64,000 nucleotides of DNA, from NCBI GenBank assembly GCA_965214295.1, contig OZ243944.1, positions 917,099 to 981,098 on the forward strand. The letters run 5' to 3'. Shown piece after piece: positions 1 to 64,000 of this stretch. How positions within the stretch are numbered: the first letter of the stretch is position 1; each line of letters begins with the position of its first letter. Below the pieces are notes generated by a model that had not been told where the DNA came from, ran no database searches, and saw only the letters and a list, made by a program, of their open reading frames with translations. The position numbers were made by a program, and so were the translations under genes. This stretch comes from Chloroflexota bacterium. Lineage in GTDB: Bacteria; Chloroflexota; UBA11872; UBA12225; JAJDUF01.

Positions 1-1008
1 AGCTCCTATGTACGAACCGCGCTCTTGGCCGTGGTGGTGCCGGGGTTACTCCTCTTGGGGGGCTGTGCGCCCGACCTGCCCCAAACGACCCTCGTCCCCA
101 ACGGCCCGAATGCCCGGCTGATCAATGATCTATTCGGCCCGATCTTCTGGATGGCTACGGGCGTCTTCGTGGTGGTCGAGGGCCTCCTGATCTTTGCCGT
201 CTTCCGCTACCGCCGGCGGGCCGGCGACGACCGTATGCCGGCGCAGGTGCATGGGAATACGCCCCTGGAAATCGGCTGGACGATTGCCCCGACGATCCTG
301 GTGATCGCCATTGTTGCCATGACCTTCAATACTCAGCGGCAGTTGGACGCGGCCCGCGAGACACCCACCATGACGATTGAGGTGATCGGCCACCAATGGT
401 GGTGGGAGTTCCGCTACCCGGACGAGGGGATCGTGACCGCCAACGAGCTGCACATTCCCGTTGGCGAGGTCGTGGCACTAGATGTCTCGTCGGTGGACGT
501 GATTCACAGTTTCTGGGTGCCCAAGCTGGCGGGTAAGGTGGATGCCGTGCCCGGTCACGTCAACGAGATGTGGCTCCAGGCAGACCAAGCAGGCATCTAT
601 TTCGGTCAGTGCGCCGAGTTGTGTGGTATCCAGCACGCGCTGATGCGCCTCCGGGTCATCGCCCAGTCGCCCGCCGACTACGCGGCCTGGGTCACGCAGC
701 AACAGACCGTACCAGGCGAGCCGGAGACCGAGTTGGAGCAACGCGGCGCGGAGGTGTTTGCCGCCGGGGCGTGCATCGGCTGTCACGTCATCGAGGGCAC
801 GCCGGGGACCGGTGTGACCGGGCCGGACCTCACCCATTTCGGCAGCCGGACAACCCTCGGTGCCGGGATACTCAAGAACACGCCGGGCAACCTCTATAAG
901 TGGCTACGCGATACGCAGAGCGTCAAGAAGGGCGCCCTGATGCCCAACGTGGAAATGAGCGACGAGGATGCTCGCGCGCTCGTCGCCTACCTGCACAGTC
1001 TGAAGTAG
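1..1008 (+). CDS. ctaC: cytochrome c oxidase subunit II, caa3-type (CuA domain plus C-terminal cytochrome c domain); 5' end probably upstream of window
   Basis: ORF 25..1008, frame open back to base 1. CuA pattern HSFWVP...CAELCGIQHALM. Haem-c site CIGCH. Lipobox-like LLLLGGC. First gene of the oxidase cluster. Confidence 0.93.
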   Translation, partial: SSYVRTALLAVVVPGLLLLGGCAPDLPQTTLVPNGPNARLINDLFGPIFWMATGVFVVVEGLLIFAVFRYRRRAGDDRMPAQVHGNTPLEIGWTIAPTILVIAIVAMTFNTQRQLDAARETPTMTIEVIGHQWWWEFRYPDEGIVTANELHIPVGEVVALDVSSVDVIHSFWVPKLAGKVDAVPGHVNEMWLQADQAGIYFGQCAELCGIQHALMRLRVIAQSPADYAAWVTQQQTVPGEPETELEQRGAEVFAAGACIGCHVIEGTPGTGVTGPDLTHFGSRTTLGAGILKNTPGNLYKWLRDTQSVKKGALMPNVEMSDEDARALVAYLHSLK

Positions 1009-1089
1009 TCATATTGCGAAGGCTGCACGATCCGAGCGCAAGCGACGGTGGTGCGGACCCGGCACTGCAGCGATGGTCGGAGGTAGCTG

Positions 1090-3066
1090 ATGGTAACAAC
1101 GACAGCCGCTCCACCAGTCCAGGCACCGGAGCAGGTCGAAGCTGCGCCGGCAGCCATGCCGGGCTGGATGAGTTGGCTTACGACAGTTGACCACAAGCGC
1201 ATCGGCATTCTGTACACCGTCACGGGGGTGCTCTTTTTCCTCGTCGGCGGGATCGAAGCGCTCTTCATGCGGACGCAGCTCGCCCTGCCGGCGAACACGG
1301 TCCTGGATGGTGACTGGTTCAACCAGATCCTCACCATGCATGGCACCACGATGATATTCATGGCGGTCATGCCGATCAACGTCGGGTTGGGCAACTACAT
1401 CATCCCCATCATGCTCGGCGCGCACGACATGGCCTATCCGCGCCTCAATGCCATGAGCTACTGGCTGTTCTTGTTCGGCAGCCTGCTGATGACGGGCAGC
1501 TTCCTCAGCGGTGGCACGCCCGATGCCGGCTGGTTCGGCTACGCCCCGCTGACCGCCTCCCAGTACGCGACGACGCACGGGATTGACTTCTGGGTACTGG
1601 GTCTGCTCATCCTGGGCGTCGGGTCAATGGCCGGTGCCTTCAACTTCATCGTCACCATCGTCAAGCTGCGGGCACCGGGGTTGACGTTCAACCGAATGCC
1701 GATGTTCGTATGGATGACCCTGATTACCTCGTTCCTCGTCATCTTCGCTTTCCCGAGCATCACCGCCGCGCTGATCCTGCTGCTCTTCGACCGCTACATC
1801 GGTACCAGCTTCTACATGGTCGAGCAGGGCGGGGACCCCTTGCTCTGGCAGCACCTCTTCTGGTTCTTCGGGCATCCCGAGGTCTACATCATGATCCTGC
1901 CGCCCATGGGGATGATCTCGGATATTCTGCCCACGTTCTCCCGCAAGCCGCTCTTTGGGTACCCGGTCGTGGTGTACTCCGGCGTGGCTATCGGCTTCCT
2001 GGGCTTCAGCGTATGGGCACACCATATGTTCGCGGTCGGCATGGGGCCAATCGCCAACGCCGCGTTCGCCACCACCAGCATGTTCATCGCCGTGCCTACC
2101 GGGGTGAAAATCTTCAACTGGATTGCCACGCTATGGGGAGGCGCCCTGCGGCTCACCTCCGCCATGCTCTTTGCTATCGGCTTCGTGGCTATGTTCATCA
2201 TCGGTGGCATCAGCGGGATAGCCCTCGCCGCGCCACCGCTGGATTTCCAGGCCACCGACACCTACTTTGTCGTGGCCCACTTCCACTATGTGCTGTTCGG
2301 CGGCAGCATCTTCGGGATTTTCGCGGGCGTCTACTACTGGTATCCCAAGATGTTCGGACGCCTACTCAGCGAGCGGCTCGGCAAGTGGCACTTCTGGATC
2401 ATGATGCTCGGCTTCAACATCACCTTCTTCCCGCAGCACTATCTCGGGCTGGCCGGGATGCCGCGCCGGATCTACACCTATCCGACGGGTATGGGCTTCG
2501 ACGACTGGAACATGGTCTCCACCATCGGCGCCTATCTGCTGGGTGGCTCGTTCCTGTTGTTCATCTGGAACGTGATCGTGACCGCTCGGCAGGGCGAACG
2601 GTCGCCGGCCGATCCGTGGTATGAAGAGGATGATATGAAGGGGGGCTATAGCCTGGAGTGGGCCACGTCATCACCGCCCACGGAGCACAACTTCGTCGTT
2701 GTCCCGACGGTACATAGCCGGCATCCGATGTGGGATCAGCGTAACCTCGTCGCCGTCGTCGCCGGCCGCGGCGGAGATGGCAGCCTAACGGAGGCGAACG
2801 GCGACGGTCAGGGCAACGGACGGGGCAACGGTGAGTCGAGAGCACACGGGGAGATGACCGAGGCGGGCGTCCACGCGGTCGAAGCGCACCATGGCGGCGC
2901 CCACGAGCTTAATCTTCCCGGACCGACCGCTTTCCCGCTCATCCTGGCGTTGGGCATCGCGCTCTTGGGCGCCGGGTTGATCTACCATATTCTGCTCAGT
3001 ATCGTCGGATTGGTGTTCTTTGCAGTTGGTCTGATCGGCTTCATCTGGCGCACGACTCAGGACTAA
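1090..3066 (+). CDS. ctaD: cytochrome c oxidase subunit I
   Basis: 658 aa polytopic protein with WFFGHPEVYI and WAHHMF motifs. Gly/Asn-rich spacer and two extra C-terminal TM helices. Confidence 0.97.
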   Translation: MVTTTAAPPVQAPEQVEAAPAAMPGWMSWLTTVDHKRIGILYTVTGVLFFLVGGIEALFMRTQLALPANTVLDGDWFNQILTMHGTTMIFMAVMPINVGLGNYIIPIMLGAHDMAYPRLNAMSYWLFLFGSLLMTGSFLSGGTPDAGWFGYAPLTASQYATTHGIDFWVLGLLILGVGSMAGAFNFIVTIVKLRAPGLTFNRMPMFVWMTLITSFLVIFAFPSITAALILLLFDRYIGTSFYMVEQGGDPLLWQHLFWFFGHPEVYIMILPPMGMISDILPTFSRKPLFGYPVVVYSGVAIGFLGFSVWAHHMFAVGMGPIANAAFATTSMFIAVPTGVKIFNWIATLWGGALRLTSAMLFAIGFVAMFIIGGISGIALAAPPLDFQATDTYFVVAHFHYVLFGGSIFGIFAGVYYWYPKMFGRLLSERLGKWHFWIMMLGFNITFFPQHYLGLAGMPRRIYTYPTGMGFDDWNMVSTIGAYLLGGSFLLFIWNVIVTARQGERSPADPWYEEDDMKGGYSLEWATSSPPTEHNFVVVPTVHSRHPMWDQRNLVAVVAGRGGDGSLTEANGDGQGNGRGNGESRAHGEMTEAGVHAVEAHHGGAHELNLPGPTAFPLILALGIALLGAGLIYHILLSIVGLVFFAVGLIGFIWRTTQD

Positions 3067-3182
3067 GTGAGCTACAAAATGGCTCCCATCCCCGGCCCGG
3101 CTCCGTCGTGACGGGAGCCGGGGGCCGGGTTCCCTCCTACGGGAGAGGATACGGATGGGAGCCATAACGGGGAGCGAGATAC

Positions 3183-3743
3183 ATGGAAGAGGCGGTTGCA
3201 CGTCTCGATAATCGCAAGCTCGGGGTCTGGGCCTTCATCGGCTCGGAATCGCTGTTTTTCGCCGCCCTGATCGGCATGTACATGGTGTATCGGGGCCGCA
3301 CCGGGCCGCCGGCCCACGAGGCGCTCGACATCAACTTCACGGCCGCCCTGGCTTTCATCCTGCTGATGAGCAGCTTGACCATGGTCCTGGCCTTGAAGGC
3401 GATTCGGGAAGGGAATCAGGGTGGCCTGCGCTTCTGGCTCGCGGCGACGATCTTCCTGGGGATATGCTTCTTAGGCGGGCAGGTCTACGAGTTCTACGAG
3501 CTAGTCCACCATGAGCACGTGACCATCACCAACAGCCTGTTCGGGGCGAGCTTCTTCACCCTCACCGGCTTTCACGGCACCCACGTGGCAGTCGGCGCAA
3601 TCTGGCTCGGCGCGGTGCTGGCCAGAGCCTATAGGGGCGGGTTTACGCCGCAGAACTATATCGCCGTGGAGATTGCCGGTCTCTACTGGCACTTTGTTGA
3701 CCTGGTGTGGGTCGTGATTTTCACCCTGATCTACCTGATCTAG
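3183..3743 (+). CDS. ctaE: cytochrome c oxidase subunit III
   Basis: 186 aa multi-TM protein with GFHGTHV-type motif, directly after ctaD. Confidence 0.9.
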   Translation: MEEAVARLDNRKLGVWAFIGSESLFFAALIGMYMVYRGRTGPPAHEALDINFTAALAFILLMSSLTMVLALKAIREGNQGGLRFWLAATIFLGICFLGGQVYEFYELVHHEHVTITNSLFGASFFTLTGFHGTHVAVGAIWLGAVLARAYRGGFTPQNYIAVEIAGLYWHFVDLVWVVIFTLIYLI

Positions 3744-3765
3744 CGTAGCGAGAGCGGCCCAGTGG

Positions 3766-4152
3766 ATGGGCCCTCCTCGGATAGCACGGTGCGGAGCGAA
3801 GTCCATGAGTGAAGCGTTAGAGGCCAGCAAGGCAGCTACCCCCGGCACGCCTGAGGAAGAGCACGCCGAGCACGAGGCGCATCCCAACTATATTGGGATC
3901 GCGATTGTCCTCGCCATCATCACTGCGGTTGAGGTTGCGGTGCCGCAGTTCCTCGACCTAGAGCGGTCGCTCATGGTGACCTGTCTCTTGATCTTGATGC
4001 TCCTCAAGGGTGCCGGCGTGGCGCTCTATTACATGCATCTGCGGTTCGATAGCCGCATCTTCACCAGCTTGCTCGTCTGGCCGCTGGTTGTCGCCACCGC
4101 GATGCTCATTGTCTTTCTCATCATCTTCCGCCCGGTGCTTATCCCCGGTTGA
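3766..4152 (+). CDS. ctaF: cytochrome c oxidase subunit IV (small prokaryotic CoxIV/CtaF type); alternative start ATG 3805
   Basis: Small hydrophobic protein (HPNYIGIAIVLAIITAVEV...) immediately after ctaE. Position and size fit CtaF. Confidence 0.7.
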   Translation: MGPPRIARCGAKSMSEALEASKAATPGTPEEEHAEHEAHPNYIGIAIVLAIITAVEVAVPQFLDLERSLMVTCLLILMLLKGAGVALYYMHLRFDSRIFTSLLVWPLVVATAMLIVFLIIFRPVLIPG

Positions 4153-4155
4153 GCA

Positions 4156-5037
4156 GTGAATTGGCCAGTTGCCTGGACGCTTGACCCCGGCCTCATCTTG
4201 GGCCTGGTGGTACTGCTGGAGGCCTACATTATCGGGGTCGGGCCGTTGCGCCGCCGCTATCGGCTCGGAGCGCCGACCACCAAGCGGCAGATCACCTGGT
4301 TTGCGCTGGGCTACCTCGCGCTCGTTGTGGCGCTCGTGTCCCCGCTGCACGCGCTCGGCGAGACCTACCTGTTCAGCGCACACATGGTCCAGCACGTACT
4401 GATCACCCTGGTCGCGCCGCCCCTGCTGCTCTTGGGCACCCCTGGCTGGCTCCTGTCACCACTCCTGCGTATCCCGCTGGTCGAGACGCTTGCCCGCAGC
4501 GTGACCGCCCCGGTCTTTGCGTTCCTGGCGTTCAACGGGGCGTTTGCGCTGTGGCACGTGCCCTCGTTCTACGACGCGGCGCTGAACCGGGAGCTGCTGC
4601 ATACGCTGGAGCACGGGAGCTTCTTTGGCGCAGCGATGCTGATGTGGTGGCCGATCCTCAGCCCCATGTCCGAGCTACCGCGGCTGCCGCTGGGTTTCCA
4701 GGCCTTCTACTTGTTCCTGCTCTCCATCCCGCAAAAGATCATCGGGGCGCTCATCACGTTTGCCGGCGAGGTGCTGTACCCCACGTATGAGATCGCGCCG
4801 CGGGTGACAGGGCTATCGGCGCTGGCCGATCAGCAGCTCGGGGGCATCATCATGTGGGTGCCGGGGGGCCTGATTATCTTCGGCGCCTTCACGACGCTGT
4901 TTTTCCTGTGGATGGGGCCGTCCGATCCAGGCCCGACGCTGGTAGTGCGGTCAGCGGCCGATCCGGGGCGGCGGAACGGTCACGCCAAGCCAGACATGCT
5001 CTCCACCCCACCGACCCCGCCATCCTCTCCGGCGTGA
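4156..5037 (+). CDS. ctaG: cytochrome c oxidase assembly factor, caa3 CtaG-type membrane protein
   Basis: 293 aa polytopic protein 4 nt after ctaF. Resembles Bacillus-type CtaG family by overall pattern and context. Confidence 0.78.
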   Translation: MNWPVAWTLDPGLILGLVVLLEAYIIGVGPLRRRYRLGAPTTKRQITWFALGYLALVVALVSPLHALGETYLFSAHMVQHVLITLVAPPLLLLGTPGWLLSPLLRIPLVETLARSVTAPVFAFLAFNGAFALWHVPSFYDAALNRELLHTLEHGSFFGAAMLMWWPILSPMSELPRLPLGFQAFYLFLLSIPQKIIGALITFAGEVLYPTYEIAPRVTGLSALADQQLGGIIMWVPGGLIIFGAFTTLFFLWMGPSDPGPTLVVRSAADPGRRNGHAKPDMLSTPPTPPSSPA

Positions 5038-5269
5038 CGGGCAGCCGATGCAGCCAATCCTCGCACCGCGCCGCTCTGTCCCCGCGTGCGGAGAGCTTTG
5101 CATAAATCGTCATTCCGGCGAAAGCCGGAATCCAAAAACCGGCCCCTCCAGGTTGGCGGGAGCGTGTGTACTACTAACCCATCACTCCATCCAGGGGTTA
5201 TGCAAAGGTCTCCGTGTGCGGGGGAACCGGGGGCGATTTTCACCGTGCCGGCGGTGGGCGTGGGCCACC

Positions 5270-5722
5270 TTACCGGAAGTCCAGGCTCTCCAGCGTCGGC
5301 CGTGGCTCGTCAAAGTCCCGGCCGGCCGCGCGGGCGGCATCCCGCCGTGCCAGCCACTCGTCTACCGCCTGCCCCAGGCGCTCGCCGGCTTCCTGCCGGC
5401 CTTCCTGTCGGGCCCGTTCGAGCCGCTGCACGCGCCAATCTTCCAGCATTCCCGTCAGGCTCATCATGCCTCCTCCTAGCTCGGCTACAAACACGGCGAC
5501 GACAGCGGAGCCGATGCCCCAGGTGGCGAACGAGGGCACCACGTCGAGGGACGGCTCCGGCGGCCACAGCCGCCAAACGCCCAGCCCCATCAGGGCGATA
5601 AAGATGATGCTATAGAGGTTCCGCACGCGGTACGGCACACTCCAGATCGGCACCCGTTCCCTCCGGGCCGGCGCGCACCTAGCAGCCCACCAGCCCCACA
5701 CCTGGCCCAGCATCCGACGCAT
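5270..5722 (-). CDS. hypothetical membrane protein (2 TM plus charged C-terminal tail); start uncertain
   Basis: ORF 5270..5776. Two hydrophobic segments then an Arg/Glu-rich helix. No recognisable family. Confidence 0.4.
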   Translation of the reverse strand: MRRMLGQVWGWWAARCAPARRERVPIWSVPYRVRNLYSIIFIALMGLGVWRLWPPEPSLDVVPSFATWGIGSAVVAVFVAELGGGMMSLTGMLEDWRVQRLERARQEGRQEAGERLGQAVDEWLARRDAARAAGRDFDEPRPTLESLDFR

Positions 5723-6058
5723 CCATCCTCCTTTCGGGCCAGACCACAACCGCCAGACCAAGCCGGATATGCACACTACGCCGCTGCCCTACCCAGCGGT
5801 CAAGCAGAGGCTGGCAACGAGCGTGCCCGCTACCTCCACCGGCAGGACAACGAGCCGCCAGCTGCGGGTATTGATCGCCGGCTGCCGACTTCCTTGGTCG
5901 CTAGATGGCGCCCCTGTGTCTCATACCGTCGCCATTGGAGTATATCCCTCTGGTTGATTATAGCCACTTGCGATAATCGGCGATAACCAACCGTCGTCGC
6001 TACCGTCGGCTATGGTCTTGCCAATGCCCCTGAGGTCTTGGGGAGGTTGGGACAGAGC

Positions 6059-7057
6059 ATGAAAATAGAAATCGGCGAATCCCTGGGCTATTCGTATCTG
6101 CGGCACGTCAAGCAGTGCTGGCTGACGCAAGCCAACTGGAAAGCGTCCGAGCATTGGCCCAGACGCTTGGCCGTCAAGAAACTGGATGCGATATTTGCCG
6201 ATATAAAAGGGAGATTCGACCCGGACGGCAGCGTATTCAAGAAAACTGCCAACGCCGCACAGTTCTTGCGGCAGGCCGAAATTGATGTCGTCGGTGTGGA
6301 CTGGACGGGCGGCGTCCACGCCCTGGACATCGCTTTCCACGAAGCCGGCCTAAATTACGGGGGCGGTACTGACAAGAGAGTGCTCAAGAAACTGCTCCGC
6401 ACCATGCTGATTCTGAACGTCTACCATCCACCGGAAACAAAGCTCCACCTCCACTTCCTTTCGCCGAAAGTGAATCCCGGCGTTCAGAAACCACTGGAAG
6501 CTGTGTTCACCGGGCTGCGGAAGGAATACCCAATAATCGAGTGGAACCTCATAATCAACGACGACTTCTACCGGCAGGTCGTGTGGCCCACGCTGGAGAG
6601 AGCGGATACGGTAGCTGACACGTCCGAGTTGTTCGTGCGCTCCGCCAAGCTGTTGCACTTGGCCGAGGCTACCGGCCCGGCCCACGCTGGAAAAAGCCGG
6701 CGCGTTGCGGACGATGCCGGGTGGTTTGGGTACAGAGAAACGGCCACGGCGTCAAGCAGCCCGACACGCCGCAAGGTTCAGCCGCTTGTGCAACGCCTGA
6801 TGAAAACGTTGTTGGAGGACTACCCCACACTCCTTGACGACACCGACATTCGCAATCTGCTGAATCGGGACTACTGCAAAACCAACCTGGGTCTACAAAT
6901 CGGCAATCATGCGCTTTTACGCAGAGTCGAGGACGGCAGGATGATTAACGGACGCAGCAGGTATTGGGCGAAACTATACGCAGGTAGATTCTATGTCTGC
7001 TCCCAATGGGGAAAGCTGATCATATTGACAACGCCAGGAGCCTGCTACGGTTCGTAG
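6059..7057 (+). CDS. uncharacterised protein, N-terminal half with nuclease-like acidic motifs, basic/aromatic C-terminal module
   Basis: ORF 6038..7057. ATG 6059 is preceded by GGGAGG. Lower GC than flanks. Motifs IGES, EIDVVGVD, ALDIAFHEAG, KRVLKK. C-terminal RYWAKLYAGRFYVCSQW. Confidence 0.6.
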   Translation: MKIEIGESLGYSYLRHVKQCWLTQANWKASEHWPRRLAVKKLDAIFADIKGRFDPDGSVFKKTANAAQFLRQAEIDVVGVDWTGGVHALDIAFHEAGLNYGGGTDKRVLKKLLRTMLILNVYHPPETKLHLHFLSPKVNPGVQKPLEAVFTGLRKEYPIIEWNLIINDDFYRQVVWPTLERADTVADTSELFVRSAKLLHLAEATGPAHAGKSRRVADDAGWFGYRETATASSSPTRRKVQPLVQRLMKTLLEDYPTLLDDTDIRNLLNRDYCKTNLGLQIGNHALLRRVEDGRMINGRSRYWAKLYAGRFYVCSQWGKLIILTTPGACYGS

Positions 7058-7219
7058 AAGGACTCATCGAAAAGATGCCGGCCCATCCCGGCATACCGGC
7101 GTTGAAACGGCACCGGCAGACCCTCCGCGATTACATCGGATAGCCGTTACCTCCCACCGCTTGCCGGAGGCATTCCTTGTGTAGGCAGGGAGCCGTAATG
7201 GGTAGCCCAGCGCCAAGGA

Positions 7220-7684
7220 TCAGCGGCTAACCGTCTCCAGCTCTGTGGTGGTTAGAAGCTCTTCCGGCAGCGTGCGGCTGGCGTCGGAGACTTCGATAGC
7301 CATGAGCCGGTCGTCTGCATCGAAGTGCAGGTGGAGCGGGCGAACACGACCGTCGAACCCCACTGGGTTGCAGAGTTGGGTATGTGCGATGAAGGGCTTG
7401 CCGGTCGTAGCGAGCTGGGGCTGGAGATAGATTGTGGCCGTATCTGCTTCAGGATCGTAGTGTGCTTGCACAGCCCCTCCGTCGTCCATCAGCAACTCCT
7501 CTGAGAGGAGCCGCCGTGCCTCAAGGGCCTCAATACCAACCAAGCGGCCGGTCTTGTCGAAATCGAGATGAATATAGGCCCCGGTCTTGGTCTCATCAAC
7601 GGGACAGGTCAGCACCGCCGGGCGCCACTCACGACTAATGTAGATATATGCAGCGTCTAACGCTGGGTCATAGGTGACTTTCAT
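7220..7684 (-). CDS. DUF2283-family protein with two tandem DUF2283 repeats (putative antitoxin)
   Basis: MKVTYDPALDAAYIYI and AHYDPEADTATIYL repeat the YDxxxDxxYI signature. ATGA overlap with the upstream DUF4258 gene. Confidence 0.8.
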   Translation of the reverse strand: MKVTYDPALDAAYIYISREWRPAVLTCPVDETKTGAYIHLDFDKTGRLVGIEALEARRLLSEELLMDDGGAVQAHYDPEADTATIYLQPQLATTGKPFIAHTQLCNPVGFDGRVRPLHLHFDADDRLMAIEVSDASRTLPEELLTTTELETVSR

Positions 7685-8010
7685 GGAATCACTTCCCAGT
7701 TACTTCGCACGTATCCCAGCCGAGAGAGCAAGATTGTCACGATTCGACGTTCTTGCTCTATCACTAACACTTTCGTCACCGGGTCGTAATAGCCCGTCTG
7801 TGTGAAACCCTTGTAGGTGCGGGTGAGTCCGAGGCCACTGCTGATAGCACGTTGGACCTGTACGAGTGTGGTGCCTCGTTGCACCATCCGTCTGATGGCA
7901 TGATCCCGCAACTCAAGTGCCTGACCATTGCGGTTGACCACTGGCCGCCGAGCGACATCCAGCCTCAGTGCTTCGAGCAGATCATCCGCATCAACAGGAT
8001 GCGCCATCAC
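7681..8010 (-). CDS. DUF4258-family protein (putative toxin)
   Basis: 109 aa. HAIRRMVQRGTTLVQVQRAI matches the DUF4258 signature. Stop overlaps the DUF2283 start. Confidence 0.8.
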   Translation of the reverse strand: MMAHPVDADDLLEALRLDVARRPVVNRNGQALELRDHAIRRMVQRGTTLVQVQRAISSGLGLTRTYKGFTQTGYYDPVTKVLVIEQERRIVTILLSRLGYVRSNWEVIP

Positions 8011-8208
8011 CGGCTCCTCCGTTGATGCCCGTCAGTACCTACTCACTGTTATAGTACGCTGCATCATCTAGGCGAGCAACACCCTTCCGGTACCACAGCC
8101 GAACCGAATCTCCGGTACGCAGTGAGACTGCTCCCGTGTACGCCCGTTCAGTCGCACGGAACAGGAGTGTTAGCTTCTGCGACTACCGGAGGCCACCCGG
8201 TCGGTCCG

Positions 8209-9648
8209 CTAGTAGCGGCTGTCTACGGTGGTGAGGGGGCACCAGCGCGTGGTCATCAGGTAGTCCACGAGGATGGCTTGGGTCGCCGGCGTATCGAGCC
8301 GATAGAGCGCTTCGACGGCTTTGCCGCGCACGTAGCGGTCGTCGTCCTCCAGGACGCGCTGCAAGGCCGGTACGGCTTCCTCGGCGTGCTTGCCGATGCG
8401 GAGCAGGGCCAGGGTGACGTTGCGACGCACTTCCGCGTCCTCGTGCCGCAAGGTTGCGGCGAGTGTCGGCACTGCTTCCGGGCCTTGCTGGCTGGTTGTG
8501 CCAAGGGCCTGGGCGGCTTGCTGTTGGACAATCAGTGATTCGTCCCGCAGCGCCGCGATCAGCGCCGGGACGGCTTCCCGCGCGGCGAGGCCCATTTCGC
8601 CGAGCGCGTTCACTGCGGCGGCACGCACCCACCACTGCGGATGACCGGCCGCTTCGATGAGTGCCGGCACCGCGGGCGCACCGACGGCGCTCAAAGCATA
8701 GCCCACGTTGCGGCGGCGGGCCTCCACCTCGCTTTCGTCCGCGAGCCGCCCATACTGGCTCAGTCGCGCGGGGGCCGGGCCGCCGGCCGGTCGCAGCGTG
8801 CCGGCTTTGCCCATCAATGCGTCGATGAGCGCCGGCACCGCGGGGGCGCCGATCTCCCCTAGCTTGTAGGCGGCGTTGAAGCTCTCGACTTCCGAGTCAC
8901 CGATCACGGCCGCGACCAACTCCTCGATAGACGCCGCGTGCCCATTGCTCCCGTTGGCCTGACCGGTGTGCCACTGCCAGATATGTCGCCAGAGCGCCGG
9001 CGTGGGGGAGTCGTCGCCCGGCTCCCACTCGGTCCGAGTGCTGTCCCAGCTCGGCGCCGTCGGCTCCTCGATCCGTGTGAAGAGGAGCTTATTCATATAG
9101 CGCTTGTGCGGGCTGGTATTGGCCGAGCCGCGATGCCAAATATCGTAGTTGGCGATGACTACCGTACCGGCTTCGACCGTGAGCGGAAGCTCGCGCTCCG
9201 CCCCGTCGGGGGGCAGGGTGTTGTAATACTGGCTGCCCGGCACGATGACCGTCGGTCCCATGTCGAGCGTCGTCGCTTGGGGATAGTAGAACGCCAAGAG
9301 CCAGCGCGTGCGATGGCCTCGGCGCGAGAAGCCGTCTTTGTGAAGCCGCTGGCCGGGGTTGCCCGGCGGGTTGTAGTGGCAGTGGCGGTGAGGGTGCAAG
9401 TAATAGTTCGGCCCGACGATACTGGTCAGGGCGCCAACGACCGCCGGATCTTGCCAAGGCTTGAGCGTGTCCGGGATTCTGGCGAGTAAGTTGTTGCCGG
9501 GGTTGAACTCGTGCTCCCAGACGTATTCCGTCTGTTCGTAGAGGTGGCGATGAAAGTCGGCCGGCAAGTCCGGCTTGACGACGACATACCCGTCGGTGAT
9601 GAACTGCTGCAGTTGTTGATCGGTGAGCAACGTGGTCATGGTATGCAT
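8209..9648 (-). CDS. phytanoyl-CoA dioxygenase (PhyH)-family domain fused to C-terminal HEAT/PBS-lyase-like repeats
   Basis: N-terminal LTDQQLQQFITDGYVVV, typical of PhyH. Five C-terminal AVPALI-type repeats (AVPALIDAL, AVPALIEAA, AVPALIAAL, AVPTLAATL, AVPALQRVL). Confidence 0.85.
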   Translation of the reverse strand: MHTMTTLLTDQQLQQFITDGYVVVKPDLPADFHRHLYEQTEYVWEHEFNPGNNLLARIPDTLKPWQDPAVVGALTSIVGPNYYLHPHRHCHYNPPGNPGQRLHKDGFSRRGHRTRWLLAFYYPQATTLDMGPTVIVPGSQYYNTLPPDGAERELPLTVEAGTVVIANYDIWHRGSANTSPHKRYMNKLLFTRIEEPTAPSWDSTRTEWEPGDDSPTPALWRHIWQWHTGQANGSNGHAASIEELVAAVIGDSEVESFNAAYKLGEIGAPAVPALIDALMGKAGTLRPAGGPAPARLSQYGRLADESEVEARRRNVGYALSAVGAPAVPALIEAAGHPQWWVRAAAVNALGEMGLAAREAVPALIAALRDESLIVQQQAAQALGTTSQQGPEAVPTLAATLRHEDAEVRRNVTLALLRIGKHAEEAVPALQRVLEDDDRYVRGKAVEALYRLDTPATQAILVDYLMTTRWCPLTTVDSRY

Positions 9649-9914
9649 GGCCCCCTTTGCGGTTGGATGGAGGTGCTCGTGCCTCCGGTTCCGATGCCAA
9701 GTCCGCTACTACCCGCGACGTAGCCGGCGCTACACCCAGGCGCCCGACCTAGCTCGGCATAGGCGCTGACTGGGAGCGGCCGATTATAGCAGTGCTCGTT
9801 GCGCTGGCCGTCATTTCGGCGCAAGTCGGAAGCCAGAAGGGGGCAGTCGGGACTCCGGTCTGCGCCGGAGTGACGAGACGGGAAGGGGCGCCGTCACTCC
9901 AGTCCCGAATGCCT

Positions 9915-9972
9915 GGATTCCTGCGTTCGCGGGAATGACGGCGGCCTGGATTGCGGCTTCCTCCGCAATGAC
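9915..9972. repeat. two adjacent A-type 25-nt hairpins
   Basis: GGATTCCTGCGTTCGCGGGAATGAC and GGATTGCGGCTTCCTCCGCAATGAC. Confidence 0.8.
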
Positions 9973-10084
9973 GATCTGGGCTGTGTTGGGGCAACGCGGC
10001 TGGTCGCTCCGGGCTGCCGGGACGCTATACTCGGTGTGGCTCGCACGAATCACGATGAGGTAATCTCGCGGCTACGGAGGAAAT

Positions 10085-10846
10085 ATGCGGCTTGGTCTGG
10101 TGACATACAACATCGCCATGGATTGGGACCTCTCCACGATCATCGAACGCTGTCCCCGGTTGGGATATGAGGGGGTTGAGCTGCGGACGACGCACGCGCA
10201 CGGCGTCGAGGACACACTTTCGTCAGCAGAACGCGCCGAGGTGCGCCGTCGCTTCGCGGACTCCGCCGTCGAGCTGGTCGGGCTGGGGACGATCTTCGAG
10301 TACCATGCGCTTGACCCGGCCGTCGTGCGCGAAAACGTCGAGGGCACGAAACGGTACGCGCAGTTGGCGGCGGATATCGGTGCCGGTGGGATCAAAGTCC
10401 GGCCGAACGGCCACCAGGAAGCGGCCGGCGTGCCCCGCGAGTATACCCTGGAGCAGATTGGGAACGCGCTGCGCGAGTGTGGGCCGGCGGCGGCGGACTG
10501 TGGGGTCACGATCCGCCTGGAGATGCATGGCACCGTGGCCGATGCCCGCGACATCTGCCGGATCATGGATACCGCCGACCATCCCAACGTGCGCGTCTGC
10601 TGGAACTCCAACCCCGTGGACGTGAAAGATGGCTCAGTGGCCCACGATTTCGCATTGATGCAGAACCTCATCGGCCTGGTCCACATCCACGACCTGACTG
10701 ATGAAGGGTATCCTTGGGCCGAGCTGTTCGGCTTGTTGCGTGGGTGCGACTACGCGGGGTTCTGTCTGGCGGAAATCCAGGCCAGCAGCGATCCTGAGCG
10801 CGTCCTGACCTACTTCCGCTCCCTCTACCGGGCCTATGGTGGCTGA
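10085..10846 (+). CDS. sugar phosphate isomerase/epimerase (xylose isomerase-like TIM barrel)
   Basis: 253 aa. MRLGLVTYN...GYEGVELR... pattern typical of the AP endonuclease 2 / TIM barrel family. Confidence 0.85.
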   Translation: MRLGLVTYNIAMDWDLSTIIERCPRLGYEGVELRTTHAHGVEDTLSSAERAEVRRRFADSAVELVGLGTIFEYHALDPAVVRENVEGTKRYAQLAADIGAGGIKVRPNGHQEAAGVPREYTLEQIGNALRECGPAAADCGVTIRLEMHGTVADARDICRIMDTADHPNVRVCWNSNPVDVKDGSVAHDFALMQNLIGLVHIHDLTDEGYPWAELFGLLRGCDYAGFCLAEIQASSDPERVLTYFRSLYRAYGG

Positions 10847-11312
10847 CCTCGAACTCCTAGCTCCTGCTCAGTCGGCGAGAGCACGGGGCACAGTGTCCGT
10901 CCGGTCAACGGCAGATTGTGGACTACGGTTGGGCCGGCTCGTGGCGGTCGGTCTGCTGGCCTGGCTGCTCATCGCCTGCGGCGGTGGAGACGGCGGCAGC
11001 TCTGGTGCGAGCGGCCCCCCGGCCGGCCGCACGATCAAGATGACGATGCTGGACACGATGAAGTTCGTCCCCGATCGCTTCACAGTCAAGGCGGGAGAGA
11101 CCGTGCGCGTGGAGCTGACGAACAAGGGCGTGCTGATCCATGACTTTGTCTTCCGCGACGGGGAAAAGGACGTCAGGGTGGAACTGAGTGGGGGTAAGAA
11201 CGGCGTGGCCTCGTTCATGGCGCCGACGGTGCCGGGCGAGTACGAGTTCGCCTGCATCGTGCCAGGCCATACAGAAGCCGGGATGAAGGGGGTCATGCGT
11301 GTCGTCGCCTAG
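10836..11312 (+). CDS. cupredoxin (type-1 copper, plastocyanin/azurin-like) lipoprotein
   Basis: Lipobox LLIACGG. Cu ligands HDF...CIVPGHTEAGM. Overlaps ctaA start. Confidence 0.8.
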   Translation: MVADLELLAPAQSARARGTVSVRSTADCGLRLGRLVAVGLLAWLLIACGGGDGGSSGASGPPAGRTIKMTMLDTMKFVPDRFTVKAGETVRVELTNKGVLIHDFVFRDGEKDVRVELSGGKNGVASFMAPTVPGEYEFACIVPGHTEAGMKGVMRVVA

Positions 11313-13347
11313 TGGCGCCGGTCCGGGGAGCGTGATCCCGGACGGTGTCGGGCGGGCGCCGGGGCGCTTTCGGTGGCTCGTCCTTGCCACCATCGCTGCG
11401 ACCTACCTCCTGATCGTGATGGGCGCCGTGGTGCGCGTGACCGGCTCTGGGCTGGGCTGCCCGGACTGGCCACTCTGCTACGGGCGCCTCTTTCCGCCGC
11501 TCGAATTCGCGCCGTTGCTCGAATACACGCACCGGCTCGTAGGCGCCATCGTTTCGGCGCTGATCGTGGCCGTCGTGGGGAGTATCTGGCTGCGCTTCCG
11601 TCACCACCGGCGGCTGGTGGTGCTAGCGAGTGGCGTCGTAGTACTACTGGTCATCCAGATCGGCTTGGGGGCGGTGACGGTCCTCACGGAGCTGTCCCCG
11701 CTGGTGGTGCTCATCCACCTTGGGTTGGCGATGCTGGTGTTGGGTGCCCTGGTCATGCTCGCGGTATACACGGGGCCGGTCGGTGGTGGCGCCCCGACGA
11801 CCGGCGATAGTCGGCAGCCGGAGCAATGGGTGGGGTTCCGCACGCTGGTCCTCACCACCGCAGCGGCCATCTACGCCTTGGTGCTGACCGGCGCGGCCGT
11901 CCGGGCCACGGGCGCTACGTGGTCCTGCATCGGCTGGCCCGACTGCAACGGAATACTGCTCCCGCTGGGGGTAGACCCGCTCGTTGATACTCACCTGCTG
12001 CATCGGTTTACCGCGTACACCATCGCGGTGCTGGCAGTGCTGACGGTGGTGCGGGCGCGGTTGTGGCGGCGCCGGTTTCCGGCGGTGTGGTGGGGGGCGC
12101 TGGCGCTGGTGGCCGGCGTCGTTGCCCAAGGCGCAATCGGGGTTTGGGGAGTCACGGCCGGGTTCGTGCCGCTGGTCCAGGCCCTCCACGTCGCCGGGGC
12201 GTCGGCGGCCTGGACGGCGGCCGTGGCATTGGCCGCGCTGGTGACGCGCTCGTCTGCACCAGCCGCCAGTGGGGGTGTAGCGGAGCCGCTGCCGGCCGAT
12301 GTTGGCCACCGCCGCACCACATCTGGCCGCATCCGTGCGGCGGTGGCCGACGACCCACCGCCGCCCCCTCTCTCTCCGCTGGTAGAGAGAGGGCCGGATG
12401 GTGAAGCCGCCGAGAGATCCCTGTACCGAGCAAGCGCGGAGGGCGTAGGGGCGCAGCATGCTGCGCCCCTACACGACCGCCGTAGGCCACTGTCCGGCTT
12501 CCTGCAGTTGACCAAGCCGCGGATCGTGCTGCTCTTACTCGCGCCGACGCTCTGCGCGATGATCGTCGCCGCCGACGGCTGGCCCTCTCCGCTCCTCGTC
12601 GGCGCGACCCTGTTGGGCGGGGCGCTGGCCGCCGGGGCCGCGAACGCCTTCAACCACTACCTGGATCGCGACATTGACGCGATCATGCGCCGCACCGCGC
12701 ACCGCGCGCTCCCGGCGGGGGTCCTCCGGCCGCGGCAGGCGGTGTGGTTTGGCTTGGTGCTGGCCGCGCTGTCGTTCGTCGTGCTGACCGTGTTTGCGAA
12801 CCTGTTGGCGGCGCTGCTGACACAGGCGGCTATTGTGTTCTACGTCTTCGTCTACACGCGCTGGCTCAAGCGGTCGTCGCCCAGCAATATCGTCATCGGG
12901 GGCGCTGCCGGGGCAGTGCCCCCCTTGGTAGGGTGGGCGGCAGTGACCGAGAGCATCGGGCTGCTCGCGCTGTACCTGTTTGCCATCATCTTCTACTGGA
13001 CGCCGCCGCATTTCTGGGCACTCGCGCTGCTCATCAAGGACGACTACGCCCGCGCGCGTATTCCCATGCTGCCGGTCGTGCGCGGCGGTGCCGAGACGCG
13101 GCGGCAGATCGTGCTGTATTCGCTGCTCATGGTGGCGATCACGCTGCTGCTGGTTCCCTTCCAGCTGGCCGGCCCGTTCTACCTGGCGAGCGCCGTCCTG
13201 CTCGGGGGACTGTTCGTCTTCTATGCGGTGCGTCTGCTGCGCGAGGCCTCGGCGTTGGCGGCCCGGCTCCTGTTCAAGTATTCGGTGGTCTACCTCTACC
13301 TCATCCTAGCGGCTATTGTGGTGGACCAGAAGTTCATCGGCGTTTAA
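11299..13347 (+). CDS. ctaA-ctaB: single ORF encoding haem A synthase (CtaA/COX15) fused to protohaem IX farnesyltransferase (CtaB/COX10)
   Basis: N-terminal GSGLGCPDWPLC plus His-bearing TM helices (CtaA). C-terminal LTKPRIV and NHYLDRDID (UbiA-type CtaB). No in-frame stop. The joint at 12270-12500 is built from palindromic repeats. Confidence 0.85.
   Translation: MSSPSGAGPGSVIPDGVGRAPGRFRWLVLATIAATYLLIVMGAVVRVTGSGLGCPDWPLCYGRLFPPLEFAPLLEYTHRLVGAIVSALIVAVVGSIWLRFRHHRRLVVLASGVVVLLVIQIGLGAVTVLTELSPLVVLIHLGLAMLVLGALVMLAVYTGPVGGGAPTTGDSRQPEQWVGFRTLVLTTAAAIYALVLTGAAVRATGATWSCIGWPDCNGILLPLGVDPLVDTHLLHRFTAYTIAVLAVLTVVRARLWRRRFPAVWWGALALVAGVVAQGAIGVWGVTAGFVPLVQALHVAGASAAWTAAVALAALVTRSSAPAASGGVAEPLPADVGHRRTTSGRIRAAVADDPPPPPLSPLVERGPDGEAAERSLYRASAEGVGAQHAAPLHDRRRPLSGFLQLTKPRIVLLLLAPTLCAMIVAADGWPSPLLVGATLLGGALAAGAANAFNHYLDRDIDAIMRRTAHRALPAGVLRPRQAVWFGLVLAALSFVVLTVFANLLAALLTQAAIVFYVFVYTRWLKRSSPSNIVIGGAAGAVPPLVGWAAVTESIGLLALYLFAIIFYWTPPHFWALALLIKDDYARARIPMLPVVRGGAETRRQIVLYSLLMVAITLLLVPFQLAGPFYLASAVLLGGLFVFYAVRLLREASALAARLLFKYSVVYLYLILAAIVVDQKFIGV
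12304..12472. repeat. mosaic of three different palindromic elements (E, D and C types) forming the ctaA-ctaB joint
   Basis: E: GGCCACCGCCGCAC-N17-GTGCGGCGGTGGCC, 12304-12348. D: CCCTCTCTC...GAGAGAGGG, 12364-12393. C: GTAGGGGCGCAGCATGCTGCGCCCCTAC, 12445-12472. Confidence 0.85.
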
Positions 13348-13413
13348 CGAACGGTCCCCGGACTGCGTGACTGACTAGCGGGCGGAATGTGAGTAGACTA
13401 CCACCGGTGAAGT

Positions 13414-13734
13414 TTGATAAACGTGAGCGTCAAGAATCGCCTACAGCCGGTGCATCCGGGCGACATATTGCGTGACGAGTTGGCCGAGCTTGGTATGTCG
13501 GTTGGCGCGCTCGCCGAGGCGTTGGCTGTGCCAACCAACCGCATTATGGCGATTTTGAGGCGTGAACACGGAATTACTGCCGATATGGCACTGTGCTTGT
13601 CGCGTTATTTCGGCACGACGCCGCAACTGTGGCTGAACCTACAGCAGACGTTTGAGCTGCGAGCGGCGGAGATTCAAACCGGGCAGGACATCGCGGAGCG
13701 GGTAAGGCCGAGAGAGCCGGCGCTAGTTGACTGA
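13414..13734 (+). CDS. higA: HigA-family antitoxin (XRE-type HTH), no partner toxin gene visible
   Basis: PVHPGDILRDELAELGMSVGALAEALAVPTNRI...WLNLQ is the HigA/VapI signature. Confidence 0.85.
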   Translation: MINVSVKNRLQPVHPGDILRDELAELGMSVGALAEALAVPTNRIMAILRREHGITADMALCLSRYFGTTPQLWLNLQQTFELRAAEIQTGQDIAERVRPREPALVD

Positions 13735-13802
13735 TTAGGTTGTGTTGACATTTGAGATAGAAGACAATGCCGTCACACCCGTTGCGTCATTCAACCCCTC
13801 TC

Positions 13803-13886
13803 GTCATTCCGGCTTCCGCCGGAATCCAGATGCCTGGGACCGTAGACCGCAACCCCGCCCCGGATTCCCACTTGCGCGGGAATGAC
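13803..13886. repeat. two A-type hairpins in opposite orientation
   Basis: GTCATTCCGGCTTCCGCCGGAATCC (13803-13827) and GGATTCCCACTTGCGCGGGAATGAC (13862-13886). Confidence 0.82.
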
Positions 13887-13935
13887 CGGGCAATGTCAAC
13901 ACAACCTAGTGGTCCGGCCGGGAACCTCTCGTGAC

Positions 13936-14553
13936 ATGAAGACTGCGACGAGGCGCGTCCTCGGTGGCGTCGGGTTGGGGCTGGCGGCGGCCGCGCTGGC
14001 CGGGTGCGGCGCGGCCGCGAAGGAGCTGCCGAGCTACGGCGCGGCGCCGTCCTTCGCGCTGACCGATCAACACGGGCAGCCGTTCGGTAGTGCGGATATC
14101 GGCCAGCGGACGGCGTTGGTCAGCTTCGTCTTTACGACCTGTACGGAGTGGTGCCCAGTCCTCAGCCCCAAGCTGCGCGCGGCACAGGAGCAGCTCCGCG
14201 CCGATGGCTTGCTCGGCAGCAAGGTGCTGCTACTCTCCATCACCGTAGACCCACAACGGGATACCCCGGCCAAGCTGGCGGCCTATGCCCGGCGCTACGC
14301 GGCCGATCCGAGCCACTGGCGCTTCCTGACGGGGACTCCTGCCGAGATACAGCGTGTAGTCGTCGGTGGTTTTCGGGTAGGGTTGCTGCATCCGGCGCCA
14401 GCGGCGAGCGGCAGTGCAGCGGTGCCGCTGGCGATCACGCACAGCAACCGCTTCGTGATCGTAGACGGGGCCGGGGAAATCCGCAGCTACCTCCGCGGTG
14501 AGGAGGTCACGCCCGACGAGATTGTGCGTACCATTCGGAAGGTCGTTGTGTAG
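13936..14553 (+). CDS. SCO1/SenC-family copper chaperone (thioredoxin fold)
   Basis: Signal/lipobox LAGCG. CxxxC as TCTEWCP, plus downstream His. ORF 13882 extends into a repeat element, so ATG 13936 is preferred. Confidence 0.9.
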   Translation: MKTATRRVLGGVGLGLAAAALAGCGAAAKELPSYGAAPSFALTDQHGQPFGSADIGQRTALVSFVFTTCTEWCPVLSPKLRAAQEQLRADGLLGSKVLLLSITVDPQRDTPAKLAAYARRYAADPSHWRFLTGTPAEIQRVVVGGFRVGLLHPAPAASGSAAVPLAITHSNRFVIVDGAGEIRSYLRGEEVTPDEIVRTIRKVVV

Positions 14554-14653
14554 ACCGGTGGGGCGCCGTGGCTAGTGGCCAGTGATTAGTGGGCAGTGGC
14601 CGTTATCCTAACGTGGCCCTTATCCTGGGAGTGAAAGGGAGCAAGGAAGAGCG

Positions 14654-15601
14654 ATGAGCAAGTTACAAGTGGCGCTGATCGGCTGTGGCGGGCGCGGGCG
14701 CGGGTATCTCCAGGAGTTGACGAGCTTCGACGACGTAGACGTGGTGGCAGTGTGCGATCCGGTGGCGGCTGTGCGGGAGCCGGCGGCGGCCGAGTTCGGG
14801 GTGCCGCGCCAGTATGCGTCCATCGAGGACATGCTGGACGGCGAGACGCTCGACGCCGTGTTCGTAGCAACCCCAGCGCATCTGAACGCCAAGTGCGCGC
14901 TGCCCTGCCTGGAACGCGGGGTCAATACGCTGCTGGAGAAGCCCCCGGGCTTGAGCGTCGCCGAGACGACAGGGATACGCGATGCCGCGCGGCGCACGGG
15001 CGCAAAGGCGATGGTCGGCTGGCAGCGCCGCTTCAATCCCTTCATCCGGCAAGCGCGGCGGATGATCGAGGAGCGCGGTCCAATCGTGCAGCTGGTCGGT
15101 GAGTTCCACAAGAGCATCACCGGGCTGGAGGCTGCGGGACGCTGGCCGGAACAGGTCATGGACAACATGCTCCTGGAGAGTCCCATCCATGCCATAGATG
15201 TCACGCGGGCGCTGGCCGGTGGCGAGGTCGTCGAGGTGCATAGCGTGGTGCAGCGGCGGCTTTCACGTTACAAGGATGTCCACGCAGCGCTGGTGCTCTT
15301 CGACAACGGCTGCATATTACAGGTGAGCGCCGCCTACACGAGTGGTGGCCGGCTGGAGCGGTATGAGCTTCACGGGCACGACATCTCGGCATACCTGGAG
15401 GGCGTCTCGGGAGGCGTAGCGGTCTACGACGGCCAAACGCACGAGTTGGCCGGAGAAGGGTCGGCGGCTACGGTAGCGCAGAACCGCTTCTTCCTCGACT
15501 GCATCAAAGAAGATCGTCCGGTGACGCTGCCCGCTGCCAACCTCGACGAGGCCGTCAAGACCATGGAACTGGCCGAGCGGATTCTGGCTGGGTTGCGCTG
15601 A
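14654..15601 (+). CDS. Gfo/Idh/MocA-family oxidoreductase
   Basis: N-terminal Rossmann VALIGCGGRGRGY and EKP motif (LLEKPPG). Paralog of 53743..54708. Confidence 0.9.
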   Translation: MSKLQVALIGCGGRGRGYLQELTSFDDVDVVAVCDPVAAVREPAAAEFGVPRQYASIEDMLDGETLDAVFVATPAHLNAKCALPCLERGVNTLLEKPPGLSVAETTGIRDAARRTGAKAMVGWQRRFNPFIRQARRMIEERGPIVQLVGEFHKSITGLEAAGRWPEQVMDNMLLESPIHAIDVTRALAGGEVVEVHSVVQRRLSRYKDVHAALVLFDNGCILQVSAAYTSGGRLERYELHGHDISAYLEGVSGGVAVYDGQTHELAGEGSAATVAQNRFFLDCIKEDRPVTLPAANLDEAVKTMELAERILAGLR

Positions 15602-15715
15602 TCGCCTCACCCTCTGACGGGCCAAAGCCGCACGTGGAGAGGGAGGATATGGCGGCCGGTTGCTGCGCGGACTCCCACTCCCTGGAGGGACTGGGCCGGG
15701 GGTGAGGTCCCGGTC

Positions 15716-16786
15716 CTACCGATACAGATCGTCCACGGCCACGGGCTGGCCGCCGGCGTTGGCGGAGCGATAGGCGGCGTCCAGCATTTCGACCACCCGC
15801 AGACCCACCGCGCCCGGCGAGCCGTTCGGCGCCCGGCCGAGGATCACGTCTACCAGATGGTTGGCGGTGGCAAAGCGCGGGTACGACTCGTCGCCGTAGA
15901 GGGGACCGTAACGTTGCTCCGTCCCGTCGTGCTTGCGGACGGTCAGCGTGCCTTGCACTTGCTCCAGTAGCAGATAGCCGTTGGCACAATAGACGCGAAT
16001 ATCGAGCTGACCCGGATCACCCACCCCGATGTTGCCGGTGCTGCCGAACACCCCCACTGCGCCACCGTCGAACTGCACCGCCATGGCATCGACCAGATCA
16101 ACGGGTACGTCGTAGTTGTTCATAAAGGCGGTGACACTCTGGGCGCGTAGTCCGGTAATGAAGAAGAGCGATCCGGCGGAGTGGGTGATCTGCAAGTGGG
16201 CCTGCCCGCCACCGGAGCGCTGCGCGTCGGCATAGACGTTGCCGGGGCCGGTCACGGGGAACCGGAAGACCGGCCGATAGGCCTCCGGGTTAGCACGGTA
16301 ATACTCCACGACCATGGAAGCGAACAGGCAGGAGGTGTGCTGAACGGGGCCAAGCTCCCCGGACGCGAGCACGTCGCGGGCGGTGCGCGTGATGTCGGTG
16401 AAGTGCCAGGGATAGCCGACGATGATCTCCCGCTCCTGGGCCGCTGCGAGGTCGAGCAGGGCGCGTCCGTCCTGGGCGGTCAGCACCATGGGCTTTTCAA
16501 GCATGATGTGCAGCCCGGCTGCGAGACATTGCCGGGCGACGGCGTAGTGCGCGGCGTGGTAGACGGCGACGACGGCACCATCGAGCGACTCATTGGCCAG
16601 CAGCGCGCCAACGTCGTCGTAGGTCCGGTCAATGCCGTAACGCTCGGCTGCCGCGGCGAGCGCCGGCGGGTTGCGGTCGCAGAGGGCGACCAGCTCGGCG
16701 TCAGGGTGCGCGATCAAGCCCGGAATATGGGTATAGGTAGACCACCACCCCGTCCCGATGACCGCGACGCGCGCCTGCTCTGCCAT
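15716..16786 (-). CDS. Gfo/Idh/MocA-family oxidoreductase
   Basis: VAVIGTGWWSTYTHIP and MLEKPM motifs. ORF 15716..16801, with ATG 16786 the likely start. Confidence 0.9.
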   Translation of the reverse strand: MAEQARVAVIGTGWWSTYTHIPGLIAHPDAELVALCDRNPPALAAAAERYGIDRTYDDVGALLANESLDGAVVAVYHAAHYAVARQCLAAGLHIMLEKPMVLTAQDGRALLDLAAAQEREIIVGYPWHFTDITRTARDVLASGELGPVQHTSCLFASMVVEYYRANPEAYRPVFRFPVTGPGNVYADAQRSGGGQAHLQITHSAGSLFFITGLRAQSVTAFMNNYDVPVDLVDAMAVQFDGGAVGVFGSTGNIGVGDPGQLDIRVYCANGYLLLEQVQGTLTVRKHDGTEQRYGPLYGDESYPRFATANHLVDVILGRAPNGSPGAVGLRVVEMLDAAYRSANAGGQPVAVDDLYR

Positions 16787-17141
16787 ATCGCACCTACCCA
16801 CACCTCCTTATGAGTGGAGGCGTTCGTGTGGAGATGAGTATACCTACTCTCCTGTGCGCGACGGAGGCGGTCGTGGGCCGGCGAGACGCGGTGCGTGTCC
16901 CCATCCAGTGCTGCCTGTGTGCCAGAGTGTCTTGCATCCGCCAACCTCCCGTCAGTGTGTCCATATTGGACTGGTGGGGGGTAGACAACAGGGAGTAGAG
17001 AGTGGACTGTGCGCCTCACCCCCCGGCCTCCCGTCACCGGCAGACTCCCCCTCTCTACCGCTCGGCGACGGGGGGCGGCTTGCACGGGAATGATGGCGGC
17101 CAGGGCGCGATGAATCGCGCCCCTACGACGCGGCCTGGAGT

Positions 17142-17249
17142 CCCTTTCCAAAGTCGCCGCCAAACCTGTCATTCTGAGCGGAGAGAAGAATCTCGGCCAC
17201 AGGAGAGCGACCCCTCGCTCCGCTCAGGGTGATATATGGAAAGGCCCTG
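17142..17249. mobile_element. ~108-bp MITE-like palindromic element, copy 1
   Basis: Near-identical to 38111..38221. Terminal inverted repeats (CCTTTCCA...TGGAAAGG) and a long internal hairpin CTGAGCGGAG.GAAG...CTTCGCT.CGCTCAG. Confidence 0.75.
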
Positions 17250-17389
17250 CGCGGCCTGAACCTACCCTTGTCGGTGGGTACCCAGACGGTTATGCTCCTA
17301 GGAAGGGCGAGTCTCAGTACCGACCGGTGATGTACGGTTGGCTGGCTATGGGTACACGGGGAGTGAACCTACGTAAGGAGGATAGACGT

Positions 17390-18133
17390 ATGTTTGAACC
17401 GTTCACCGCTGAAGCCTTACGCACTGTGCTACGCGCGCGAGCTGAAGCAGAGTCCCTTAACCATCACTGGATGGGGACGGAGCATGTCCTGCTTGCGCTG
17501 ACTAAGCCCTACCCGGACGATATGGTAGCAGCCCGGCAAATCCTCCGGCAGATTGGTGTAGCAGATGCAGCCATTCGCAGTGAAGTCCTTGAGATCATTC
17601 CGCCCAACGAGGCATCCGGCGAGGCTGGGGAGCCGCAGCCCACGCCGCGGTTGCGGTACGTGCTCAGGCGGTCGGTACAGCTGGCGGCGGCCATCGGCCA
17701 TACGCACGTCGGGACCGAGCACCTCCTGCTGGGACTCCTGTGGGAGCGGGGGGGAATTGCCGGCCAGATTCTGCGCCGTCACGGCGTTGCTTTCGAGCCG
17801 CTCCTGGAGCGCGTTCGCCGGCGGCAACGAACCGACGAAACCGTCCCGCCGGAGCGGCAGTGGCCGCTGGTTCCCGTCACCTCGGGCGCGGCACGTATTC
17901 CTGAGCTGGCGCACCAGCAGGCGGTGCATAATGGGGCAGCCGGTCGCGTGGGCACGCAGCACCACTTGCTGGCCTTGATGGCAGAGTCGGACGGCCTCGC
18001 CGCCAAGGCGCTCGAATCATTCGGGATTACGTATGACGTGCTCAAGGAGCGGCTGGCGGAGATCGGTGTGGCCGGCACCGCCGATGCCCCGGAGCGGCTA
18101 CAGGTGCCGGGGGTGAGCATGGAGAGGGGCTAG
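17390..18133 (+). CDS. stand-alone Clp N-terminal (Clp_R) repeat protein
   Basis: AAGGAGG before ATG 17390. Three GTEHxLLAL-type Clp_N repeats (GTEHVLLAL, GTEHLLLGL, GTQHHLLAL). No AAA+ module. Confidence 0.8.
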   Translation: MFEPFTAEALRTVLRARAEAESLNHHWMGTEHVLLALTKPYPDDMVAARQILRQIGVADAAIRSEVLEIIPPNEASGEAGEPQPTPRLRYVLRRSVQLAAAIGHTHVGTEHLLLGLLWERGGIAGQILRRHGVAFEPLLERVRRRQRTDETVPPERQWPLVPVTSGAARIPELAHQQAVHNGAAGRVGTQHHLLALMAESDGLAAKALESFGITYDVLKERLAEIGVAGTADAPERLQVPGVSMERG

Positions 18134-18213
18134 GACTAGGCTCCGTTCTCGCTGGCGTGGGCGGCGACGGCGACCGTTACCTTGGTTGCCACGGCAACCG
18201 CTCGGTATAGTGG

Positions 18214-18591
18214 TCACCTGTCTTTGTAGACCGCGACAAGCTGCTCCGCTTGCTCCTGCAAGAGGCCGTGGAGGTCGAAGCGGAGGCTGATGCTGGCGAA
18301 ATCGGCCAGGTGATCGGGGTGTCGTGCTCCTTCGATGGCGACCTCGGCCCGTTGCAGCGGGAAGCCATCCTCTGCGGCGCGGCCCTCGACCAGGAGCGCC
18401 CCACACGCCGAGATACCGGCCAGGAACGACTCCGCCGGGGTCAGCGCCTCGGCGGGGCCGCCGGCGTGCCCGGCGTGGTCAATCACGAAATGGTTGGTCC
18501 GGGCGCTATTCAGCGACCGGCCGGGGATGCCGCTGGTCACCGACCGAACCCGATTGATCTGCATGCCAGTACTCATCCGGCTACCTGCCAT
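18214..18591 (-). CDS. OsmC/Ohr-family protein
   Basis: 125 aa. ...PAESFLAGISACGALLVEG... resembles the OsmC peroxiredoxin-like fold. Confidence 0.72.
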   Translation of the reverse strand: MAGSRMSTGMQINRVRSVTSGIPGRSLNSARTNHFVIDHAGHAGGPAEALTPAESFLAGISACGALLVEGRAAEDGFPLQRAEVAIEGARHPDHLADFASISLRFDLHGLLQEQAEQLVAVYKDR

Positions 18592-18714
18592 TCGCCATCC
18601 GGCGCCTCATACGCCTCACAGATCCGCTGGCTCATTCCCTTATTCCCTCCCACGCCGGCCGTCCAGTCTAGTGAGCAGTGTGGCGCCGTCGCTGTGGTGG
18701 CGCCCCGTCGGTTC

Positions 18715-18885
18715 CTAGCCCCAGAGGCGCAACAGTGCCGCCAATACGGTCAAGCCGGCCAGCATCACGCCGGCGAGGGTCCACGTCATTAGCCGGAGCT
18801 GGCGCTCGAAATCCGCCCGTAGCTGTGCCATATCAGCTCGTAGCCGCTCGCTGTCAGTCTGCAGGTCCGCAAAGCCTGCGTGCAT
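18715..18885 (-). CDS. small tail-anchored coiled-coil protein (56 aa, below track threshold)
   Basis: My translation: MHAGFADLQTDSERLRADMAQLRADFERQLRLMTWTLAGVMLAGLTVLAALLRLWG. ATG lies 1 nt after the stop of the upstream small ORF. Confidence 0.3.
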   Translation of the reverse strand: MHAGFADLQTDSERLRADMAQLRADFERQLRLMTWTLAGVMLAGLTVLAALLRLWG

Positions 18886-18886
18886 C

Positions 18887-19069
18887 TCAGTCCGCAGGTC
18901 TGCAACGTCCGCCTTCCGCCTTGGTGGCGAAGTGCAGTAGCTGGCCCTCTATGCGCCCTAGCCGGTCATGAATCTCGGTCAGCAGCGCGGCATCCACTAC
19001 CGGCATCTCCGGTGCCGGTGCCGTCTCGGTCGTCATTCCTGCCCTCCTCCCTTGCGGCGGCGGCTCCAC
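18887..19069 (-). CDS. small hypothetical protein (60 aa)
   Basis: ORF track only. Possibly coupled with, or a frameshifted N-terminal part of, 18715..18885. Confidence 0.3.
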   Translation of the reverse strand: MEPPPQGRRAGMTTETAPAPEMPVVDAALLTEIHDRLGRIEGQLLHFATKAEGGRCRPAD

Positions 19070-19108
19070 GTTCGGCAGCGCATTGCAGGGCCAGTGTCAC
19101 TGCTGTTT

Positions 19109-19321
19109 TTACTTTGGCAGCCAGCGGCGCAAATACTTTGTGACTACTACATGATAACCGAGAGCGGAAACTGCCCCCGTTCCTCCAAACGTCAGGGCTA
19201 CGTCTATAAAGGCGGTCACTGGATCACTTGCCTCAATCATACCGCCTGTAGCCCCCCAGAAGATCCAACCCAGAACGGCGCCAAACAAGAAGCCTACGAC
19301 GATAGCGGTTATCTGAGCCAT
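19109..19321 (-). CDS. small hypothetical membrane protein (70 aa)
   Basis: Two hydrophobic segments (ITAIVVGFLFGAVLGWIFWG; ALTFGGTGAVSALGY). No known family. Confidence 0.4.
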   Translation of the reverse strand: MAQITAIVVGFLFGAVLGWIFWGATGGMIEASDPVTAFIDVALTFGGTGAVSALGYHVVVTKYLRRWLPK

Positions 19322-19922
19322 AGGCTACTCCTTTACCGAGAGGACTGCTTGGCGCCTGCTGTGGATTCCCGCTTGCGCGGGAATGACGGATGGGAGGTAT
19401 TTTATAGCAATGACGGGGAAGTGCCAACAGAGCCTAGCCCGTAGCCCAGTCCATAGCAAGGAGCCTGGGCCGTCAGCGCCGGGCAGAGACGTGCAGCGGC
19501 GGCCCTGGGGCGGGTTGGTCAGGATCAGGAGGGCACGAGGCTGGCTACGGCTTGACCGGCAAGAGCCGCGCTGGTCGTGAGACCAAGCCAGTAGATGCTT
19601 GAGGTCACTCGTCCCGGTGGTAGTCCTACCGGCCGGGACCGACCATCGCTCGTACCGAGCGAGCGCACGCGCTGGTGCCGCCACCGTGCCCAGATAAGCG
19701 CTCCGGCACAGCCGGCGGCAATCACCAAACGAATCGCGGCCTGCAACTCCATTGCGTCTCCCCGTGCGACGTTGCGAGTGAGATGTGGCGGAGACATCGG
19801 GGATGCCTCGTGTCATCAGCCGTACCGGGCATCGCCATGCACCGCGGAGTAGATGCAGTGAAAAGAACGATTCGGGCCGAGATGGAGTCGCAGCGGCAGG
19901 ACGCGCCGCGCCGCAAGGCCCG

Positions 19923-20531
19923 CTAGGTCGTGAGGCTGCCCTTGGTGCTCGGTACCTGAGCCGAGCGCCGGGGATCGATTTGGGTGGCCATATCCAGCAC
20001 GCGGGCCAATGCCTTGAAGACCGCCTCCAGCCGGTGGTGGTCATTCTGTCCGGCCAATACCCGTACGTGGAGCGTGAAGCGCCCGGCTTGCGCCAGCGAT
20101 TCCAGGAAGTGCCGCCACAGGTCGGAGTCGATGTTGCCGGTGGCCGGGCCGCGTAGCCCCAGGTCGCAGACCGCATAGCCCCGGCCACTGAGGTCCACGG
20201 CGACCTGGGCAAGGGACTCATCCAGCGGGACGAGCGCATCGGCCATGCGTCTGATACCGAGGTGTGCTCCGAGCGCCTCGTGGAAGGCTTGACCGAGCGT
20301 GAGGGCCACGTCCTCGACAGTGTGGTGGGCGTCAACTTCCAAATCCCCACGCGCACGCACAGTCAGGTCGAACAGGCCGTGGCGGCCAAGCTGGGCCAGC
20401 ATGTGATCGAGAAACGGCAAGCCCGTCTCCGCCGTCACTGCGCCGCTCCCGTCGAGGCACAGTGCGACCCGGACATCGGTCTCGGCAGTTGTGCGGTGGA
20501 CCGCAGCGGTCCGTACTCCCTGATCGTCCAT
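19923..20531 (-). CDS. hisB: imidazoleglycerol-phosphate dehydratase
   Basis: [20 protein letters not shown]...[14 protein letters not shown]...[14 protein letters not shown] are IGPD signatures. The longer ORF to 20861 is not supported. Confidence 0.93.
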
Positions 20532-20566
20532 GTAGCTCTTACCTGCTCGATACCCGCACCGAGGAC

Positions 20567-21175
20567 CTACCCTTGTCGCTGTTCCCGGCTTGCCGTTAGC
20601 CGGTACACATGAATCATACGCTGGATGACGGTGTATTGGGAAAGTACCACGAGGACAATCAGACTGACTATGGGGACGGGACTGGGCAACAGCAGGCCCA
20701 CGCCGAGCACCACCATCCGCTCCGGCCGCTGGAACCAGCCGACCTTGCACTCCAGCCCCAGGCCCTCGGCGCGCGCGCGCGCATAGCTCACCATCAGGGA
20801 GCCGAGCAGCGAGAGGTAGCAGAGGACGGCGCCCAGCCAGTGATCGGTGCGCGTAAACCACACCAGCAAACCGCAGAACAGCAGGGCCTCCGAATAGCGG
20901 TCCAGCGTCGAGTCGAAGAATGCGCCGAAGCGGGTCTCGCGGCCGGCGACCCGCGCCAAGGCACCGTCGAAGAGGTCAAAGGCACTGGCGACGAGCACGG
21001 CAAGACCACCGGGCACGAGCCAGCCGAGCGCCAGGATGGCCCCGGCCCCGGCGTTGAGGAGCAGGCCGGCGACAGTGAGGTGGTTGGGAGAGACACCCCA
21101 GCGGGCCAGCGGGCCGACGGCTCGCTCGGCTGCCGCGCGGGTCCGCCGTTGGATTGCCGGCCGCCACCCGGTCAT
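20567..21175 (-). CDS. CDP-alcohol phosphatidyltransferase (phosphatidylinositol-phosphate synthase-like)
   Basis: Exact DG(x)2AR(x)8G(x)3D(x)3D motif: [23 protein letters not shown]. Adjacent to PimA-like GT and acyltransferases. Confidence 0.88.
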
Positions 21176-21197
21176 GTCGTCTTCTTCTCCGGTGCCG

Positions 21198-22448
21198 TCA
21201 CGCGGTTGGCGACATGTGACGACGCCAGGGCTGCACTAGATGCCGACTTCCGCCGGAATGACGGGGGGGAGTGCAGTCCTGGGAGGTCATGGGCAAGGCC
21301 GTGTGCGGCAGGAGACGGCGCGGTTGCTGCCGTGCGATGGTTTCCGCATAGAAGTCGAGCAGCTGCCGCGCGACGATGGGCCAGCCGTACCCTTGCGCTC
21401 GCGCCAGTGCCCGCCGCCCCATCTCCTGGCGCAACGCTGGGTCGCTGAACAAGCGGACAATGGCTACGGCCAGCGCAGCCGGACTCTTTGGGGGCACCAG
21501 TAGCCCCTCAAAACCGTGGCGCAAGACGGCCCGATACCCGTCAATGTCGGAGGCAATGACCGGCTTGCCGGCCGCCATGGCCTCCAACAGGACGATCCCT
21601 TGACTTTCCCGACCGAGCGCCGGAGACACGAAGAGGTCGCACAACTGGTAGTAGCGAAGCTTGTCTTCCGTGGAAACAAAGCCCTTGAAGACGACATCGT
21701 GCAGGCCAAGCTCCGCGACGATCTGCCGATACTCTCGCATGTCTTCTTCGTCGAAGGCACCCACCACGATCAGGCGTAGCGCCGGGAAGTGGTGCTGCAC
21801 GTAGGGCAGCGCACGGAGCAGGTAGACCAGCCCCTTCCGTTTTTCCAATCGGCCCACAAAGAGCATCGTGAGCTTGCCGTCGTTCAACTCCGGAAAGAGC
21901 GGCCGCTGCACGCGAAACGCATCCACGTCAACACCGTTCGGAATAATCCGATAGTCGCCGGGGAAGTAGTGACTCACGAAGTCCCGCGCGGCATTGGAGA
22001 CGCAAATACGGCCGTGAATACGCCGGATGTAGCGTTTCAGGAGGGGACGCCCATAGTAATACCCGAAATACTTCCGGCGACTGGCATGGAAGGTGCCGAC
22101 GTTGACCGAGTGCGAGCGCCGCAGCACGGTGGGAGACAGCGCCGGCACCAGCGGCTCGTGCAGATGGATCACGTCGAAGTTCTCGGTCTCGAGGATACGC
22201 TTGACGGCACGTGACAGGTTCAGCGAGAGGGTGATGCGGGCAATAGACTGGTTGGCCGGAACACCGATGATGCGCTTGCCGACGCGGTACACATGCTGCA
22301 TCCGCTCCTCAACGTCGTCATGGGAGGAGGGCGCCAGGATACGCACCTCATGCCCGGCCCGCTCGAAGTGGTAGTTCAGGTACGAGATGTGCTCGGTGAT
22401 CCCACCCGGATAGGGGTAGTCATACGGCGACACAAGCGCAATCTTCAT
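21198..22448 (-). CDS. GT4 glycosyltransferase, PimA-like (phosphatidylinositol mannosyltransferase-like)
   Basis: MKIALVSPYDYPYPGGITEHISYL...GHEVRILAPSS resembles the PimA N-terminus. The C-terminal ~25 codons run through a hairpin repeat. Confidence 0.9.
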   Translation of the reverse strand: MKIALVSPYDYPYPGGITEHISYLNYHFERAGHEVRILAPSSHDDVEERMQHVYRVGKRIIGVPANQSIARITLSLNLSRAVKRILETENFDVIHLHEPLVPALSPTVLRRSHSVNVGTFHASRRKYFGYYYGRPLLKRYIRRIHGRICVSNAARDFVSHYFPGDYRIIPNGVDVDAFRVQRPLFPELNDGKLTMLFVGRLEKRKGLVYLLRALPYVQHHFPALRLIVVGAFDEEDMREYRQIVAELGLHDVVFKGFVSTEDKLRYYQLCDLFVSPALGRESQGIVLLEAMAAGKPVIASDIDGYRAVLRHGFEGLLVPPKSPAALAVAIVRLFSDPALRQEMGRRALARAQGYGWPIVARQLLDFYAETIARQQPRRLLPHTALPMTSQDCTPPRHSGGSRHLVQPWRRHMSPTA

Positions 22449-22709
22449 CGCTCGCCCGGACCTCGCCGGTCATTCCCGCGTTTCACGGTATCTCTTGCTG
22501 TGCCACTCACTGCGTCAACTCTCGCGCCCGCACATTTCCGTGTCATATGGTGATCGCTGGACACGCTCATGTCAACCAACACGGTCGGGCGACGGGAGGA
22601 GGGGATGGCTGCCGCCGCGTCCGGCCCCCCGGATTCCCCGGGCAGGCAGGCCGTCCCCCCGGCCGGCCGACGACATCCGTCGTCCGGTTGCAGAGCGGTT
22701 GCGAGGCGC

Positions 22710-23627
22710 TCAGAACTCGTCGGCTGAACTGCGACCCGCTGGTCCCGGTACATGCTCCGCGTTGGCTGGCCGGGGCCAGACCGGGTGAAAGAGTACCCAT
22801 TGCGTCGGGTCTCGTCTGATCGCAGCCTCAAGCGACGCGGCGACGCTCTGCATGATAGCAAGGATACGCTGTTCGGCGCCGCCCGTTGTCGGTACGTGGA
22901 TGGGCTGCTCCGCCCAGGCAGCGTACCGGCCGCCCGGGCGGCGATGCACGAAACAGGGGACAAGCGGTGCTCCCGTGCGGAGGTGGAGCACCGCTGGCGC
23001 TGCCGGGAGCCGGGTCTCGCGGTCGAAGAACCGGACCGGGACTCCGTTACCCCGCTGATCCCAGTCGTTGATGAGGGTGACGATCCCTCCCTGACGCAAG
23101 GTCCGGAGCGCCGGTCGCAACGCCGCTTCGGCCGGTACCAGGGTCAGGCCATGGCGCGCCCGGAGCGCCGAGACGTATCGGAAGAGACGCGGCGGCCGGA
23201 GTTGCTCGACGGGAACAAGAGCACGGTGCCCACGCAAGGCCAGTATTTGGCCTACCACGTCGAGGTTACCGATATGACCGCTGACGATAAGCACGCCGCG
23301 TCCGGCCGCGTGTACCTGCCGGAGATGCTCATAGCCCGACACCTCGATACGTCGGAGCAGGGCAGCAGGCGGCAGCCGCCCAAGCTGCAAGAGGTCTACG
23401 TAGTTCAGCGCCTGGTACGTGAGCGCACCGCGGGCCGCTGCGCGAACGACCGGGTCCGCGGCCGGGCGGCCGTGGACAACCGCCTGGTTCGCTGCAGCCA
23501 CGCGGAATCCGCTGGCGCTGGCGCCGGCCAAGAGCGACGCAAAGGCCCGAGCACCGGCATACGCAAGCGATCGGGGCAACCACGGGGCAAGGGTCATCCC
23601 CAAGCGAAAGAGCGTTGTCGTTATCAC
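22710..23627 (-). CDS. lipid A biosynthesis (HtrB/LpxL)-family lysophospholipid acyltransferase
   Basis: HX4D as SGHIGNLD. Size and pattern fit PF03279-type acyltransferases. Confidence 0.85.
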   Translation of the reverse strand: MITTTLFRLGMTLAPWLPRSLAYAGARAFASLLAGASASGFRVAAANQAVVHGRPAADPVVRAAARGALTYQALNYVDLLQLGRLPPAALLRRIEVSGYEHLRQVHAAGRGVLIVSGHIGNLDVVGQILALRGHRALVPVEQLRPPRLFRYVSALRARHGLTLVPAEAALRPALRTLRQGGIVTLINDWDQRGNGVPVRFFDRETRLPAAPAVLHLRTGAPLVPCFVHRRPGGRYAAWAEQPIHVPTTGGAEQRILAIMQSVAASLEAAIRRDPTQWVLFHPVWPRPANAEHVPGPAGRSSADEF

Positions 23628-23933
23628 GGCCGCCTACTCATCCTCCCGATCCACTAGGACAACGCACGCGGATGAGGCTGCCCGCCAACCTGCCAGCGCC
23701 AGAGTATAACGCGCCAGGAGGGGCCGATAATGGCGCTGGGCGTGGTGGCGGCGCAGCAGTGTGGTCCTCCCTAGAGCGCGGCGATGCCTGGATTGGCCGG
23801 GCGGCTCACCTCGACGGCTAACTGCCCCAGGGCAACGACACCTACCTGACGGCGATCCTCACCCTGGGGCCCGCTCCCGCGGGGAGAGGGAACGTCCACC
23901 GTAGGGGCACAGTAGGCTGTAGCTCGGCTCCCG

Positions 23934-24809
23934 TCATGTCCCTGGCACGGGCCACATGCGGCGGAACATATACCACTGATCCGGGTGGAGGCGAATGATC
24001 TGCTCCAGCGACTCGACGATGCGCTGCATATTGCGCCGCAGATCGCCGTCACGGTCGTCGGTCGTCTCACAGCGGATCGGCGGCGCCACCAGGCCGGAGT
24101 ACGTATTGTCGGGATTGCGCCAGCAGCCGCCAGGCAGAACCAAGGCACCAGACTTCATGGCAAGCGCCGCAGCGCCGCTCGGCCACCGGGTATTCCGGCC
24201 GAAAAGGCGTACCGGCACACCGCTTCCCTGCTCGTGTACCGGGCGATCAATAACGAGCGCCACGATCTCGTTGCGTCGCAGCGCCCGGAGCACCCGCCGG
24301 GCGGCGTGCTCCATGGGGATGGTGGCCATCCCGTGATCGGTGCGCGTCCCCTGCACCAGTGCATCCAAGCGGGGATGCGGAAAGGTCTCCACAACGACCG
24401 ACACCGGATGACGCCCGGCAACAACTGCCCCGGCAATGTCCCAGTTGCCGAAGTGCGCCGTGACGAAAATGATGCCCCGGCCGTGCGCCAGCGCCGCTTC
24501 AATGTGCTCCCAGCCGGTCACTCGTCTGACCTTTGTCAGCACGTCAGTCGAGGTGAGCAACGGTAACTGGAGGAACTCCACCACGTACTTCGCATAGTTG
24601 TGAAAGCATTGGCGCGCCACTACCCGTACCTGCCGGTCACCCGGAGGCCGGCCGAGCACTTGGGCGGCATTTTCAATCGTCGAGCGGCTCTTCTCTTGCC
24701 ACAGACGGAACACCAGCTCTCCTGCCAGCACGGCGAGGCGATCACAGGTGGGGACAGGCAACAGGGCCGCGAGGCGCTGGGCCAAGTACATTCCCCAGTA
24801 TTGCCACAT
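23934..24809 (-). CDS. second HtrB/LpxL-family acyltransferase; start uncertain (ORF extends to 24968)
   Basis: HX4D as AHFGNWD. Paralogous organisation to 22710..23627. Confidence 0.8.
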   Translation of the reverse strand: MWQYWGMYLAQRLAALLPVPTCDRLAVLAGELVFRLWQEKSRSTIENAAQVLGRPPGDRQVRVVARQCFHNYAKYVVEFLQLPLLTSTDVLTKVRRVTGWEHIEAALAHGRGIIFVTAHFGNWDIAGAVVAGRHPVSVVVETFPHPRLDALVQGTRTDHGMATIPMEHAARRVLRALRRNEIVALVIDRPVHEQGSGVPVRLFGRNTRWPSGAAALAMKSGALVLPGGCWRNPDNTYSGLVAPPIRCETTDDRDGDLRRNMQRIVESLEQIIRLHPDQWYMFRRMWPVPGT

Positions 24810-25059
24810 AGTACTTGCCTTGATGCACGCCAGGGCCGGTGACAGGCGGCGGAGCGCAGCCGGCCACCGGCCCAGCAATGCCGATACTGCTCCAAGGATA
24901 GCAAAGCCGCCGAGTGACGGGCCACAGCGGGCAGCGTCGCTAGTACACGCTATAATCCCTGTGACCAACGCCGGACCCGGCCGAAAGCAGGCTCGCTGCC
25001 GCGTAACCGTGCGATGTGACTAGCAGCATACCAAGCAAACAAGACTGAGAGGTTGGTGG

Positions 25060-26232
25060 ATGCGTACTGCGGAGCAGGCCAAAGCCACAACGCAAATCGC
25101 CCGGGGACTGGAAGGGGTGTTCGCGGCAGCTACACACATCGCTGAGGTTGATGGCGCCAATGGGCGGCTCACCTTGCGGGGCTACGATATTCGTGAGCTG
25201 ATCGGCCGAGTTACGTTCGAGGAAGTCGCGTATCTGCTCTGGTATGGCCGGCTCCCCAACCACCAGGAATACACAGCGCTCCGCGGCGAAATGAACCGCG
25301 CCCGTGACCTGCCACCAGCGATCATCGCCGCGCTGCGCGAGCTAGCCCCGCATACCGGCGGGATGCACATGCTGCGGATGGCGGCCGCCATGTTATCGCT
25401 CGACGACTCCGACGTGGACAGCTTGGACATCAACGCAAATTTGCGGCGGGCCGCGCGGTTGCAGGCACAGATTCCAGCGCTCATTGCTCACACCTGGCGC
25501 CTCAAGAACGGTCAGGAGCCGGTGCTCGCCAAGCCCGAGCACGGCCTAGCCGCGGGATTCCTGTATATGCTCGAAGGGCAAGAGCCGTCCCAAGCGCGTG
25601 TTGACGCCTTCGATGCCTACTTGGGTGTGATCTCCGAGCACGGCCTCAACGCCTCCACCTTCACCGGCCGGGTGGTGATCTCGACGAACTCGGATATGGT
25701 GTCCGCCTTGACCGCGGCCATCTGCGCGTTGAAAGGGCCGGCACACGGCGGCGTGCCCGGCCCCGTGCTCCACATGCTCGAAGAGATCGGTACCCCCGAT
25801 CGGGCCGAGCAGTGGGTGCGGGCCGAGTTGGCGGCGGGTCGCCGGATCATGGGATTTGGGCACCGGGTCTATAAGGTGCGCGATCCACGTGCCGCGGTGC
25901 TTACCACCGCCGTAGAGCGGGTGGCGGCCGCAACCGGCGAGCGCACCCTGCTCGAATTGACGCAAGCCGTCGAGCAGACTACGGTGAAGGTGCTGGCCGA
26001 GGTGAAACCGGGGCGGGACCTCTACGCCAACGTGGAGCTATACGCCGGACTGATCTTGCATACCGTGGGGATTCCTTCCGAAATCTTCACCCCGATGTTC
26101 GCCATCGGCCGGACCGCTGGGTGGACCGCGCACATGGTCGAGCAGCTTGACGGCAATCGGCTGATGCGGCCACTCGCAGTGTACGTAGGCCCCTATGATC
26201 GCACGTGGCAGCCGATGGACGAGCGCGACTAA
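25060..26232 (+). CDS. citrate synthase / 2-methylcitrate synthase family
   Basis: GFGHRVYKVRDPRA and other citrate synthase signatures. 390 aa. Confidence 0.95.
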   Translation: MRTAEQAKATTQIARGLEGVFAAATHIAEVDGANGRLTLRGYDIRELIGRVTFEEVAYLLWYGRLPNHQEYTALRGEMNRARDLPPAIIAALRELAPHTGGMHMLRMAAAMLSLDDSDVDSLDINANLRRAARLQAQIPALIAHTWRLKNGQEPVLAKPEHGLAAGFLYMLEGQEPSQARVDAFDAYLGVISEHGLNASTFTGRVVISTNSDMVSALTAAICALKGPAHGGVPGPVLHMLEEIGTPDRAEQWVRAELAAGRRIMGFGHRVYKVRDPRAAVLTTAVERVAAATGERTLLELTQAVEQTTVKVLAEVKPGRDLYANVELYAGLILHTVGIPSEIFTPMFAIGRTAGWTAHMVEQLDGNRLMRPLAVYVGPYDRTWQPMDERD

Positions 26233-26321
26233 GCGGCCAAGGGGATAGCTTCGTTGGCCTCACGCCCCAGCCCTCACTCCACATGTGGAACGGGGGAGTC
26301 CGTCCGGAGCAGTGAACCGGT

Positions 26322-26978
26322 ATGACGGCCTCCGATCAAGCTGGCGACGCCGCGCCGCTGGTCCGAACCAGCGTGGCCGGTCCGCTGGATAACAACGTCC
26401 TGCTGGTGGTAGACCGCGCAGCGCGAGCGGCTATGGTGGTTGATCCGGCGCTGGGCGCCACCGCGTCGGTTCTGGCCGCTGCCCGCGAGATCGCGGTCGA
26501 GATCACGCTGATCGTCAACACGCACAGTCACTGGGATCACGTGGCGGACAATGCACCGCTGGCCCAAGTCACCGGAGCGCCAATCGCGATCCATACGGCC
26601 GACGCCGCGCAGTTGTCCCGGCCCATGAGTGCGTTCGGCTCTCTGCCGTGGGCTATTCCGCCGAGCCACGCCGACCGTACACTGACGGAGGGCGATACTG
26701 TGCAGGTCGGCACAACCACCTTTACCGTGCTGCACACACCCGGTCACACGCCGGGGAGTATCTGCCTGTACAGTGCCGCTTGGTCGTTGCTGATCAGTGG
26801 CGATACGCTCTTTGCCGGGTCCTACGGTCGCTATGACCTACCGGGGGGCGATCCCGCTGCGCTGCAGGATAGTCTCGCCCGCTTGGCGGAGCTACCGGCA
26901 GCGACGCAGGTCTATCCGGGCCACGGCGGCACGACCACCATTGGCGCCGAGAGCTGGCTGCCGCTGCCAACGAGATAG
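26322..26978 (+). CDS. MBL-fold metallo-hydrolase (glyoxalase II-like)
   Basis: HSHWDH metal motif and TPGHTPGS. Confidence 0.85.
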   Translation: MTASDQAGDAAPLVRTSVAGPLDNNVLLVVDRAARAAMVVDPALGATASVLAAAREIAVEITLIVNTHSHWDHVADNAPLAQVTGAPIAIHTADAAQLSRPMSAFGSLPWAIPPSHADRTLTEGDTVQVGTTTFTVLHTPGHTPGSICLYSAAWSLLISGDTLFAGSYGRYDLPGGDPAALQDSLARLAELPAATQVYPGHGGTTTIGAESWLPLPTR

Positions 26979-27117
26979 TGCCGACCTTATTGCGCCTGTT
27001 CTTCCGGTTTATCTACCCTTCTATCTTTGTGCGGGCCGGGGGATAGCCACGCTGCTCCGCGCCGTGTGCGCCGTGCGCGCGATGGCTTACCATACAGGTG
27101 CCGGAGGAGGAACGCAG

Positions 27118-27981
27118 ATGAATGCGGGAGCACAACGGGTGCGGGAGCTGCTAGCGGCGCCGGGGATTATCGTCTTGCCAGGATCATACGACGCCGTCTC
27201 TGCGCGGTTGATGGAGCACGCCGGCTTCGACGTCGTCTTCACGTCCGGCTATAGCCTGGCCGCCTCGACCCTGGGGATGCCGGACATCGGTCTGCTGACC
27301 GCTTCGGAAGTGCTGGATCGTGTTCGCAACATCGCCGCCGCGGTGTCTATTCCGGTCATTGCGGACATGGACACGGGCTACGGCAACCCCCTCAACGTCG
27401 TGCGGACGGTGCGCGAATGTGTCGCGGCCGGCGTTGCCGGGATCATCTTGGAAGATCAGGAGTGGCCGAAGAAGTGCGGCCATATGGAAGGCAAGCGGGT
27501 TATCCCCCGCGATGAGCATGTGCAGAAGATACGCGCGGCCGTGGCGGCGCGCGGCGACTCCGGGCTGGTGCTGATCGGCCGCACCGACGCCCGCGCCGTC
27601 GTCGGCCTGGACGACGCGATAGAGCGAGGGAAGGCGTATCGCGATGCCGGCGCCGATATTGTCTTTGTCGAGGCGCCGCAATCGCTGGAGGAGCTGCAGG
27701 CCATCGCGCGGGCCATTCCCGATGCACCGCTGTTCGCCAACATGATCGAGGGCGGGGTCACTCCCGTGCTGACGGCCACCGAGCTGCAAGAGCTGGGGTT
27801 CAAGATGGTGGTCTTCCCGCTCTCCCCGCTTTACGCTGCCGCGGCCGCTGTGCAGGAGGTGGCAAAGCGCCTCAAGACCACCGGCACCACCGCCGGCAGC
27901 ACGCTCCTCCCGTTCGGTGCCTTCAACGAGATCGTGGACGTGCCGGGTTGGCGCGAGCTGGAGCAGGAATACGTAGCCTAA
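27118..27981 (+). CDS. isocitrate lyase/PEP mutase family protein (methylisocitrate lyase / carboxy-PEP mutase-like)
   Basis: GGAGGAGG before ATG 27118. VLPGSYDAVSARL...FTSGY...DTGYGN...EDQ..PKKCGH pattern. Confidence 0.85.
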   Translation: MNAGAQRVRELLAAPGIIVLPGSYDAVSARLMEHAGFDVVFTSGYSLAASTLGMPDIGLLTASEVLDRVRNIAAAVSIPVIADMDTGYGNPLNVVRTVRECVAAGVAGIILEDQEWPKKCGHMEGKRVIPRDEHVQKIRAAVAARGDSGLVLIGRTDARAVVGLDDAIERGKAYRDAGADIVFVEAPQSLEELQAIARAIPDAPLFANMIEGGVTPVLTATELQELGFKMVVFPLSPLYAAAAAVQEVAKRLKTTGTTAGSTLLPFGAFNEIVDVPGWRELEQEYVA

Positions 27982-28961
27982 CGTCCAATGGGAGAAGGTG
28001 CCGCCGCGAGCCGCTCCAGCCAGTAGTGGTAGAGGTCGCGGAGCGTCTCGGCCAGGGTGTAGCGGGGCTGCCAGCCGGTCAGCGCGCGGAAGCGGGTAGC
28101 ATCGCACACGATATGGGGCACGCTGCCGGACTGCTGCCGGGCCGGGTCGGGGCACACTTCCACTTGGCCGGTCAGGCCGCCGGCCGCGATCAGCATGTCC
28201 AGCAGGACGCCGATCCGCACACCCTGGCCGGAGCCGAGATTATAGACCGCGCCGCACTCGCCGCGTTCGAGGGCCAAGACGTAGGCCGACACCATGTCCC
28301 GCACGTCGGTAAAGTCCACTACCGGCGTGAGGTTGCCGACCATGACCCGCGGCGGCCGTTGACCTAGCTTGATCGCGGCCAACTGGCGCGCAAAGGCCGA
28401 GGCGACGAACGCCTCCAACTGACCAGGGCCGGTGTGGTTGAAGGGTCGCACGCGCACGACGTGACACTGCCGGCCGACGGCGAAATGGTAGCCCAGCATG
28501 TCCTGGGCCACCTTCGTCACGCCATAGAGGTCGAGCGGCGCCAGGTCGGCCGACTCGTCGGTGCGCTGTGCCCCCGGTGGGCCAGCGCCATACTCCTTGC
28601 ACGAGCCGATGACCAAGACGCTGGCCCGATTGCCGGCAGCCATGACTGCTTCGAGTACGTGGAGCTGGCCGTGGACATTGGCCGCCAGGATGCCGGTGGG
28701 ATCGGCGTGGGCGGTTGCCGGATTGCTCCAGCCAGCGAGGTGATACACCGCATCGGGCTGCGCTGTCTGCACCGCCGCGATGACCGCCGCCCGATCAGTG
28801 ATATCGGCCGTACAGAGCCGCACCGCCGCCGGCAACGGCGGACCAACGGGCGACGTGCGCGGCCGGTCCAGCCCCCAGACTTCGTTGCGCGTGTCCTGGA
28901 GGCAGTACGCAGCCAGATGCCGCCCGACAAAGCCGCGGACGCCGGTAATTAGGATTCGCAT
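27978..28961 (-). CDS. NAD-dependent epimerase/dehydratase (SDR)
   Basis: MRILITGVRGFVGRHL Rossmann motif. 327 aa extended SDR. YxxxK as YGVTK. Confidence 0.88.
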   Translation of the reverse strand: MRILITGVRGFVGRHLAAYCLQDTRNEVWGLDRPRTSPVGPPLPAAVRLCTADITDRAAVIAAVQTAQPDAVYHLAGWSNPATAHADPTGILAANVHGQLHVLEAVMAAGNRASVLVIGSCKEYGAGPPGAQRTDESADLAPLDLYGVTKVAQDMLGYHFAVGRQCHVVRVRPFNHTGPGQLEAFVASAFARQLAAIKLGQRPPRVMVGNLTPVVDFTDVRDMVSAYVLALERGECGAVYNLGSGQGVRIGVLLDMLIAAGGLTGQVEVCPDPARQQSGSVPHIVCDATRFRALTGWQPRYTLAETLRDLYHYWLERLAAAPSPIGR

Positions 28962-29136
28962 TGTTGCTGGCTGCCGGCCTCAGCCCCGGCCGCTCCCCGG
29001 TGCCGGTGGCCGGGTGGGGACACGGGTGCGGGTTATTATCGCCGCAGCCCTCAGTGCTACGCAAGCCGGGCGGGAGTCGCGGGTAGCCGGCATGACGACA
29101 CCAACGCTGCACAATCCGCTGGACATATGTGGCAAG

Positions 29137-30417
29137 TCAGGGACGGATCACGGTGCCGTCAACGCGCCGGACGGGTGCCCAGGAGCCGTTGAGGGGATCG
29201 GCCGGAGCCGCACGGGCGGTGCCAGGTGTGGTGCGGCTCCGGCCGGTCAGGGGATGATCAGGGAACGGGAAGCGCCCCGCCAGCGCCTCGTCAACGTCCA
29301 CGCCCAACCCGGGCCGGTCGCTAGGCCACATGTAGCCGTCGCGGATTTCGGGACAGCCGGGGAACACCTCCTGGGTGTTCGCGCCAAAGACGTGCTGCTC
29401 CTGGATACCGAAGTTCCAAACCGCCACGTCCAACTGGAGATTGGCGGCGTGACCCACCGGGGAGACGTCTCCCGGCCCGTGCCAGGCGGTACGCACACCA
29501 AAGAACTCGCACATGGCCGCCAGCTTGCGGGCCATGGAGAGGCCGCCAATCGTCGAGACGTGGACACGAATGAAGTCTATGAGGCGGTCGCGGATGAGGG
29601 GCACGTACTCGGCCTGATTGACGAACAGCTCGCCCATGGCAATCGGTGTACTGCACTGGGCGCGGATCATGCGGAAATACTCGTTGTCCTCGGGCGCCAG
29701 TGCATCTTCGAGGAAGAAGAGCTTGTACGGCTCCAACTCCTTCGCCAAGCCCACCGCCTGGATGGGCGGGATGCGCTCGTGAACGTCGTGCAGCAGCTCC
29801 ACTTCGTCGCCGAGCTGTTCCCGTAGGTACGCGAATAGCTGTGGCACCCGCCGGCAATAGGGCGTCGGCTCCCACGCCGCTGGCACATTGCCGCTGGTGC
29901 CGTAGGTGGAGAGGCCGGGGACGGCGACCTGGCAGCGCACGTAGCGGTAGCCTTGTGCCATGTAGGCGCGCACCTGGTCCGCCACTTCCTGGAAGTCGCG
30001 GCCGGAGGCATGGGCGTAGAGCGGCACCCGGTCGCGGCACTGGCCGCCGAGGAGCTGGTACACCGGCATACCGGCCCGCTTCCCTTTGATGTCCCAGAGC
30101 GCCTAGTCCACGCCGGAGAGGGCGTTGTTCAGGACGGGGCCGCTGCGCCAGTAGCTACTGACGTAGCCGGACTGATAGATGTCCTCGATGTCGTCGGGAT
30201 TGCGGCCCAGCAGGAACGGCCGGAGATAGTCCTGCACGGCCGCAACGACGGCAAGGGGACGCTGGGTGAACGTCGCGCAGCCCAGGCCGTACAGCCCCGG
30301 CTCATTGGTCTCGACCTTGACGACCACCAGCCGGATACCGTCCGGCGCCGTGCAGAGCGCCTTGACGTCGGTAATCCGTAGATCGGGTAATCCGCCGCGT
30401 ACTCCGTGCTCGACCAT
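29137..30417 (-). pseudogene. enolase-superfamily D-mannonate dehydratase (ManD/RspA-like) interrupted by an in-frame TAG at 30103..30105
   Basis: ORFs 30103..30528 and 29137..30069 are colinear in one frame: ...[28 protein letters not shown]. The stop replaces the Met of the conserved VDMALWD motif. Confidence 0.8.
29200..29244. repeat. E-type hairpin element inside the ManD-like coding sequence
   Basis: GGCCGGAGCCGCAC-gggcggtgccaggtgtg-GTGCGGCTCCGGCC. Translated in frame (minus strand) as GRSRTTPGTARAAPA. Confidence 0.85.
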
Positions 30418-30513
30418 CGATGCCGCTCCTTTATCAATGCACGTGATTTTACAGGTTATAAATCTGCGCTGCTCGTGCTCCCAGACGGCTCCGCGCGACA
30501 TTTCGGGCAAAAA

Positions 30514-30553
30514 ACTAGGGTTTTCCACAGGTCAAGACTAGGGTTTTCCACAG
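30514..30553. promoter_or_regulatory. 17-bp perfect direct repeat x2 in the divergent intergenic region (candidate operator)
   Basis: ACTAGGGTTTTCCACAG at 30514-30530 and 30537-30553, spaced 6 bp. Lies between the ManD-like gene (minus) and 30720 (plus). Confidence 0.45.
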
Positions 30554-30719
30554 TGTTTTTCCAGCGCCGGGCAACTAGAGTCTATGTAGTACCTAGCCGG
30601 AGCGCGAGACATGGTTGTTGACCGCGGCGCCTCGCACAGCGACATCGAGCAGGTCCTGGGTGCTCCGGCAGGTAGCTGGTCGGGGAGGCGCGGTCGCTAG
30701 AGAGGAGGGAGACGGAAGG

Positions 30720-31328
30720 ATGAACATTGCGACAGTGCTGGGTGGTGGTCGAGCGTGGTTGGCGCGGCGGGTGGGCGCTTGGGGGTGGGCCGGCAGCGCC
30801 CAGCGACGGCCAGCGACCGGCCCACTGCACCCGCGTAGCCGGGCGTTTTGCTCCGTGCCCCTGGCCCTCGCGACGGTCGCGATTCTGCTGGGGATGGTCA
30901 GCGGGGTGGTCTACGCCGATACCGTAAGTGATGACGGCTGGGTGTATGCGAGCTCAACTGTTTGCGTGAAAGGCCGATCTGAACTTTCCCACGGTAGTGG
31001 TGGCGGTCGCACGGAGGGGGAAGTTCAATCGCGTTATCGGACACCCGTTATATCGTGGGACTGTCAGACTTGGATCCACCGGCCGGTAGGCTACCTTAAG
31101 GTCAACGTCAAGTATTTGTACTGGACGGAGGATCGGTGGAAGGAGTGTGGTGGCACCGGCTGGCAATACAACACCAGCGGCTCTGCTTGGAAAATGAAGG
31201 TTGTACGTAGTTACGGCTCCACACCGGACTGCGGGAGTGGCTACTACGGTACGGACACGGGAGCCTACGTCAATAATGGGGGATGGCATGGAGGTTGGGT
31301 CTGGTCCGGCCAGCTCTATCTCTCGTGA
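30720..31328 (+). CDS. hypothetical secreted/membrane-anchored Cys- and Trp-rich protein
   Basis: GAGGAGGGAG before ATG 30720. One TM/signal anchor (VPLALATVAILLGMVSGVVYA). 4 Cys, many Trp/Gly/Tyr. Lower GC. No family recognised. Confidence 0.6.
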   Translation: MNIATVLGGGRAWLARRVGAWGWAGSAQRRPATGPLHPRSRAFCSVPLALATVAILLGMVSGVVYADTVSDDGWVYASSTVCVKGRSELSHGSGGGRTEGEVQSRYRTPVISWDCQTWIHRPVGYLKVNVKYLYWTEDRWKECGGTGWQYNTSGSAWKMKVVRSYGSTPDCGSGYYGTDTGAYVNNGGWHGGWVWSGQLYLS

Positions 31329-31379
31329 GCGCGGACCGGCGTTGAGTGCAGCATGGCTCAGGAAAAGGAGGCCATAGTG

Positions 31380-31883
31380 ATGGGAGCGCACATGGTGATC
31401 AAGAGACTGGTGTTGTTCGGAGTCGTCTGGCTGGTGAGCGCTGTCGTGACGGTCGGAGTGCTGACCGTGGCGGCGGGGGATTCGGAGGCGGACGCACCGC
31501 CGCCCGATCCCCCGTGGGTCCGGGCGGATGGCACTGTTGACATGTCCAAGATGCCCGATATATGGGAAGTTGCCGGCTCTAAGGGAGAGACTATCGGGTG
31601 GGCCTATTCACCGAAAACTCCAGACTTGGTTCCCTCGCAAGCGCTCTCCGACCATGTTGGAAAGGTCATCGAGAGTGGCCCAGAGCGAGTGGTGATCCAG
31701 GTGGGGCCGGGTGTCACAAGGACCATAGAGAAGGGGGTAGAGACGTTGGTGATCGAGGAGGGAGCGACCGGCTCTGTCGGGGGCCGTCATCCGATCTTTA
31801 GCACGCGCGAAGAAGCGGAACGCTACCGGGACTCGCTGCTGGCCTCAGGCTCCGGCGGTGCCCCGGTGAATGTCAATGATTAG
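31380..31883 (+). CDS. membrane-anchored protein, tandem paralog 1 of 3 (unknown family)
   Basis: AAGGAGG before ATG 31380. N-terminus MGAHMVIKRLVLFGVVWLVSAVVTVGVLTVAAG and C-terminus HPIFSTREEAERYRDSLL..GGAPVNVND are shared with paralogs. Confidence 0.7.
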   Translation: MGAHMVIKRLVLFGVVWLVSAVVTVGVLTVAAGDSEADAPPPDPPWVRADGTVDMSKMPDIWEVAGSKGETIGWAYSPKTPDLVPSQALSDHVGKVIESGPERVVIQVGPGVTRTIEKGVETLVIEEGATGSVGGRHPIFSTREEAERYRDSLLASGSGGAPVNVND

Positions 31884-31915
31884 CGGCTCCCCGACCCGGT
31901 GAGCGGCGGCGCGCG

Positions 31916-31962
31916 GGGCTGCATTGGTGTTCGGAACTTGCTTCGGAATGCCAATGCAGTCC
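31916..31962 (+). promoter_or_regulatory. conserved inter-cistronic stem-loop, copy 1 of 3 (others 32448..32494 and 33013..33059)
   Basis: GGGCTGCATTGG-N23-CCAATGCAGTCC. The loop carries a TTCGGAA direct repeat. Substitutions in copies 2 and 3 keep pairing as G-U on the plus-strand RNA. Confidence 0.5.
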
Positions 31963-31986
31963 GGCGCTTTGTAGGGGGCTATAGCG

Positions 31987-32415
31987 ATGGGAGCGCGAAT
32001 GGTGATCAAGCGAGTGGTAGTGTTCGGAGTCGTCTGGCTGGTGAGCGCTGTCGTGACGGTCGGAGTGCTGACCGTGGCGGCAGGGGTTTCGGAGGCGGAC
32101 ACCCCGCCGCCCGATCCCCCGTGGGTCCGGGGGGATAGCATATGGCCGGTTGCCGGCCCTGAGGGGCGGCAAATTGGGTGGGTCTATCATCCGCCCATTG
32201 ATCTGTCATCCCCGCCGCCCTCGGAACTACCAGCCGACCCCGAGCATAGCAGAAGGATCTTCGATGACCAGGGAGGGGAGACGTTGGTGATCGAGGACGG
32301 ACCGGAGGACCGTCATCACGTGGGACCGATCTTCAGCACCCGCGAGGAAGCGGAACGCTACCGCGACTCGCTGTTGGACGGCTCCGGCGGTGCCCCGGTG
32401 AATGTCAACGATTAG
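31987..32415 (+). CDS. membrane-anchored protein, tandem paralog 2 of 3
   Basis: Near-identical N- and C-terminal ~35-45 aa to paralogs 1 and 3. Divergent, shorter centre. Confidence 0.7.
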   Translation: MGARMVIKRVVVFGVVWLVSAVVTVGVLTVAAGVSEADTPPPDPPWVRGDSIWPVAGPEGRQIGWVYHPPIDLSSPPPSELPADPEHSRRIFDDQGGETLVIEDGPEDRHHVGPIFSTREEAERYRDSLLDGSGGAPVNVND

Positions 32416-32518
32416 CGGCGCTCCGGCCCGGTGAGCGGCAGCGCGAGGGGCTGCATTGGTGTTCGGAACTTGTTTCGGAATGCCAGTGCAGTCCCGCGCT
32501 TTGTAGGGGGCTACAGCG

Positions 32519-32980
32519 ATGGGAGCGCGAATGGTGATCAAGCGAGTGGTAGTGTTCGGAGTCGTCTGGCTGGTGAGCTTTGCCGTTACGGTCGGGGTGC
32601 TGACCGTGGCGGCGGGGGATTCGGAGGCGAACTCACTGCCCCCGCCCCCGCCGGGGGTCCGGGCGGACGGCAGTGTCGACGAGTCCAAGTTGCCCAACAT
32701 AGTACCCGTTGGTGGCCCTGGGGGGCGGCAACTTGGGTGGACCTATGAATCGTGGGGTCCGGACTCGTTTCCCGCGGAACCGCTTGCCGACTCCGAGCAT
32801 AGCAGAAGGATCTTCGATGACCAGGGAGAGACGTTGGTGATCGAGGGAGGAGCGACCGGCTTTGTCGGGGGCGTGTACGATCATCCGATCTTCAGCACGC
32901 GCGAGGAAGCGGAACGCTACCGGGACTCGCTGTTGGCCGGCTCCGGCTCCGGCGGTGCCCCGGTGAATGTCAACGATTAG
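32519..32980 (+). CDS. membrane-anchored protein, tandem paralog 3 of 3
   Basis: Same conserved ends. The centre is partly like paralog 1 (ADGSVDESKLPNI) and partly like paralog 2 (SEHSRRIFDDQGETLVIE). Confidence 0.7.
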   Translation: MGARMVIKRVVVFGVVWLVSFAVTVGVLTVAAGDSEANSLPPPPPGVRADGSVDESKLPNIVPVGGPGGRQLGWTYESWGPDSFPAEPLADSEHSRRIFDDQGETLVIEGGATGFVGGVYDHPIFSTREEAERYRDSLLAGSGSGGAPVNVND

Positions 32981-33147
32981 CGGCGCTCCGGCCCGGTGAG
33001 CGGCGGCGCGCGGGGCTGCATTGGTGTTCGGAACTTGCTTCGGAATGCTAATGCAGTCCGGCGCTTTGTAGTGGGCCGGCCGATAGCGGAGCTTGGTATG
33101 CAGCCAGCCAGCCGGAGGGCAGTGAGGGCTGGGAGAGGGAGGTTGCA

Positions 33148-33594
33148 ATGGGGACTCGGCGCCGGAAGTTGTGGGGATGGGCAGCAGTCGTCTTTAGTGC
33201 GGTCTTACTTGGCGTGATCATGGGGGTGGGAGTGTTCTGGTGGGATGAAATAGTGAATAATTACGATATCTATGGCATCTATCTGTATGTGCGGTTTGTG
33301 CTTCTTATAATGTTTGCTATAGGAAATTGGTTTGCTCATGTGGTGGTGGTGCTCGGATTTTACTTTCTACCTAGTCTCATCGTCGGTGTACGGCAGGTCA
33401 GAGCGGTGCCAATATCCCAAACACGCGACTTCCTCATCAGGCTCGTAGTCGGCATATGGCAGGGAGGCGGTACACCCGGTTGGAGAACCGTATTTCTGAT
33501 CAACATCTTCTTGGGGTGGACGGTGATCGGCTGGTTTGTGGCCTTGCTGATGGCGTTTGCGCGGGAGGATCGCGTGACTCAGACGAGGGAATGA
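33148..33594 (+). CDS. superinfection-immunity (Imm, PF14373-like) family membrane protein with extra N-terminal TM region
   Basis: GGGAGG before ATG. FYFLPSLIVGVRQ...NIFLGWTVIGWFVALLMAF matches the YFLPSxIA...LLGWTxxGWxxALxWA signature. Confidence 0.7.
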   Translation: MGTRRRKLWGWAAVVFSAVLLGVIMGVGVFWWDEIVNNYDIYGIYLYVRFVLLIMFAIGNWFAHVVVVLGFYFLPSLIVGVRQVRAVPISQTRDFLIRLVVGIWQGGGTPGWRTVFLINIFLGWTVIGWFVALLMAFAREDRVTQTRE

Positions 33595-33618
33595 ACCGGG
33601 ATAGAAACGAGCGAGGCA

Positions 33619-33870
33619 ATGGGGTTTATTCCGAGCGGTCCCGAGGTGTGGTTTGTGCTGCCGCTTTTGTTCGTTCAGGTGGTGGTGTTTCTCGGGCTTT
33701 ACTTCCTCCCCAGCATCATAGTCGGTGTACGGAAGGTGAGTGGTGGTACAAATCGTTGGATGACTGTATGCCTAGTCAACCTATTCTTGGGTTGGACGGT
33801 GATCGGTTGGTTTGTGGCCCTGTTGATGGCGTTTGCGCGGGAGGATCGCGCCACTCAGACGCGGGAATGA
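33619..33870 (+). CDS. superinfection-immunity (Imm, PF14373-like) family membrane protein
   Basis: 83 aa. LYFLPSIIVGVRK...NLFLGWTVIGWFVALLMAFAREDRATQTRE. C-terminus nearly identical to 33148..33594. Confidence 0.72.
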   Translation: MGFIPSGPEVWFVLPLLFVQVVVFLGLYFLPSIIVGVRKVSGGTNRWMTVCLVNLFLGWTVIGWFVALLMAFAREDRATQTRE

Positions 33871-34078
33871 CGTACGGCAGATGAGCATAGGAATGACTGC
33901 ACCGGTGGATTCCCGCATGCGCGGGAATGACGACTTTGGCAAAGGTCTCCTGGCGCGGAAAACATGGCGCTTTGCCAGGGACTCCTATGGCCCCCCGCGG
34001 CGGGGGGACGGGCGCAGCGTGCTGCGCCCCTACGGCTTGGCTCGTCCCTACCACAGTCGGCGGGACGGAGGGCAGCGG

Positions 34079-34981
34079 TCAGCCCTTGGCGGCGGTAGAC
34101 TCGGCCGGCTCGGTCGTGTTGGCGAATCCGAACAGGCGGGCCGGTGTTTCCCAGAGAATCTGCCGGCGCTCGTCCGGCGTCAGGGGTAGCTCCTGCTCGA
34201 CGTAACGCAGGGCCGCCGCCAGTGGGACGAGCCGGGCGCTGCGGGGATACCCGGTGCCCCAGAGCAGCCGCGCCGCTCCAAAGCGGTCGGCCAGCAAGCG
34301 CACGAAAGGCCACGTGTCCGCCCACGGGAAGGCTTGCTCACTGGCGATCTGATAATCACCGATCTTGGCGTAGACGTGCGGGTAGTCGGCGAGGCGCAAC
34401 ACCGGGGCGAAACTAGGATACGGCGGCACCTCGGTCACGTCAGGCTTGCCGATGTGGTCCACGATCACCCGCACTTGCGGATGGCGCTCGATCATGCGGG
34501 CCAACGCCGGGGCGTGCTGCGGCAGCATATGGAACTGGAGGATCGCGCCGGTGGTGGCGGCCGCCGCCCAGAGGTCGTCGTGCTCCGGCGCGTCCACCCA
34601 CCAGGCGCCGCGCGGCTCGCGGTCGTAGTAGAGCGGGTGAAAACGGAAACCGGCCAGTCCTTGCGCCATCCACCGCTCCAGGTCGCGCGCGTTATCGGGA
34701 CTTTCCGGGTCCACGAGGCCGATAGCCCGAAACCGGCCGGGGTACCGTTCCAGGCACTCGACCAGATAGGTATTGTTCCAGCCGAACGCGCTGCTCTGCA
34801 CCAAGACGCAATGGGCGACATGGTACTCCGCCATATCCTGCAGCAGCCACTCCACCGGCGCCGCGGCCGTGGGGGGGGACAGCTTGGCATCGGCGGCGGG
34901 TTGGTGGCCCGGCGCATCGTCCAACGGCCACACGTGGACGTGGGTGTCTATCACCTGACGCTCCGAACTGTCACTCCCCAT
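34079..34981 (-). CDS. amidohydrolase-2 family metal-dependent hydrolase
   Basis: VIDTHVHVW N-terminal metal motif. 300 aa TIM-barrel hydrolase pattern. Confidence 0.85.
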   Translation of the reverse strand: MGSDSSERQVIDTHVHVWPLDDAPGHQPAADAKLSPPTAAAPVEWLLQDMAEYHVAHCVLVQSSAFGWNNTYLVECLERYPGRFRAIGLVDPESPDNARDLERWMAQGLAGFRFHPLYYDREPRGAWWVDAPEHDDLWAAAATTGAILQFHMLPQHAPALARMIERHPQVRVIVDHIGKPDVTEVPPYPSFAPVLRLADYPHVYAKIGDYQIASEQAFPWADTWPFVRLLADRFGAARLLWGTGYPRSARLVPLAAALRYVEQELPLTPDERRQILWETPARLFGFANTTEPAESTAAKG

Positions 34982-35123
34982 GCCTTACTCCACTGTGCTT
35001 GCTCCGCAACGGCGACGAAACGCTATGCTACTCGTGGGTAGTGAATCGGTGCCATCGTCATTTCGGCGAAAGCCAGAATCCATCGAATAGTACACCGGAG
35101 CCGCGCGTTAGTCACTCGGCCGG

Positions 35124-36347
35124 CTATGCCAGCGTCTCGTTCACCAGCAATAGGCCCGCCTCTAGTCTGCGCGGCCAGTCGGGCGCGAGATGGCGGATAG
35201 GATTGGTACACACTCGGAAAATGCAGACGGCCTCACGCAGGTTCAGCGCCCGCTCTTCCCAGCCGAAACGCTCCAGCGCGGCGGCACGCAGGAGGCGATG
35301 ATAGGCGTCACTGGCTTTTGCTTCGGCTTCACGCCCGAAATGAGCCGACCAGCGTAGATGGGCCAGGAAGTTGCCCACGTCGAGCAAGGGGTCTCCCAGC
35401 CCGGCCTCCTCGAAATCTACCAGCGCCAACCTCCCATCGAGAAGACGGATCAGTTGGTCGTCGTAGAAGTCGTTGTGGGCAATGCCTGATGGCTGCCACG
35501 ATTTGACGAACGGGTCCAGCGCAGCCGTCGCTTGCTTGAGGGTGCGGCGCGGCCCGGCCTGGTCCCGGAGTACCTGCCGGAAGACGCGCCTGGCCCGGCG
35601 GTAGGCGCCTAGGAGATTGAAGGGGCGGCGCCCGTTCGCTGCGTAGGGCGTGTCCCACAGCCGCGCCAAACTATCGATGATTGGCTCCGGTTCTAGCGGA
35701 TGACCCTTGCGGATGAGTTTGCGTACATTTTTCCCCGGTATCTCGGATAACCATACAACGCCGCCCTCGGTCCAGCAGCCTGCCAGGCGGGGCAGCGCAA
35801 ATCCCGACTGCGCTACCAGCTCCGCCGCTGCCATCAGTCGGGGCACTCGTTCGGGCCGCATGACCCGGACATAGAAGCGTACCCGGCCCAGCCGATGGCG
35901 CAGCACGGCATGCCCGCCGGGTCTGTAGCGCACAACGTCCACGCGCACGCGCTGCACCGGAGCCGCGACGACATACCTGTTGAGCATCCTAGCCGCCGCC
36001 TCCGCGGAGGCGGCGGCAGCCAGCCCTGGTAGGTAGGGGTCTTGCGGATAGCGAAACAGCCGCGCCGGTTGGTCCCGCGCAAGCTCGATAGCGAACCGCT
36101 CCTGCCTTACGAACTCGTCATCCCACGGCCACTCGGCCAGGCAAGTAACGATGGCGCGTCGGCCGGGGTTGTAGCTGATCTGGCGCAGGCGCAGGAACTG
36201 CGGCCTCGCCTCCGGCCGGCCAAGCCGAGAGCAGTAGGCGCGCCAGACCCACTCACGGTCAAAGAGGCGAGAAAACCCCGGCAAGCCCCGGTCTTCCGGC
36301 AAGGCTACCGCCGGAGACAAAGGCGGAGCAGTGAGCGAGCCAGGCAT
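35124..36347 (-). CDS. aminoglycoside phosphotransferase (APH)/protein-kinase-like phosphotransferase
   Basis: Catalytic loop IAHNDFYDDQLI and LVDFEEAGLGDPLLDVG (Brenner and DFE motifs). Confidence 0.8.
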   Translation of the reverse strand: MPGSLTAPPLSPAVALPEDRGLPGFSRLFDREWVWRAYCSRLGRPEARPQFLRLRQISYNPGRRAIVTCLAEWPWDDEFVRQERFAIELARDQPARLFRYPQDPYLPGLAAAASAEAAARMLNRYVVAAPVQRVRVDVVRYRPGGHAVLRHRLGRVRFYVRVMRPERVPRLMAAAELVAQSGFALPRLAGCWTEGGVVWLSEIPGKNVRKLIRKGHPLEPEPIIDSLARLWDTPYAANGRRPFNLLGAYRRARRVFRQVLRDQAGPRRTLKQATAALDPFVKSWQPSGIAHNDFYDDQLIRLLDGRLALVDFEEAGLGDPLLDVGNFLAHLRWSAHFGREAEAKASDAYHRLLRAAALERFGWEERALNLREAVCIFRVCTNPIRHLAPDWPRRLEAGLLLVNETLA

Positions 36348-36391
36348 AGTACTCCCGTTTCACGCTGCCACTACTGCCGGTTACTCCACTT

Positions 36392-37258
36392 TTAGTCACT
36401 ATCACTGTCATCATCGGTGTCAGTGTCGGTGTCGGTGTCGGTGTCATCGGTGTCACCAGTCGCCGTGGCCGTCGCCGTATCGGTAGCCGTGTCGGTATCG
36501 TCGTCGTCAGTGTCGTCGGTAGCAGTATTCGTCACCGAGGTCCCGTCGTCGGTCGCCGTGGCCGTGGCCGTGGCCGTCTGGCCGTCGGTGGCAGTGGCCG
36601 TCGCTGTGGCCGTCGCCGTGTCGGTATCAGTGTCGTCATCGTCGTCATCATCATCGTCATCGTTGTGGTCGCCAGCGGAGGATGGGCGGGAAGGCACTGC
36701 TGCCTTGCTATCCGGGGACGCCGGATGCGACCTAGGCTCCGGGGGGGGTGGCGGGGTGGTGGTGGCCGCGAGAGTGGAAAGCTGAAGATCGGCTACTGAG
36801 AAACCAAAGTGGCTCTCCCAAGCTGGCTTTCCCATCACAAAGGCACCGTAGTTGGTGCTATTGATCCCAAATAGCTCGACATCGCCAATGGATTGAATGT
36901 GGAACAGCCGCGGCTCCGGCCAGTCGGTCTCCCACTTGGCCAGATAGATCGGATCGCCGTCCTTGAGCAATCCGGCAGACAGCCAGGGAGCACCGCGCGA
37001 TAGGGTACGCAGTTGCTCGGAGCTTACTTCTACGCGGTTATTCCAGTTGATGGGACGCCCGGCCAGGGCGCGCGTATCACCGCCCCAGTGCAAGATGCCT
37101 TGGGCGTCAGCGAACCAGAGATGCGGGGTGCCCTGTAGTGCGACCACCGTACCGTGAGCGAATACGCTCCGTGCCTGCACCGTAGACGCCGGAATAAGTA
37201 TGCTGCCGAGCAGGCCGGCGACGAGCAACACACTGAACCATGACCGTATGCTCTTCAT
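36392..37258 (-). CDS. secreted protein with Pro-rich linker and ~90-aa Asp/Thr/Ala repeat tail
   Basis: Signal peptide MKSIRSWFSVLLVAGLLGSILIPASTVQA. Globular ~150 aa domain. PPPPPEP linker. Tail of D10, (TD)n and (TA)n. Confidence 0.75.
   Translation of the reverse strand: MKSIRSWFSVLLVAGLLGSILIPASTVQARSVFAHGTVVALQGTPHLWFADAQGILHWGGDTRALAGRPINWNNRVEVSSEQLRTLSRGAPWLSAGLLKDGDPIYLAKWETDWPEPRLFHIQSIGDVELFGINSTNYGAFVMGKPAWESHFGFSVADLQLSTLAATTTPPPPPEPRSHPASPDSKAAVPSRPSSAGDHNDDDDDDDDDDTDTDTATATATATATDGQTATATATATDDGTSVTNTATDDTDDDDTDTATDTATATATGDTDDTDTDTDTDTDDDSDSD
36395..36670 (-). repeat. coding hexanucleotide/trinucleotide microsatellites encoding the Asp/Thr/Ala tail
   Basis: Plus-strand runs of GGTGTC (TD), GCCGTG/GCCGTC (TA) and GTC/ATC (Asp). 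Confidence 0.85.
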
Positions 37259-37497
37259 TGTGACCTCCATGTGACCTCTATCGCGGCGGCAGAACCACTA
37301 TGATTGTACCACAATTGTCAACTCTTGCAACGTAGTCCATATAGTCACTATCCCACATAAGATACATCATCACCCGCGAATACCGTCTATTTTTATCGGC
37401 TAATATCGGATATTTGGTCACATAATGATTGCATCTTACCTAACAGCCAACCGGCCGTTACTTATGCACCGACAGGCGCCGGCCGGCCGCGCGTCGG

Positions 37498-38004
37498 TCA
37501 GCGCCGGAGCGCGCTGATCTGCGTCTCGTAGTCGAACGGGAAGACTCGTTCCTGAGCCAGCCGGAGCGCCTCATCGCGGGCGGCTAGAGCACGTTCGACA
37601 ACCTCATCGGGGTAGCCTAGCTCGACCCGGTGCTGCTCGAACTCGTCCTCATCGAGCACTTCCGGTGCGCCGTCTCGGTAGCAGCGAATATCAATGTCCA
37701 GATCAACCCAGCGGAGCGTCTCGCCGTCGAATTCGGCCGGCATTGCGACGTTGCAGTACCATAGCTCCATCGTGTCGTCGCGGACGTGCCAGACGTTGTA
37801 CCAGCGATCCGCGAAGTACAGCTCCACCGCGCAGGTGGTTTCCCCGCTCTTGACCCAGCGGCTACGGTCCAGCACGTACACCGGCCTACCTCCAGGCACG
37901 ACGGATCGCAGCAGGTCCCCAGTGTGATCGAGCAACTCACTCTCCCAGGCGGCCTGGACGGTACCGTCATACTTGGCTTTCTCGACACGTATGGTCCGCG
38001 ACAC
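37498..38004 (-). CDS. DUF402 (FomD/Ntdp-like nucleoside di/triphosphatase) family protein
   Basis: ...YFADRWYNVWHV...WYCNVAMPAEF...VDLDIDI pattern typical of DUF402. Confidence 0.82.
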   Translation of the reverse strand: MSRTIRVEKAKYDGTVQAAWESELLDHTGDLLRSVVPGGRPVYVLDRSRWVKSGETTCAVELYFADRWYNVWHVRDDTMELWYCNVAMPAEFDGETLRWVDLDIDIRCYRDGAPEVLDEDEFEQHRVELGYPDEVVERALAARDEALRLAQERVFPFDYETQISALRR

Positions 38005-38110
38005 TATCCGCTCCCTTGCACATCACTATCCGCGCGCTCCGAATTCATCGACCAAAGCACTCATTATACCGGGTGATCGCCGGCAGGGACATGCTACGCT
38101 TACCGACCAC

Positions 38111-38221
38111 AGGGCCTTTCCAAAGTCGCCGCCAAACCTGTCATTCTGAGCGGAGCGAAGAATCTCGGCCACAGCGGAGAGACCCTTCGCTTCGCTCAGG
38201 GTGACATATGGAAAGGCCCTG
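38111..38221. mobile_element. ~110-bp MITE-like palindromic element, copy 2
   Basis: AGGGCCTTTCCA...TGGAAAGGCCCT is a perfect 12-bp TIR. Same orientation and ~90 percent identity by eye to 17142..17249. Confidence 0.75.
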
Positions 38222-38275
38222 TAGCGACCAGTGGTGCCGGACCCCGAGCCGGTACCGGCCAACGGAGGCTGACGG

Positions 38276-39502
38276 ATGCCATCCATGACCCCAAGTGAGC
38301 TGGAGCGTAAAGCCCTCCGCATCCAGGCAGTGGTCGAGAAGCACACGCTCCAGGAGCATGGGATGGTGCCGATGTTCGTCCGCTCCACGGACTACCAATT
38401 GCCTACTGCGGAGGACTACCGTGGTATGGCTCCGCATCGCCACCTGATGGGGAAGACCGAAGCCGAGCTAGGTCTGCCGCCGATGCATGTCTGGCGAGCC
38501 TGGGAGAACACTTCCGCCGATACCGGCTTCTACCTCGGGGCGATGACGTACCGCTACCGCTGTACCAACGATCCCGACGTGCTGGCGATCTGCCGCCGCA
38601 CGTTGGCTGCCCTGAGACACATCTACGATATGGGCGCCGAGTTCGACGAGCCGGGGTTCCTGACCAAGCCGTATGGTGGCGTCGCGACCACGCAAACCTC
38701 CGGCGATCAACTCCAGTGCGTGACCGTGGGCTTGGCTGCCTACCGCCATATCGCCGGGCCTGAGGACACCCGCACCATTGACGAGATGTTCACCGGCTTC
38801 GCCGACTATGAGATTCGTCAGGGGTATTGGCCGAAGCCGGGCGGGTACTTCGCGCTCACGTTCGAGCCGTGGGATTGGACCAAGGGTGACTGGAGCTACG
38901 CGCTAATCTACGCACCCGTGCTCTATCACGCCTGGATCGCCACCGGTGAGCCGCGATACCTCGACGAGATTCAGCGCTGGTATCGCGCCTGTGAGAATGA
39001 CACGAAATGGCTGGGTGGTGTCAGCGACTCGTCGTGGGGTGCCCCCGGGCGCATGCTGTATCTGCCGAGCCTGATGATGGAGCTTGATCCGAGGCACCGT
39101 GACAAGTGGCGCCGCTTCATGGCCAACGCTTTCGGGATGGTCAAAGATGCTGTGCTCCCCGACGGCACCACCTACTCGTCCGGCCGACGCGACCCCCAGA
39201 CGGGGAAGCTCATCCCGGTGGATCGCGGCTGGGGTGGCGGCCCTACCCGTACCGGACGCAGCGCCACCTTCGGCTGGGGCTGCGTCAACGCGCAGCGCTG
39301 GCTGCCGGGCGAAGACTTAGTCGGGGTGGCACGTACCATCCTGGAGCAGCTCGACCTCGATACCTTCCGCTTCATCATGCCCGCAGACCCGGCGCAAGAA
39401 CTCCCCCCGGACTGGAAGATCGAGGGCGAGCTGCTCGACCACGACGCCCTGGTCAGCTGGCTGTGGATGTACTGGGAAGGGCGCTTCCGTGGCTACTGGT
39501 AG
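38276..39502 (+). CDS. hypothetical protein (possibly alpha/alpha-barrel glycosidase-like; function unknown)
   Basis: 408 aa ORF with balanced composition and Trp/Tyr-rich segments. No motif I can name. Confidence 0.65.
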   Translation: MPSMTPSELERKALRIQAVVEKHTLQEHGMVPMFVRSTDYQLPTAEDYRGMAPHRHLMGKTEAELGLPPMHVWRAWENTSADTGFYLGAMTYRYRCTNDPDVLAICRRTLAALRHIYDMGAEFDEPGFLTKPYGGVATTQTSGDQLQCVTVGLAAYRHIAGPEDTRTIDEMFTGFADYEIRQGYWPKPGGYFALTFEPWDWTKGDWSYALIYAPVLYHAWIATGEPRYLDEIQRWYRACENDTKWLGGVSDSSWGAPGRMLYLPSLMMELDPRHRDKWRRFMANAFGMVKDAVLPDGTTYSSGRRDPQTGKLIPVDRGWGGGPTRTGRSATFGWGCVNAQRWLPGEDLVGVARTILEQLDLDTFRFIMPADPAQELPPDWKIEGELLDHDALVSWLWMYWEGRFRGYW

Positions 39503-39613
39503 GTCGGCACGAAGCCAAAGCTAATCCTCTTTAGCCACAGAGAGCACAGAGTAGGGGCAGAGCGGGGGCACAGCTGACAGGGGTGAGGGACCGGCGCAGG
39601 GAGGCAGAAACCC

Positions 39614-40363
39614 ATGTGTGGACGGTACACTATCACAGCCGATGCCCAGCAGCTGGCCTTCCGCTTCGGCGCGGAGCCACCGGCGGCCGGGGTCGCGGCC
39701 CGGTACAACGCTGCGCCGACGCAGCAGTTGCCCGTGATCGTCAATGCGGAGCCAACTACCATTCAGTTGCTCACTTGGGGCTTGGTCCCGGCATGGGCAC
39801 GGGACAAGACCGGCGGGACACGCCTTATCAACGCCCGCCTGGAAACTGCGGCCGAGCGACCGAGCTTCCGTCACGCTTGGCGGCAACGCCGCTGCCTTGT
39901 GCTCACCGACAGCTTCTACGAATGGCAGCGCACCGCGCGCGGCAAGGTACCGCTGCGGATCGCCCTCAAGAGCAACGAGCCGTTTGCCTTTGCCGGCTTA
40001 TGGGAAGAGGTGACGACGCCAGAGCTGCACAATCCGCTGGAAATAGGTGGTGCAGCTCCGGCGCGGCAGTGGCGCGGCACTGAAGGGGCAGCGATGCGTA
40101 CGTTCACCATCCTCACCACGACCCCCAATGATCTCATGGCACCCATCCACAAGCGGATGCCGGTGATCCTGCACCCGGAGCAGGAGGCGGCCTGGCTCGA
40201 TACGGAGTCGGACCAGGACTGGCAGCGCGTCCTGGGCCCGTTCCCGTCCGATCCAATGACAGCCTACCCGGTGTCGTCGCGGGTCAACTCACCCCGCTAC
40301 GACGATCCCTCCCTGATCGAGCCGCTGGTCACTACCGACCAACTCCGGCCGCTCGGGCTGTAG
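39614..40363 (+). CDS. SOS response-associated peptidase (SRAP/YedK family, abasic-site DNA-protein crosslinking)
   Basis: Diagnostic N-terminus MCGRYT, NARLET, and FYEW motifs. Confidence 0.9.
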   Translation: MCGRYTITADAQQLAFRFGAEPPAAGVAARYNAAPTQQLPVIVNAEPTTIQLLTWGLVPAWARDKTGGTRLINARLETAAERPSFRHAWRQRRCLVLTDSFYEWQRTARGKVPLRIALKSNEPFAFAGLWEEVTTPELHNPLEIGGAAPARQWRGTEGAAMRTFTILTTTPNDLMAPIHKRMPVILHPEQEAAWLDTESDQDWQRVLGPFPSDPMTAYPVSSRVNSPRYDDPSLIEPLVTTDQLRPLGL

Positions 40364-40480
40364 CGATCCGGCCTGTGGAGGCCGGCCACTCCGGGGCATG
40401 GTTGGCTCCGTGCGAGTGGTAACATGGGGAGGACTAGGGTTATGTGTCCCCGTTATTCCTTGCGGAAATACTGTCCATCC

Positions 40481-40559
40481 GTCATTCCTGCTGGCACGGG
40501 AATCCCCGCCGACCGGGGCACACGGCTATATGCTAGATTCCCGCTTGCGCCGGAATGAC
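40481..40559. repeat. two A-type hairpins in opposite orientation upstream of ruvX
   Basis: GTCATTCCTGCTGGCACGGGAATCC (40481-40505) and AGATTCCCGCTTGCGCCGGAATGAC (40535-40559). Confidence 0.8.
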
Positions 40560-40613
40560 GGCCAAGTCTGTGCCGACTTGGCCCTACGTGTGCAGGTGCA
40601 GGTGATAGTCAAG

Positions 40614-41096
40614 ATGTCCTATCTCGCCCTCGACGTGGGAGACCGGCGCATCGGCGTGGCCGGCGCGGACCCGGAAGGGATCGTCGTCACGCCGCTGACC
40701 ACCTTCACCCGGCGGTCCGACCGGCAGGTCGTGGCCGCCATCACCGCGTTGGCCGCCGACCGGAGAGCCGAGACCATTGTGGTGGGGATGCCTTATACGC
40801 CGCAGGGCGAGATCGGGGAGCAAGCGCAACGAGTGCAAGACTTCACGCGCCGCTTAGAGCAGGTGCCCGGCCTTGCCATCGTCTATTGGGACGAGCGGTA
40901 TTCGACGCTGGAGGCCAGCGACCGGCTGCGCGAGGCCGGCGGTCGCCGGCGACGGCGCGGTCGGCCGGCACGCCTCGCCGAGCGCGAGCGCTTGGATGCA
41001 GCCGCGGCCGCCGTGATCCTGCAAGACTATTTGGATGCCTTGACCGCTGCCGCGCCAGCGAGTCACTGGTGCGAGGCCGCCACGAGGCCCTACTAG
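40614..41096 (+). CDS. ruvX: YqgF/RuvX family putative pre-16S rRNA nuclease / Holliday junction resolvase-like
   Basis: MSYLALDVGDRRIGVA...VVGMPYTPQGE...WDERYST are signatures. The upstream part of ORF 40398 is repeat-derived. Confidence 0.9.
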   Translation: MSYLALDVGDRRIGVAGADPEGIVVTPLTTFTRRSDRQVVAAITALAADRRAETIVVGMPYTPQGEIGEQAQRVQDFTRRLEQVPGLAIVYWDERYSTLEASDRLREAGGRRRRRGRPARLAERERLDAAAAAVILQDYLDALTAAAPASHWCEAATRPY

Positions 41097-41105
41097 CGAC
41101 ATTCC

Positions 41106-42167
41106 ATGCGTATCGTTGTCTTGTTCCTGATGCTGGTAGCCAGCATCGTCGTGGGCGTCGTCCTGCTCTTCAGGATGGCCGGGGGGCCGGCGACGCCGGC
41201 GGTCGAACAGACCCCGGCCGGCCAAGCAGACAACGCAGCGGTGGTCCCCTTCCTGATCCACGAGGGCCAATCTACGGAGGAGATCGCGCAGGATCTCCAG
41301 CGTGCGGGACTGGTCAACAACACGCTGGTCTTCCGGGTGATGGCCCGCCTGCGAGGTGTGGACGACAAGCTCCAGGCCGGCGAGTACCAACTCCGGCGCA
41401 ACATGAGCGTTGACGAACTGCTGGTCGTGCTCCAACATGCGCCGGTGACGGAGATGACCGTCACCTTCATCGAAGGGTGGCGGATGGAGGAGTTCGCCGC
41501 GGAGCTACAGCATCGTCAGTTGCTGAACGGATCGGCGTTTCTGGCGCTGGCCCGGGGAGGGGCCGCTACCTACTCATGGCTGCGCTCGCGCCCCGACGGA
41601 GCATCGCTGGAGGGCTATCTCTTTCCCAGCACCTACCGGCTCACCGCGCAGACGACGCCGCAAGACCTCATTGACACGCTGCTGCAGAAGTTCGGGGAGG
41701 TGCTCACACCGGTGATGCGGGAAAAAATCCGCAGCCAAGGGCGCACGATCCACGAGGTTGTGACGCTCGCCTCTATCGTCGAGCGCGAGGCGGTACTGCC
41801 CGGTGAGCGTCAGCGGATTGCCGGCGTTTACGTCAACCGCCTGCGCGAGGGCATCGGCCTGTACGCTGATCCTACCGTGCAATATGCGCGCGGCTACCAG
41901 CCGGATACCGATACGTGGTGGAAGCGCCCGCTGCTGTTCCAAGACCTGGAGATCGACTCACCGTACAATACCTATCGGTATGCCGGGTTGCCGCCGGGGC
42001 CGATTTGTAGTCCTGGTCTCGCCTCTTTGCAGGCGGCCATAGACCCGGAGGCACACGAGTTCTTTTACTTTGTGGCGAAAGACGTGGCCGGCGACGGCTC
42101 GCACGTCTTCGCCCGCACCTTGGCCGAGCATGAGCAGAACCGCCAGCGGTACCAGCGCCAGTCGTGA
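41106..42167 (+). CDS. mltG: endolytic murein transglycosylase MltG (YceG-like)
   Basis: N-terminal TM. EGYLFPSTY, ASIVEREA, SPYNTYRYAGLPPGPI motifs. Confidence 0.92.
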   Translation: MRIVVLFLMLVASIVVGVVLLFRMAGGPATPAVEQTPAGQADNAAVVPFLIHEGQSTEEIAQDLQRAGLVNNTLVFRVMARLRGVDDKLQAGEYQLRRNMSVDELLVVLQHAPVTEMTVTFIEGWRMEEFAAELQHRQLLNGSAFLALARGGAATYSWLRSRPDGASLEGYLFPSTYRLTAQTTPQDLIDTLLQKFGEVLTPVMREKIRSQGRTIHEVVTLASIVEREAVLPGERQRIAGVYVNRLREGIGLYADPTVQYARGYQPDTDTWWKRPLLFQDLEIDSPYNTYRYAGLPPGPICSPGLASLQAAIDPEAHEFFYFVAKDVAGDGSHVFARTLAEHEQNRQRYQRQS

Positions 42168-42331
42168 CGAGCGTCGGTGCCGCCGCCCGTCATTCCGATG
42201 GCAGAACGTCACCCCGACACAAGAGCATCACTCCAGCGTAGACCGGCTTCCACGACGCGCAACCTTCTGGATTTCGGCCTCCGCCGGAATGGCGAGGAGT
42301 ACAATCACCACCAAGACAAGGAGAGAGCGCC

Positions 42332-43429
42332 GTGTCAACCGCTGACCGCGTGGGCCGACTACGGGAGAAACTCCGGGAAGAAGGCTGCGACGCGGTACTG
42401 ATTACGCAAGCCGATAACCGCCGGTACGTCACCGGCTTCACGGGCACCGCCGGGGCCGTCCTCATCACCGCAAGCACAGCGCGGCTGCTGACCGACTTCC
42501 GTTACATCGAGCAAGCCACACAGCAAGCGCCGGAGTTCGAGGTGGTCAAGGTGCAGCGGCTGCACGAGGAGCTTGGGGACCAAGTGGACGAACTGGGGGT
42601 CGTAGCCCTGGCCTTCGAGGCCGAGGACATGACCGTCAAGCAGCACACCATGCTCTCGGAAGCTCTGAGCGAGGCCGGCAGCCCGGTAGAATTGCGGCCG
42701 GTGACGGATTGGGTCGAGGCTTCACGAGCGTCCAAAGACGCGAGCGAGATCGCGGCGCTCCGGCGCGTCGTGCTCATCGGCGACCGGACTATCGAGGCCG
42801 TGGCGCCCACGATGCGGCCCGGTATAACGGAGCGCGAGGCCGCCTGGGAGCTTGAGGTCGGTATGCGCGAGCGCGGAGCGGACGGCTTATCGTTCGATAT
42901 CATCGTGGCGGCCGGACCGAACGGGGCGATGCCGCACCATCACCCCAGCGACCGACCGCTCCAAGCCGGTGAGCCGATCGTCATTGACATGGGTGCTCGC
43001 CTGGACGGCTATTGCTCGGACCTGACGCGCACGTTCGTCTTGGGCGAGCCGGACGAGCGCTTCTGGGAGGTCTACACGACCGTCCTGCGGGCGCAGCAGA
43101 CGTGCGAGATGGGCCTCAAAGCCGGTCTGAGCGGCGTGGAGGCCGACGCGCTGGCGCGTGAGGTCATCGAGGCGGCGGGCTACGGCGATCAGTTCGGGCA
43201 TGGCACCGGGCACGGTGTCGGGCTGGCGATCCATGAAGCGCCGCGCCTCTCGCCAATCGCCTCGGACGATCCGTTTCCGGAAGGATGTGTGGTCACGGTG
43301 GAGCCGGGGATTTATCTGCCTGATTGGGGAGGGGTGCGGATCGAAGATATGGTCGTGGTGGGTGCGGACGGCGTCGAAGTGCTCACTAGCGCCCACAAGC
43401 AGCCGACCGTGCCGGTCAGTGGCCGGTAA
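42332..43429 (+). CDS. pepP: Xaa-Pro aminopeptidase (M24B)
   Basis: Creatinase N-domain plus M24 metal ligands (DxGA..., HGTGHGVGLAIHE, VEPG, IED). Confidence 0.9.
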   Translation: MSTADRVGRLREKLREEGCDAVLITQADNRRYVTGFTGTAGAVLITASTARLLTDFRYIEQATQQAPEFEVVKVQRLHEELGDQVDELGVVALAFEAEDMTVKQHTMLSEALSEAGSPVELRPVTDWVEASRASKDASEIAALRRVVLIGDRTIEAVAPTMRPGITEREAAWELEVGMRERGADGLSFDIIVAAGPNGAMPHHHPSDRPLQAGEPIVIDMGARLDGYCSDLTRTFVLGEPDERFWEVYTTVLRAQQTCEMGLKAGLSGVEADALAREVIEAAGYGDQFGHGTGHGVGLAIHEAPRLSPIASDDPFPEGCVVTVEPGIYLPDWGGVRIEDMVVVGADGVEVLTSAHKQPTVPVSGR

Positions 43430-43544
43430 GCCAGTGGCTAGTGGTTTGTGGGGACGGGCGCGGCAAGGGGGCGGGGGGTGCGGGGATGAAAAACGAGCGA
43501 CAAAAACCGAAAACGGGCCGAGGCCGAGGAAGGAGCAGCAAGAC

Positions 43545-44108
43545 GTGATCACTGCCGGCGAGCTACGGCGAGGCATCGCCATCGAGCTTGATGGTCGCCC
43601 ATTGGCCATCCTGGACTACCAGCACATTAAGATGGGACGCGGCGGAGCACTGGTGCGGCTCCGACTGCGTGACCTCCGCGAGGGGCACATCACCGACCGA
43701 ACGTTCCCGGCTAGTGAGCGCTTTACACGCATTCGCGTCGAACTGCGGCCCGTGCAGTATCTCTACACGGACGGCGATCTGTTCCACTTCATGGACACGT
43801 CCACCTACGATCAGATTGCGCTGTCGCCCGCAGCAGTGGGTGAGGCGACCAAGTATCTCAAAGAGGGGATGACACTCGACCTCAACGTCGCAGCCGACGA
43901 GGCCATCGGTATCGAGCTGCCGCCCAACGTCGAGCTGCGGGTGGCCGAATCGGAGCCGGGCCTCCGCGGCGACACGGCGAGCGGGGTCACGAAACCGGCG
44001 ACGCTGGAGACGGGGGCTGTGGTGCAAGTGCCGCTCTTCGTCGGACCGGGCGAGCTGATCCGCGTAGACACGCGTACCGGCAACTACCTGGAGCGGGTGA
44101 GGGAGTAG
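43545..44108 (+). CDS. efp: translation elongation factor P
   Basis: GAAGGAG before GTG 43545. ...LDGRPLAILDYQHIKMGRGGALVRLRLRD... and KPATLETGAVVQVPLF are EF-P signatures. The longer ORF from 43158 overlaps pepP. Confidence 0.95.
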   Translation: MITAGELRRGIAIELDGRPLAILDYQHIKMGRGGALVRLRLRDLREGHITDRTFPASERFTRIRVELRPVQYLYTDGDLFHFMDTSTYDQIALSPAAVGEATKYLKEGMTLDLNVAADEAIGIELPPNVELRVAESEPGLRGDTASGVTKPATLETGAVVQVPLFVGPGELIRVDTRTGNYLERVRE

Positions 44109-44110
44109 CT

Positions 44111-44722
44111 TTGGCAAGCCGCAACAGAGACCCCAACGACAGCCGGCGGAGAGCACGCCGGCGACGCCGCTTGTCGCGGGACGCGGGGCAACGCCTGGTC
44201 GCAGCGCTGCACCGCGACCTACCGGCGGTCGTAGACCTCCTGGAAGGCACGGCGGTCGAAGAGCTGCGTATCGAGCAGGATGAGACGGTCTTCGCCATCA
44301 AGCGACCTCTGGGCATTGCCGCGCCGCCGGAGGCAGTCACCTCCGACTCCGACGCAGAAATCCCCGAAGCAGGCATCTCCGAAGCCGCCATGGAGCAACA
44401 CCCGCCGCCACCACCGTCGCCGCCCGCCGAAGAATGGACGATGATCGCGCCGTGCGTTGGCATCTTCCGCGCCGGCAGCCATGCGGACACGGCGCCACGG
44501 GCCGAGGTCGGCACCACCGTGCAAGCGGGGCAGGTGCTCGGCTACGTCGAAGTGATGGGCGTGATGAACGATGTAGAGGCCAGCTACGCCGGCCGTGTCA
44601 GCGAGATTGCGGTCGAGGACGGTCAGCCGGTCGAGTACGGGCAACCGCTGTTCGTGCTCCGGGCCGAGGATGAGATCGCCAGCCAAAACTCCGGCCGTGC
44701 TGGCGATCCACCGAAGGACTAG
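44111..44722 (+). CDS. biotin carboxyl carrier protein (AccB)-like protein lacking the biotinyl-lysine
   Basis: AccB-like N-terminus (VVDLLEGTAVEELRIEQDETVFAIKR), Pro/Ala linker and C-terminal biotinyl-domain fold. The EAMKMMN motif reads EVMGVMN (Gly codon at 44558..44560). Confidence 0.8.
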   Translation: MASRNRDPNDSRRRARRRRRLSRDAGQRLVAALHRDLPAVVDLLEGTAVEELRIEQDETVFAIKRPLGIAAPPEAVTSDSDAEIPEAGISEAAMEQHPPPPPSPPAEEWTMIAPCVGIFRAGSHADTAPRAEVGTTVQAGQVLGYVEVMGVMNDVEASYAGRVSEIAVEDGQPVEYGQPLFVLRAEDEIASQNSGRAGDPPKD

Positions 44723-44811
44723 GACCGCCGGAGTTTTGGCTGGCGAGACGGAACCGGCCGCGCCAGCAGAGTAGTCCTGCTACGGGCATGATTGCAGCGC
44801 AAACGGTGATG

Positions 44812-44856
44812 GGCCAAAGCCGCACGGATAGGGACAGGTGTGGTGCGGCTTTGGCC
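44812..44856. repeat. E-type hairpin element (intergenic, upstream of GT9 gene)
   Basis: GGCCAAAGCCGCAC-ggatagggacaggtgtg-GTGCGGCTTTGGCC, a perfect 14-bp stem. Confidence 0.88.
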
Positions 44857-44865
44857 TATCAGCGC

Positions 44866-45891
44866 GTGCTCGTGGCCCGGCCCGGCGCCCTCGGTGACAC
44901 GCTGCTCGTCGCTCCGGCACTGGCACGACTGCGCCAGGCCCAACCCCAGGCCGAACTGACGTACTGGGGCAATGAACCGGCCGCCGGCCTCCTGCGCCAG
45001 CTAGGCCTCGTGGATCGGGTCGTCTCGTTCGAGCACCTCGCGCTGGTCCCCCTCTTCATCGGCGCCGGTAGTATGCGCGGCCCGGGGGCGGCCAGCCGCA
45101 TTGGGCGGCTGCTCAACCGTCCCGAGGCGGCAGTGCTGTGGCTGCGGCGGAGCGACGATGTGCAGCAGGCACTCGCCGCGCTGAATTGCCCAACGGTGGT
45201 CAGCACACCGTCGCTGCCGCCGGGCGCACGCACCGACGGCACCGTCGAGCCGGGTACAACCCCGTCCCACGTGGCCGTCTACCTCGTGCAGACCCTCGAC
45301 ACCTGGCTCGGGCCGCGTTCGGGCCGCGCGTTACCCTTGTCGCGGCTCGTACCGACGGCAGAAGCGCAGGCGTGGGCTACAGGCCTGTGGCGGCGGCTAG
45401 GCCTCTCCGACGATCAGCCGGTCGTCGTACTGCACCCGGGCAGCGGCAGTGCGCGCAAGAACTGGCCGGTGGAGCGGTTTGCGTCCGTCGCTACGCTGCT
45501 GGCCGCCCAGGACGTGGTCACACTCTTGATCGCGGGGCCGGCGGACGTCACGGCCGCGGCCCGGGTGGCGGCGCTGGCCGGGGAATCTGTCCGCCGGGTG
45601 CCGCCGGCAACGCTCGACGAGATCGCGGCGCTGCTCGGCCGCTGCCGGGCCTATCTGGGGAACGACTCCGGTATTACCCACCTGGCAGCGCTCACCGGGA
45701 CACCGACCGTGGCCATCTTCGGCCCGACCGATCCCACGGTATGGCGGCCGCTGGGGCAGCACGCCCGGGTGGTGCGCGCCGCCGGCCAAGGCGATGCGGC
45801 TTGGCCGACGGTGGAGGAGGTGGGTGAGGCGGTGTTGCTGGCCTTGGATTGTGGCGCCGCACCCCCTGACGGGCCAAAGCCGCACGGATAG
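44866..45891 (+). CDS. glycosyltransferase family 9 (heptosyltransferase-like)
   Basis: VLVARPGALGDTLLVAPAL and GNDSGITHLAA motifs. ORF 44788 includes a hairpin repeat, so GTG 44866 is preferred. The stop codon lies inside another repeat copy. Confidence 0.85.
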   Translation: MLVARPGALGDTLLVAPALARLRQAQPQAELTYWGNEPAAGLLRQLGLVDRVVSFEHLALVPLFIGAGSMRGPGAASRIGRLLNRPEAAVLWLRRSDDVQQALAALNCPTVVSTPSLPPGARTDGTVEPGTTPSHVAVYLVQTLDTWLGPRSGRALPLSRLVPTAEAQAWATGLWRRLGLSDDQPVVVLHPGSGSARKNWPVERFASVATLLAAQDVVTLLIAGPADVTAAARVAALAGESVRRVPPATLDEIAALLGRCRAYLGNDSGITHLAALTGTPTVAIFGPTDPTVWRPLGQHARVVRAAGQGDAAWPTVEEVGEAVLLALDCGAAPPDGPKPHG

Positions 45892-45912
45892 TGCCAGGTG
45901 CGGCTCCCCGGT
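45868..45912. repeat. E-type hairpin element, imperfect copy, containing the GT9 stop codon
   Basis: GACGGGCCAAAGCCGCAC-ggatagtgccag-GTGCGGCTCCCCGGTC. The TAG of ggaTAGtgc terminates ORF 44866..45891. Confidence 0.7.
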
Positions 45913-46003
45913 CGGTCCGGATGGCGGCTTGCGCCGCAGTGACGGGGGCCGGGGTGGGGATGTAGCCACGCACGAAAAAACCTACCCCTATCAGGTGGAT
46001 CTG

Positions 46004-47224
46004 CTACCCGTCGGAGGACCAACTGGCGATGAAGGCCTCCGTCTCGACGCTGGGGGGGAGCTCGTTGAAGTAGTAGTACATCGGACGCGACTGAAAGGCC
46101 GGCTCGAATAGCTCGTGATCGGCCTGGAGATCGGCATCGAGCTGCTTGAACCGGCTCCACAGGGTCTCGATCTCTGCGATGGAGAAGCGGTCGGCAAACT
46201 CCGCGCCCCAGTTCAGACTGATCGGGTGTGGCCCGTAGGCCCGTGACCGGGCGTCCTCGGTTACTGCGGCGTCGGGGATTTTCAGGACACGCATGTGGAT
46301 CACGGCCTTGGACAGGTAGATCGTCAGCACCGTCTTGCCGCTCGCGCCAGCGCCCGGTTGGAGCGCCGCCAAGCTGGACCGGTAGGCCGCTGCGTCGCGG
46401 GCGATGACCGCGCGCAGGGCAGCCGCCGTGAGGTCCTGCATGCGGGCGCTGCGACGATTCATGCTCTCGAACCGCTCGCGTGCCCAGGGCGCCAGGCTCT
46501 CGGCGAAGCCAAGCTCCGGGTAGTGCCCAAAGATGGCGTGGCCGCCGTGGAGCGTGCGGCGCAGCTTGGTGGTGTAGTCGCTGCCCCAGTGGATCAGGAA
46601 GTTGCTATAGATCACGCCGTCTCCGGCCCGCAACTCGACCGGGATACCACCAGTTACCGCCTTCATTCTGTCCGCTGACAGCTCGGCGTTTTCCTGGGCG
46701 GTATTCAGGCGCTGGTGGCTGCCCGGGATGACCCAGAGCACGTTGTCATCGTACAGAGGCACGTTCCACTGGGTATAGCGGGGGCCATTCTCCAGGAAGT
46801 CCGCCTGGAGCGCCGCCAAGGGAGCCATATCTATCGGATGAACGTCGCGGTGCCAGCCAGTGCCGCCCGGATGGTCGCGCACCGGGCTGCACATCATCAT
46901 CATCTGCATCACGTTCGGCTCGGGGTTACAGAGAAGCTGGCTGCAAATGTCGAGGGTCCGGTCCGCAACCCAGAAGTCTTCGACGACATTGGCGGTCTCC
47001 GCGTCAATCAGCCCCGGTCGCTCCATCATCACGCGGGGCTGGCGAGCCGTTTCCCACTGGCCGCCGGGTGGGTCGCCGGGCTGCCGCTCGCGTGCCCAGA
47101 CGGCCTTTTGCCGCTCCAGGATGGTCTCGCAGCTGGCGCGCATGGCATCGATCTTGTCCGGCGGAATGATCTCGGGGATGACAAGATACCCCTGGTCCAT
47201 GAACCGGTCGCGGTCTACGCGCAT
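46004..47224 (-). CDS. phytanoyl-CoA dioxygenase (PhyH)-family Fe(II)/2OG oxygenase
   Basis: GGGAGGG before ATG 47224. MRVDRDRFMDQGYLVIPEII..., WHRD and HWGS-type motifs. Confidence 0.85.
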   Translation of the reverse strand: MRVDRDRFMDQGYLVIPEIIPPDKIDAMRASCETILERQKAVWARERQPGDPPGGQWETARQPRVMMERPGLIDAETANVVEDFWVADRTLDICSQLLCNPEPNVMQMMMMCSPVRDHPGGTGWHRDVHPIDMAPLAALQADFLENGPRYTQWNVPLYDDNVLWVIPGSHQRLNTAQENAELSADRMKAVTGGIPVELRAGDGVIYSNFLIHWGSDYTTKLRRTLHGGHAIFGHYPELGFAESLAPWARERFESMNRRSARMQDLTAAALRAVIARDAAAYRSSLAALQPGAGASGKTVLTIYLSKAVIHMRVLKIPDAAVTEDARSRAYGPHPISLNWGAEFADRFSIAEIETLWSRFKQLDADLQADHELFEPAFQSRPMYYYFNELPPSVETEAFIASWSSDG

Positions 47225-47501
47225 GTCCGTACCCTCCCTCGCCGGTGACTTACTAGGATAGCTAGGCCCACTCGCGGTAATGTTCCTCTGCAACCCATAC
47301 ACTCACCCGAGGCTGATAGCAGCGTGTTGCAGATGGTTATCGGAGCTTACGGCCGATGTGCGGCGCTTGTCAATCGGCGTGGTCTGCGTAGAGGAGACGG
47401 CTGCTGGGAGCGGTGCTCCGCCGCACAACTTCCTGCTCTGGCTCGGTTCGCTCCAGGGGGCGCCCTCTTGTATCCTGGGGCCGGGTCGCTGGAGGGTGAA
47501 C

Positions 47502-48260
47502 ATGAGGACAATTCGGGACGTGCTGTGGCTCTGGGGCACGACAGTGAATGCTCTGCATTACTATGGCTTTACCACATCCAAGCTGTCGGTCGCCGAGGGG
47601 CTGGACATCCTGGGGCTACCCAGAGCAATGATGTGTGGCAACTTGCCGCCGACGGAGGAGGAGTACGCTGGCGTCGCGCACTGCCGTGAGCTGTTGTGGG
47701 AGATGAGCTTCGACGCCGGATTCGCGTTCGAGCGGCCGCTGGCGCCCATCGTGAAGCTGCACCAAGGCCACCCGAACGTCACTGGCGTACTTTTGGACGA
47801 CTTCAGCACGGCGGAGATCAGCCGGGGAGCGACTCCCGACGCGCTGGCGCGGATGCGCCGTGCCATGCCGTCCTCGCTCCAGCTCTGGGCCGTCATCTAC
47901 TCGATGAGTCTGGACATGCCTAATCTGGCCGAGTATCTCCGGTACCTGGACGGGATCAGCTTTTGGGTATGGCACGGCCGCGACCTCCCCACCCTGGCCG
48001 CACAGGTCGAGCAATGCCACACCCTGAGCGGGGACAAGCCGCTCATCCTAGGTCTCTACTTCTACAACTTCGGCGAGCGCCGGCCACTCACCACCGAGGA
48101 AATGCGCGGGCAATTGGAGACGGGACTGGAGTTGGTGCGCGCCGGTCGCTGTCGCGGGCTTTGTTTTCTCTCCTCCTCGGTCATGGATGTAGGTTTGGAC
48201 GCTGTAGCGTGGACCCGGCAGTGGATCGCCGCGCACGGCGACGACCCACTGATAAAGTAG
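47502..48260 (+). CDS. hypothetical protein (unknown function)
   Basis: GGAGGG before ATG 47502. 252 aa with normal composition. The upstream part of ORF 47280 looks non-coding. Confidence 0.6.
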   Translation: MRTIRDVLWLWGTTVNALHYYGFTTSKLSVAEGLDILGLPRAMMCGNLPPTEEEYAGVAHCRELLWEMSFDAGFAFERPLAPIVKLHQGHPNVTGVLLDDFSTAEISRGATPDALARMRRAMPSSLQLWAVIYSMSLDMPNLAEYLRYLDGISFWVWHGRDLPTLAAQVEQCHTLSGDKPLILGLYFYNFGERRPLTTEEMRGQLETGLELVRAGRCRGLCFLSSSVMDVGLDAVAWTRQWIAAHGDDPLIK

Positions 48261-48404
48261 TGAGCGCTCAGGGTGAACGCAGAGGCTCGGGTTAGTCGTA
48301 CCCGGTGATGTACACGTTTGCACCGCCTTCATCCGGGGCATAGGATGGTGCCAACGGGCGTCGTCAGAAGTACGGGAAACTCTGCCGCCCGATGGAGGTG
48401 TTGC

Positions 48405-49166
48405 ATGAGTGTTGAGCAACTGCGCGAGCTGTGGCGTGAGGATCGGCCGGTCAGTGCAGCCTGGCTCTCGACGACCGATGGCCTGATCGCTGAGACGATG
48501 GCCCACAGCGGGTTCGACGTGCTAGTACTCGATATGCAGCACGGCATGACGATTGGGCCGGACCGGGCCGCAGCCTGGCTGCAAGCTGTCGGGAACGCCG
48601 ACGTCGCAGCCCTCGTGCGCGTCCCTTGGAATGAGCCGGTCCACATCCAATACGTCCTCGACGCCGGGGCCGACGGGGTGATCGTCCCCTTGATCGCCTC
48701 ACCCGCCGACGCGGCCAAGGCTGCCGGGGCCTGTCGCTATCCACCGCTGGGGTTCCGTAGCTGGGGGCCTAATCGCGCCCGTTTTCGCGCCACCGGTGAC
48801 TACCGCCGCTGGGCGAACGAGCAAGTGGTGTGTATTGCGCTGGTCGAGCACATTGACGCCGTGAACCAAATCGAGGCGATTGTCGAGACGCCGGGTCTCG
48901 ACGGCGTGTTCATCGGGCCGAACGATCTAGGCTTCAGCATGGGTCAGCTCCCAGGGGAGCACGACAAGCAGCATGCGGCCGCCTGCCAGCGGGTCGCCGA
49001 CGTAGCACGAGCGGCGAACAAGGTCGCGGGGATCTACAGCGGCGCCGACCCGGAAGATGCACTGCGCTACGTGGCACAGGGGTTCAACTTCTGCCCGATT
49101 GCCAGCGACGTAGGGCTGGTCCGCGATGGCGCCGCCGCGGCCATCGAGCGCTTCCGACAGGGCTAA
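48405..49166 (+). CDS. HpcH/HpaI-family aldolase
   Basis: GGAGGTG before ATG 48405. ...GFDVLVLDMQHG...LVRVP...GADGVIVP... class II aldolase pattern. Confidence 0.88.
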   Translation: MSVEQLRELWREDRPVSAAWLSTTDGLIAETMAHSGFDVLVLDMQHGMTIGPDRAAAWLQAVGNADVAALVRVPWNEPVHIQYVLDAGADGVIVPLIASPADAAKAAGACRYPPLGFRSWGPNRARFRATGDYRRWANEQVVCIALVEHIDAVNQIEAIVETPGLDGVFIGPNDLGFSMGQLPGEHDKQHAAACQRVADVARAANKVAGIYSGADPEDALRYVAQGFNFCPIASDVGLVRDGAAAAIERFRQG

Positions 49167-49324
49167 AGCTAGCGGCCACAGTGGCGGATCAGCTAGCCAC
49201 CCGCGACTCGTGTCGTGGCTCCTCAAATCATTACCCCGACTGGCTCAGGTCACAGTGGCCATGGGCAGGGCTGTGCTGCGAGGCGGTCACGCAGCGACGG
49301 TGCGCTGCAGCACCTATGCCAGGT

Positions 49325-50527
49325 TCAGAGCCGCAGGCGTGCCCAGCGGACGCCGACGGCAGCATCGTCGCCAGCGTAGAAGACCACCAGGATATCGCCA
49401 CCCGGCAGGTGTACGGCGCGCGGGTGGCCGAAGCGCCAGGCGAGCATGTCCTGCCATAGCTCGCGTTGATCGCGCGGCGTCTCCGTCCCGGACTCGGCCC
49501 CGGCCGGGCTGGCGTACACTGCAAGATCGCGGGTCCGGTCCCAGGTGCGGCCGAAGTCCCGGCTGACGGCGGCACGGATCCCCGGTGGCTGGCGCCGGTG
49601 GGCGTAGACCGCCACCAACCGGTCGCCGCCGACGGGCAGAGGTTGGCAATGCTGGCCAGGTAGACCGGTCCCAACAGGCTGCGTCCAGGAGCGGCCATCG
49701 GGAGCACCCCAGGCAATGTGGATATCCCGATCTTGGCCGGTGGTCGCATCGTGGGTCCAGAACATCGCGACCAACCGGCCGGTGTCCGGCTGCCGGCCGA
49801 GGCGCTGATCCCAGTAGTAGAGCGCGGCATCGGGATGTTCGGCCACGGTGACGTACTCCGGCCAGGTCACACCGGCATCGTAAGAGAGGCGCAGGCGGGC
49901 GCCGGGCCGCGGGCGGATGTGGTCGTCGTAGGCTTTCCAGTGCTCGTAGGGCTGGGCCAGCACAGCTCGCCGGTGCAAGCTCCGGCGGTCGTTGGCCTCG
50001 GCTGCCAGTCTAGCAGGGCCGGAGCTTGCACCAGCGACATCGGGCAACGCCAGGATGGGCGAGGAGCAGGGCGATGCCGCGACGTGCGGCGCGGTAGCCA
50101 TCGGGCGCCGGACACCCCAGGTACGACCGCCGTCGGTGGAGGTGGTATGGAAAACACGCATCGGCAGTAGCCCCTGGGTCTGCGGGCTGATCCACGGCAG
50201 CTCAGGCCGCGAACGATCCACCCACAGGCTCGTGCCGGTGAGCTTACCGGGAGTCAACTCCGTAATCGCGAGGCACTTGACCTCGCCGGGAGTATCGTCC
50301 CACGCACCGAGACCAACACCGTCGTGGCGCTGCTCCCAGGTCATGTCCTGATCCACGCTGGCATACACGCAGACGTGCCCATCCAACGAATCGCGGGCGC
50401 TGCCGCGCCGAAAGGCAACGAGCACGGTGTTATCATGGAGGAGGCTAACCGTCGTGTGAGCGCACACGCGACCGTGGCGCGGCCCCGTGCTCGCATCGTA
50501 CACATAGCCGGATCCGATAACGCGCAT
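49325..50527 (-). CDS. BNR/Asp-box repeat beta-propeller protein (sialidase-like glycosyl hydrolase fold)
   Basis: Asp-boxes STDGGRTW, SYDAGVTW, SRDFGRTW. Confidence 0.8.
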   Translation of the reverse strand: MRVIGSGYVYDASTGPRHGRVCAHTTVSLLHDNTVLVAFRRGSARDSLDGHVCVYASVDQDMTWEQRHDGVGLGAWDDTPGEVKCLAITELTPGKLTGTSLWVDRSRPELPWISPQTQGLLPMRVFHTTSTDGGRTWGVRRPMATAPHVAASPCSSPILALPDVAGASSGPARLAAEANDRRSLHRRAVLAQPYEHWKAYDDHIRPRPGARLRLSYDAGVTWPEYVTVAEHPDAALYYWDQRLGRQPDTGRLVAMFWTHDATTGQDRDIHIAWGAPDGRSWTQPVGTGLPGQHCQPLPVGGDRLVAVYAHRRQPPGIRAAVSRDFGRTWDRTRDLAVYASPAGAESGTETPRDQRELWQDMLAWRFGHPRAVHLPGGDILVVFYAGDDAAVGVRWARLRL

Positions 50528-50690
50528 CAGTGGTTTCTCTGCTTCCCGTCACACCAGGTTTCCCCGGTGTGACGGGCGTTGCGCGAAACTCCCAACTCGT
50601 AGCCCATGGTGTTACACTAAGGATAGTCCCCTCGCCGCTGCTTGCCACGGCCGGCGTCCTTGCCTACACCCAAGGAGCACCACTCAACCC

Positions 50691-51713
50691 ATGAGCACCC
50701 TTGCCCACCGCAGCGACCTGGCCATCGAAGCGACGGATCTCACGAAAGTCTACAAGGACGGCGTCAAAGCCAATGACCAGCTTAACGTCCGCGTGCAGCG
50801 AGGTCAGGTCTACGGTCTGCTCGGACCCAACGGCGCTGGGAAAAGCACGTTCGTCCAGCAGGTGCTGGGCCTGATCGAGCCAACTGCTGGGAGCATCTCG
50901 GTCTTTGGAGCCGACCCGGTACGTGAGCCGGACACCGTGAAGCGAATGATCGGCTACTTGCCCCAGACGACCTTCGCGATGCGTGATCTGTACGCGGAGG
51001 AGGCTATTTACTTTACCGGACGGCTCAAGGGCCTCTCGCATCGGGCGACGATAGACCAGCGTGAGGAGTTGTTTCGCGTGTTCGACTTGGAGGAGATACG
51101 GCGCAAGGCGGTGTTTCAGGCCTCCGGTGGGATGCAACGGATGGCCGGCTTCGTCGCCGCGCTGCTGGGCCATCCGCCGCTGCTGGTCCTGGACGAGCCG
51201 ACGAACGATCTCGACCCGCTCCGGCGGCGGGCCGTTTGGGACATGATTCGGCGCGTCGTCAATGAGAACGGCGCAGCGTGCTTGCTGGTTACTCATAATG
51301 TGCTGGAGGCCGAGCGCGTCGTGGATCGCGTGGCGCTCATCAACAACGGGCGCGTCGTTGCCGAAGGGACACCGGGGGGGCTAAAGGAGCGCCTGGGAGA
51401 CTCATTGCGGGTGGAGGTGTGGCTGCGCGAGGACTCCCTGCTCAGTGCCGACCAACTAGCAGACTTGTCGGCACTGGGCACCCTCCGCCAGCCACGCCCG
51501 CAACAGCTCTCACTCCGCGTGCCGCTCGACGGTGTGGGGACCACGGTGGACCGCACGCTGGCGACGGTTGGCTTGGAGGCCATTGATGACTTTCGGGTCG
51601 CTACCGCCTCACTGGAAGATGTCTACATAGAGCTGGTCGGACAATCCATTGCCGACGATGGCGGGGAGGTAGCGGCGGTGCTTCCCGATGAGGCACCGGT
51701 GGCGGCGGGGTGA
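50691..51713 (+). CDS. ABC transporter ATP-binding protein
   Basis: Walker A GPNGAGKST, signature ASGGMQRM, Walker B LLVLDEP. Confidence 0.92.
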   Translation: MSTLAHRSDLAIEATDLTKVYKDGVKANDQLNVRVQRGQVYGLLGPNGAGKSTFVQQVLGLIEPTAGSISVFGADPVREPDTVKRMIGYLPQTTFAMRDLYAEEAIYFTGRLKGLSHRATIDQREELFRVFDLEEIRRKAVFQASGGMQRMAGFVAALLGHPPLLVLDEPTNDLDPLRRRAVWDMIRRVVNENGAACLLVTHNVLEAERVVDRVALINNGRVVAEGTPGGLKERLGDSLRVEVWLREDSLLSADQLADLSALGTLRQPRPQQLSLRVPLDGVGTTVDRTLATVGLEAIDDFRVATASLEDVYIELVGQSIADDGGEVAAVLPDEAPVAAG

Positions 51714-51749
51714 TAAGTCTGCTGCAAGGATTGAACAGAGGCTAGACCA

Positions 51750-52493
51750 TTGAAACGACTCTGGCTGAACTACATCCACCTGACGGCGGTGATCGTGCTG
51801 GAATTCCGGCAATGGCTCGGCATGGTCCTGGGACTATCGGTCTTCCTTAATCTGGGAATGATCTTCGCCTTCTCCTTCATTGCCGACAGCCGCGAGCCGG
51901 CGCTGGGGCAGTACTTCGTTCCGGGCGCGGCCGTCATGGCGCTAGTGACGCTGGGGGTCATGATGGTGGCCTCGGACCTGGCGCAACAGCGCCGCAATGG
52001 GGCCATCGTCTACTACGCCTCGCTCCCGATCAGCAAGACGGCCTATATCCTGGCCGTCGTGACCGGCAATAGCCTCGCGGCCATCCCCGGAATGATCATT
52101 ACGGTGCTCGTCGGCGGCTGGCTCTTCAGCCTGCCCTTGTCGTTCAACCCCCTCGTCCTGCTCGTCGTGCCGTTGAGTGCCGTTTCGCTGGCTGGGCTGG
52201 GGGCCATGATCGGTCTCGGCATCAAGAACTGGCGCGTGGTGGGGATGGTCAGCCAACTCACGATGTTCTTCATCATGTTTTTCGCGCCGGTGATGATTCC
52301 GCCGGAGCGCCTGCCCGGCCTCCTGCAATGGACCGGCCACCTGCTCCCGCCAAGCTACGCGGCGCGGGCGTTCCGCGCCGCGCTGGAGCCAGGCATCTCA
52401 ATCCAGCTACTCAGTGATCTCGCGGTCTTGGCGCTGTTCTCGCTCGGCTCCCTGCTCGTCGTCGCCCGCGTCCTCAAGTGGCGGCTGGAATAG
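51750..52493 (+). CDS. ABC-2 type transporter permease
   Basis: 247 aa with 6 predicted TM segments, immediately after the ATPase. Confidence 0.85.
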   Translation: MKRLWLNYIHLTAVIVLEFRQWLGMVLGLSVFLNLGMIFAFSFIADSREPALGQYFVPGAAVMALVTLGVMMVASDLAQQRRNGAIVYYASLPISKTAYILAVVTGNSLAAIPGMIITVLVGGWLFSLPLSFNPLVLLVVPLSAVSLAGLGAMIGLGIKNWRVVGMVSQLTMFFIMFFAPVMIPPERLPGLLQWTGHLLPPSYAARAFRAALEPGISIQLLSDLAVLALFSLGSLLVVARVLKWRLE

Positions 52494-52600
52494 GCCGCAT
52501 CTCCGGCAACCTTACCGCCGCACCTCCAGCCCCTCGTTGGCCCCCCCGACTCCCCGGCTTGCTGTAGGCTATCTCCTACCGAGCCGCGAGGAGGGATGAC

Positions 52601-53188
52601 ATGGCAACGATGGACGAGCTGCGCGCGAGCGTGCGGCGGAGCTTCCCGGAGCTTGACGCAATCGAGGACGCCGCGCTGCGTGACAAAGTGGTGGAGGCGT
52701 GGGCCTTTGCCCTCTCGCAGACGGAGTTTACCGCTATCGAGCAGATACGCGGCTCCGGCAACCCGACGACGCCGCGTCTGAAGGAGGGCACGCAGACCGA
52801 GCATCTGCGCGGCGTCGCCCGCTTGGCGTTGGCTATGTCTGAGTCGTTAGAGCAGGTCGTCGGCCCGGTGGGGATCAATCGCGATCTGCTGATTGCCTGT
52901 GCGCTGTGCCACGATGTCGGCAAACCGTTCGAGTTCAGCCCGCGCAACCAGGCCCGCTGGCGGGCCGATCCCGCCGCCGTGGGCTATCCTTCCATCCGCC
53001 ACCCTCCTTACGGTGTCCATGTGGCCCTCACCGTCGGTCTCCCGGAAGCGGTCGCGCATACCGCGGGTGCCCACTCCGGGGAGGGCGAGCGCGTCGAGCG
53101 GAGCCTGGAGAACACCATCGTCCACCTCGCCGATCACGCCTTCTGGACAATCCTCGGTCGAGCCGGAGCATTGACGGAAGAAACGTAG
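52601..53188 (+). CDS. HD-domain phosphohydrolase
   Basis: H...HD motif (CALCHDVGK) and downstream His/Asp (HTAGAHSGEG...HLADH). Confidence 0.85.
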   Translation: MATMDELRASVRRSFPELDAIEDAALRDKVVEAWAFALSQTEFTAIEQIRGSGNPTTPRLKEGTQTEHLRGVARLALAMSESLEQVVGPVGINRDLLIACALCHDVGKPFEFSPRNQARWRADPAAVGYPSIRHPPYGVHVALTVGLPEAVAHTAGAHSGEGERVERSLENTIVHLADHAFWTILGRAGALTEET

Positions 53189-53318
53189 CCGGGACGCGAC
53201 TTGACCGCGGCAGTGGCGTTACCTAGACTGGTGACACACGGCGGCCAGGGAAAGGGAGGGCGTGCCAGCCACAGAAGTCACCGCGCGGAGGCAAGTAGGT
53301 ACACCTGGTACACATAGG

Positions 53319-53651
53319 ATGGGGAAGATGGCTACGAGCGTAGACGAGCAAGCCTACGATGTGCAGATTGAGTTCACCGTACCCGAGGAGCACAACCGCT
53401 TCTGGGCCATTCCAATCCTGGGCATCGCCGTCAAGCTCATTATCCTCATTCCGCATATGATTATCGTCTATGTACTCGGCATAGTGGTAACAGTGCTCGC
53501 TCTTGTCACTTGGATACCGGTGCTGTTCGGCGGCCACTATCCCTCTTGGGGCTACGAAATCGTCGGCGGCTCCTTCCGCTATAGTACGCGGGTGAACGCC
53601 TACCTCTTTGGCCTGACGGACCAGTACCCGCCCTTCCGCTTGGGCCGGTAA
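53319..53651 (+). CDS. DUF4389-family membrane protein
   Basis: ...NRFWAIPILGIAVKLIILIPHMIIV...WIPVLFGGHYPSWGYEIVGGSFRYSTRVNAYLFGLTDQYPPF matches the DUF4389 pattern. Start uncertain (53262/53319/53328). Confidence 0.75.
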   Translation: MGKMATSVDEQAYDVQIEFTVPEEHNRFWAIPILGIAVKLIILIPHMIIVYVLGIVVTVLALVTWIPVLFGGHYPSWGYEIVGGSFRYSTRVNAYLFGLTDQYPPFRLGR

Positions 53652-53695
53652 GTACGGTTGGCAGTGTTGAACGGGCATTATCGTGAGGCGACGCC

Positions 53696-53723
53696 GTAGG
53701 GGCGCAGCATGCTGCGCCCCTAC
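53696..53723. repeat. C-type 28-nt perfect palindrome
   Basis: GTAGGGGCGCAGCATGCTGCGCCCCTAC, identical to 12445..12472. Degenerate copy near 34008..34033. Confidence 0.9.
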
Positions 53724-53742
53724 CTAAGGAGGGAACCGGTAT

Positions 53743-54708
53743 ATGGCACGACTGGCAGTAGGAATCGTCGGCTGCGGGGGCCGGGCGCGCGGGCACATGC
53801 AGGCGTTGCACCAGTTTGACGACGTAGCGATGGTCGCCGTGTGCGACCCGATCCCAGCGGCGCGCGACGCGGCCGGGGACGAGTTCGGCGTGGCGCACCG
53901 CTACGCCAGCGTGGCGGACATGCTCGACAACGAGGCCCTCGACGCCGCGTTCGTCGCCACCCCGCCGCACATCAACGCTCAGGCCGCGCTGCCTTGCCTG
54001 GAGCGCGGTGTGAACACGCTGGTGGAGAAGCCGCCAGGGATGAACGTTGCCGAGGCGCGAGCACTACGCGACGCGGCAGAGCGTTCGGGCGCCAAGGGCA
54101 TAGTAGGCTTCCAGCGCCGGTTCAACTGGGTGCTGGTCCAAGCGCGCCGGATGGTCGAGGCTCGCGGGCCGGTTGTGCAGTTGGTCGGCGAGTTCCACAA
54201 GAGCATGAGCCGGACCGAGGCCGGCGGCACGTTTCCGCCGGCCGTCCTGGAGAACATCCTGCTCGAAACGCCCATCCACTCCATTGACCTGCTGTGCGCG
54301 CTCGCTGGCGCGGACGTGGCCGAGGTGCATAGCGTCAGGCGCCGCGCCCTCCACCGCTACGTTGATGTCTACGCCGCGCAGATCGTCTTCGAGAACGGCT
54401 GCGTCGCTCATCTCATCGCCAACTACACCACCGATGCGCGGCTGCAACGCTACGAAATCCACGGTCGCGACATCTCGGCATATCTGGAAGGCATCTCGGA
54501 AGGCGTCGTCTTCAGCGACGGCGAGCGCCACACGCTGACCCTCGGCGGGAGGAACGACACGGCGGACCAAGCTCGCTTCTTCCTCGACTGCATCAAGGAG
54601 GACCGGCCCGTCACGCTCCCCGCCGCCACGCTCGACGAAGGCATCAAGACGATGGAGCTAGCCGCAGCGATCCTCGCCGGTCGAGAGCTGGAGAGCGCAG
54701 CGTCCTGA
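53743..54708 (+). CDS. Gfo/Idh/MocA-family oxidoreductase (paralog of 14654..15601)
   Basis: VGIVGCGGRARGH, LVEKPPG. Colinear similarity along the whole length to 14654..15601. Confidence 0.9.
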   Translation: MARLAVGIVGCGGRARGHMQALHQFDDVAMVAVCDPIPAARDAAGDEFGVAHRYASVADMLDNEALDAAFVATPPHINAQAALPCLERGVNTLVEKPPGMNVAEARALRDAAERSGAKGIVGFQRRFNWVLVQARRMVEARGPVVQLVGEFHKSMSRTEAGGTFPPAVLENILLETPIHSIDLLCALAGADVAEVHSVRRRALHRYVDVYAAQIVFENGCVAHLIANYTTDARLQRYEIHGRDISAYLEGISEGVVFSDGERHTLTLGGRNDTADQARFFLDCIKEDRPVTLPAATLDEGIKTMELAAAILAGRELESAAS

Positions 54709-54738
54709 GTGGAGAGGCCCACGCACCGCACCCTCCGG

Positions 54739-54769
54739 CCCCCTCTCCATACGCCGAGCGATAGAGAAG
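54739..54769. repeat. D-type element upstream of ECF sigma gene
   Basis: CCCCCTCTCCATACGCCGAGCGATAGAGAAG. Related copies at 55524..55559, 12364..12393 and 17047..17075. Confidence 0.75.
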
Positions 54770-54857
54770 ATGAGTCTGCTCCGCAGGGGGACGGGCGCAG
54801 GACAACCTAGATTCGTGCCCATGATGGCCGGGGGGGTGCGGCCAGACTAGGAATGTC

Positions 54858-55499
54858 GTGCCCATGAACGACGACGCGGCGCTGGTCGCGCTGGCGCAGA
54901 GCAGCGACCGCTCGGCGTTTAATCGGCTGGTCGTGCGGTACCAAGACCGCGTCTACGGCCTCTGCTGGCGCCTGACCGGGGACCCGGATACCGCCGATGA
55001 CGCGGCGCAGGAGACCTTCATCGCAGCGTACCGGCACCTGCAAGACTTCCGCGGCGGCTCGTTTCCGGCGTGGCTCATGCGTATCGCCACGCGCCGGTGC
55101 TACGACGTCCACCGCCAGCGCCAACGACGCCCGGCCGTCTCACTGGATCATCCGGGCCGCCCCAACGACGAGTCGGACGGGCCGTTGGCCACGCTACCCG
55201 ATCCGCAGCCTGGCCCGGAGGCAGCGGCCGAGGGGCACGAGCTGGCGGCCGTGCTGCAAGCGGGGCTGCTTACGCTGTCTCCGGACCAACGAACGGCGCT
55301 CACCATGTGCGACGTACACGGCTACGACTACCAAACCATCGCCGAAAGTACCCAAGTGCCCCTGGGCACGGTACGGTCGCGGATTAATCGTGGCCGGCGG
55401 CGGCTGCGCGAGTATCTGGCCAGGCAGCGGGAACTCTTGCCGCATCCGTACCGTCATGCCTTCAGTGAAAGGGCCTCCCTGGAGTCGGCCGATGTCTAG
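54858..55499 (+). CDS. ECF-type RNA polymerase sigma-70 family factor
   Basis: Region 2 (FNRLVVRYQDRVYGLCWRLTGD..ADDAAQETFIAAY) and region 4 HTH (YQTIAESTQVPLGTVRSRINRGR). Confidence 0.9.
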   Translation: MPMNDDAALVALAQSSDRSAFNRLVVRYQDRVYGLCWRLTGDPDTADDAAQETFIAAYRHLQDFRGGSFPAWLMRIATRRCYDVHRQRQRRPAVSLDHPGRPNDESDGPLATLPDPQPGPEAAAEGHELAAVLQAGLLTLSPDQRTALTMCDVHGYDYQTIAESTQVPLGTVRSRINRGRRRLREYLARQRELLPHPYRHAFSERASLESADV

Positions 55500-55523
55500 G
55501 TTGTCATTGCGCCGCACCCCCCG

Positions 55524-55559
55524 TCCCCCTCTCCATCGCCGAGCGATAGAGAGGGGGGG
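55524..55559. repeat. D-type hairpin element between sigma and anti-sigma genes
   Basis: CCCCCTCTCCATCGCCGAGCGATAGAGAGGGGGGG, nested in a larger inverted repeat GCCGCACCCCCCG...CGGCGGGGGTGCGGC. Confidence 0.78.
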
Positions 55560-55583
55560 CCGCGCAGCGGCGGGGGTGCGGCC

Positions 55584-56519
55584 GTGAGTATTCGTCAGTC
55601 GCCGCCGGCTGCCGGCCACGCCTGGGCGACCGAGCTGCTGTCGGCGCTTTTGGACGGCGAGCTGGACGAGACGACCGCGGCCGCGGTTACGGATCACGTG
55701 CAGGCGTGCGCGGAGTGCAGCCGCGATTGGGACGAGCTACGGGCCACCAAGCAGCTGCTGGCCACGCTGCCGGCAGCTCAGGCACCGCGCTCCTATGCGA
55801 TCCGCGCCGACGATCTCGGTGAGCCGGAGCACACCTGGGCAACCTTCTGGCAGCGCCTACTGGGACTGACCTGGCGGCTATCCGGCGCCGTCGCGGTGGT
55901 GGTCATCCTGATCGGCACTATGCAGATCGCCGGCATCAATCTAGGCAGGGAGGCGGAAACCCAATACGTCCAAGCGGAGCCGCAAGCGGGGCCGGCCAGA
56001 CCACCGGGCGAGCTTGGCGCGACCGGAGCAGCCGGCGCACCGGCGGCCTCAGACGTAGCCAGTCAGGCTAACATGGTAGCGAAAGAGCAGGCGATGGTCG
56101 TCGAGCAGGTCGCGGAAGAGCAAAGCGCGAAACTGAGGTTAGCGGAGCAGGCCGTTGCTGCCGCGCGCGCACCGAGCACAGCCGATGCTCGCGCGCCCAC
56201 GCCGGATGCTGGCCCAGCGGCAGCGGCCGCTCCCCCGCCCGTTGGGAGGCAGCAATCCAAGCCTGCTGCGCCGCCGGCCGCACCGGCTACCAAAACCGAG
56301 ATCGCAGACACCGCAACGGCACAGCCGACGGCGCCTCCTACTCGGCCCACGGCAGTACCGCCACCGGAGCGAGCGGCCCCGGCGGTTGCCCTGCAACGGG
56401 AGCCGGCCGGTCCGACGTTCGCTCCGGGGGTGCTATGGCTCATCGGCGGCGCCGTCGTGGGAGTCGTGGCCGGGGCGGCCGGGCTGGGAGAGCGCTGGGT
56501 TCGCGGGCGTCGGAGCTGA
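55584..56519 (+). CDS. anti-sigma factor (zf-HC2) with one TM and Ala/Pro-rich extracytoplasmic region
   Basis: HVQACAECSRDW zinc-finger motif directly downstream of the ECF sigma gene. Has TM segments and a low-complexity AP-rich part. Confidence 0.8.
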   Translation: MSIRQSPPAAGHAWATELLSALLDGELDETTAAAVTDHVQACAECSRDWDELRATKQLLATLPAAQAPRSYAIRADDLGEPEHTWATFWQRLLGLTWRLSGAVAVVVILIGTMQIAGINLGREAETQYVQAEPQAGPARPPGELGATGAAGAPAASDVASQANMVAKEQAMVVEQVAEEQSAKLRLAEQAVAAARAPSTADARAPTPDAGPAAAAAPPPVGRQQSKPAAPPAAPATKTEIADTATAQPTAPPTRPTAVPPPERAAPAVALQREPAGPTFAPGVLWLIGGAVVGVVAGAAGLGERWVRGRRS

Positions 56520-56599
56520 CGCCTGCGCGGTCGGATCGTAGGGGCAGGTAGCCGGTGTCCAGGTAGGGGCACGGCTACCTGCTGAGGTGTCCGGCGGAC

Positions 56600-59068
56600 T
56601 TAGGCTGCCGCCGGCTGCTCGACCTTCGTGGGTGTGGCCGGCACGATGAGGTGCTCGACGGCCCAGGTAAGCTCGCCGTCCGCGACATCCACGCGGACCC
56701 GATCACCAGCGTTGTAGTCACCGGCGAGTACGCCGCGGGCCATCGTGTTCTCGATCTGCTGCTGAATGAGCCGGCGCAACGGCCGGGCCCCGTAAGCCTC
56801 GTCGTAGCCACGGTCCAGGAGCCAGTCGCGGGCCGCCGCCGTCAACTCCAGCGCGATGTCTAGCTCGTTCAGCCGCTGGCGCAGGTCGGACAGCAGCTTG
56901 TCCACGACCGCGCGGAGCTGCGGCCGCGTGAGCCGGTGGAAGACGATGGTTTCGTCAATCCGGTTCAGGAACTCGGGACGGAAGGTGCGCCGCAGCGAGT
57001 CCATGATCCGGTCGCGTAGCTGCCGCTCGGCTTGATCGGCGGCGCCGTCGCCGCCAAAGAAGCCCACCGGCCCCGCCCGTAGGGTGAGGCCACTTGTGCC
57101 CGCGTTCGAGGTCATAATGATGACCGTGTTGCGGAAATCCACAACGCGACCCTGACCGTCCGTGAGCCGCCCATCTTCGAGAATCTGAAGCAGCGCATTG
57201 AAGACTTCGGGATGTGCCTTCTCCACCTCATCGAACAGAATGACCTGGTAGGGCCGGCGCCGGACGGCCTCGGTCAACTGACCACCGCGGTCGTAGCCCA
57301 CGTAGCCCGGCGGCGCCCCGAACAGCCGGGAGACGTTGTGGCCTTCCACGTACTCCGACATGTCGAGGCGCAACAGCGCGTCCTCGTCGTCGAAGAGATA
57401 GGCCGCGAGGCTCTTGGCCAGCTCCGTCTTGCCGACGCCCGTTGGCCCGAGGAAGAGGAAGGACCCAATGGGCCGGCGGGGATCTGCCAGTCCCGACCGC
57501 GAGCGCCGGATCGCATCGGCAACGGCGACGACGGCCGCCTCCTGTCCGACCAGGCGCTCGTGCAGCGCCGCCTCCAGATGCAGCAGCTTCTCGGCGTCCT
57601 CGGTGTAGATGTTGGTCACGGGCACACCGGTCCACTTGGCGATCACTTCCGCCACGTCGTTGGCCGATACTGACACGGCTGCAAGTTGGGCCGGATCCGG
57701 CTGCTTGTCGGCCAAGGCCTCTTCCAGTGCCAACCGCTCCTGACGCAACTGCATCGCACGCTCGTAGTCACGCTCCACGGCCGCCTGCTCTTCTTCTTCG
57801 CCGATCTGGCGGACGCGCGCGATCCGCTGTGCAACCTCCGGGTCGCGCATCGAGGTCCGCAGGCGCACCTTCGCGGCGGCCTCGTCCATCACGTCAATGG
57901 CCTTATCGGGAAGGTAGCGTTCGCTGATGTAGCGGTCGGCCAGTTTCACCGCTACCGCCAGCGCTTCATCGGCGATGTGGAGCCGGTGATGCTCCTCGTA
58001 TTTCGGTCGCAAGCCCTCCAGAATCTTGATCGTAGTCTCCTGGTCGGGCGGACCGACGTACACTGGCTGGAAGCGCCGTTCGAGCGCCGGGTCTTTCTCG
58101 ATATGCTGCCGGTACTCGTCCGGCGTGGTGGCACCAATCGCCCGTAGCTGCCCACGGGCCAGCGCCGGCTTAAGCAAGTTTCCGGCGTCAATCGCCCCCT
58201 CGGCACCGCCGGTACCGACCAAGGTATGCACTTCGTCAATGAAGAGAATGACCGCGCCCTTGGCGTCCTGCACCTCTTGGATGACCCCTTTGATGCGCTC
58301 CTCGAACTCGCCGCGGAACTTGGAGCCGGCCAGGGTAGCCCCGATGTCGAGCGCGAGCACTCGCTTACCTAGCAGCGGCTCCGGGACAGTCTCGGCAGCA
58401 ATGCGCTGCGCCAGTCCCTCGGCGATAGCGGTCTTCCCAACACCGGGCGGACCGATCAGGACGGGGTTGTTTTTCGTGCGCCGGCTGAGGACCTCCATCA
58501 AGCGCGTGACTTCCTCATCGCGCCCGATCACCGGGTCGAGCTGATTGTCCTGTGCCAACTGAGTCAGGTCAACGGTGTACTGGGCGAGCACCCGGGCTTG
58601 GTTTTCGGCCGTGGGGCTATCCATCGGGCGCGAGCCGCGCACGTCCTTCAGGGCCTTGGCGACACGGTCGGGGGTCAGACCGGCCGTGGCAACCAGCCGT
58701 GCTCCGGCTCCACCTTCGGCTAACGCCGACACCAGCAGGTGCTCGGCGCTGACGAACGCATCGCCGCGCTGACCGGCGGCGGCGAGGGCGGCATCCATGA
58801 CCCGCTTGGTCCGCGGACCGAGGTAGATCTGCGTGCCGCCCGGCACGCGCGGCTGCTGGGCCAGCACGCCGCGCACGCGCTGGGCCAACGCCCGCCCATC
58901 CAAGTCCAACTCTTTCAGGGTTTCGGGGATGATGCCTTGCGGCGCTTCCAAGAGCGCCACCAACAGGTGCTCCGGCTCGAACGTAGTGTGTCCGAACTCG
59001 GCCAGGAGACCTTGACCACGCATCAGGGATTCCTGGGCGGCATGGGTGAAACGGTCGAGAGGTAACAT
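56600..59068 (-). CDS. clpC: AAA+ class-I Clp chaperone, ClpC-type (two ATPase modules, short UVR-like middle domain, VGF ClpP-loop)
   Basis: Two Walker A sites ([16 protein letters not shown]). Clp_N repeats. [14 protein letters not shown]-like motif. GPVGF loop. 822 aa. Confidence 0.95.
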
Positions 59069-59103
59069 CGCTGTAAATCCTTGAGTGTATTCGTTACAAC
59101 TTT

Positions 59104-59132
59104 AGTGTAGTAAAACAGATAAATTATGTCAA
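59104..59132 (-). promoter_or_regulatory. sigma-70-like promoter for clpC
   Basis: On the minus strand: TTGACA (59132-59127), 17 nt spacer, TACACT (59109-59104), in the AT-rich patch ~35 nt upstream of the clpC start. Confidence 0.5.
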
Positions 59133-59141
59133 GATCGGGCG

Positions 59142-59171
59142 TTGACAGCCCGGACGGGACGCGGGTAGAAT
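59142..59171 (+). promoter_or_regulatory. sigma-70-like promoter for alaS
   Basis: TTGACA (59142-59147), 18 nt spacer, TAGAAT (59166-59171), ~115 nt upstream of the alaS ATG. Confidence 0.55.
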
Positions 59172-59286
59172 GGCACCGGAGCAACCTCCTCCCTAGGCCC
59201 GTCTCCCGCCCATCGGCAGCGGCGGGCGCGGGGCCGGGGCCTCGCAGGCACACTGCCAACCTCCTACCACGCACTGGATAGCACGG

Positions 59287-62130
59287 ATGCGTAGTGAAGA
59301 GATTCGCCGGCGCTTTGTCACGTATTTCGAGCGTCAAGGACATCTGGCTCTGCCAAGCGCCTCGCTCATCCCCCACGACGATCCGAGCGTGCTGTTCACC
59401 TCGGCGGGGATGCAGCAGTTCGCCCCCTACTTCGTCGGGGCCGCGGCGCCGCCGGCGCCCCGTCTTGTGACCGTCCAACGCTGCGTGCGGACGGACGACA
59501 TCGAAGAGGTCGGTGACAATACGCACCACACCTTCTTCGAGATGCTGGGACACTTCTCCTTTGGTGACTACTTCAAGCGGGAAGCCATCGCCTTCGCTTT
59601 CGAGTTTGTAACCAAGGAGCTAGGACTTCCTGCCGACCGTCTATGGGCGACGATCTTTGCCGGAGAGCCTGGCATTCCCCGCGATGATGAGGCGGAAGCA
59701 GCGTGGCAGGCAGTGGGTATTCCGGACAGCCGTATTCGGTCGTTCGGATTCGACGAGAATTGGTGGGGACTGGAGACCGGTCCGTGTGGGCCAGACTCGG
59801 AGATCCATATTGATCTCGGCCCAGAGGCCGGCTGCGGCCTCCCTGACGACCAGTGCGGACCGAACCACTGCAACCGTTTCTTCGAGTTCTGGAACGCGGT
59901 CTTCAACCAGTACAACAAAGCTGCCGATGGCACCCTGACGCCGCTCAAGCGCACCGGGATTGACACGGGCGCCGGTTTCGAGCGCATCGTGGCCCTCCTG
60001 CAGGACAAACCGTCAGCCTACGAGACCGATCTCTTCGCTCCCCTGATCGCTGCGGCGGCGGCGCAGACCGGGGTGGCCTATGGCAAGGCGCCGGATACGG
60101 ACCTCTCGCTCCGGGTCATCGCCGAGCACCTCCGCGCCGCGACCTTTCTGGTGGCCGACGGCGCGCTGCCCTCCAGCGAGGGGCGCGGTTACGTCGTGCG
60201 CCGGCTGATCCGCCGCGCTGTCCGGCACAGCCGCCTACTCGGCAGCGAAGTGCCAATTACCGGTCCGGTTGTCGCGGCCACCCTCGACCGGATGGCCGAG
60301 CACTACCCCCACCTGGCGCAGAAACGTGCCCTGATCGAGCGAGCCGCGGCGGACGAGGAGGCACAGTTCGAGCGGACCCTCGACGCCGGCACGCAGCTGC
60401 TGGAAGCGGAGGTCGCCGCGCTGAGGGCACAGGGAAATACCACCCTGCCGGGCGAGACGGCCTTTCGGCTCTACGATACGTTCGGCTTCCCGCTCCCGTT
60501 GACCGAGGAGATCGCCGCCGCGCAGGGCATGGAGGTGGATACGGACGATTTCGAGCAGCGCATGGCCGCGCAGCGCGAGCGCAGCCGGGCGGCGCAGCAG
60601 TTCGAGCAGTGGCGTGGCATCACGCTCCCGGCAGTCGAGGTCACGTTCGAGGGGTATGCCGGGACCGCGGTGGACGGCGCCGAGGTGTTGTGGATCGGAC
60701 CGGTGGCGGTGCCAGATAGTGCGGAATCGGCGCGTCAGGACAACGAGCCCGCCACCGCCGCACCACACCTGGCCCTATCCGTGCGGCGGTGGCCGGCTCC
60801 GGTAGCCGTAGCCGGGGCCGCGGCGATGATCGTCCTCGACCGCACACCCTTCTACGCCGAGGGCGGCGGGCAGGTAGCCGATAACGGGACCATCACCGGC
60901 CCACACGGACGCTTCACCGTACAGGACGTGCAGCGACCGGCCGGCAAGGTCATCGTGCATATCGGGGAAGTCGCCGAGGGCCAGCTGGCAGTCGGCGAGC
61001 GGGTCAGTGCCCACGTTGACCGCGCGCGGCGCGCTGCTACCGCTCGTCACCACAGCGCGACCCACCTCCTGCACGCTGCGCTGCGGGCAGTGCTGGGCGA
61101 GCACGTCCAGCAGTCCGGCTCCTTGGTTGCGCCGGAGCGGCTGCGCTTCGACTTCTCCCACCGGGGGGCCCTCGACCCCGACGAGCAGCGCGAGATCGAG
61201 CACCGGGTCAACGCCGCGATTCGCGCCAACCTGCCCGTGGAGCCGACGGTCATGCCGCTGCAAGAGGCATTGGCGAGCGGGGCGCTCGCGCTCTTCGACG
61301 AGCGTTATGGCGAGCAGGCACGGGTAGTCCACATCGGCGATCTCAGCCGTGAGCTGTGCGGTGGGACCCACGTCGCGCGAACGGGCGACATCGGCTCCTT
61401 CATGCTGACAGCGGAAGGGGGCATCGGCTCCGGCCTGCGCCGTGTCGAGGCGGTGACGGGTGCTGCCGCCGAGTCGTTGGCGGCTGATACCCGCGCCACG
61501 CTGGAGACGCTGAGTCACACGCTGGGCGTCCCGGCGGCCGAGGTGGTCGGGCGCGTGGAGCAGCTGCAAGCGGAGTTAGCGGAAACGCGCCGCCAACTGG
61601 CAGCGGCCAGTCGTCAATCCGACCAAAGCACGCTGGAAAGCGTCCTGCAGGAGGCGGTCGGGGTCAACGTGGCGACGCCAGAGCCGCACGATCCTATGGG
61701 AGTCGGTGGTGCGGCTCTGGCATGCCACGCGCATGTCTTGGCGACAGAGGTCGCGGTAGCCGACATGCACGCGCTGCGGGAAACGGGCGATTGGCTCCGC
61801 GACCACCTCCCTGGGCCGGCGGCGCTCATTCTCGGCACCACGCGGTCCAAACGACCGCAACTGCTGGTGACCGTGCCGCGCGAGCTGGTGAACAACGGCC
61901 TGAGTGCGGGCGCTTTGCTGCGCGAGGTGGCGGCGACCATGGGCGCAAAAGGGGGCGGCCGGCCGGCCATGGCTCAGGGCGGCGGCGGCGATCCTTCGCG
62001 CCTGGCAGCGGCGCTGGCTCACGGCCGCGAGCGGGCAATCGCGATTTTACGCGGTGGTGACACACCCGATCCGCATAAGGCAGCGCAATCCAAGGGGGCG
62101 CGGACCAAGCGGCCGGGTGGCGCCTCGTGA
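59287..62130 (+). CDS. alaS: alanine--tRNA ligase
   Basis: MRSEEIRRRFVTYFERQGH, FTSAGM, HHTFFEMLGHFSFGDYFK, editing-domain HxxxH (HSATHLLH), CGGTH, C-terminal DHHA1-like. Carries a repeat insertion at 60751..60793. Confidence 0.97.
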   Translation: MRSEEIRRRFVTYFERQGHLALPSASLIPHDDPSVLFTSAGMQQFAPYFVGAAAPPAPRLVTVQRCVRTDDIEEVGDNTHHTFFEMLGHFSFGDYFKREAIAFAFEFVTKELGLPADRLWATIFAGEPGIPRDDEAEAAWQAVGIPDSRIRSFGFDENWWGLETGPCGPDSEIHIDLGPEAGCGLPDDQCGPNHCNRFFEFWNAVFNQYNKAADGTLTPLKRTGIDTGAGFERIVALLQDKPSAYETDLFAPLIAAAAAQTGVAYGKAPDTDLSLRVIAEHLRAATFLVADGALPSSEGRGYVVRRLIRRAVRHSRLLGSEVPITGPVVAATLDRMAEHYPHLAQKRALIERAAADEEAQFERTLDAGTQLLEAEVAALRAQGNTTLPGETAFRLYDTFGFPLPLTEEIAAAQGMEVDTDDFEQRMAAQRERSRAAQQFEQWRGITLPAVEVTFEGYAGTAVDGAEVLWIGPVAVPDSAESARQDNEPATAAPHLALSVRRWPAPVAVAGAAAMIVLDRTPFYAEGGGQVADNGTITGPHGRFTVQDVQRPAGKVIVHIGEVAEGQLAVGERVSAHVDRARRAATARHHSATHLLHAALRAVLGEHVQQSGSLVAPERLRFDFSHRGALDPDEQREIEHRVNAAIRANLPVEPTVMPLQEALASGALALFDERYGEQARVVHIGDLSRELCGGTHVARTGDIGSFMLTAEGGIGSGLRRVEAVTGAAAESLAADTRATLETLSHTLGVPAAEVVGRVEQLQAELAETRRQLAAASRQSDQSTLESVLQEAVGVNVATPEPHDPMGVGGAALACHAHVLATEVAVADMHALRETGDWLRDHLPGPAALILGTTRSKRPQLLVTVPRELVNNGLSAGALLREVAATMGAKGGGRPAMAQGGGGDPSRLAAALAHGRERAIAILRGGDTPDPHKAAQSKGARTKRPGGAS
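60751..60793. repeat. E-type hairpin element (inverted orientation) in frame inside alaS
   Basis: GCCACCGCCGCAC-cacacctggccctatcc-GTGCGGCGGTGGC. The loop is the reverse complement of the 44812 loop with 1 mismatch. Translated as ATAAPHLALSVRRWP. Confidence 0.88.
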
Positions 62131-62335
62131 GCGACCCGGGGTCAGTCAGCCTTCGGTGGCGCGATTCCAGTATCACCGGAACACTCGGCCCGGAGCGGAT
62201 GCCCCAAGAGGGCGTCCTGGAGAGAGTGGCCATGAAGGCAGCGGCGCCACGGGCAGGGACCAACGAGACACTGTCCGGTGTGACGGAAACGACGGCGGTA
62301 GCGGTGGTGTAACCCAAGCGGTCAGAGCATCCACC

Positions 62336-64000
62336 ATGGCAGCAGACGAGCACCCGCCACCCACCACGGACTCCGGTTCGTCGTGGCGCTTCGTGCCGGT
62401 GGATTCAGCCGACGACCCGGCGGACCTGCTCCGCCGAATTGCAGCCGAGCAAGCGCCACGGGTCTGCCTGGTCGCCGTCGGAGCGGTCCCGGCCCTGCAG
62501 AGGCCGACCGTCCTGCGGGCGCTACGCAGTCGAGCCGCCGCTGGGCAGATTACGCTAGGCCTTGCTACTCACGACCAGAGACTACTCGGGATGGCGCAGG
62601 CGGCCGGTTGGGAAATATTGTCCATTGACGCCACGGAACTGGCGGCGGCAAGCGGTACCGATCCCCGCCGCCAGCGCAGCGGCAGGAGGCCAAGCAGACC
62701 ACCGCGCCAAGCAGCAGAGCCAGCACCAGCGCAGCAGGAGCAACCGCGCACGGCGGCAGAGGCGTTGGCGGCCGTCGCTGCCGGCTCGTCGGCGCGTCTA
62801 CGGAGCGCCCGGACGGGGAGACGGTCGCAGGAAACCATGCGGTCAGCGCGGCAGCCGCAGGAAACTACGCGGCCCGTCCGGGATAACTCCCGCCGCGTCG
62901 CGGTCGACACTACCGCCGCGGCAGTCGAGCGCGATGATCCCCGGCCGGCGTCGGCACCACGGATCACATGGCGGCCCGTCTTGGCTGCCGTCCTCACGGT
63001 CGTGTTGCTGGTCGCTGGCATGTTCTTTGGCCTCCCTAACGCTCGTGTGACGCTCCAGACGATGCCGGTGGAGTTCAAGTCCGACATGACCCTGATTGCC
63101 GATGCGCGGGTGCGTGGGATAGGTGTCGCCGATGGCAAGCTGCCGGCGCAGGTCGTGTCCGTAGAAGCATCCGAAAGCCTGGAAATCCCCACGACGGGCC
63201 AGGACGCCGTGCCGGACCGAAAAGCCACCGGCGAGGTGTTCTTTACGAACAAACTCAGTAGCCGGGTCGTCGTGCCGCTAGGAACGGTCGTGCAGGCCGG
63301 AGCCGGTCAGAGCCGCACGGATGGTGGGAGGGGTGGTGCGGCTTTGACCGGTGTCGTCAGCTTTGTGACGACCGACGAGGTGGTCATCCCCGGCAGCGTC
63401 ACGACCGGATCGCAGCAGAGCTTTGGGGTCGGCCGCGCCAAGATCGAGGCGGTGACCGGCGGCACGGCCGGAAACGTCGCCCCGGAAGCGATCAAGGCAG
63501 TTGCTGGGCCGTTGAGTGAGAGCCTGGTGGTGCGGAATGACGAACCGACCCAAGGCGGCACCGACCGGGAAGTACGCTTCGTCACGGCCGGAGATCGCCA
63601 GCAACTCTACAACACGCTGCTGGCTACGCTGCAGGAGCAGGTCGAAACACGCCTGAGCGAGCGCGAGCGCAGCGGCGAATCGCTCGTCGTATGGCCCGAA
63701 CCCAACCCGGCCATCACCGAGGAGGTCTACGAGCCGGGGAAGGTGCGCGCCGAGGCCAACTCTGTGCGCCTCCGCATGAAAGTACGATACAGCGCCACGC
63801 AGTTCCGGGGGGACGACGTAAATCAACTGGTCAATGAAAAAATCGCCGCGCACGTGGCCAGCATTGCGCCCGGGTGGGTCGTGGTCAACGAGACGTTGCA
63901 GGTCTCGCCGCCGGTAGTAGAGCGCGTGGAGCTGGGCGGCGCAGTTCACATGCAGATTCAGGTCCGAGGACACCGCGAGCCGAACGTGGACGTAGGGCAA
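62336..64000 (+). CDS. large membrane-anchored protein, 3'-partial (runs off window); tentatively baseplate-J/gp47-like extracytoplasmic repeats
   Basis: My own translation: 555 codons from ATG 62336 to base 64000 with no stop. Absent from the supplied track. One TM (WRPVLAAVLTVVLLVAGMFFGL). ATGEVFFTN and GGTAGNVAPEAI motifs. The start could be further upstream (GTG 62156). Confidence 0.75.
   Translation, partial: MAADEHPPPTTDSGSSWRFVPVDSADDPADLLRRIAAEQAPRVCLVAVGAVPALQRPTVLRALRSRAAAGQITLGLATHDQRLLGMAQAAGWEILSIDATELAAASGTDPRRQRSGRRPSRPPRQAAEPAPAQQEQPRTAAEALAAVAAGSSARLRSARTGRRSQETMRSARQPQETTRPVRDNSRRVAVDTTAAAVERDDPRPASAPRITWRPVLAAVLTVVLLVAGMFFGLPNARVTLQTMPVEFKSDMTLIADARVRGIGVADGKLPAQVVSVEASESLEIPTTGQDAVPDRKATGEVFFTNKLSSRVVVPLGTVVQAGAGQSRTDGGRGGAALTGVVSFVTTDEVVIPGSVTTGSQQSFGVGRAKIEAVTGGTAGNVAPEAIKAVAGPLSESLVVRNDEPTQGGTDREVRFVTAGDRQQLYNTLLATLQEQVETRLSERERSGESLVVWPEPNPAITEEVYEPGKVRAEANSVRLRMKVRYSATQFRGDDVNQLVNEKIAAHVASIAPGWVVVNETLQVSPPVVERVELGGAVHMQIQVRGHREPNVDVGQ
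63303..63351. repeat. E-type hairpin element in frame inside ORF 62336..64000
   Basis: CCGGTCAGAGCCGCAC-ggatggtgggaggggtg-GTGCGGCTTTGACCGG, 16-bp stem with one G-T pair. Translated as GQSRTDGGRGGAALT. Confidence 0.85.

Follow-up and report, generated by a model that had tools for sequence, protein, structure and literature searches.

In-frame copies of three dispersed hairpin repeats in the linker of a fused ctaA-ctaB gene of a Chloroflexota bacterium

A single open reading frame (ORF) in the genome of a Chloroflexota bacterium codes for both CtaA (haem A synthase) and CtaB (haem O synthase), and the joint between the two halves is rich in palindromic repeats of the kind normally found between genes. 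The locus, analysed here within a window of 64,000 nt (the whole stretch of DNA examined), raises the question of whether the repeats created the fusion or entered a gene that was already fused.

A single reading frame for two haem synthases

The product of the ORF is, as predicted from its sequence, one polypeptide that joins CtaA and CtaB, each of them complete (Table 1). The frame contains no stop codon and both domains are matched over their full length, as a preliminary description of the locus had proposed. The 5' end of the ORF overlaps the end of an upstream cupredoxin gene by 14 nt. The CtaA half matches Pfam COX15-CtaA (PF02628) with 126.4 bits (cut-off 29.9), covering profile positions 2–322 of 322 at aa 26–309, and matches PDB entry 6A2J with E = 7e-19. 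Both type-1 Cys pairs, expected in extracellular loops 1 and 3, are present (GCPDWPLC and SCIGWPDC), and residues H78, H140, H232, H235 and H297 are invariant in all 16 aligned sequences (alignment A2). The CtaB half (aa 394–677) matches two haem O synthase equivalogs, NCBIfam NF003349 (373.7 bits, cut-off 246) and TIGR01473 (328.6 bits, cut-off 210), and PF01040 (UbiA) with 221 bits at aa 413–661; its Asp-rich motifs NHYLDRDID (aa 452–460) and KDDYARARIP (aa 580–589) are likewise invariant in alignment A2. A six-frame search of the genome identifies no second ctaA or ctaB.

Table 1. Coordinates of the fused gene, its domains, its linker repeats and the related repeat copies within the window
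Feature	Position	Strand	Description
Fused ctaA-ctaB ORF	11299..13347	+	682 aa, GTG start, without internal stop
CtaA / haem A synthase domain	11374..12225	+	aa 26–309; Cys pairs and conserved His
Inter-domain linker	12247..12492	+	~aa 317–398, 82 aa; alignments A1, A2 and A3
E-type hairpin element	12301..12351	+	51 nt = 17 codons (VGHRRTTSGRIRAAVAD), phase 0
D-type element	12363..12407	+	hairpin 12366–12393 and CCGGNNGGTGA-type tail
C-type perfect 28-nt palindrome	12445..12472	+	GTAG...CTAC ends; read as VGAQHAAPL
CtaB / haem O synthase domain	12478..13329	+	aa 394–677; equivalog matches and Asp-rich motifs
C-type intergenic copy	53696..53723		identical to the linker copy; sits between ORFs
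E-type copy inside alaS	60747..60797	+	alaS placed by Pfam; same CCACCG stem subfamily

No credible independent start for ctaB exists. Between aa 316 and 404, the in-frame canonical starts are just two, a GTG at 12343 that falls within the E element and a TTG at 12508 that falls within the conserved LQLTKP motif, and a Shine-Dalgarno-like motif is absent upstream of both. The earlier remark that ctaB has no convincing ATG or GTG start with a ribosome binding site therefore stands. An AF2 model computed from a 16-sequence alignment has a mean pLDDT of 41 and a pTM of 0.25, a quality insufficient for claims about fold (for example, that the enzyme fold is unaffected by the inserts), and its secondary structure alone is used here. 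DSSP on this low-confidence model assigns eight long helices and one 6-residue helix before aa 316; the linker is mostly non-helical, with the lowest pLDDT and a short helix at aa 370–377. CtaA has eight helices and UbiA-fold enzymes begin in the cytoplasm, so the linker is probably cytoplasmic.

Three hairpin repeat families in the linker

The linker is of low complexity and rich in Pro, Ala and Asp, as well as richer in Arg than the linkers of relatives. Its 82 residues compare with ~54 in the 648–655-aa proteins of close relatives, a value derived from the length difference, so that 28 aa extend beyond any close relative, and copies of dispersed hairpin repeats encode ~45% of it. Copies of three families, E, D and C, lie in the open frame, which bears out the preliminary view that the joint is a mosaic of palindromic repeats read as protein. 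Translated, in-frame copies of three genome-wide hairpin repeats within this linker, in one genome, are the unusual feature of the locus. The three stacked families have lengthened the linker by half. Tryptic peptides predicted from the linker region are IRAAVADDPPPPPLSPLVER, GPDGEAAER and ASAEGVGAQHAAPLHDR.

The arms of the E element (12301–12317 and 12335–12351) are 17 nt each and 94% complementary. Both the hairpin and the presence of an E copy inside alaS had been recognised correctly, and the identity of their stems very nearly so: the alaS copy (60750–60794) differs from the linker copy at 1 of 28 specified stem positions. The D hairpin, first placed at 12364–12393, is substantiated by a perfect 10-bp stem (12366–12375 and 12384–12393) and by a family profile. 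The linker copy is a diverged member of the CCCCCTCTCC...GGAGAGGGGG-CCGGGGGGTGAGG family, and an nhmmer profile of 233 other D copies, from which it was excluded, matches 12363–12407 with a genome-wide E value of 0.001. The C palindrome has 0 matches in shuffled sequence. As first reported, it is identical to the copy at 53696, both being perfect and the latter located between ORFs. The C unit is GC-rich and GTAG-headed, occurs in hundreds of copies with compensatory stem variants, and is often clustered with other hairpins.

The families differ in how often they occur within genes. In one coding test, 43–45% of random windows lie in coding sequence, versus 35 of the 136 genomic E copies (Hamming scan), 6 of the 278 D hairpins and ~5 of the 195 C copies; the C and D families are thus otherwise nearly absent from coding DNA. 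E copies within genes show a preferred reading phase, with 29 of the 35 in phase 0, as is the linker copy, and the in-gene C copies, including that of the linker, read VGAQHAAP. Both E and C are found in all nine genomes of the genus. The Y1/RAYT transposase family (PF01797) has 0 matches in the genome, although control genomes did match. BLAST returns 67–236 hits genome-wide for the E and C cores, far above the counts for the spacers at 12352–12362 and 12395–12444, which have at most 13 (at most 4 across 12395–12441). A classification of the cluster as a BIME was rejected, as its three hairpin families are unrelated and the spacers between them are not repeated.

Age of the fusion and entry of the repeats

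Comparison with related genes indicates that the CtaA-CtaB fusion is ordinary, ancestral and already known. In the orthologous loci, whose comparison the preliminary description had recommended, a six-frame search recovers a single open frame of 651–658 aa that covers both halves without stops in all eight congeners, and the same single ORF in some genomes of the same order and class. About 17 further protein clusters carry the same fused ORF, and dozens of fused ctaA-ctaB loci are present in other Chloroflexota, Actinomycetota, cyanobacteria and Gemmatimonadales. Published tables of CtaA-CtaB fusions cover Deinococcus-Thermus, Chloroflexi, Ktedonobacter, Bdellovibrio and others (Degli Esposti et al. 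2021, PMC8239418), as well as archaeal type 1A HAS (PMC12808453). The preliminary statement that fused genes have been reported in other organisms is supported by these two sources and by the fused loci of other phyla. The gene described here shares with the tabulated fusions one ORF with the same domain order, a type-1 CtaA and then a complete UbiA-fold HOS, and differs from them in its linker, which exceeds that of any close relative by 28 aa and is ~45% repeat-encoded.

None of the E, D and C elements is present in the ctaAB ORFs of relatives, the congeners included, as judged by pattern searches and alignments A1 and A3, and relaxing the D profile to E <= 100 still yields no match in the nearest relatives. 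Among 5.8 billion proteins the 682-aa form occurs once; relatives with both domains are 648–655 aa long and at most 91% identical, and the frame is kept in every case. In P0014, a relative, the customary linker DNA is read in the +1 frame, and the original frame resumes before CtaB. Repeat colonisation of linkers in other lineages was considered and is not borne out: of 36 fused ORFs scanned for perfect stems of at least 9 bp, three contain one, which is weak and not REP-like. Because congeners, distant Chloroflexota and members of other phyla have the fusion without the elements, the fusion predates the repeats; the repeats therefore entered an existing coding linker.

Alignments with relatives provide evidence on how this occurred. 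The E element was inserted cleanly between GAT and GAC CCA; the relatives show an exact 51-nt gap at this site, and the flanks of the element match their linker base for base (alignment A3). The stretch containing D and C exceeds that of the closest relative by 36 nt; old sequence is only partly recognisable there, and the alignment leaves the edges of these two events ambiguous. When candidate intervals were deleted and the remainder realigned to relatives, removal of E gave a clear gain and removal of D or C raised scores slightly. In all, the linker DNA has gained 84 nt (28 codons) without loss of frame, and both domains score at full length. A reading of the 39 nt that separate D from C as old linker in a shifted frame (PPRDPCTEQARR versus PPADEALQTARAN) was not established; manual codon-by-codon comparison gives ~58% DNA identity over 33 nt.

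It is therefore highly probable that an old CtaA-CtaB fusion had its linker invaded by E, D and C copies in this lineage alone, and that the insertions that kept the frame survived. An existing Pro/Ala/Asp-rich linker took up the copies in the lineage of this species, with E entering as 17 codons in its family's usual reading phase. The linker sequence may be nearly unconstrained and its frame constrained, CtaB presumably being made by read-through from ctaA alone, and this would account for the survival of those insertions that left the frame unchanged or brought it back. C and D, purged from nearly all other coding DNA, would be retained here as translated passenger DNA. That three families are clustered within 170 nt in a single lineage is striking, and a composite event or gene conversion might explain this instead of three insertions.

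The opposite order of events, proposed in the preliminary description, starts from separate ctaA and ctaB genes and has an intergenic REP/BIME cluster become translated, thereby creating the bifunctional enzyme. The abundance of normally intergenic elements in the joint agrees with such an origin, as does a genome of the same order (G016, L013) that has ctaA and ctaB as two distinct ORFs that overlap. It is contradicted by the repeat-free linkers of all eight congeners and of the closest metagenomic relatives (91% identical), each of them fused, as well as by the base-for-base alignment of the E flanks with the relatives' linker, which together make it extremely improbable. An error of assembly or consensus, in which the hairpin cluster or its frame was misassembled from repeat-containing reads of a metagenome-derived genome, is in turn very unlikely. 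The 682-aa form has a single occurrence, and the joint sequence is known from one single-contig assembly; yet that contig spans 4.23 Mb, the frame stays open through 172 nt in which sequence has been inserted and rearranged, the E element adds exactly 51 nt and has fully conserved flanks, and all three elements fit their families well.

The hairpins might also be active at the RNA or protein level, by slowing ribosomes between the CtaA and CtaB membrane domains, setting the ratio of CtaA to CtaA-CtaB, or providing a cleavage site that separates the enzymes post-translationally. The linker RNA (12290–12490) folds very stably, at -113.9 kcal/mol (z = -6.3), each of the three hairpins being formed, and the greater length (28 aa) and Arg content of the linker relative to those of relatives point the same way. 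Such activity is nevertheless unlikely. The elements are missing from every relative, and therefore no conserved function depends on them; the same repeat families are located mostly between genes; and an intrinsic terminator, that is, a GC-rich hairpin followed by a T-run, is absent across 12200–12600.

Relation to known repeat systems and significance

The insertion of E, D and C copies into an older coding linker resembles the behaviour of the Rickettsia palindromic elements (RPEs; Ogata et al. 2000, reviewed in PMC10969869), sequences of ~100–150 bp that are in frame and translated within protein genes. In both cases dispersed palindromic elements lie in frame within working genes and are translated as extra peptide (here predicted from sequence), relatives exhibit filled and empty sites, and there is a preferred reading frame. 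Unlike RPEs, the present elements are on a scale of 28–51 nt, are unrelated in sequence and reside in a Chloroflexota host; a single linker between two domains contains three different families in a stack, and C and D are otherwise nearly confined to intergenic DNA. The C unit resembles proteobacterial REP sequences in the features of base composition, GTAG head, copy number and stem variation described above. However, REP/RAYT systems differ in that the genome here is without a Y1/RAYT gene and the cluster lies within coding sequence, and BIMEs differ in that they combine alternating REP types with defined linkers, whereas this cluster consists of three unrelated families and non-repeated spacers.

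The known pathway of haem A biosynthesis is unaltered by this finding. For annotation, repeat-rich low-complexity joints like this one should be read neither as gene boundaries nor as evidence of pseudogenes. A more far-reaching and quite unlikely reading is that the linkers of fused membrane enzymes serve as in-gene safe harbours for selfish hairpin DNA, and that the stable cluster here could have been co-opted, to pace translation between CtaA and CtaB or to fix how much truncated CtaA is made relative to the full-length fusion; if this were true, repeat invasion would be a route for evolving linker length and domain coupling. Under the favoured reading of a passive, frame-keeping invasion, the locus may serve as a natural experiment on the fusion, in which the frame of the linker is under selection and its sequence is not. 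Selection on the frame alone argues that read-through is the sole source of CtaB and that the two enzymes are genuinely one polypeptide. REP-like hairpins, normally intergenic, would be translatable where protein constraint is minimal, and the locus may help to tell apart the forces that exclude repeats from genes, namely peptide toxicity and DNA or RNA structure.

The fused gene and the age of the fusion

Both halves of the ctaA-ctaB ORF share one stop-free frame with each domain full by profile, as the preliminary description had read them. The N-terminal half contains a complete CtaA domain (PF02628, aa 26–309, 126 bits) and matches the B. subtilis haem A synthase (PDB 6A2J, E = 7e-19); the C-terminal half contains a complete haem O synthase (aa 394–677; NF003349, 374 bits; TIGR01473, 329 bits). 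The catalytic and ligand motifs, comprising two Cys pairs, conserved His residues, NHYLDRDID and KDDYARARIP, are invariant in 16 close relatives, and no second ctaA or ctaB is found in a six-frame search of the genome. The surroundings constitute an oxidase-biogenesis neighbourhood, and a 14-nt overlap between the start of ctaAB and the stop of the cupredoxin-like gene suggests translational coupling.

Features of the ctaA-ctaB locus
Feature	Position	Strand	Remarks
Cupredoxin-like gene	10836-11312		upstream, overlaps ctaAB start
ctaA-ctaB fused ORF	11299..13347	+	GTG start, 682 aa, internal stops 0
E hairpin	12301-12351		arms 17 nt, 94% complementary (inverted-repeat search)
D hairpin	12366-12393		10-bp stem, perfect (inverted-repeat search)
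C palindrome	12445-12472		28 nt, perfect (inverted-repeat search)
Small HTH-like ORF	13414-13734		between ctaAB and SCO1/SenC; no Pfam matches at 1e-3
SCO1/SenC copper chaperone gene	13882-14553		downstream of ctaAB

Fused ctaA-ctaB genes are documented elsewhere, as the preliminary description had noted. CtaA 'fused with CtaB' is tabulated for Deinococcus-Thermus, Chloroflexi, Ktedonobacter and others (Degli Esposti et al. 2021, PMC8239418), and haem O synthase is fused to 56% of archaeal type 1A haem A synthases (PMC12808453). When one genome per species is scanned, CtaA-CtaB matches over ~aa 20–677 also appear in many lineages, including Ktedonobacteria, Limnocylindria, Thermomicrobiales, Actinomycetota, cyanobacteria, Gemmatimonadales and Dormibacterota. 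Among 30 relatives searched in six frames, all eight congeners carry both halves in one stop-free open frame of 651–658 aa (fused ORFs of 648–654 aa), and the same joint frame is present in several same-order or same-class genomes (G012, G014, G023, G029). Both fusion and fission of the pair occur in the order: in another of its genomes (G016, locus L013), ctaA (327 aa) and ctaB (338 aa) form distinct ORFs that lie in different frames and share 82 nt.

The preliminary description proposed that an intergenic repeat cluster became a translated linker and thereby created the bifunctional enzyme. The orthologous loci refute this origin: the congeners' genes are already fused and stop-free, and E, D and C are absent from the ctaAB ORFs of the eight congeners and of the two closest metagenomic relatives (L101 and L102, 91% identical). 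The 682-aa form is found once among 5.8 billion proteins, and the fused two-domain relatives recovered in that search are 648–655 aa. These comparisons indicate that the fusion predates the repeats.

Three dispersed hairpin families

The three palindromic hairpins described in the joint are present, and each comes from a dispersed family of the 4.23-Mb, single-contig genome (65% GC). All three form in the predicted RNA fold of 12290–12490 (-113.9 kcal/mol, z = -6.3), and the spacers between them are not repeated in the genome. The E family comprises 136 copies (core, at most 6 mismatches) of a 51-nt hairpin with conserved core GCCGCACCACACCTGGCNCCATCCGTGCGGC and outer stems that are variable yet complementary; the GTAG-headed C family comprises 195 copies (core, at most 4 mismatches) with compensatory stem variants. 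Pattern matching identifies 278 D hairpins, CCCCCTCTCC-loop-GGAGAGGGGG, usually followed by CCGGGGGGTGAGG. A profile of 233 other D copies detects the linker copy at 12363–12407 (genome-wide E = 0.001), which is thus a diverged yet genuine member, tail included. The C copies in the linker and at 53696, the latter intergenic, are indeed identical; the linker E copy, said to have the same stems as that in alaS, shares them except for one outer base. Families E and C occur in 9/9 genomes of the genus. The genome contains no Y1/RAYT transposase gene (PF01797) despite its ~195 GTAG-headed REP-like palindromes. Outside the window, D-type tails hold many intergenic E copies (...GGAGAGGGGGCCGGGTG / ACGGGCC..E..GGCCCGT / CAGGGGGTGAGG; C1:1599643, 2020516, 1376153, 1777831 and others), so the families nest in one another and cluster.

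Residence within genes was scored by a codon log-odds test, trained on 677 long ORFs, that distinguishes the real reading frame from its five alternatives (in-frame 1st percentile 0.27; off-frame 99th percentile 0.22). When a coding score is required on both flanks in the same open frame, 43–45% of random windows pass, as do 35 of 136 E copies (26%), ~5 genuine C copies of 195 and 6 of 278 D hairpins. E thus often resides within genes; coding DNA is nearly free of C and D. Most in-CDS E copies (29/35) lie in phase 0, starting at codon position 1, and the in-CDS copies read TGQSRTTPGTIRAALAG (sense) or TGQSRTDGARCGAALAG (antisense), for example at 60747–60797 (alaS) and 44809–44859. By manual translation, none of the six frames of the E consensus contains a stop, so stop codons do not explain this phase bias. 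The linker copy of C is read as VGAQHAAP, like the few others located in CDS.

Invasion of the linker and constraint on its frame

In the alignment with the closest relatives, E corresponds to an exact 51-nt gap. These relatives read ...CCGGC(C/A)GA(C/T) followed directly by GACCCA(T/C)CGCCG...; in the window, 51 nt separate GAT from GACCCACCG, adding 17 codons in phase 0 that are translated VGHRRTTSGRIRAAVAD. The left-arm stem (CCACCGCCGC, 12306–12315) recurs directly at 12355–12364, 4 nt downstream in a native proline-codon run, which suggests that there may be microhomology between E and its insertion site. As this stem subfamily is present elsewhere too, including in alaS, the linker stem does not derive from the target. 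On the 3' side of E the window exceeds the closest relative by 36 nt, where the edges of the D and C events are only approximate. The old linker is still discernible around the elements (CCGGA..GGATGA.. and ..CGT.GGCC.CTG.CCGGCTTC); the net gain over 654-aa relatives is 84 nt (28 codons), and hairpin DNA now encodes ~37 of 82 linker residues. An AF2 model of low confidence (pLDDT 41) shows residues 317–398 as largely non-helical, and its confidence is lowest there. No comparable hairpin load is found in 36 fused ctaA-ctaB genes of other lineages. Such invasion is occasional and does not characterise the fusion in general.

Linker lengths vary among relatives, always by whole codons. In the congeneric metagenomic protein P0014 (columns 325–400 of the 16-sequence alignment), the linker RSRGRPTTRRRPLRPERMTRRTRTGRRR is the usual linker DNA read in the +1 frame, with …PERMTRR… in place of …AGADDSP… and the frame restored before LAGFLQLTKP of CtaB, reflecting a compensated frameshift or else two assembly errors. 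Together with the presence here of C and D, these observations indicate that the linker behaves as intergenic DNA in sequence, not in frame. No in-frame start codon (ATG, GTG or TTG) in the interval aa 316–404 is preceded by a Shine-Dalgarno-like motif, in agreement with the earlier reading that ctaB lacks an independent start, and no terminator-like site is found in the joint. From the frame-only constraint and these two absences we infer that the fusion is most likely the sole form in which CtaB is produced. A GGAGGG lies 13 nt upstream of the ATG in the middle of the C palindrome (12439–12510); its out-of-frame ORF has just 17 codons, and the arrangement is probably meaningless.

The locus thus carries an already known fusion enzyme; in one lineage, three selfish hairpin families colonised its unconstrained linker in frame. 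In-frame colonisation by hairpin families resembles that of the Rickettsia palindromic elements, although the setting, the linker of a fusion enzyme, is new. The invasion serves as a useful natural indication that, in this linker, the frame alone matters.

Follow-up and report, generated by a model that had tools for sequence, protein, structure and literature searches.

A predicted secreted gene pair beside Imm-family membrane proteins in a variable island of one Chloroflexota clade

Two adjoining units in a variable island

The six-gene block at 30720-33870 of the window (the 64,000-nucleotide stretch of Chloroflexota contig OZ243944.1 analysed here) consists of two units placed side by side. 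Unit A, comprising gene 1 and three tandem paralogs, is by sequence comparison a two-module secreted protein in split form, with its tail gene triplicated. Unit B comprises two small membrane proteins assigned by profile to PF14373, the T4 Imm family. The block belongs to an accessory island whose gene copy number varies within one Chloroflexota clade; its chromosomal site is fixed, with an enolase-superfamily gene on one side and an amidohydrolase gene on the other. We give about even weight to the proposal that it encodes a secreted gene-1/tail pair together with a membrane protector. The features of the region are as follows.

29137-30420, - strand: left border, enolase-superfamily (MR_MLE) pseudogene (in-frame stop and repeat insertion)
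30421-30719, + strand: conserved leader/divergent intergenic region (83-90% identity across all clade loci)
30720-31328, + strand: gene 1, predicted secreted beta-sandwich protein, 202 aa (family profile match, E 3e-77)
31380-31883, + strand: paralog 1, 167 aa, cassette type A (alignment, cassette comparison)
31911-31967, + strand: conserved hairpin 3' of paralog 1 (inverted repeat I3)
31987-32415, + strand: paralog 2, 142 aa, hybrid of cassette C (HPPIDLSSPPPSELPAD) and cassette B (alignment, cassette comparison)
32443-32499, + strand: conserved hairpin 3' of paralog 2 (RNA fold -58.4 kcal/mol, z -4.6)
32519-32980, + strand: paralog 3, 153 aa, cassette type B (alignment, cassette comparison)
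33008-33064, + strand: conserved hairpin 3' of paralog 3 and 5' of the Imm genes (-65.2 kcal/mol, z -3.5)
33148-33594, + strand: gene 5, Imm-family membrane protein, long form, 148 aa (PF14373, PHROG 1039, hydropathy)
33619-33870, + strand: gene 6, Imm-family membrane protein, short form, 83 aa (PF14373, PHROG 1039, hydropathy)
33871-34078, no strand: right border, spacer with short dispersed repeats (blastn of the spacer against the window)
34079-34981, - strand: Amidohydro_2 gene, 3' of the right spacer (synteny with clade loci)

The layout recorded in an initial annotation of this DNA, six co-directional small genes with short gaps, is real: all six ORFs are intact, and the gaps from gene 1 to gene 6 are 51, 103, 103, 167 and 24 nt. 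The lower-GC patches it described were likewise found, GC3 of the six genes being 0.61-0.76 (lowest in gene 5) versus 0.78-0.84 in flanking genes, with window GC dipping to 0.51-0.57 across 33000-34000. The same holds for the pseudogene on one side and the repeats on the other. The MR_MLE pseudogene contains an in-frame stop (SGVD*ALWDIKGKRAG, with Q at the stop position in relatives) and, at 29200-29257, an in-frame insertion of 57 nt that is a palindromic repeat; L002, L003, L005, L006, L022 and L023 have an intact gene (407 aa). Further copies of the right-spacer repeats were located within the window at 5082-5134, 9914-9940, 12435-12472, 13862-13886, 19361-19388, 40536-40560 and 53693-53723. 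The flanks of the block contain no phage genes.

The leader is kept whether gene 1 or a paralog comes first downstream. It carries a tandem 20-nt repeat, AA(A/G)ACTAGGGTTTTCCACAG, at 30511-30530 and 30534-30553 (1-3 copies per clade locus), together with the ribosome-binding site of gene 1, GGAGGGAGACGGAAGG; a sigma-70 consensus was not detected.

Gene 1 and its family

Gene 1 had been described as a signal-bearing, W/G/Y-rich protein with four Cys and no recognisable family. The first part is confirmed: a single hydrophobic stretch spans residues 40-69, ending in VYA and followed by D, and the protein has four Cys in its mature part (plus one in the signal region), 13 Trp, 31 Gly and 12 Tyr. 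The lack of a family holds for the curated libraries, Pfam and NCBIfam yielding no match at E<=1, but not overall, as profile searches place gene 1 within a large uncurated family, of which it is a divergent member. This comprises 679 representative clusters at E<=1e-3 (362 at E<=1e-10) and is spread over Actinomycetota and Chloroflexota, named sources including Glycomyces, Thermoflexus and Streptomyces megaplasmids. None of 117 family members matched Pfam; the family likewise gave no match to NCBIfam or, by sequence, to PDB chains, and no member was found in 50,697 phage records.

An AlphaFold2 model of gene 1 (117 sequences) is all beta, with a mean pLDDT of 85.9 and ~97 over residues 68-202, and module 1 is thus predicted to be an Ig-like beta-sandwich with two disulfides. 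Conserved across the family are H67 (85%), H91 (87%), H199 (91%), the four Cys (98-100%) and Y176 (99%). The first of these His is the first mature residue, in the context A-x-A then H-Y-V-Y; the other two sit in SHGxGGGY and WSGxHxLP. His-to-Asp swaps are common at two of the three positions. The window copy keeps the four Cys and carries D67 and L199 in place of His, leaving one of the three.

A conserved N-terminal His is a hallmark of histidine-brace copper proteins. Unit A could accordingly be read as a metal-binding (probably copper) or redox module acting outside the cytoplasm, like CopC, YcnI and LPMOs, with the Imm genes as unrelated neighbours. The N-terminal His, two further conserved His, the invariant Tyr and the Asp swaps are all consistent with such a role, as are the beta-sandwich, signal peptide and disulfides of the family. 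Judging from strand register, H67 and H91 would share one open end of the beta1-beta2 hairpin (strands 68-77/81-90), and all three His may cluster in space. However, Foldseek comparison of the model with the PDB returned nothing at E<=1e-3, with no LPMO, CopC or YcnI in the top 50, and the sequence searches of PDB chains were equally blank. No copper transporter or copper regulator was seen beside the examined gene-1/tail loci, and the window copy itself is without two of the three His. We therefore regard a metal-binding role as unlikely.

The paralogs correspond to a tail module

The paralogs bear the motif PPWVRxDGTVDxSKLP, which forms a fused C-terminal tail in about half of the long gene-1 homologues: a tail regular expression was matched by 12 of 28 long family representatives, with P0124 and P0127 added by eye, and by none of 124 short ones. 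Both modules hence occur in one polypeptide in about 14 representatives, about a tenth of those examined. The Pro-linked tail that makes up module 2 reads PPWV(R/K/N)xDGT(V/I)DxSKxP...PVxGPxG. In paralog 1, a signal-anchor or signal peptide at the N-terminus precedes the PPWVRADGTVDMSKMP tail motif, which is followed by a variable centre and, at the C-terminus, by a conserved PIFSTREEAERYRDSLL segment; paralog 2 is without the DGTVDxSKLP portion of the motif. Alternative starts for paralog 1 are present at 31353 and 31392.

The same association was seen from both directions. Outward from gene 1, a tail gene lies directly downstream in L007, L009, L010 (weak tail), L027 and Streptomyces L024/L025. 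Outward from the motif, a DNA-pattern scan of metagenomes gave nine loci (six separate tail genes, one fused, two chance matches), and each of the five separate tail genes whose upstream DNA was available had a gene-1 homologue immediately upstream. A separate tail gene thus lies directly 3' of a gene-1 homologue in nearly every independent lineage sampled, and the two families co-localise in many independent contexts. Since the motif is fused in some homologues and an adjacent gene in others, we infer that gene 1 and a paralog constitute a split two-module secreted protein, one that is widespread in Actinomycetota and Chloroflexota. The separate tail gene has its own signal peptide or anchor. 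The Glycomyces gene-1 homologue stands alone, and four clade loci (L001, L003, L005, L022) retain an intact paralog without gene 1, so that a paralog may function without it.

The initial annotation had also raised a toxin with immunity proteins. In a bacteriocin or polymorphic-toxin locus of this kind, gene 1 would be the secreted toxin and the three paralogs a cognate/orphan immunity array. A secreted Cys-rich protein followed by a variable tandem array fits that arrangement, and the four loci with paralogs and no gene 1 are what orphan immunity genes would leave. The reading is weakened by the fused representatives, in which the gene-1 domain and the paralog motif form one secreted polypeptide, unlike a toxin and its antidote. 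Furthermore, the motif common to paralogs and fused tails is the conserved part and the variable part is lineage-specific, and no export, processing or toxin domains were detected with Pfam and NCBIfam. We consider a toxin locus very improbable.

Mosaic centres, conserved ends and hairpins

Alignment bears out the three tandem paralogs with near-identical ends and mosaic centres. Paralogs 2 and 3 are 69-73% identical to paralog 1, and all are near-invariant over the first ~48 and last ~30 residues, with substitutions and indels in the centres. Paralog 3 has ADGSVDESKLP and GATGFVGG in common with paralog 1, and GGPGGRQLGW and SEHSRRIFDDQGETLVIE in common with paralog 2. The closest orthologue-like copy of paralog 1 is L001a (89% identity), and the nearest relative of paralog 3 is the single paralog of L022. 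The cassettes recombine, because P0008 joins the cassette C of paralog 2 to a cassette D. With shuffling observed across genomes, the centre appears to be a shuffled cassette set that also circulates among related genomes.

The paralogs do not have the signature of decaying duplicates: dN/dS is 0-0.32 at the C-terminus (dS 0.10-0.39), about 0.5 at the N-terminus and 0.58-1.43 in the centre. These values point to purifying selection keeping the ends, and gene conversion probably also contributes.

A hairpin follows each paralog, and these are its only three copies in the window. The 103-nt spacer after paralog 1 folds with -56.4 kcal/mol (z -4.2), and its hairpin is kept in clade loci with one compensatory pair. 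The hairpin at 33008-33064 was considered as a canonical intrinsic terminator and rejected, a T-run being absent after it.

Imm genes and the variable clade loci

The assignment of genes 5 and 6 to the superinfection-immunity family withstood profile searches. Gene 5 matches PF14373 over a partial model (36.6 bits, E 4e-9) and gene 6 over the full model (49.7 bits, E 3e-13), both above the gathering score of 27.9 bits; both also match PHROG 1039 'immunity to superinfection' (gene 6 at E 1.7e-13). Their C-termini are nearly identical, as first noted. Gene 6 has two hydrophobic stretches (6-40 and 48-74), and gene 5 has an additional hydrophobic helix at its N-terminus and ~30 inserted aa that separate the two halves of the PF14373 core. 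Weak tblastn matches connect gene 6 to Imm-like genes in Gordonia, Mycobacterium and Enterococcus phages.

The window island (gene 1, three paralogs, two Imm genes) is one of several configurations in the clade. L001 has two paralogs and one Imm gene, L003 one paralog and two Imm genes, L005 and L022 one of each, and L023 an Imm gene only. L008 has a 5'-proximal frameshift in gene 1, a broken paralog and two Imm genes; L006 has a truncated paralog remnant and an Imm gene. Most clade members lack gene 1 or carry it frameshifted or degenerate. Most loci have intact Imm genes, the exceptions being error-prone L002, where they are frameshifted, and L006, where the N-terminus may be truncated. Several related contigs are long-read assemblies of low coverage (1x to 5x), and frameshifts there may be errors.

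Such losses could suggest that the block is a decaying remnant without current function, as could the adjoining pseudogene, the low GC3, the conserved residues lost from gene 1 and the damaged paralogs of L008 and L006. We judge this extremely unlikely, as the six window ORFs and most clade Imm genes are intact, the leader is conserved, and the paralog C-termini diverge synonymously with almost no amino-acid change.

Paralog and Imm genes occur together in six of nine clade loci. PF14373 genes accompany gene 1 or the tail only in syntenic loci of this clade, which are hence phylogenetically non-independent, and none was present in any non-syntenic gene-1/tail locus examined. Outside syntenic loci, the anticipated co-occurrence thus applies to paralogs with gene 1 and not to PF14373, and the Imm adjacency could be an accidental accumulation in a variable hot spot. 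In several lineages (L009, L010, L015/L018, L024/L025, L027) the gene-1/tail pair is followed, in a third slot, by a small protein that has 1-3 hydrophobic helices or a lipobox; these proteins show no detectable homology among themselves or to PF14373. L007 has nothing in the slot, and in Thermoflexus L026 a transposase fragment interrupts it. In the clade studied here, the Imm proteins fill this slot.

T4 Imm binds the tape-measure protein, blocks pore formation and genome translocation, and was likened by the study authors to colicin immunity proteins (bioRxiv 10.64898/2026.03.06.709160). This block on translocation and the Imm membership of genes 5 and 6 would fit an integrated envelope defence, in which diversifying surface paralogs and Imm jointly exclude phage or foreign DNA at entry, like the periplasmic Spackle and membrane-located Imm of T4. 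The joint occurrence in the clade, the single strand and one conserved leader for all genes agree with it. So do the low GC3, the mosaic cassettes and the strong variation of the island in gene presence and copy number, all of which would be expected of conflict loci. Nevertheless, the conserved partner of the paralog is gene 1 and not Imm, and the non-syntenic loci are devoid of PF14373. PADLOC gave no significant match for any of the six proteins, and the paralogs have no significant PHROG match (best E 0.22), hence none to Spackle. With the gene-1 family also absent from phage records and the flanks free of phage genes, joint exclusion seems doubtful to us.

A proposed secreted pair with a membrane protector

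Of the initial proposals, envelope or secreted proteins are supported, while a single six-gene system of conserved composition is not, PF14373 being confined to syntenic clade loci and gene 1 being missing or damaged in most clade members. Cooperation of paralogs and Imm survives in a weaker form, as a third-slot membrane protein after the pair, and not as an integrated module. In our favoured model, the beta-sandwich and tail proteins would act jointly outside the membrane, anchored tail proteins holding or presenting the beta-sandwich at the cell surface. The small membrane protein would protect or couple the producer's own membrane, a role modelled on partner binding and pore block by T4 Imm. 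Unit A may be degenerating in this clade, because two of the three His are gone from the window gene 1 and most relatives have no gene 1 or a broken one; the island would then be drifting to 'tail + Imm' or 'Imm only'.

Comparison with known systems

Like the histidine-brace proteins (LPMO AA9/AA10, CopC, YcnI), the gene-1 family is predicted to comprise secreted beta-sandwiches with His as first mature residue and His/Tyr candidate ligands. Some CopC sites have Asp in place of His, as do some family members. In contrast to those proteins, the gene-1 domain is smaller (about 135 aa) with two disulfides, shows no sequence or Foldseek similarity to them, and in the window copy carries Asp and Leu instead of two of the three His.

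As in bacteriocin and pore-forming colicin loci, a small membrane protein with little conservation comes after the secreted gene(s) on the same strand, and a protector-only locus exists (L023). Unlike those loci, the block has no recognised killing domain, export or lysis gene, and its beta-sandwich family carries a conserved putative metal site and no toxin signature.

Genes 5 and 6 differ from T4 Imm in being chromosomal in Chloroflexota with no phage genes in the flanks, in forming a long/short pair whose long form has the extra helix and insertion, and in having no direct BLAST similarity to T4, weak matches coming from actinophages and Enterococcus phages. They belong to the same Pfam family, and gene 6 also matches T4 Imm in length (83 aa) and in having two hydrophobic segments. 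From this homology, both would be expected in the cytoplasmic membrane, binding a membrane-inserting partner.

The Spackle and Imm genes are non-adjacent in T4. The paralogs have no detectable similarity to Spackle (Pfam, PHROG), and their conserved partner, gene 1, is absent from T4. As with the two-layer superinfection exclusion by T4 Spackle (Sp) and Imm, one genome encodes both a small exported protein and a membrane protein of the Imm type, suggesting by analogy a possible periplasm-plus-membrane division of labour.

Organisation of the block

The block consists of six co-directional open reading frames on the plus strand, as the initial annotation described, separated by gaps of 51, 103, 103, 167 and 24 nt. 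Its lower GC content and its position between a pseudogene on the left and repeats on the right were likewise confirmed, by GC3 (0.61-0.76 in the six block genes versus 0.78-0.84 in flanking genes), by an in-frame stop and by blastn-type repeat copies, respectively. The features are as follows.

29137-30420, minus strand: enolase-superfamily (MR_MLE) gene, in-frame stop at 30106-30108
29200-29257: in-frame insertion of a ~57-nt palindrome, located in the 3' portion of the enolase-family pseudogene
30511-30530 and 30534-30553: tandem 20-nt repeat AA(A/G)ACTAGGGTTTTCCACAG, in the spacer separating the divergently oriented enolase pseudogene and gene 1
30720-31328, plus strand: gene 1
31380-31883, 31987-32415 and 32519-32980, plus strand: tail paralogs 1, 2 and 3
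31911-31967, 32443-32499 and 33008-33064: hairpins of ~57 nt, one after each paralog, absent elsewhere in the 64 kb
33148-33594, plus strand: gene 5, Imm gene (PF14373), long form
33619-33870, plus strand: gene 6, Imm gene (PF14373), short form
33905-33932 and 34010-34036: short dispersed repeats in the right spacer

The stop in the enolase-superfamily gene (SGVD*ALWDIKGKRAG) replaces a Gln found in all relatives, and could reflect a true pseudogene or a base error. The ~57-nt palindrome looks like a dispersed REP/MITE-like repeat family. Similar palindromic copies are located at 44805-44862, 63304-63352, 60757-60795, 12311-12350 and 45872-45913, while copies of the right-spacer repeats occur at 5082-5134, 9914-9940, 12435-12472, 13862-13886, 19361-19388, 40536-40560 and 53693-53723. 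Intergenic spacers of the window hold at least two types of short dispersed repeat, one of which includes TTCCCGCATGCGCGGGAATGAC. The product of an ORF at 36392-37270 (minus strand) is a secreted protein whose C-terminus is a long, low-complexity Asp/Thr/Ala tail (DDDDDDDDTDTDTATATATAT...TDTDTDTDDDSDSD); the antisense strand of this DNA also carries a long ORF, which is repetitive. Spurious long ORFs in antisense are frequent in the window, as expected at ~65% GC.

Folding energies of the spacers that bear the hairpin range from -56 to -65 kcal/mol (z -3.5 to -4.6). Every related locus retains the hairpin downstream of its paralogs, and one G-C/A-U pair is compensatory. Since it lacks a trailing T-run, it may act in mRNA stabilisation or processing rather than as a terminator. 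A promoter scan found no sigma-70 consensus, and the 'terminators' in the spacers proved to be just the first arm of the larger hairpin. Related loci carry the 20-nt repeat one to three times at the corresponding position, and we regard it as a candidate operator. Scans of the whole window (1-64000) detected neither tRNA genes nor any Rfam family reaching its gathering score.

Gene 1 belongs to a large uncurated beta-sandwich family

Gene 1 encodes a 202 aa protein with a single hydrophobic stretch ending at VYA (followed by Asp), four Cys in the mature part and a Trp/Gly/Tyr-rich composition, in keeping with the signal-anchored protein first described. The accompanying statement that it belongs to no recognisable family holds for Pfam and NCBIfam, neither of which gave a match, and fails in that an exhaustive profile search revealed a large uncurated family (679 representative clusters at E<=1e-3, 362 at E<=1e-10), to whose profile the window copy aligns at E 3e-77. 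A word-indexed search with gene 1 recovered five relatives only. Most family members are secreted proteins of 160-180 aa; they derive from, for example, Glycomyces and Thermoflexus hugenholtzii, where they are annotated just as 'hypothetical' or 'secreted', and are also carried by Streptomyces megaplasmids. No significant Pfam match was obtained for 117 gene-1 homologues, fused members, tail proteins or third-slot membrane proteins, and no NCBIfam model matches gene 1, the paralogs, the gene-1 family or their associates. Among PDB sequences, no chain matches the gene-1 profile (best E 0.34, to antibodies).

The structural comparison proposed in the initial annotation was run for gene 1, and gave a confident model with no solved relative at E<=1e-3. 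AlphaFold2 with a 117-sequence alignment predicts an all-beta protein (mean pLDDT 85.9, ~97 over residues 68-202; 41.8 with a 5-sequence alignment). Foldseek searches of this model against the PDB and viral structures returned nothing at E<=1e-3; placement in a solved fold family was rejected, the matches being generic Ig-like sandwiches only.

Three His positions and four Cys characterise the family. The consensus start is A-x-A followed by H-Y-V-Y, His being the first mature residue in 85% of members (H67). Further His occur in S-H-G-x-G-G-G-Y (87%, position 91) and W-S-G-x-H-x-L-P (91%, position 199), and at the first two of the three sites His is often replaced by Asp. Each Cys is present in 98-100% of members, and Y176 in 99%; C82, C115, C143 and C171 are all kept in the window gene 1. 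Strand register in the AlphaFold2 model would place residues 67 and 91 together at one end of the first beta-hairpin. The His pattern suggests a putative metal site involving the N-terminus. On this basis one could envisage a module that handles metal and is unrelated to the neighbouring Imm genes; we consider this rather unlikely. The family's three His (mature residue 1, SHG and WSGxH) are not all found in the window copy, which reads D67/H91/L199, a set that no other member of the 117-sequence alignment shows; this copy is degenerate. A canonical H/H/H homologue (WP_448601162.1) is encoded in the cultured Chloroflexota species Thermoflexus hugenholtzii (JBRCHF010000099.1, 4001-4976 of locus L026).

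Gene 1 and the tail paralogs are partners

Gene 1 homologues occur fused to a tail module defined by the motif PPWVxxDGT(V/I)DxSKxP. The corresponding regular expression matches 12 of 28 long (>=220 aa) representatives, two more show the motif by eye, and it is absent from all 124 short members. The fused tail sits directly after the sandwich domain (e.g. ...HLLPALDSPPQPPWVRSDGTVDPSLLPDNVPVAGPDGEP in the fused protein P0060), and its motif is the same as that which opens the paralog ectodomain (PPPDPPWVRADGTVDxSKLPDIxPVAGPxG). The full motif is present in paralogs 1 and 3, while paralog 2 keeps PPWVRGD with the remainder deleted.

Where the two modules are separate, they are mostly neighbours. 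Starting from gene-1 homologues outside the clade (the Chloroflexota genomes with the island at the same chromosomal site), a tail gene lies immediately downstream in loci L007, L009 and L027 and in the Streptomyces plasmids L024/L025, with a weaker version in L010. The exceptions are Glycomyces, where the homologue stands alone with a partial fused tail, and Thermoflexus, where a DDE transposase fragment occupies the expected tail-gene position. Sampling outward from the tail, a degenerate DNA-pattern scan of JGI metagenomes yielded nine loci: six separate tail genes, one fused protein and two chance matches (eukaryotic zinc-finger genes). A gene-1 homologue is directly upstream in all five separate tail genes for which upstream DNA is present. 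Co-localisation of the two families in other genomes, a check proposed in the initial annotation, is borne out in both directions. Gene 1 and the paralog are partners, and the fusions and two-way adjacency argue that they constitute a split two-module protein. The pair lies outside any curated family or solved fold detectable here, and the split/fused relationship appears undescribed; literature searches on the sequence motifs, the family and PF14373 returned nothing relevant beyond a study of T4 Imm.

The fusions weaken the alternative of a toxin accompanied by a paralogous immunity array, which we regard as highly unlikely. Neither was any toxin, export or processing component of a bacteriocin or toxin locus recognised: gene 1, the paralogs and 117 family members match no Pfam or NCBIfam domain.

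Three copies of the tail gene carry recombining cassettes

The three paralogs (167, 142 and 153 aa) are 69-73% identical, and alignment confirms the near-invariant ends (first ~48 and last ~30 residues) and mosaic centres noted at the outset. Only 10 proteins among 5.8 billion resemble them. Pairwise Nei-Gojobori estimates, which rest on small counts, differ along their length.

Table. Pairwise dN/dS and dS among the paralogs
C-terminal ~30 codons: dN/dS 0-0.32, dS 0.10-0.39
N-terminus: dN/dS about 0.5, dS 0.12-0.25
Centre: dN/dS 0.58-1.43, dS 0.31-0.64

By these values the ends are held by selection on the protein, and gene conversion probably aids their sameness given that the inter-paralog spacers are 89-95% identical. 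The centre appears relaxed or diversifying. The ratio of about 1 throughout expected of unexpressed, decaying duplicates was not found; these selection data and the intact ORFs weaken the notion that the block is a decaying remnant, which seems extremely improbable. Across genomes the centres behave as recombining cassettes: window paralog 1 matches the first L001 paralog (L001a), paralog 3 matches that of L022, and the second L001 paralog (L001b) matches that of L005. HPPIDLSSPPPSELPAD is common to window paralog 2 and the related protein P0008, with a different cassette following in paralog 2.

Tail proteins outside the clade begin with a canonical cleavable signal peptide (e.g. MKKIRVSLVVGAMAGMMLLGGALMANASA, followed by D). 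The window paralogs share a conserved, unusually long 24-residue hydrophobic segment (Kyte-Doolittle), which would be more in line with an uncleaved anchor than with a cleaved signal peptide.

The Imm association is lineage-specific

The Imm proteins are true PF14373 family members, and the original assignment withstood profile searches. Both genes pass the gathering threshold of 27.9 bits, gene 6 at 49.7 bits (model positions 1-42 of 42) and gene 5 at 36.6 bits (positions 13-42), and they match PHROG 1039 ('immunity to superinfection') at E 1.7e-13 and 7.2e-9, respectively. Kyte-Doolittle analysis places hydrophobic stretches at residues 6-40 and 48-74 of gene 6, and at 7-33, 40-84 and 114-139 of gene 5, in agreement with small integral membrane proteins. 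The two proteins add to a family that is already known. In T4, pore formation is blocked by Imm, which binds gp29, the tape-measure protein (bioRxiv 10.64898/2026.03.06.709160), and an integrated phage-exclusion module can be conceived along these lines, with a probability we consider low. Searching the six proteins against PADLOC-DB 2.0 gave a sole, non-significant match (gene 5 to PDC-M31B, E 0.023, 12.3 bits), and Pfam, NCBIfam, PHROGs and PADLOC together returned nothing significant beyond the Imm matches.

Local HMM searches find Imm-like ORFs confined to syntenic clade loci, and a word-indexed search with gene 5 retrieved 13 proteins, all of the clade. Because a PF14373 gene is absent from every non-syntenic gene-1/tail locus examined, the Imm association is lineage-specific, without independent replication, and the initial proposal that gene 1, the paralogs and PF14373 co-occur as a system could not be upheld. 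A small membrane protein gene nevertheless follows the secreted pair in five of seven non-clade lineages and, as Imm, in the clade (raw count). The products in this third slot are listed below.

L024/L025 (Streptomyces): 87 aa, three hydrophobic helices
L015/L018: a protein of 88 aa (one helix) followed by one of 89 aa (three helices)
L009: 75 aa, one helix
L010: 50 aa, one helix
L027: 94 aa, lipobox

These proteins have no detectable relation to one another or to Imm; the recurrence of a small membrane protein at this position is suggestive.

The block is a composite island

Contigs of paralog relatives, two complete Chloroflexota MAG chromosomes and contigs found via gene 1 and Imm are all syntenic, with an MR_MLE enolase-family gene on one side of the island and an Amidohydro_2 gene on the other. 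A 280-nt leader is 83-90% identical across clade loci, irrespective of the first gene downstream. The block is a composite island of variable content.

Table. Island content in the window and related clade loci (gene 1; tail paralogs; Imm genes)
Window: present; 3; 2
L008 (complete genome at 115x): present but frameshifted at the N-terminus; 1, in two pieces; 2
L001: absent; 2; 1
L003: absent; 1; 2
L005, L022: absent; 1; 1
L006: absent; C-terminal remnant fused to leader; 1
L023: absent; 0; 1

The unit of gene 1 and paralogs is eroding in this clade, and Imm is the most persistent component, being the sole one left in L023. Paralog decay takes different routes in two complete genomes: a deletion in L006 (5887-6165) fuses the gene-1 start codon region to the C-terminal 57 codons of the paralog, and in L008 (8523-8988) the paralog is in two pieces (76 aa and 48 aa). 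The downstream Imm genes are intact in L008, while the single Imm gene of L006 may be N-terminally truncated. Every island gene is frameshifted in a further locus, L002; we rejected it as evidence of pseudogenisation, since its amidohydrolase gene is likewise frameshifted and the contig was assembled from long reads at 5x, making sequencing errors the probable cause. A prophage remnant was also rejected, given that syntenic housekeeping genes flank the island and that gene 1 lacks homologues in phages.

Proposed function and comparison with known systems

We tentatively propose that the secreted pair would act at the outer face of the membrane, and that the small membrane protein, here Imm, would protect or couple the producer's membrane; taken by itself, this is possible but not probable. 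It is quite unlikely that the gene-1 family represents a new class of small secreted metal (copper) protein using an N-terminal His, forming a three-part envelope system with its tail partner and a small membrane protein, with the membrane part replaced by a T4-Imm-type protein in the clade and the tail turned into a recombining multi-copy cassette family. If true, a phage superinfection-immunity fold would serve as protector in a cellular, polymorphic effector/protector locus.

An apparent orphan is now placed in a sizeable family from soil and marine Actinomycetota and Chloroflexota, with a testable signature (N-terminal His, two further His, two disulfides) and with the tail module as its defined partner, in the same polypeptide or from the adjacent gene. 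Carriers in culture (Streptomyces megaplasmids, Thermoflexus hugenholtzii and Glycomyces) make the family open to experiment; the pay-off for the window itself is limited, since it carries a degenerate gene 1 and comes from an uncultured host. The range from full island to Imm only offers a natural series for asking what role chromosomal Imm-family proteins have in bacteria.

With respect to known systems, the blocking of phage genome entry via tape-measure binding is a feature of T4 Imm, a mechanism known for T4 only. The N-terminal mature His of histidine-brace copper proteins (LPMO/CopC/YcnI) is found in 85% of the gene-1 family, whereas the window copy has Asp, and no such family is among the top 50 Foldseek PDB matches of gene 1, nor any at E<=1e-3.

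Follow-up and report, generated by a model that had tools for sequence, protein, structure and literature searches.

Rickettsia palindromic elements (RPEs) are the classic repeats that insert in frame into protein genes. They are about 100-150 bp long and belong to obligate intracellular Alphaproteobacteria (Ogata et al. 2000, summarised in PMC10969869 and PMC3733652). Bacterial MITEs such as Correia/NEMIS, ERIC, RUP and Nezha usually measure 70-300 bp (PMC10969869), whereas REPs are stem-loops of 20-40 bp that carry an unpaired tag, GTAG or CGTC, at one end (Di Nocera et al. 2013, PMC3733652). For short inverted repeats, template switching has also been reported to homogenise arms and to invert spacers (PMC8604942, PMC8794818).

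Here we analysed a hairpin element found repeatedly in a 64,000-nt stretch of DNA (the window) from a Chloroflexota genome. Like RPEs, the element is a palindromic, non-coding, multi-copy selfish repeat, recurrently present in frame within unrelated housekeeping and metabolic genes, where it adds a short peptide at fold-compatible positions (in alaS, loops of the AlphaFold model) and is missing from the orthologues of related species. It is set apart by its size (55 nt) and host lineage, the free-living, high-GC Chloroflexota, by a demonstrated 2-bp target duplication that brings the total to 57 nt, and by the minority of copies, about 15-25%, lying in coding sequences. No kinship in sequence with RPEs is expected. 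RPE behaviour was known before and is repeated here in a new lineage; the RPE-like interpretation proposed in a first-pass annotation is supported by empty orthologous sites, a large lineage-specific family and the location of the alaS inserts in loops. With bacterial MITEs the element shares terminal inverted repeats (TIRs), target-site duplication, dispersed copies, the lack of coding capacity and the possibility of in-frame fusions on integration. It differs from them in falling below their size range, being essentially two TIRs and a 17-nt spacer, in having no known parent IS, and in its CC target and preferred site within another repeat. We consider that these hairpins are probably a family of very small non-autonomous MITE-like transposons, specific to one uncultured Chloroflexota clade and passing through insertion, selection and decay. 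They would add to Rickettsia a second, independent and well-documented example of palindromic selfish DNA residing within essential protein genes.

Anatomy of the element and its copies in the window

The first-pass annotation had described a family of hairpins of about 45 nt sharing a conserved core. The core family is real, as GCCGCAC-N17-GTGCGGC occurs five times in the window (at 12311, 29207, 44819, 60757 and 63312) while the shuffled window yields a mean of 0.17 matches and none of 100 shuffles reaches five, but the true unit is longer. The consensus of 94 distinct copies is 55 nt, consisting of a 19-bp stem and a 17-nt loop, with arms TGACnGGCCAAAGCCGCAC and GTGCGGCTTTGGCCnGTCA forming terminal inverted repeats and without coding capacity of its own. 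Among these copies 93.8% of stem cells are paired, and copies fold as DNA hairpins with energies of -18 to -26 kcal/mol (z-scores -5 to -9). The loop (consensus GGATAGTGCCAGGTGTG) is conserved, as previously noted, but not invariant, and the outer stems thought to differ while staying complementary are indeed complementary but prove to be variants of a single consensus, TGACnGGCCAAA/TTTGGCCnGTCA. Copies were scored in bits with covariance model (CM) R1 (Table 1).

Table 1. Hairpin copies, remnants and a host gene located in the window (positions in the 64,000-nt stretch)
Feature	Position	Strand	Details
Copy in interdomain linker of CtaA-CtaB fusion protein (11299-13347)	12299..12353	-	R1 62.1 bits; encodes ..GHRRTTSGRIRAAV..
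Left arm only, remnant of copy	15615..15634	+	Inserted in CCTCACCC...GGAGAGGG host repeat
Copy near 3' end of minus-strand ManD-like enolase-superfamily gene (29137-30528)	29195..29249	+	R1 70.5 bits
Second 'family 2' hairpin, in frame within SRAP gene (39614-40363)	40011..40068	+	R1 23.5 bits
Full 55-nt copy in first codons of GT9 glycosyltransferase ORF (44788-45891)	44807..44861	+	R1 78.6 bits; net 51 nt = 17 aa vs L024
Decayed copy overlapping GT9 stop codon	45867..45918	+	R1 39.7 bits; 5-nt loop deletion, right arm degraded
alaS, alanyl-tRNA synthetase, 947 aa, host of two in-frame inserts	59287..62130	+	Pfam tRNA-synt_2c, tRNA_SAD, DHHA1
Hairpin copy, alaS site B	60745..60799	-	R1 72.8 bits; net insert 45 nt = 15 aa (ATAAPHLALSVRRWP or equivalent register)
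'Family 2' hairpin, alaS site C	61670..61727	+	R1 32.9 bits; net insert 57 nt = 19 aa (VATPEPHDPMGVGGAALAC)
Hairpin copy in Baseplate_J-like ORF (62336 to window end)	63300..63354	+	R1 60.3 bits; net 51 nt = 17 aa (AGQSRTDGGRGGAALTG)

The copies listed earlier at 12304, 29200, 44812, 60751 and 63303 all carry the core, whereas the one at 45868 is degenerate and has no intact core; an intact copy occupies the orthologous position in relative L024. The further degenerate copy listed near 15617 was confirmed. This copy inserted into a host repeat and then underwent an internal deletion by which the loop, the right arm and part of the repeat were lost, and the host repeat at the orthologous site in relative L103 is uninterrupted. 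The 'family 2' hairpin at alaS site C has an inner stem, AGCCGCAC/GTGCGGCT, in common with the main element and a different, 19-nt loop. In the SRAP (SOS-response-associated peptidase) gene, which holds the other member, the Pfam SRAP match extends over 227 aa on a 214-position profile.

As the GAGCC flank at alaS pairs with GGCTC, outer stems were also considered as inverted copies of the target. This was rejected as a general rule because the copies at 12304 and 60751 have identical non-consensus arms (GGCCACC/GGTGGCC) and the consensus arms of the GT9 copy are unrelated to its target.

Target duplication and inserts in host genes

Of 111 copies, 53 have the same dinucleotide on both sides of the element, whereas an offset control gives 2 of 111. 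The duplicated flanks are usually CC..CC but GG..GG, AC..AC and GT..GT also occur, and in the left duplicate the distal base frequently carries a mutation (TC, GC or AC in place of CC). In the filled/empty pairs L010/L016, L016/L010, L056/L008 and the L056 paralogue, the flanks overlap by 2 nt and the net gain is 57 nt each time; likewise, copies nested in another repeat have 7 C where the empty host repeats have 5 C. The element is small and non-coding, bounded by terminal inverted repeats, accompanied by a target duplication and dispersed as polymorphic copies, all of them hallmarks of a MITE. The 2-bp CC duplication does not confidently indicate any specific IS family.

This duplication contradicts an origin as a REP/REPIN-type element, for which a RAYT (an IS200/IS605-like Y1 transposase) would move a single-stranded DNA hairpin without duplicating the target, and which we regard as very unlikely. 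The element does resemble REPs in being small, palindromic, multi-copy, mostly intergenic and in some cases intragenic and translated (PMC3733652), and REPs nested in other palindromes, including family GTAG-23, are reported for a member of the Chloroflexi, Thermomicrobium roseum (PMC3733652). Classical REP-type GTAG...CTAC palindromes lie at 12444 and 53695 in the same genome, so a RAYT may be present. Nevertheless, the element consensus is paired right to its ends (TGAC/GTCA) and lacks an unpaired GTAG or CGTC tag, its 19-bp stem and 17-nt loop are much longer than those of REPs (20-40 bp in all, with 8-9 bp stems and 4-5 nt loops in CGTC families), and no RAYT or other Y1 transposase gene was seen adjoining copies in the loci examined.

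An arithmetic of tolerance is visible here: element plus duplication amount to 19 codons and, translated in six frames, contain no stop codon in three, so insertions often leave genes open. Peptides encoded by copies within genes fall into four classes, as predicted by frame translation. The first-pass annotation had counted at least three reading frames in both orientations; three orientation/frame combinations occur in the window and a fourth in relatives, and all of its peptide readings were reproduced. Copies read in the frame that includes TGA have lost this triplet, which has become TGG in L085 and is missing from the alaS site B copy (GAGC) because the outer stem ends of that copy are trimmed or changed.

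The same annotation had taken the peptides to be inserts tolerated in surface loops. Consistent with this, the segments in alaS, Baseplate_J-like, GT9 and CtaA-CtaB proteins are missing in relatives. In alaS, the 15-aa segment at site B is absent from all of about 12 close orthologues (83-88% identity), with a clean 45-nt indel relative to L001 and L002, and the 19-aa segment at site C is absent from all orthologues compared, the lengths of which are 892-928 aa as opposed to 947 aa. Other species carry an insert at a third site, such that alaS alone has been hit independently at three different sites across different lineages of one clade. In an AlphaFold model of the protein (mean pLDDT 84.9), the site B insert lies within a loop of pLDDT<50 (residues 476-502), while the site C insert forms a loop between strands 791-794 and 814-821, with pLDDT<50 at 804-809. 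The model thus places both inserts in low-confidence loops between beta strands, which would be tolerated positions.

The 17-aa segment of the Baseplate_J-like protein, whose orthologues carry PF04865, is missing in both syntenic relatives, L001 and L002. That of the GT9 protein (Pfam Glyco_transf_9) is N-terminal and absent in L024, the upstream ATG being conserved, and the linker segment of the CtaA-CtaB protein (Pfam COX15-CtaA and UbiA) is absent in 16 orthologues. For the ManD-like gene, in which the copy lies between GG...GG flanks and contributes about 19 additional residues (..TGRSRTTPGTARAAPA..), the insert is missing from the distant solved homologues that served as the sole comparison, the C-terminus realigning to PDB 4ihc/3tw9 solely after removal of the insert. 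This gene is possibly a pseudogene, since a TAG interrupts its reading frame at 30103-30105. Other host proteins are ordinary enzymes, namely sulfatase, hydantoinase, acyl-CoA dehydrogenase, CotH and GFO/IDH/MocA. As a natural experiment, the inserts can show which loops of proteins tolerate 15-19 additional residues.

Family size, taxonomic range and genomic placement

A scan of a genome collection listed at least 99 matching stretches, which only bound the copy number per genome. All but two of the matches listed lie in 8 Chloroflexota MAG assemblies, obtained from short as well as long reads; the two others are actinobacterial and attributed to chance, as is the single match from a scan of a metagenome collection. 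About 8 related Chloroflexota MAGs yielded more than 100 copies, and about 115 distinct CM matches occur in 0.8 Mb of loci. These figures bear out the earlier idea of an element family active in the lineage. Chance matches aside, the element was found, among the matches listed, only in one group of uncultured Chloroflexota, to which its sequence would appear to be restricted.

Since metagenome assembly produced the genomes of the window and of several relatives, and some library artefacts yield palindromes, an assembly or sequencing artefact had to be considered, as had chance palindromes in GC-rich DNA. The probability of either is practically negligible: different projects recovered the same element, in assemblies of long reads and of short reads (k141, k113), copies occupy orthologous positions in different species, target duplications accompany them, and the cores in the window far exceed those in shuffles. 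The copies are useful as strain- and species-level markers; they also inflate protein lengths and, when MAGs are annotated, can cause ORF calls to be fused or extended.

About 80% of the copies are intergenic. Most of these share a single fixed position, a run of five C within another short repeat of about 40 nt (GGACCTAACCCCCGGCCCC...GGGAAGGGG and variants). By a strict test 17 of 120 copies (~15%) lie deep in coding sequences, compared with a coding density of about 80%; the 30 of 120 scored as inside coding sequences include copies no more than about 100 nt away from a guessed start and come from a crude, home-made GC3-based gene caller, so the coding fraction is approximate. A role as terminator or 3'-end signal was rejected, as intergenic copies are spread over tandem (36), convergent (18) and divergent (13) gene pairs near the length expectation and no T-run follows the stem.

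Mobilisation, decay and stem evolution

The element inserts with duplication of two bases, usually CC/GG, a fresh insertion adding 57 nt, and we propose that it is mobilised in trans by a putative transposase making a 2-bp staggered cut. The preferred target is the run of five C in the other repeat, and this accounts for the predominance of intergenic, nested copies. A sizeable share of the insertions into coding sequences keeps the ORF open and adds a loop of 15-19 aa. Selection would then purge those that damage the protein, and survivors would sit in flexible loops and linkers; such purifying selection is suggested by the low proportion of copies deep in genes relative to the coding density. 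Later in-frame deletions may trim some copies, as could have happened to the window copies whose net inserts are 45 and 51 nt. We infer this trimming because the window copies in coding sequences that have an empty orthologous site fall short of 57 nt (45, 51 and 51); these could instead have inserted as already shorter variants.

A transposase was sought between closely spaced copies, where the ORFs turned out to be ordinary metabolic genes, and a search of about 0.9 Mb of loci for solo arms marking a full-length IS revealed just decayed copies. We are doubtful of a more ambitious scheme in which the element is 'frame-neutral by construction' and generates insertions in protein loops throughout the lineage, with loop inversion providing 'flip/flop' peptide alleles, an undescribed transposase of CC specificity and strong preference for C5 runs in a second repeat family as the driving force, and hairpins that could persist in mRNAs for a function.

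The covariation of stems reported earlier is statistically real. All 12 variable stem pairs are changed on both sides among the 94 distinct copies, and the compensatory cells number 96, compared with 23 in shuffles and at most 16 with slid partners. Such compensatory changes, seen also between orthologous copies, would be expected of a functional nucleic-acid structure (an RNA stability or processing signal, or a protein-binding site) maintained by selection, coding regions included. The strong conservation of the loop points the same way, as does the excess of mismatches that would be G-U wobbles on the strand carrying the CACACCTGG loop (68, vs 31 on the other strand). Yet selection is not required, as template switching yields the same pattern and accounts for both arm homogenisation and loop inversion. 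Moreover, close relatives differ in the presence or absence of copies, which are therefore dispensable, and common mismatches define subfamilies and are therefore inherited rather than independent. The copies decay by deletion, face either way with respect to genes and are found in four frames. They are not clearly concentrated at 3' ends or in convergent intergenic regions, and they have no T-run downstream of the stem. Rfam gave no match to the hairpin, or to any other part of the 64,000-nt window, at the gathering threshold. Maintenance as a functional structure is accordingly, in our judgement, highly improbable.

Compared with the orthologous copy of L099, those of L023 and L074 have the loop inverted at the same site and show a paired change from C-G to A-T. 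Covariation and inverted loop fit template switching as well as selection, the former being reported to homogenise arms and to invert spacers, both of which are observed here between orthologous copies. The likeliest source of stem complementarity and loop inversion is template switching between the arms during replication, rather than selection for a functional hairpin; after insertion it would keep the arms complementary and allow the loop to invert. This process is general to any inverted repeat and does not explain the dispersal of more than 100 copies; here it would act on copies of a mobile element, including those within coding sequence. The element offers a clean system to separate selection-driven 'compensatory' stem evolution from template switching. 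Loop orientation relative to the host repeat is strongly biased (~84% vs 16%), and some nested copies could have spread together with that repeat, as composite units, instead of inserting independently.

Anatomy, abundance and distribution of the hairpin element

The window (G+C ~65%) contains five matches to the core GCCGCAC-N17-GTGCGGC, against a mean of 0.17 in shuffled windows; none of 100 dinucleotide-preserving shuffles reaches five. Alignment of ~100 copies gives a 55-nt unit, TGACnGGCCAAAGCCGCAC followed by the loop GGATAGTGCCAGGTGTG and by GTGCGGCTTTGGCCnGTCA, with a stem of 19 bp and a loop of 17 nt. The unit is longer than proposed in the first-pass annotation, whose peptide readings and two degenerate copies were otherwise found to be correct. 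Reading the copies with their flanks also confirmed that the outer stems are complementary. Among 94 distinct copies, 93.8% of the stem cells are paired, double changes affect all 12 stem pairs left free by the search pattern, and 96 compensatory cells are observed vs 23 in column shuffles and at most 16 with slid partners. Folded as single-stranded DNA, they have energies of -18 to -26 kcal/mol (z-scores -5 to -9).

A GTDB scan of one genome per species with a 21-base pattern returned at least 99 matching stretches. Among the matches listed, all belong to eight Chloroflexota MAG assemblies, some long-read and complete and others short-read, except two chance actinobacterial matches. Among 241 million JGI metagenome records, the same pattern matched a single, unrelated sequence. 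Since Chloroflexota MAGs hold the listed matches and the metagenome records contain no true match, the family is lineage-specific. Within the window, a covariance model (R1) detected five full copies plus a decayed one; in the 0.8 Mb of fetched loci it detected ~115 distinct copies. It also recovered two hairpins of a sister family (family 2), which retains the inner stem AGCCGCAC/GTGCGGCT around a different, 19-nt loop. The loci contain ~1 extra copy per 40 kb and the window 1 per 10 kb, which gives a rough estimate on the order of 100 copies per genome. Neither Rfam nor tRNA searches gave any result for the window.

Coordinates of the hairpin repeats and associated features in the window and in related loci
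Feature	Location	Remarks
Core matches	12311, 29207, 44819, 60757, 63312
Degenerate copies	near 15617 and 45868
Family-2 hairpins	40011-40068, 61670-61727	recovered by R1; first one in frame in the SRAP gene, coding ..VTTPELHNPLEIGGAAPARQ..
SRAP (SOS-response-associated peptidase) gene	39614-40363
CtaA-CtaB fusion gene	11299-13347
Perfect palindrome GTAGGGGCGCAGCATGCTGCGCCCCTAC	12444-12473, 53695-53724	first copy read in frame as GVGAQHAAPL in the CtaA-CtaB linker
ManD-like gene	29137-30528	minus strand
In-frame TAG of the ManD-like gene	30103-30105
69-nt palindrome upstream of the GT9 gene	44677-44745	stem CGCCAGCCAAAACTCCGGC...
~40-nt host repeat	12367-12400, 15590-15700; L046 6446, L039 1768	many other loci
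Hairpin motif GGATTGCGGCTTGCGCCGCAATGACGG	45925-45950	also flanks of many loci (L004, L032, L042, L049)
Orthologous copies within a coding sequence	L023 6136-6189, L074 6236-6288, L099 5501-5554
Third-site alaS insert	L002 10806-10860	alaS of OZ250185; R1 match; proteins P0005, P0009, P0010, P0012

Insertion and nesting within host repeats

Flank-to-flank comparison yielded four filled/empty site pairs in which exactly 2 nt of the empty site are shared by both flanks, hence a net gain of 57 nt. The same dinucleotide borders the 55-nt unit on both sides in 53 of 111 copies vs 2 of 111 at an offset control. The matching pairs are chiefly CC..CC or GG..GG, and because AC..AC and GT..GT also occur, the duplicated 2 bp derive from the target. 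The element thus carries terminal inverted repeats and duplicates 2 bp of its target, both hallmarks of a MITE, and we propose that a transposase cutting with a 2-bp stagger moves this MITE-like element. The element shares four of five features with MITEs. The fifth would be a parent IS; in the ~0.9 Mb of loci covered, ORFs between closely spaced copies encode no transposase, and no solo arms point to a full-length parent IS.

About four fifths of the copies are intergenic, most of them nested at a single fixed point of another short repeat, and the intergenic copies do not clearly favour convergent, tandem or divergent spacers. The commonest nested form is GGACCTAACCCC[element]CCCGGCCCCTTCCCTnnAGGGAAGGGGAG; a variant reads GGCCTCACCCcc[element]CCCGGCCCCCTCTCC...GGAGAGGGGG, and in a third type the element lies 3' of GGCCCCC. 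The nesting point has seven Cs in filled host repeats and five in uninterrupted ones, the latter being frequent within the same loci. At ~15.6 kb, the related locus L103 has an intact host repeat, and in the window this site retains the left arm of the element next to a deletion; the comparison shows nesting to arise by insertion. The abundant ~40-nt host repeat (GGACCTAACCCCCGGCCCCTTCCCTnnAGGGAAGGGGAG; variants CCTCACCCC...CCCTCTCC..GGAGAGGG) is a small hairpin repeat in its own right and the preferred landing site of the element.

A strict test, which demands 90 nt or more of open frame on each side and a matching GC3 periodicity, puts 17 of 120 copies well within coding sequence; a looser gene caller places 30 of 120 there, doubtful 5' ends among them. 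With a coding density of ~80%, copies are strongly depleted in coding sequence, as expected under purifying selection.

Copies within protein-coding genes

A fresh insertion never shifts the reading frame, since 55 + 2 = 57 nt make 19 codons. Three of the six frames of the consensus are stop-free, and copies in coding sequences yield peptides of the predicted classes (TGQSRTD.ARCGAALA, TGQSRTTPG.IRAALA, DAPAPHHTWHHPCG). A further class, AAPHLA.SVR, is read in a frame where the TGA has been lost, being replaced by GAGC in alaS and by TGG in the related locus L085. Net inserts of 45 and 51 nt in the window fall short of 57 nt by multiples of three and may result from later in-frame trimming.

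The window AlaRS (947 aa; Pfam tRNA-synt_2c, tRNA_SAD, DHHA1) was compared with 12 orthologues of 892-928 aa sharing 83-88% identity. All 12 lack a 15-aa segment (residues ~489-503) and the DNA reveals a clean 45-nt indel, bearing out the earlier proposal that this extra segment is a hairpin insert. A second insert of 19 aa (residues ~795-813), encoded by a family-2 hairpin, was found in the window only, and a third of 19 aa, VPLPDAHDGGRGGARLARQ, occurs near residue 269 in four other orthologue clusters and not in the window. Thus alaS has been struck independently at three sites in the clade. In a confident AlphaFold2 model (40-sequence alignment, mean pLDDT 84.9), the 15-aa insert falls in a coil with pLDDT<50 (476-502) between strands 461-472 and 506-508, and the 19-aa insert of the window in a loop joining strands 791-794 and 814-821, where residues 804-809 have pLDDT<50. 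The loop of the 15-aa insert also varies in length in more distant Chloroflexota, and this beta-barrel loop is a general length-variation hotspot. Unrelated low-complexity inserts of 30-60 aa occupy the same loop in three distant Chloroflexota AlaRS (P0015, P0022, P0023).

Pfam searches of the host ORFs identified AlaRS, a CtaA-CtaB fusion (COX15 and UbiA), an enolase-superfamily C-terminal domain (ManD-like) and a family-9 glycosyltransferase (GT9); an ORF running off the window end has orthologues with a Baseplate_J domain. The in-frame insertion into protein genes announced from the sequence is real, as inserts in alaS and in the Baseplate_J-like, GT9 and CtaA-CtaB genes are missing in orthologues. 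The Baseplate_J-like gene carries a 51-nt, 17-aa insert missing in both syntenic relatives, and the GT9 gene one of the same size directly 3' of the conserved ATG, which the related locus L024 lacks. The degenerate copy overlapping the GT9 stop codon has decayed, and its L024 orthologue is intact. Upstream of the GT9 gene, an unrelated 69-nt palindrome (19-bp stem, -50 kcal/mol as RNA) lies in the spacer and belongs to a ~70-nt insertion missing in L024.

Fusion of CtaA (heme A synthase) to CtaB (heme O synthase) is general in Chloroflexota: all matches from the phylum form one protein of ~600-680 aa, with a linker of highly variable length. The hairpin-coded linker segment is missing in 16 of 16 close orthologues, as is a second segment coded by a GTAG...CTAC palindrome. 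This perfect 28-30 nt palindrome, whose ends are classical REP-like, has two copies in the window, and resembling 'gggcgcaacatgttgcgcccctac' units are present in related loci. The linker DNA also contains a CCCTCTCTCTCC...GGAGAGAGAGGG hairpin; it is related to the ~40-nt host repeat and translated within the linker.

The C-terminus of the ManD-like protein can be aligned to solved ManD-family structures only after removal of ~19 residues. The conserved ..SGVD*ALWDIKGK.. motif is interrupted by an in-frame TAG, which places the N-terminal and C-terminal domains in separate ORFs, so the gene may be a pseudogene, or the assembly may contain a base error at this codon. The SRAP gene gives a Pfam match of 227 aa against a 214-position profile. 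In related genomes, the element lies inside a sulfatase, a hydantoinase (two copies), an acyl-CoA dehydrogenase, CotH, GFO/IDH/MocA and a PTPS-related membrane protein.

Loop inversion and relation to known repeats

Three loci from different genomes (L023, L074, L099) carry orthologous copies, inserted at one position of a gene whose product has a sub-threshold BNR_2 Pfam match only. The L099 copy has its 17-nt loop inverted compared with the others, and in one of its stem pairs both arms have changed, turning C-G into A-T; because of this inversion the site codes two different peptides. Nested copies adopt both loop orientations relative to the asymmetric host repeat (~84% vs 16%). Template switching in replication between short inverted repeats reportedly homogenises arms and inverts spacers (PMC8604942), and creates and maintains hairpins (PMC8794818). 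It accounts for both the loop inversion and the paired stem change with no need for a hairpin function. The complementary yet differing outer stems initially described as covariation are a real pattern, which may be due to template switching or to selection. Mismatches that would form G-U wobbles number 68 on the CACACCTGG-loop strand vs 31 on the reverse; most of them define subfamilies and are thus inherited rather than independent.

In-frame palindromic repeats are already known, Rickettsia RPEs being the classic case, and intragenic REPs and MITE-ORF fusions have been described from several phyla (PMC3733652, PMC10969869). The RPE-like interpretation made at first reading is supported. The element acts like an RPE, yet it is not one: RPEs measure ~150 bp, the element 55 nt, and the phylum differs. 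The REP definition was rejected for the element, which has no unpaired GTAG or CGTC tag and combines a long stem and loop with a target duplication. The element is well documented, somewhat instructive and not surprising in principle.

A further short hairpin motif, GGATTGCGGCTTGCGCCGCAATGACGG, also found as GGATTCCCGC....GCGGGAATGACGG, recurs and often adjoins nested elements. Taken together, these repeats suggest that five or more families of small palindromes form mosaic clusters in the lineage.
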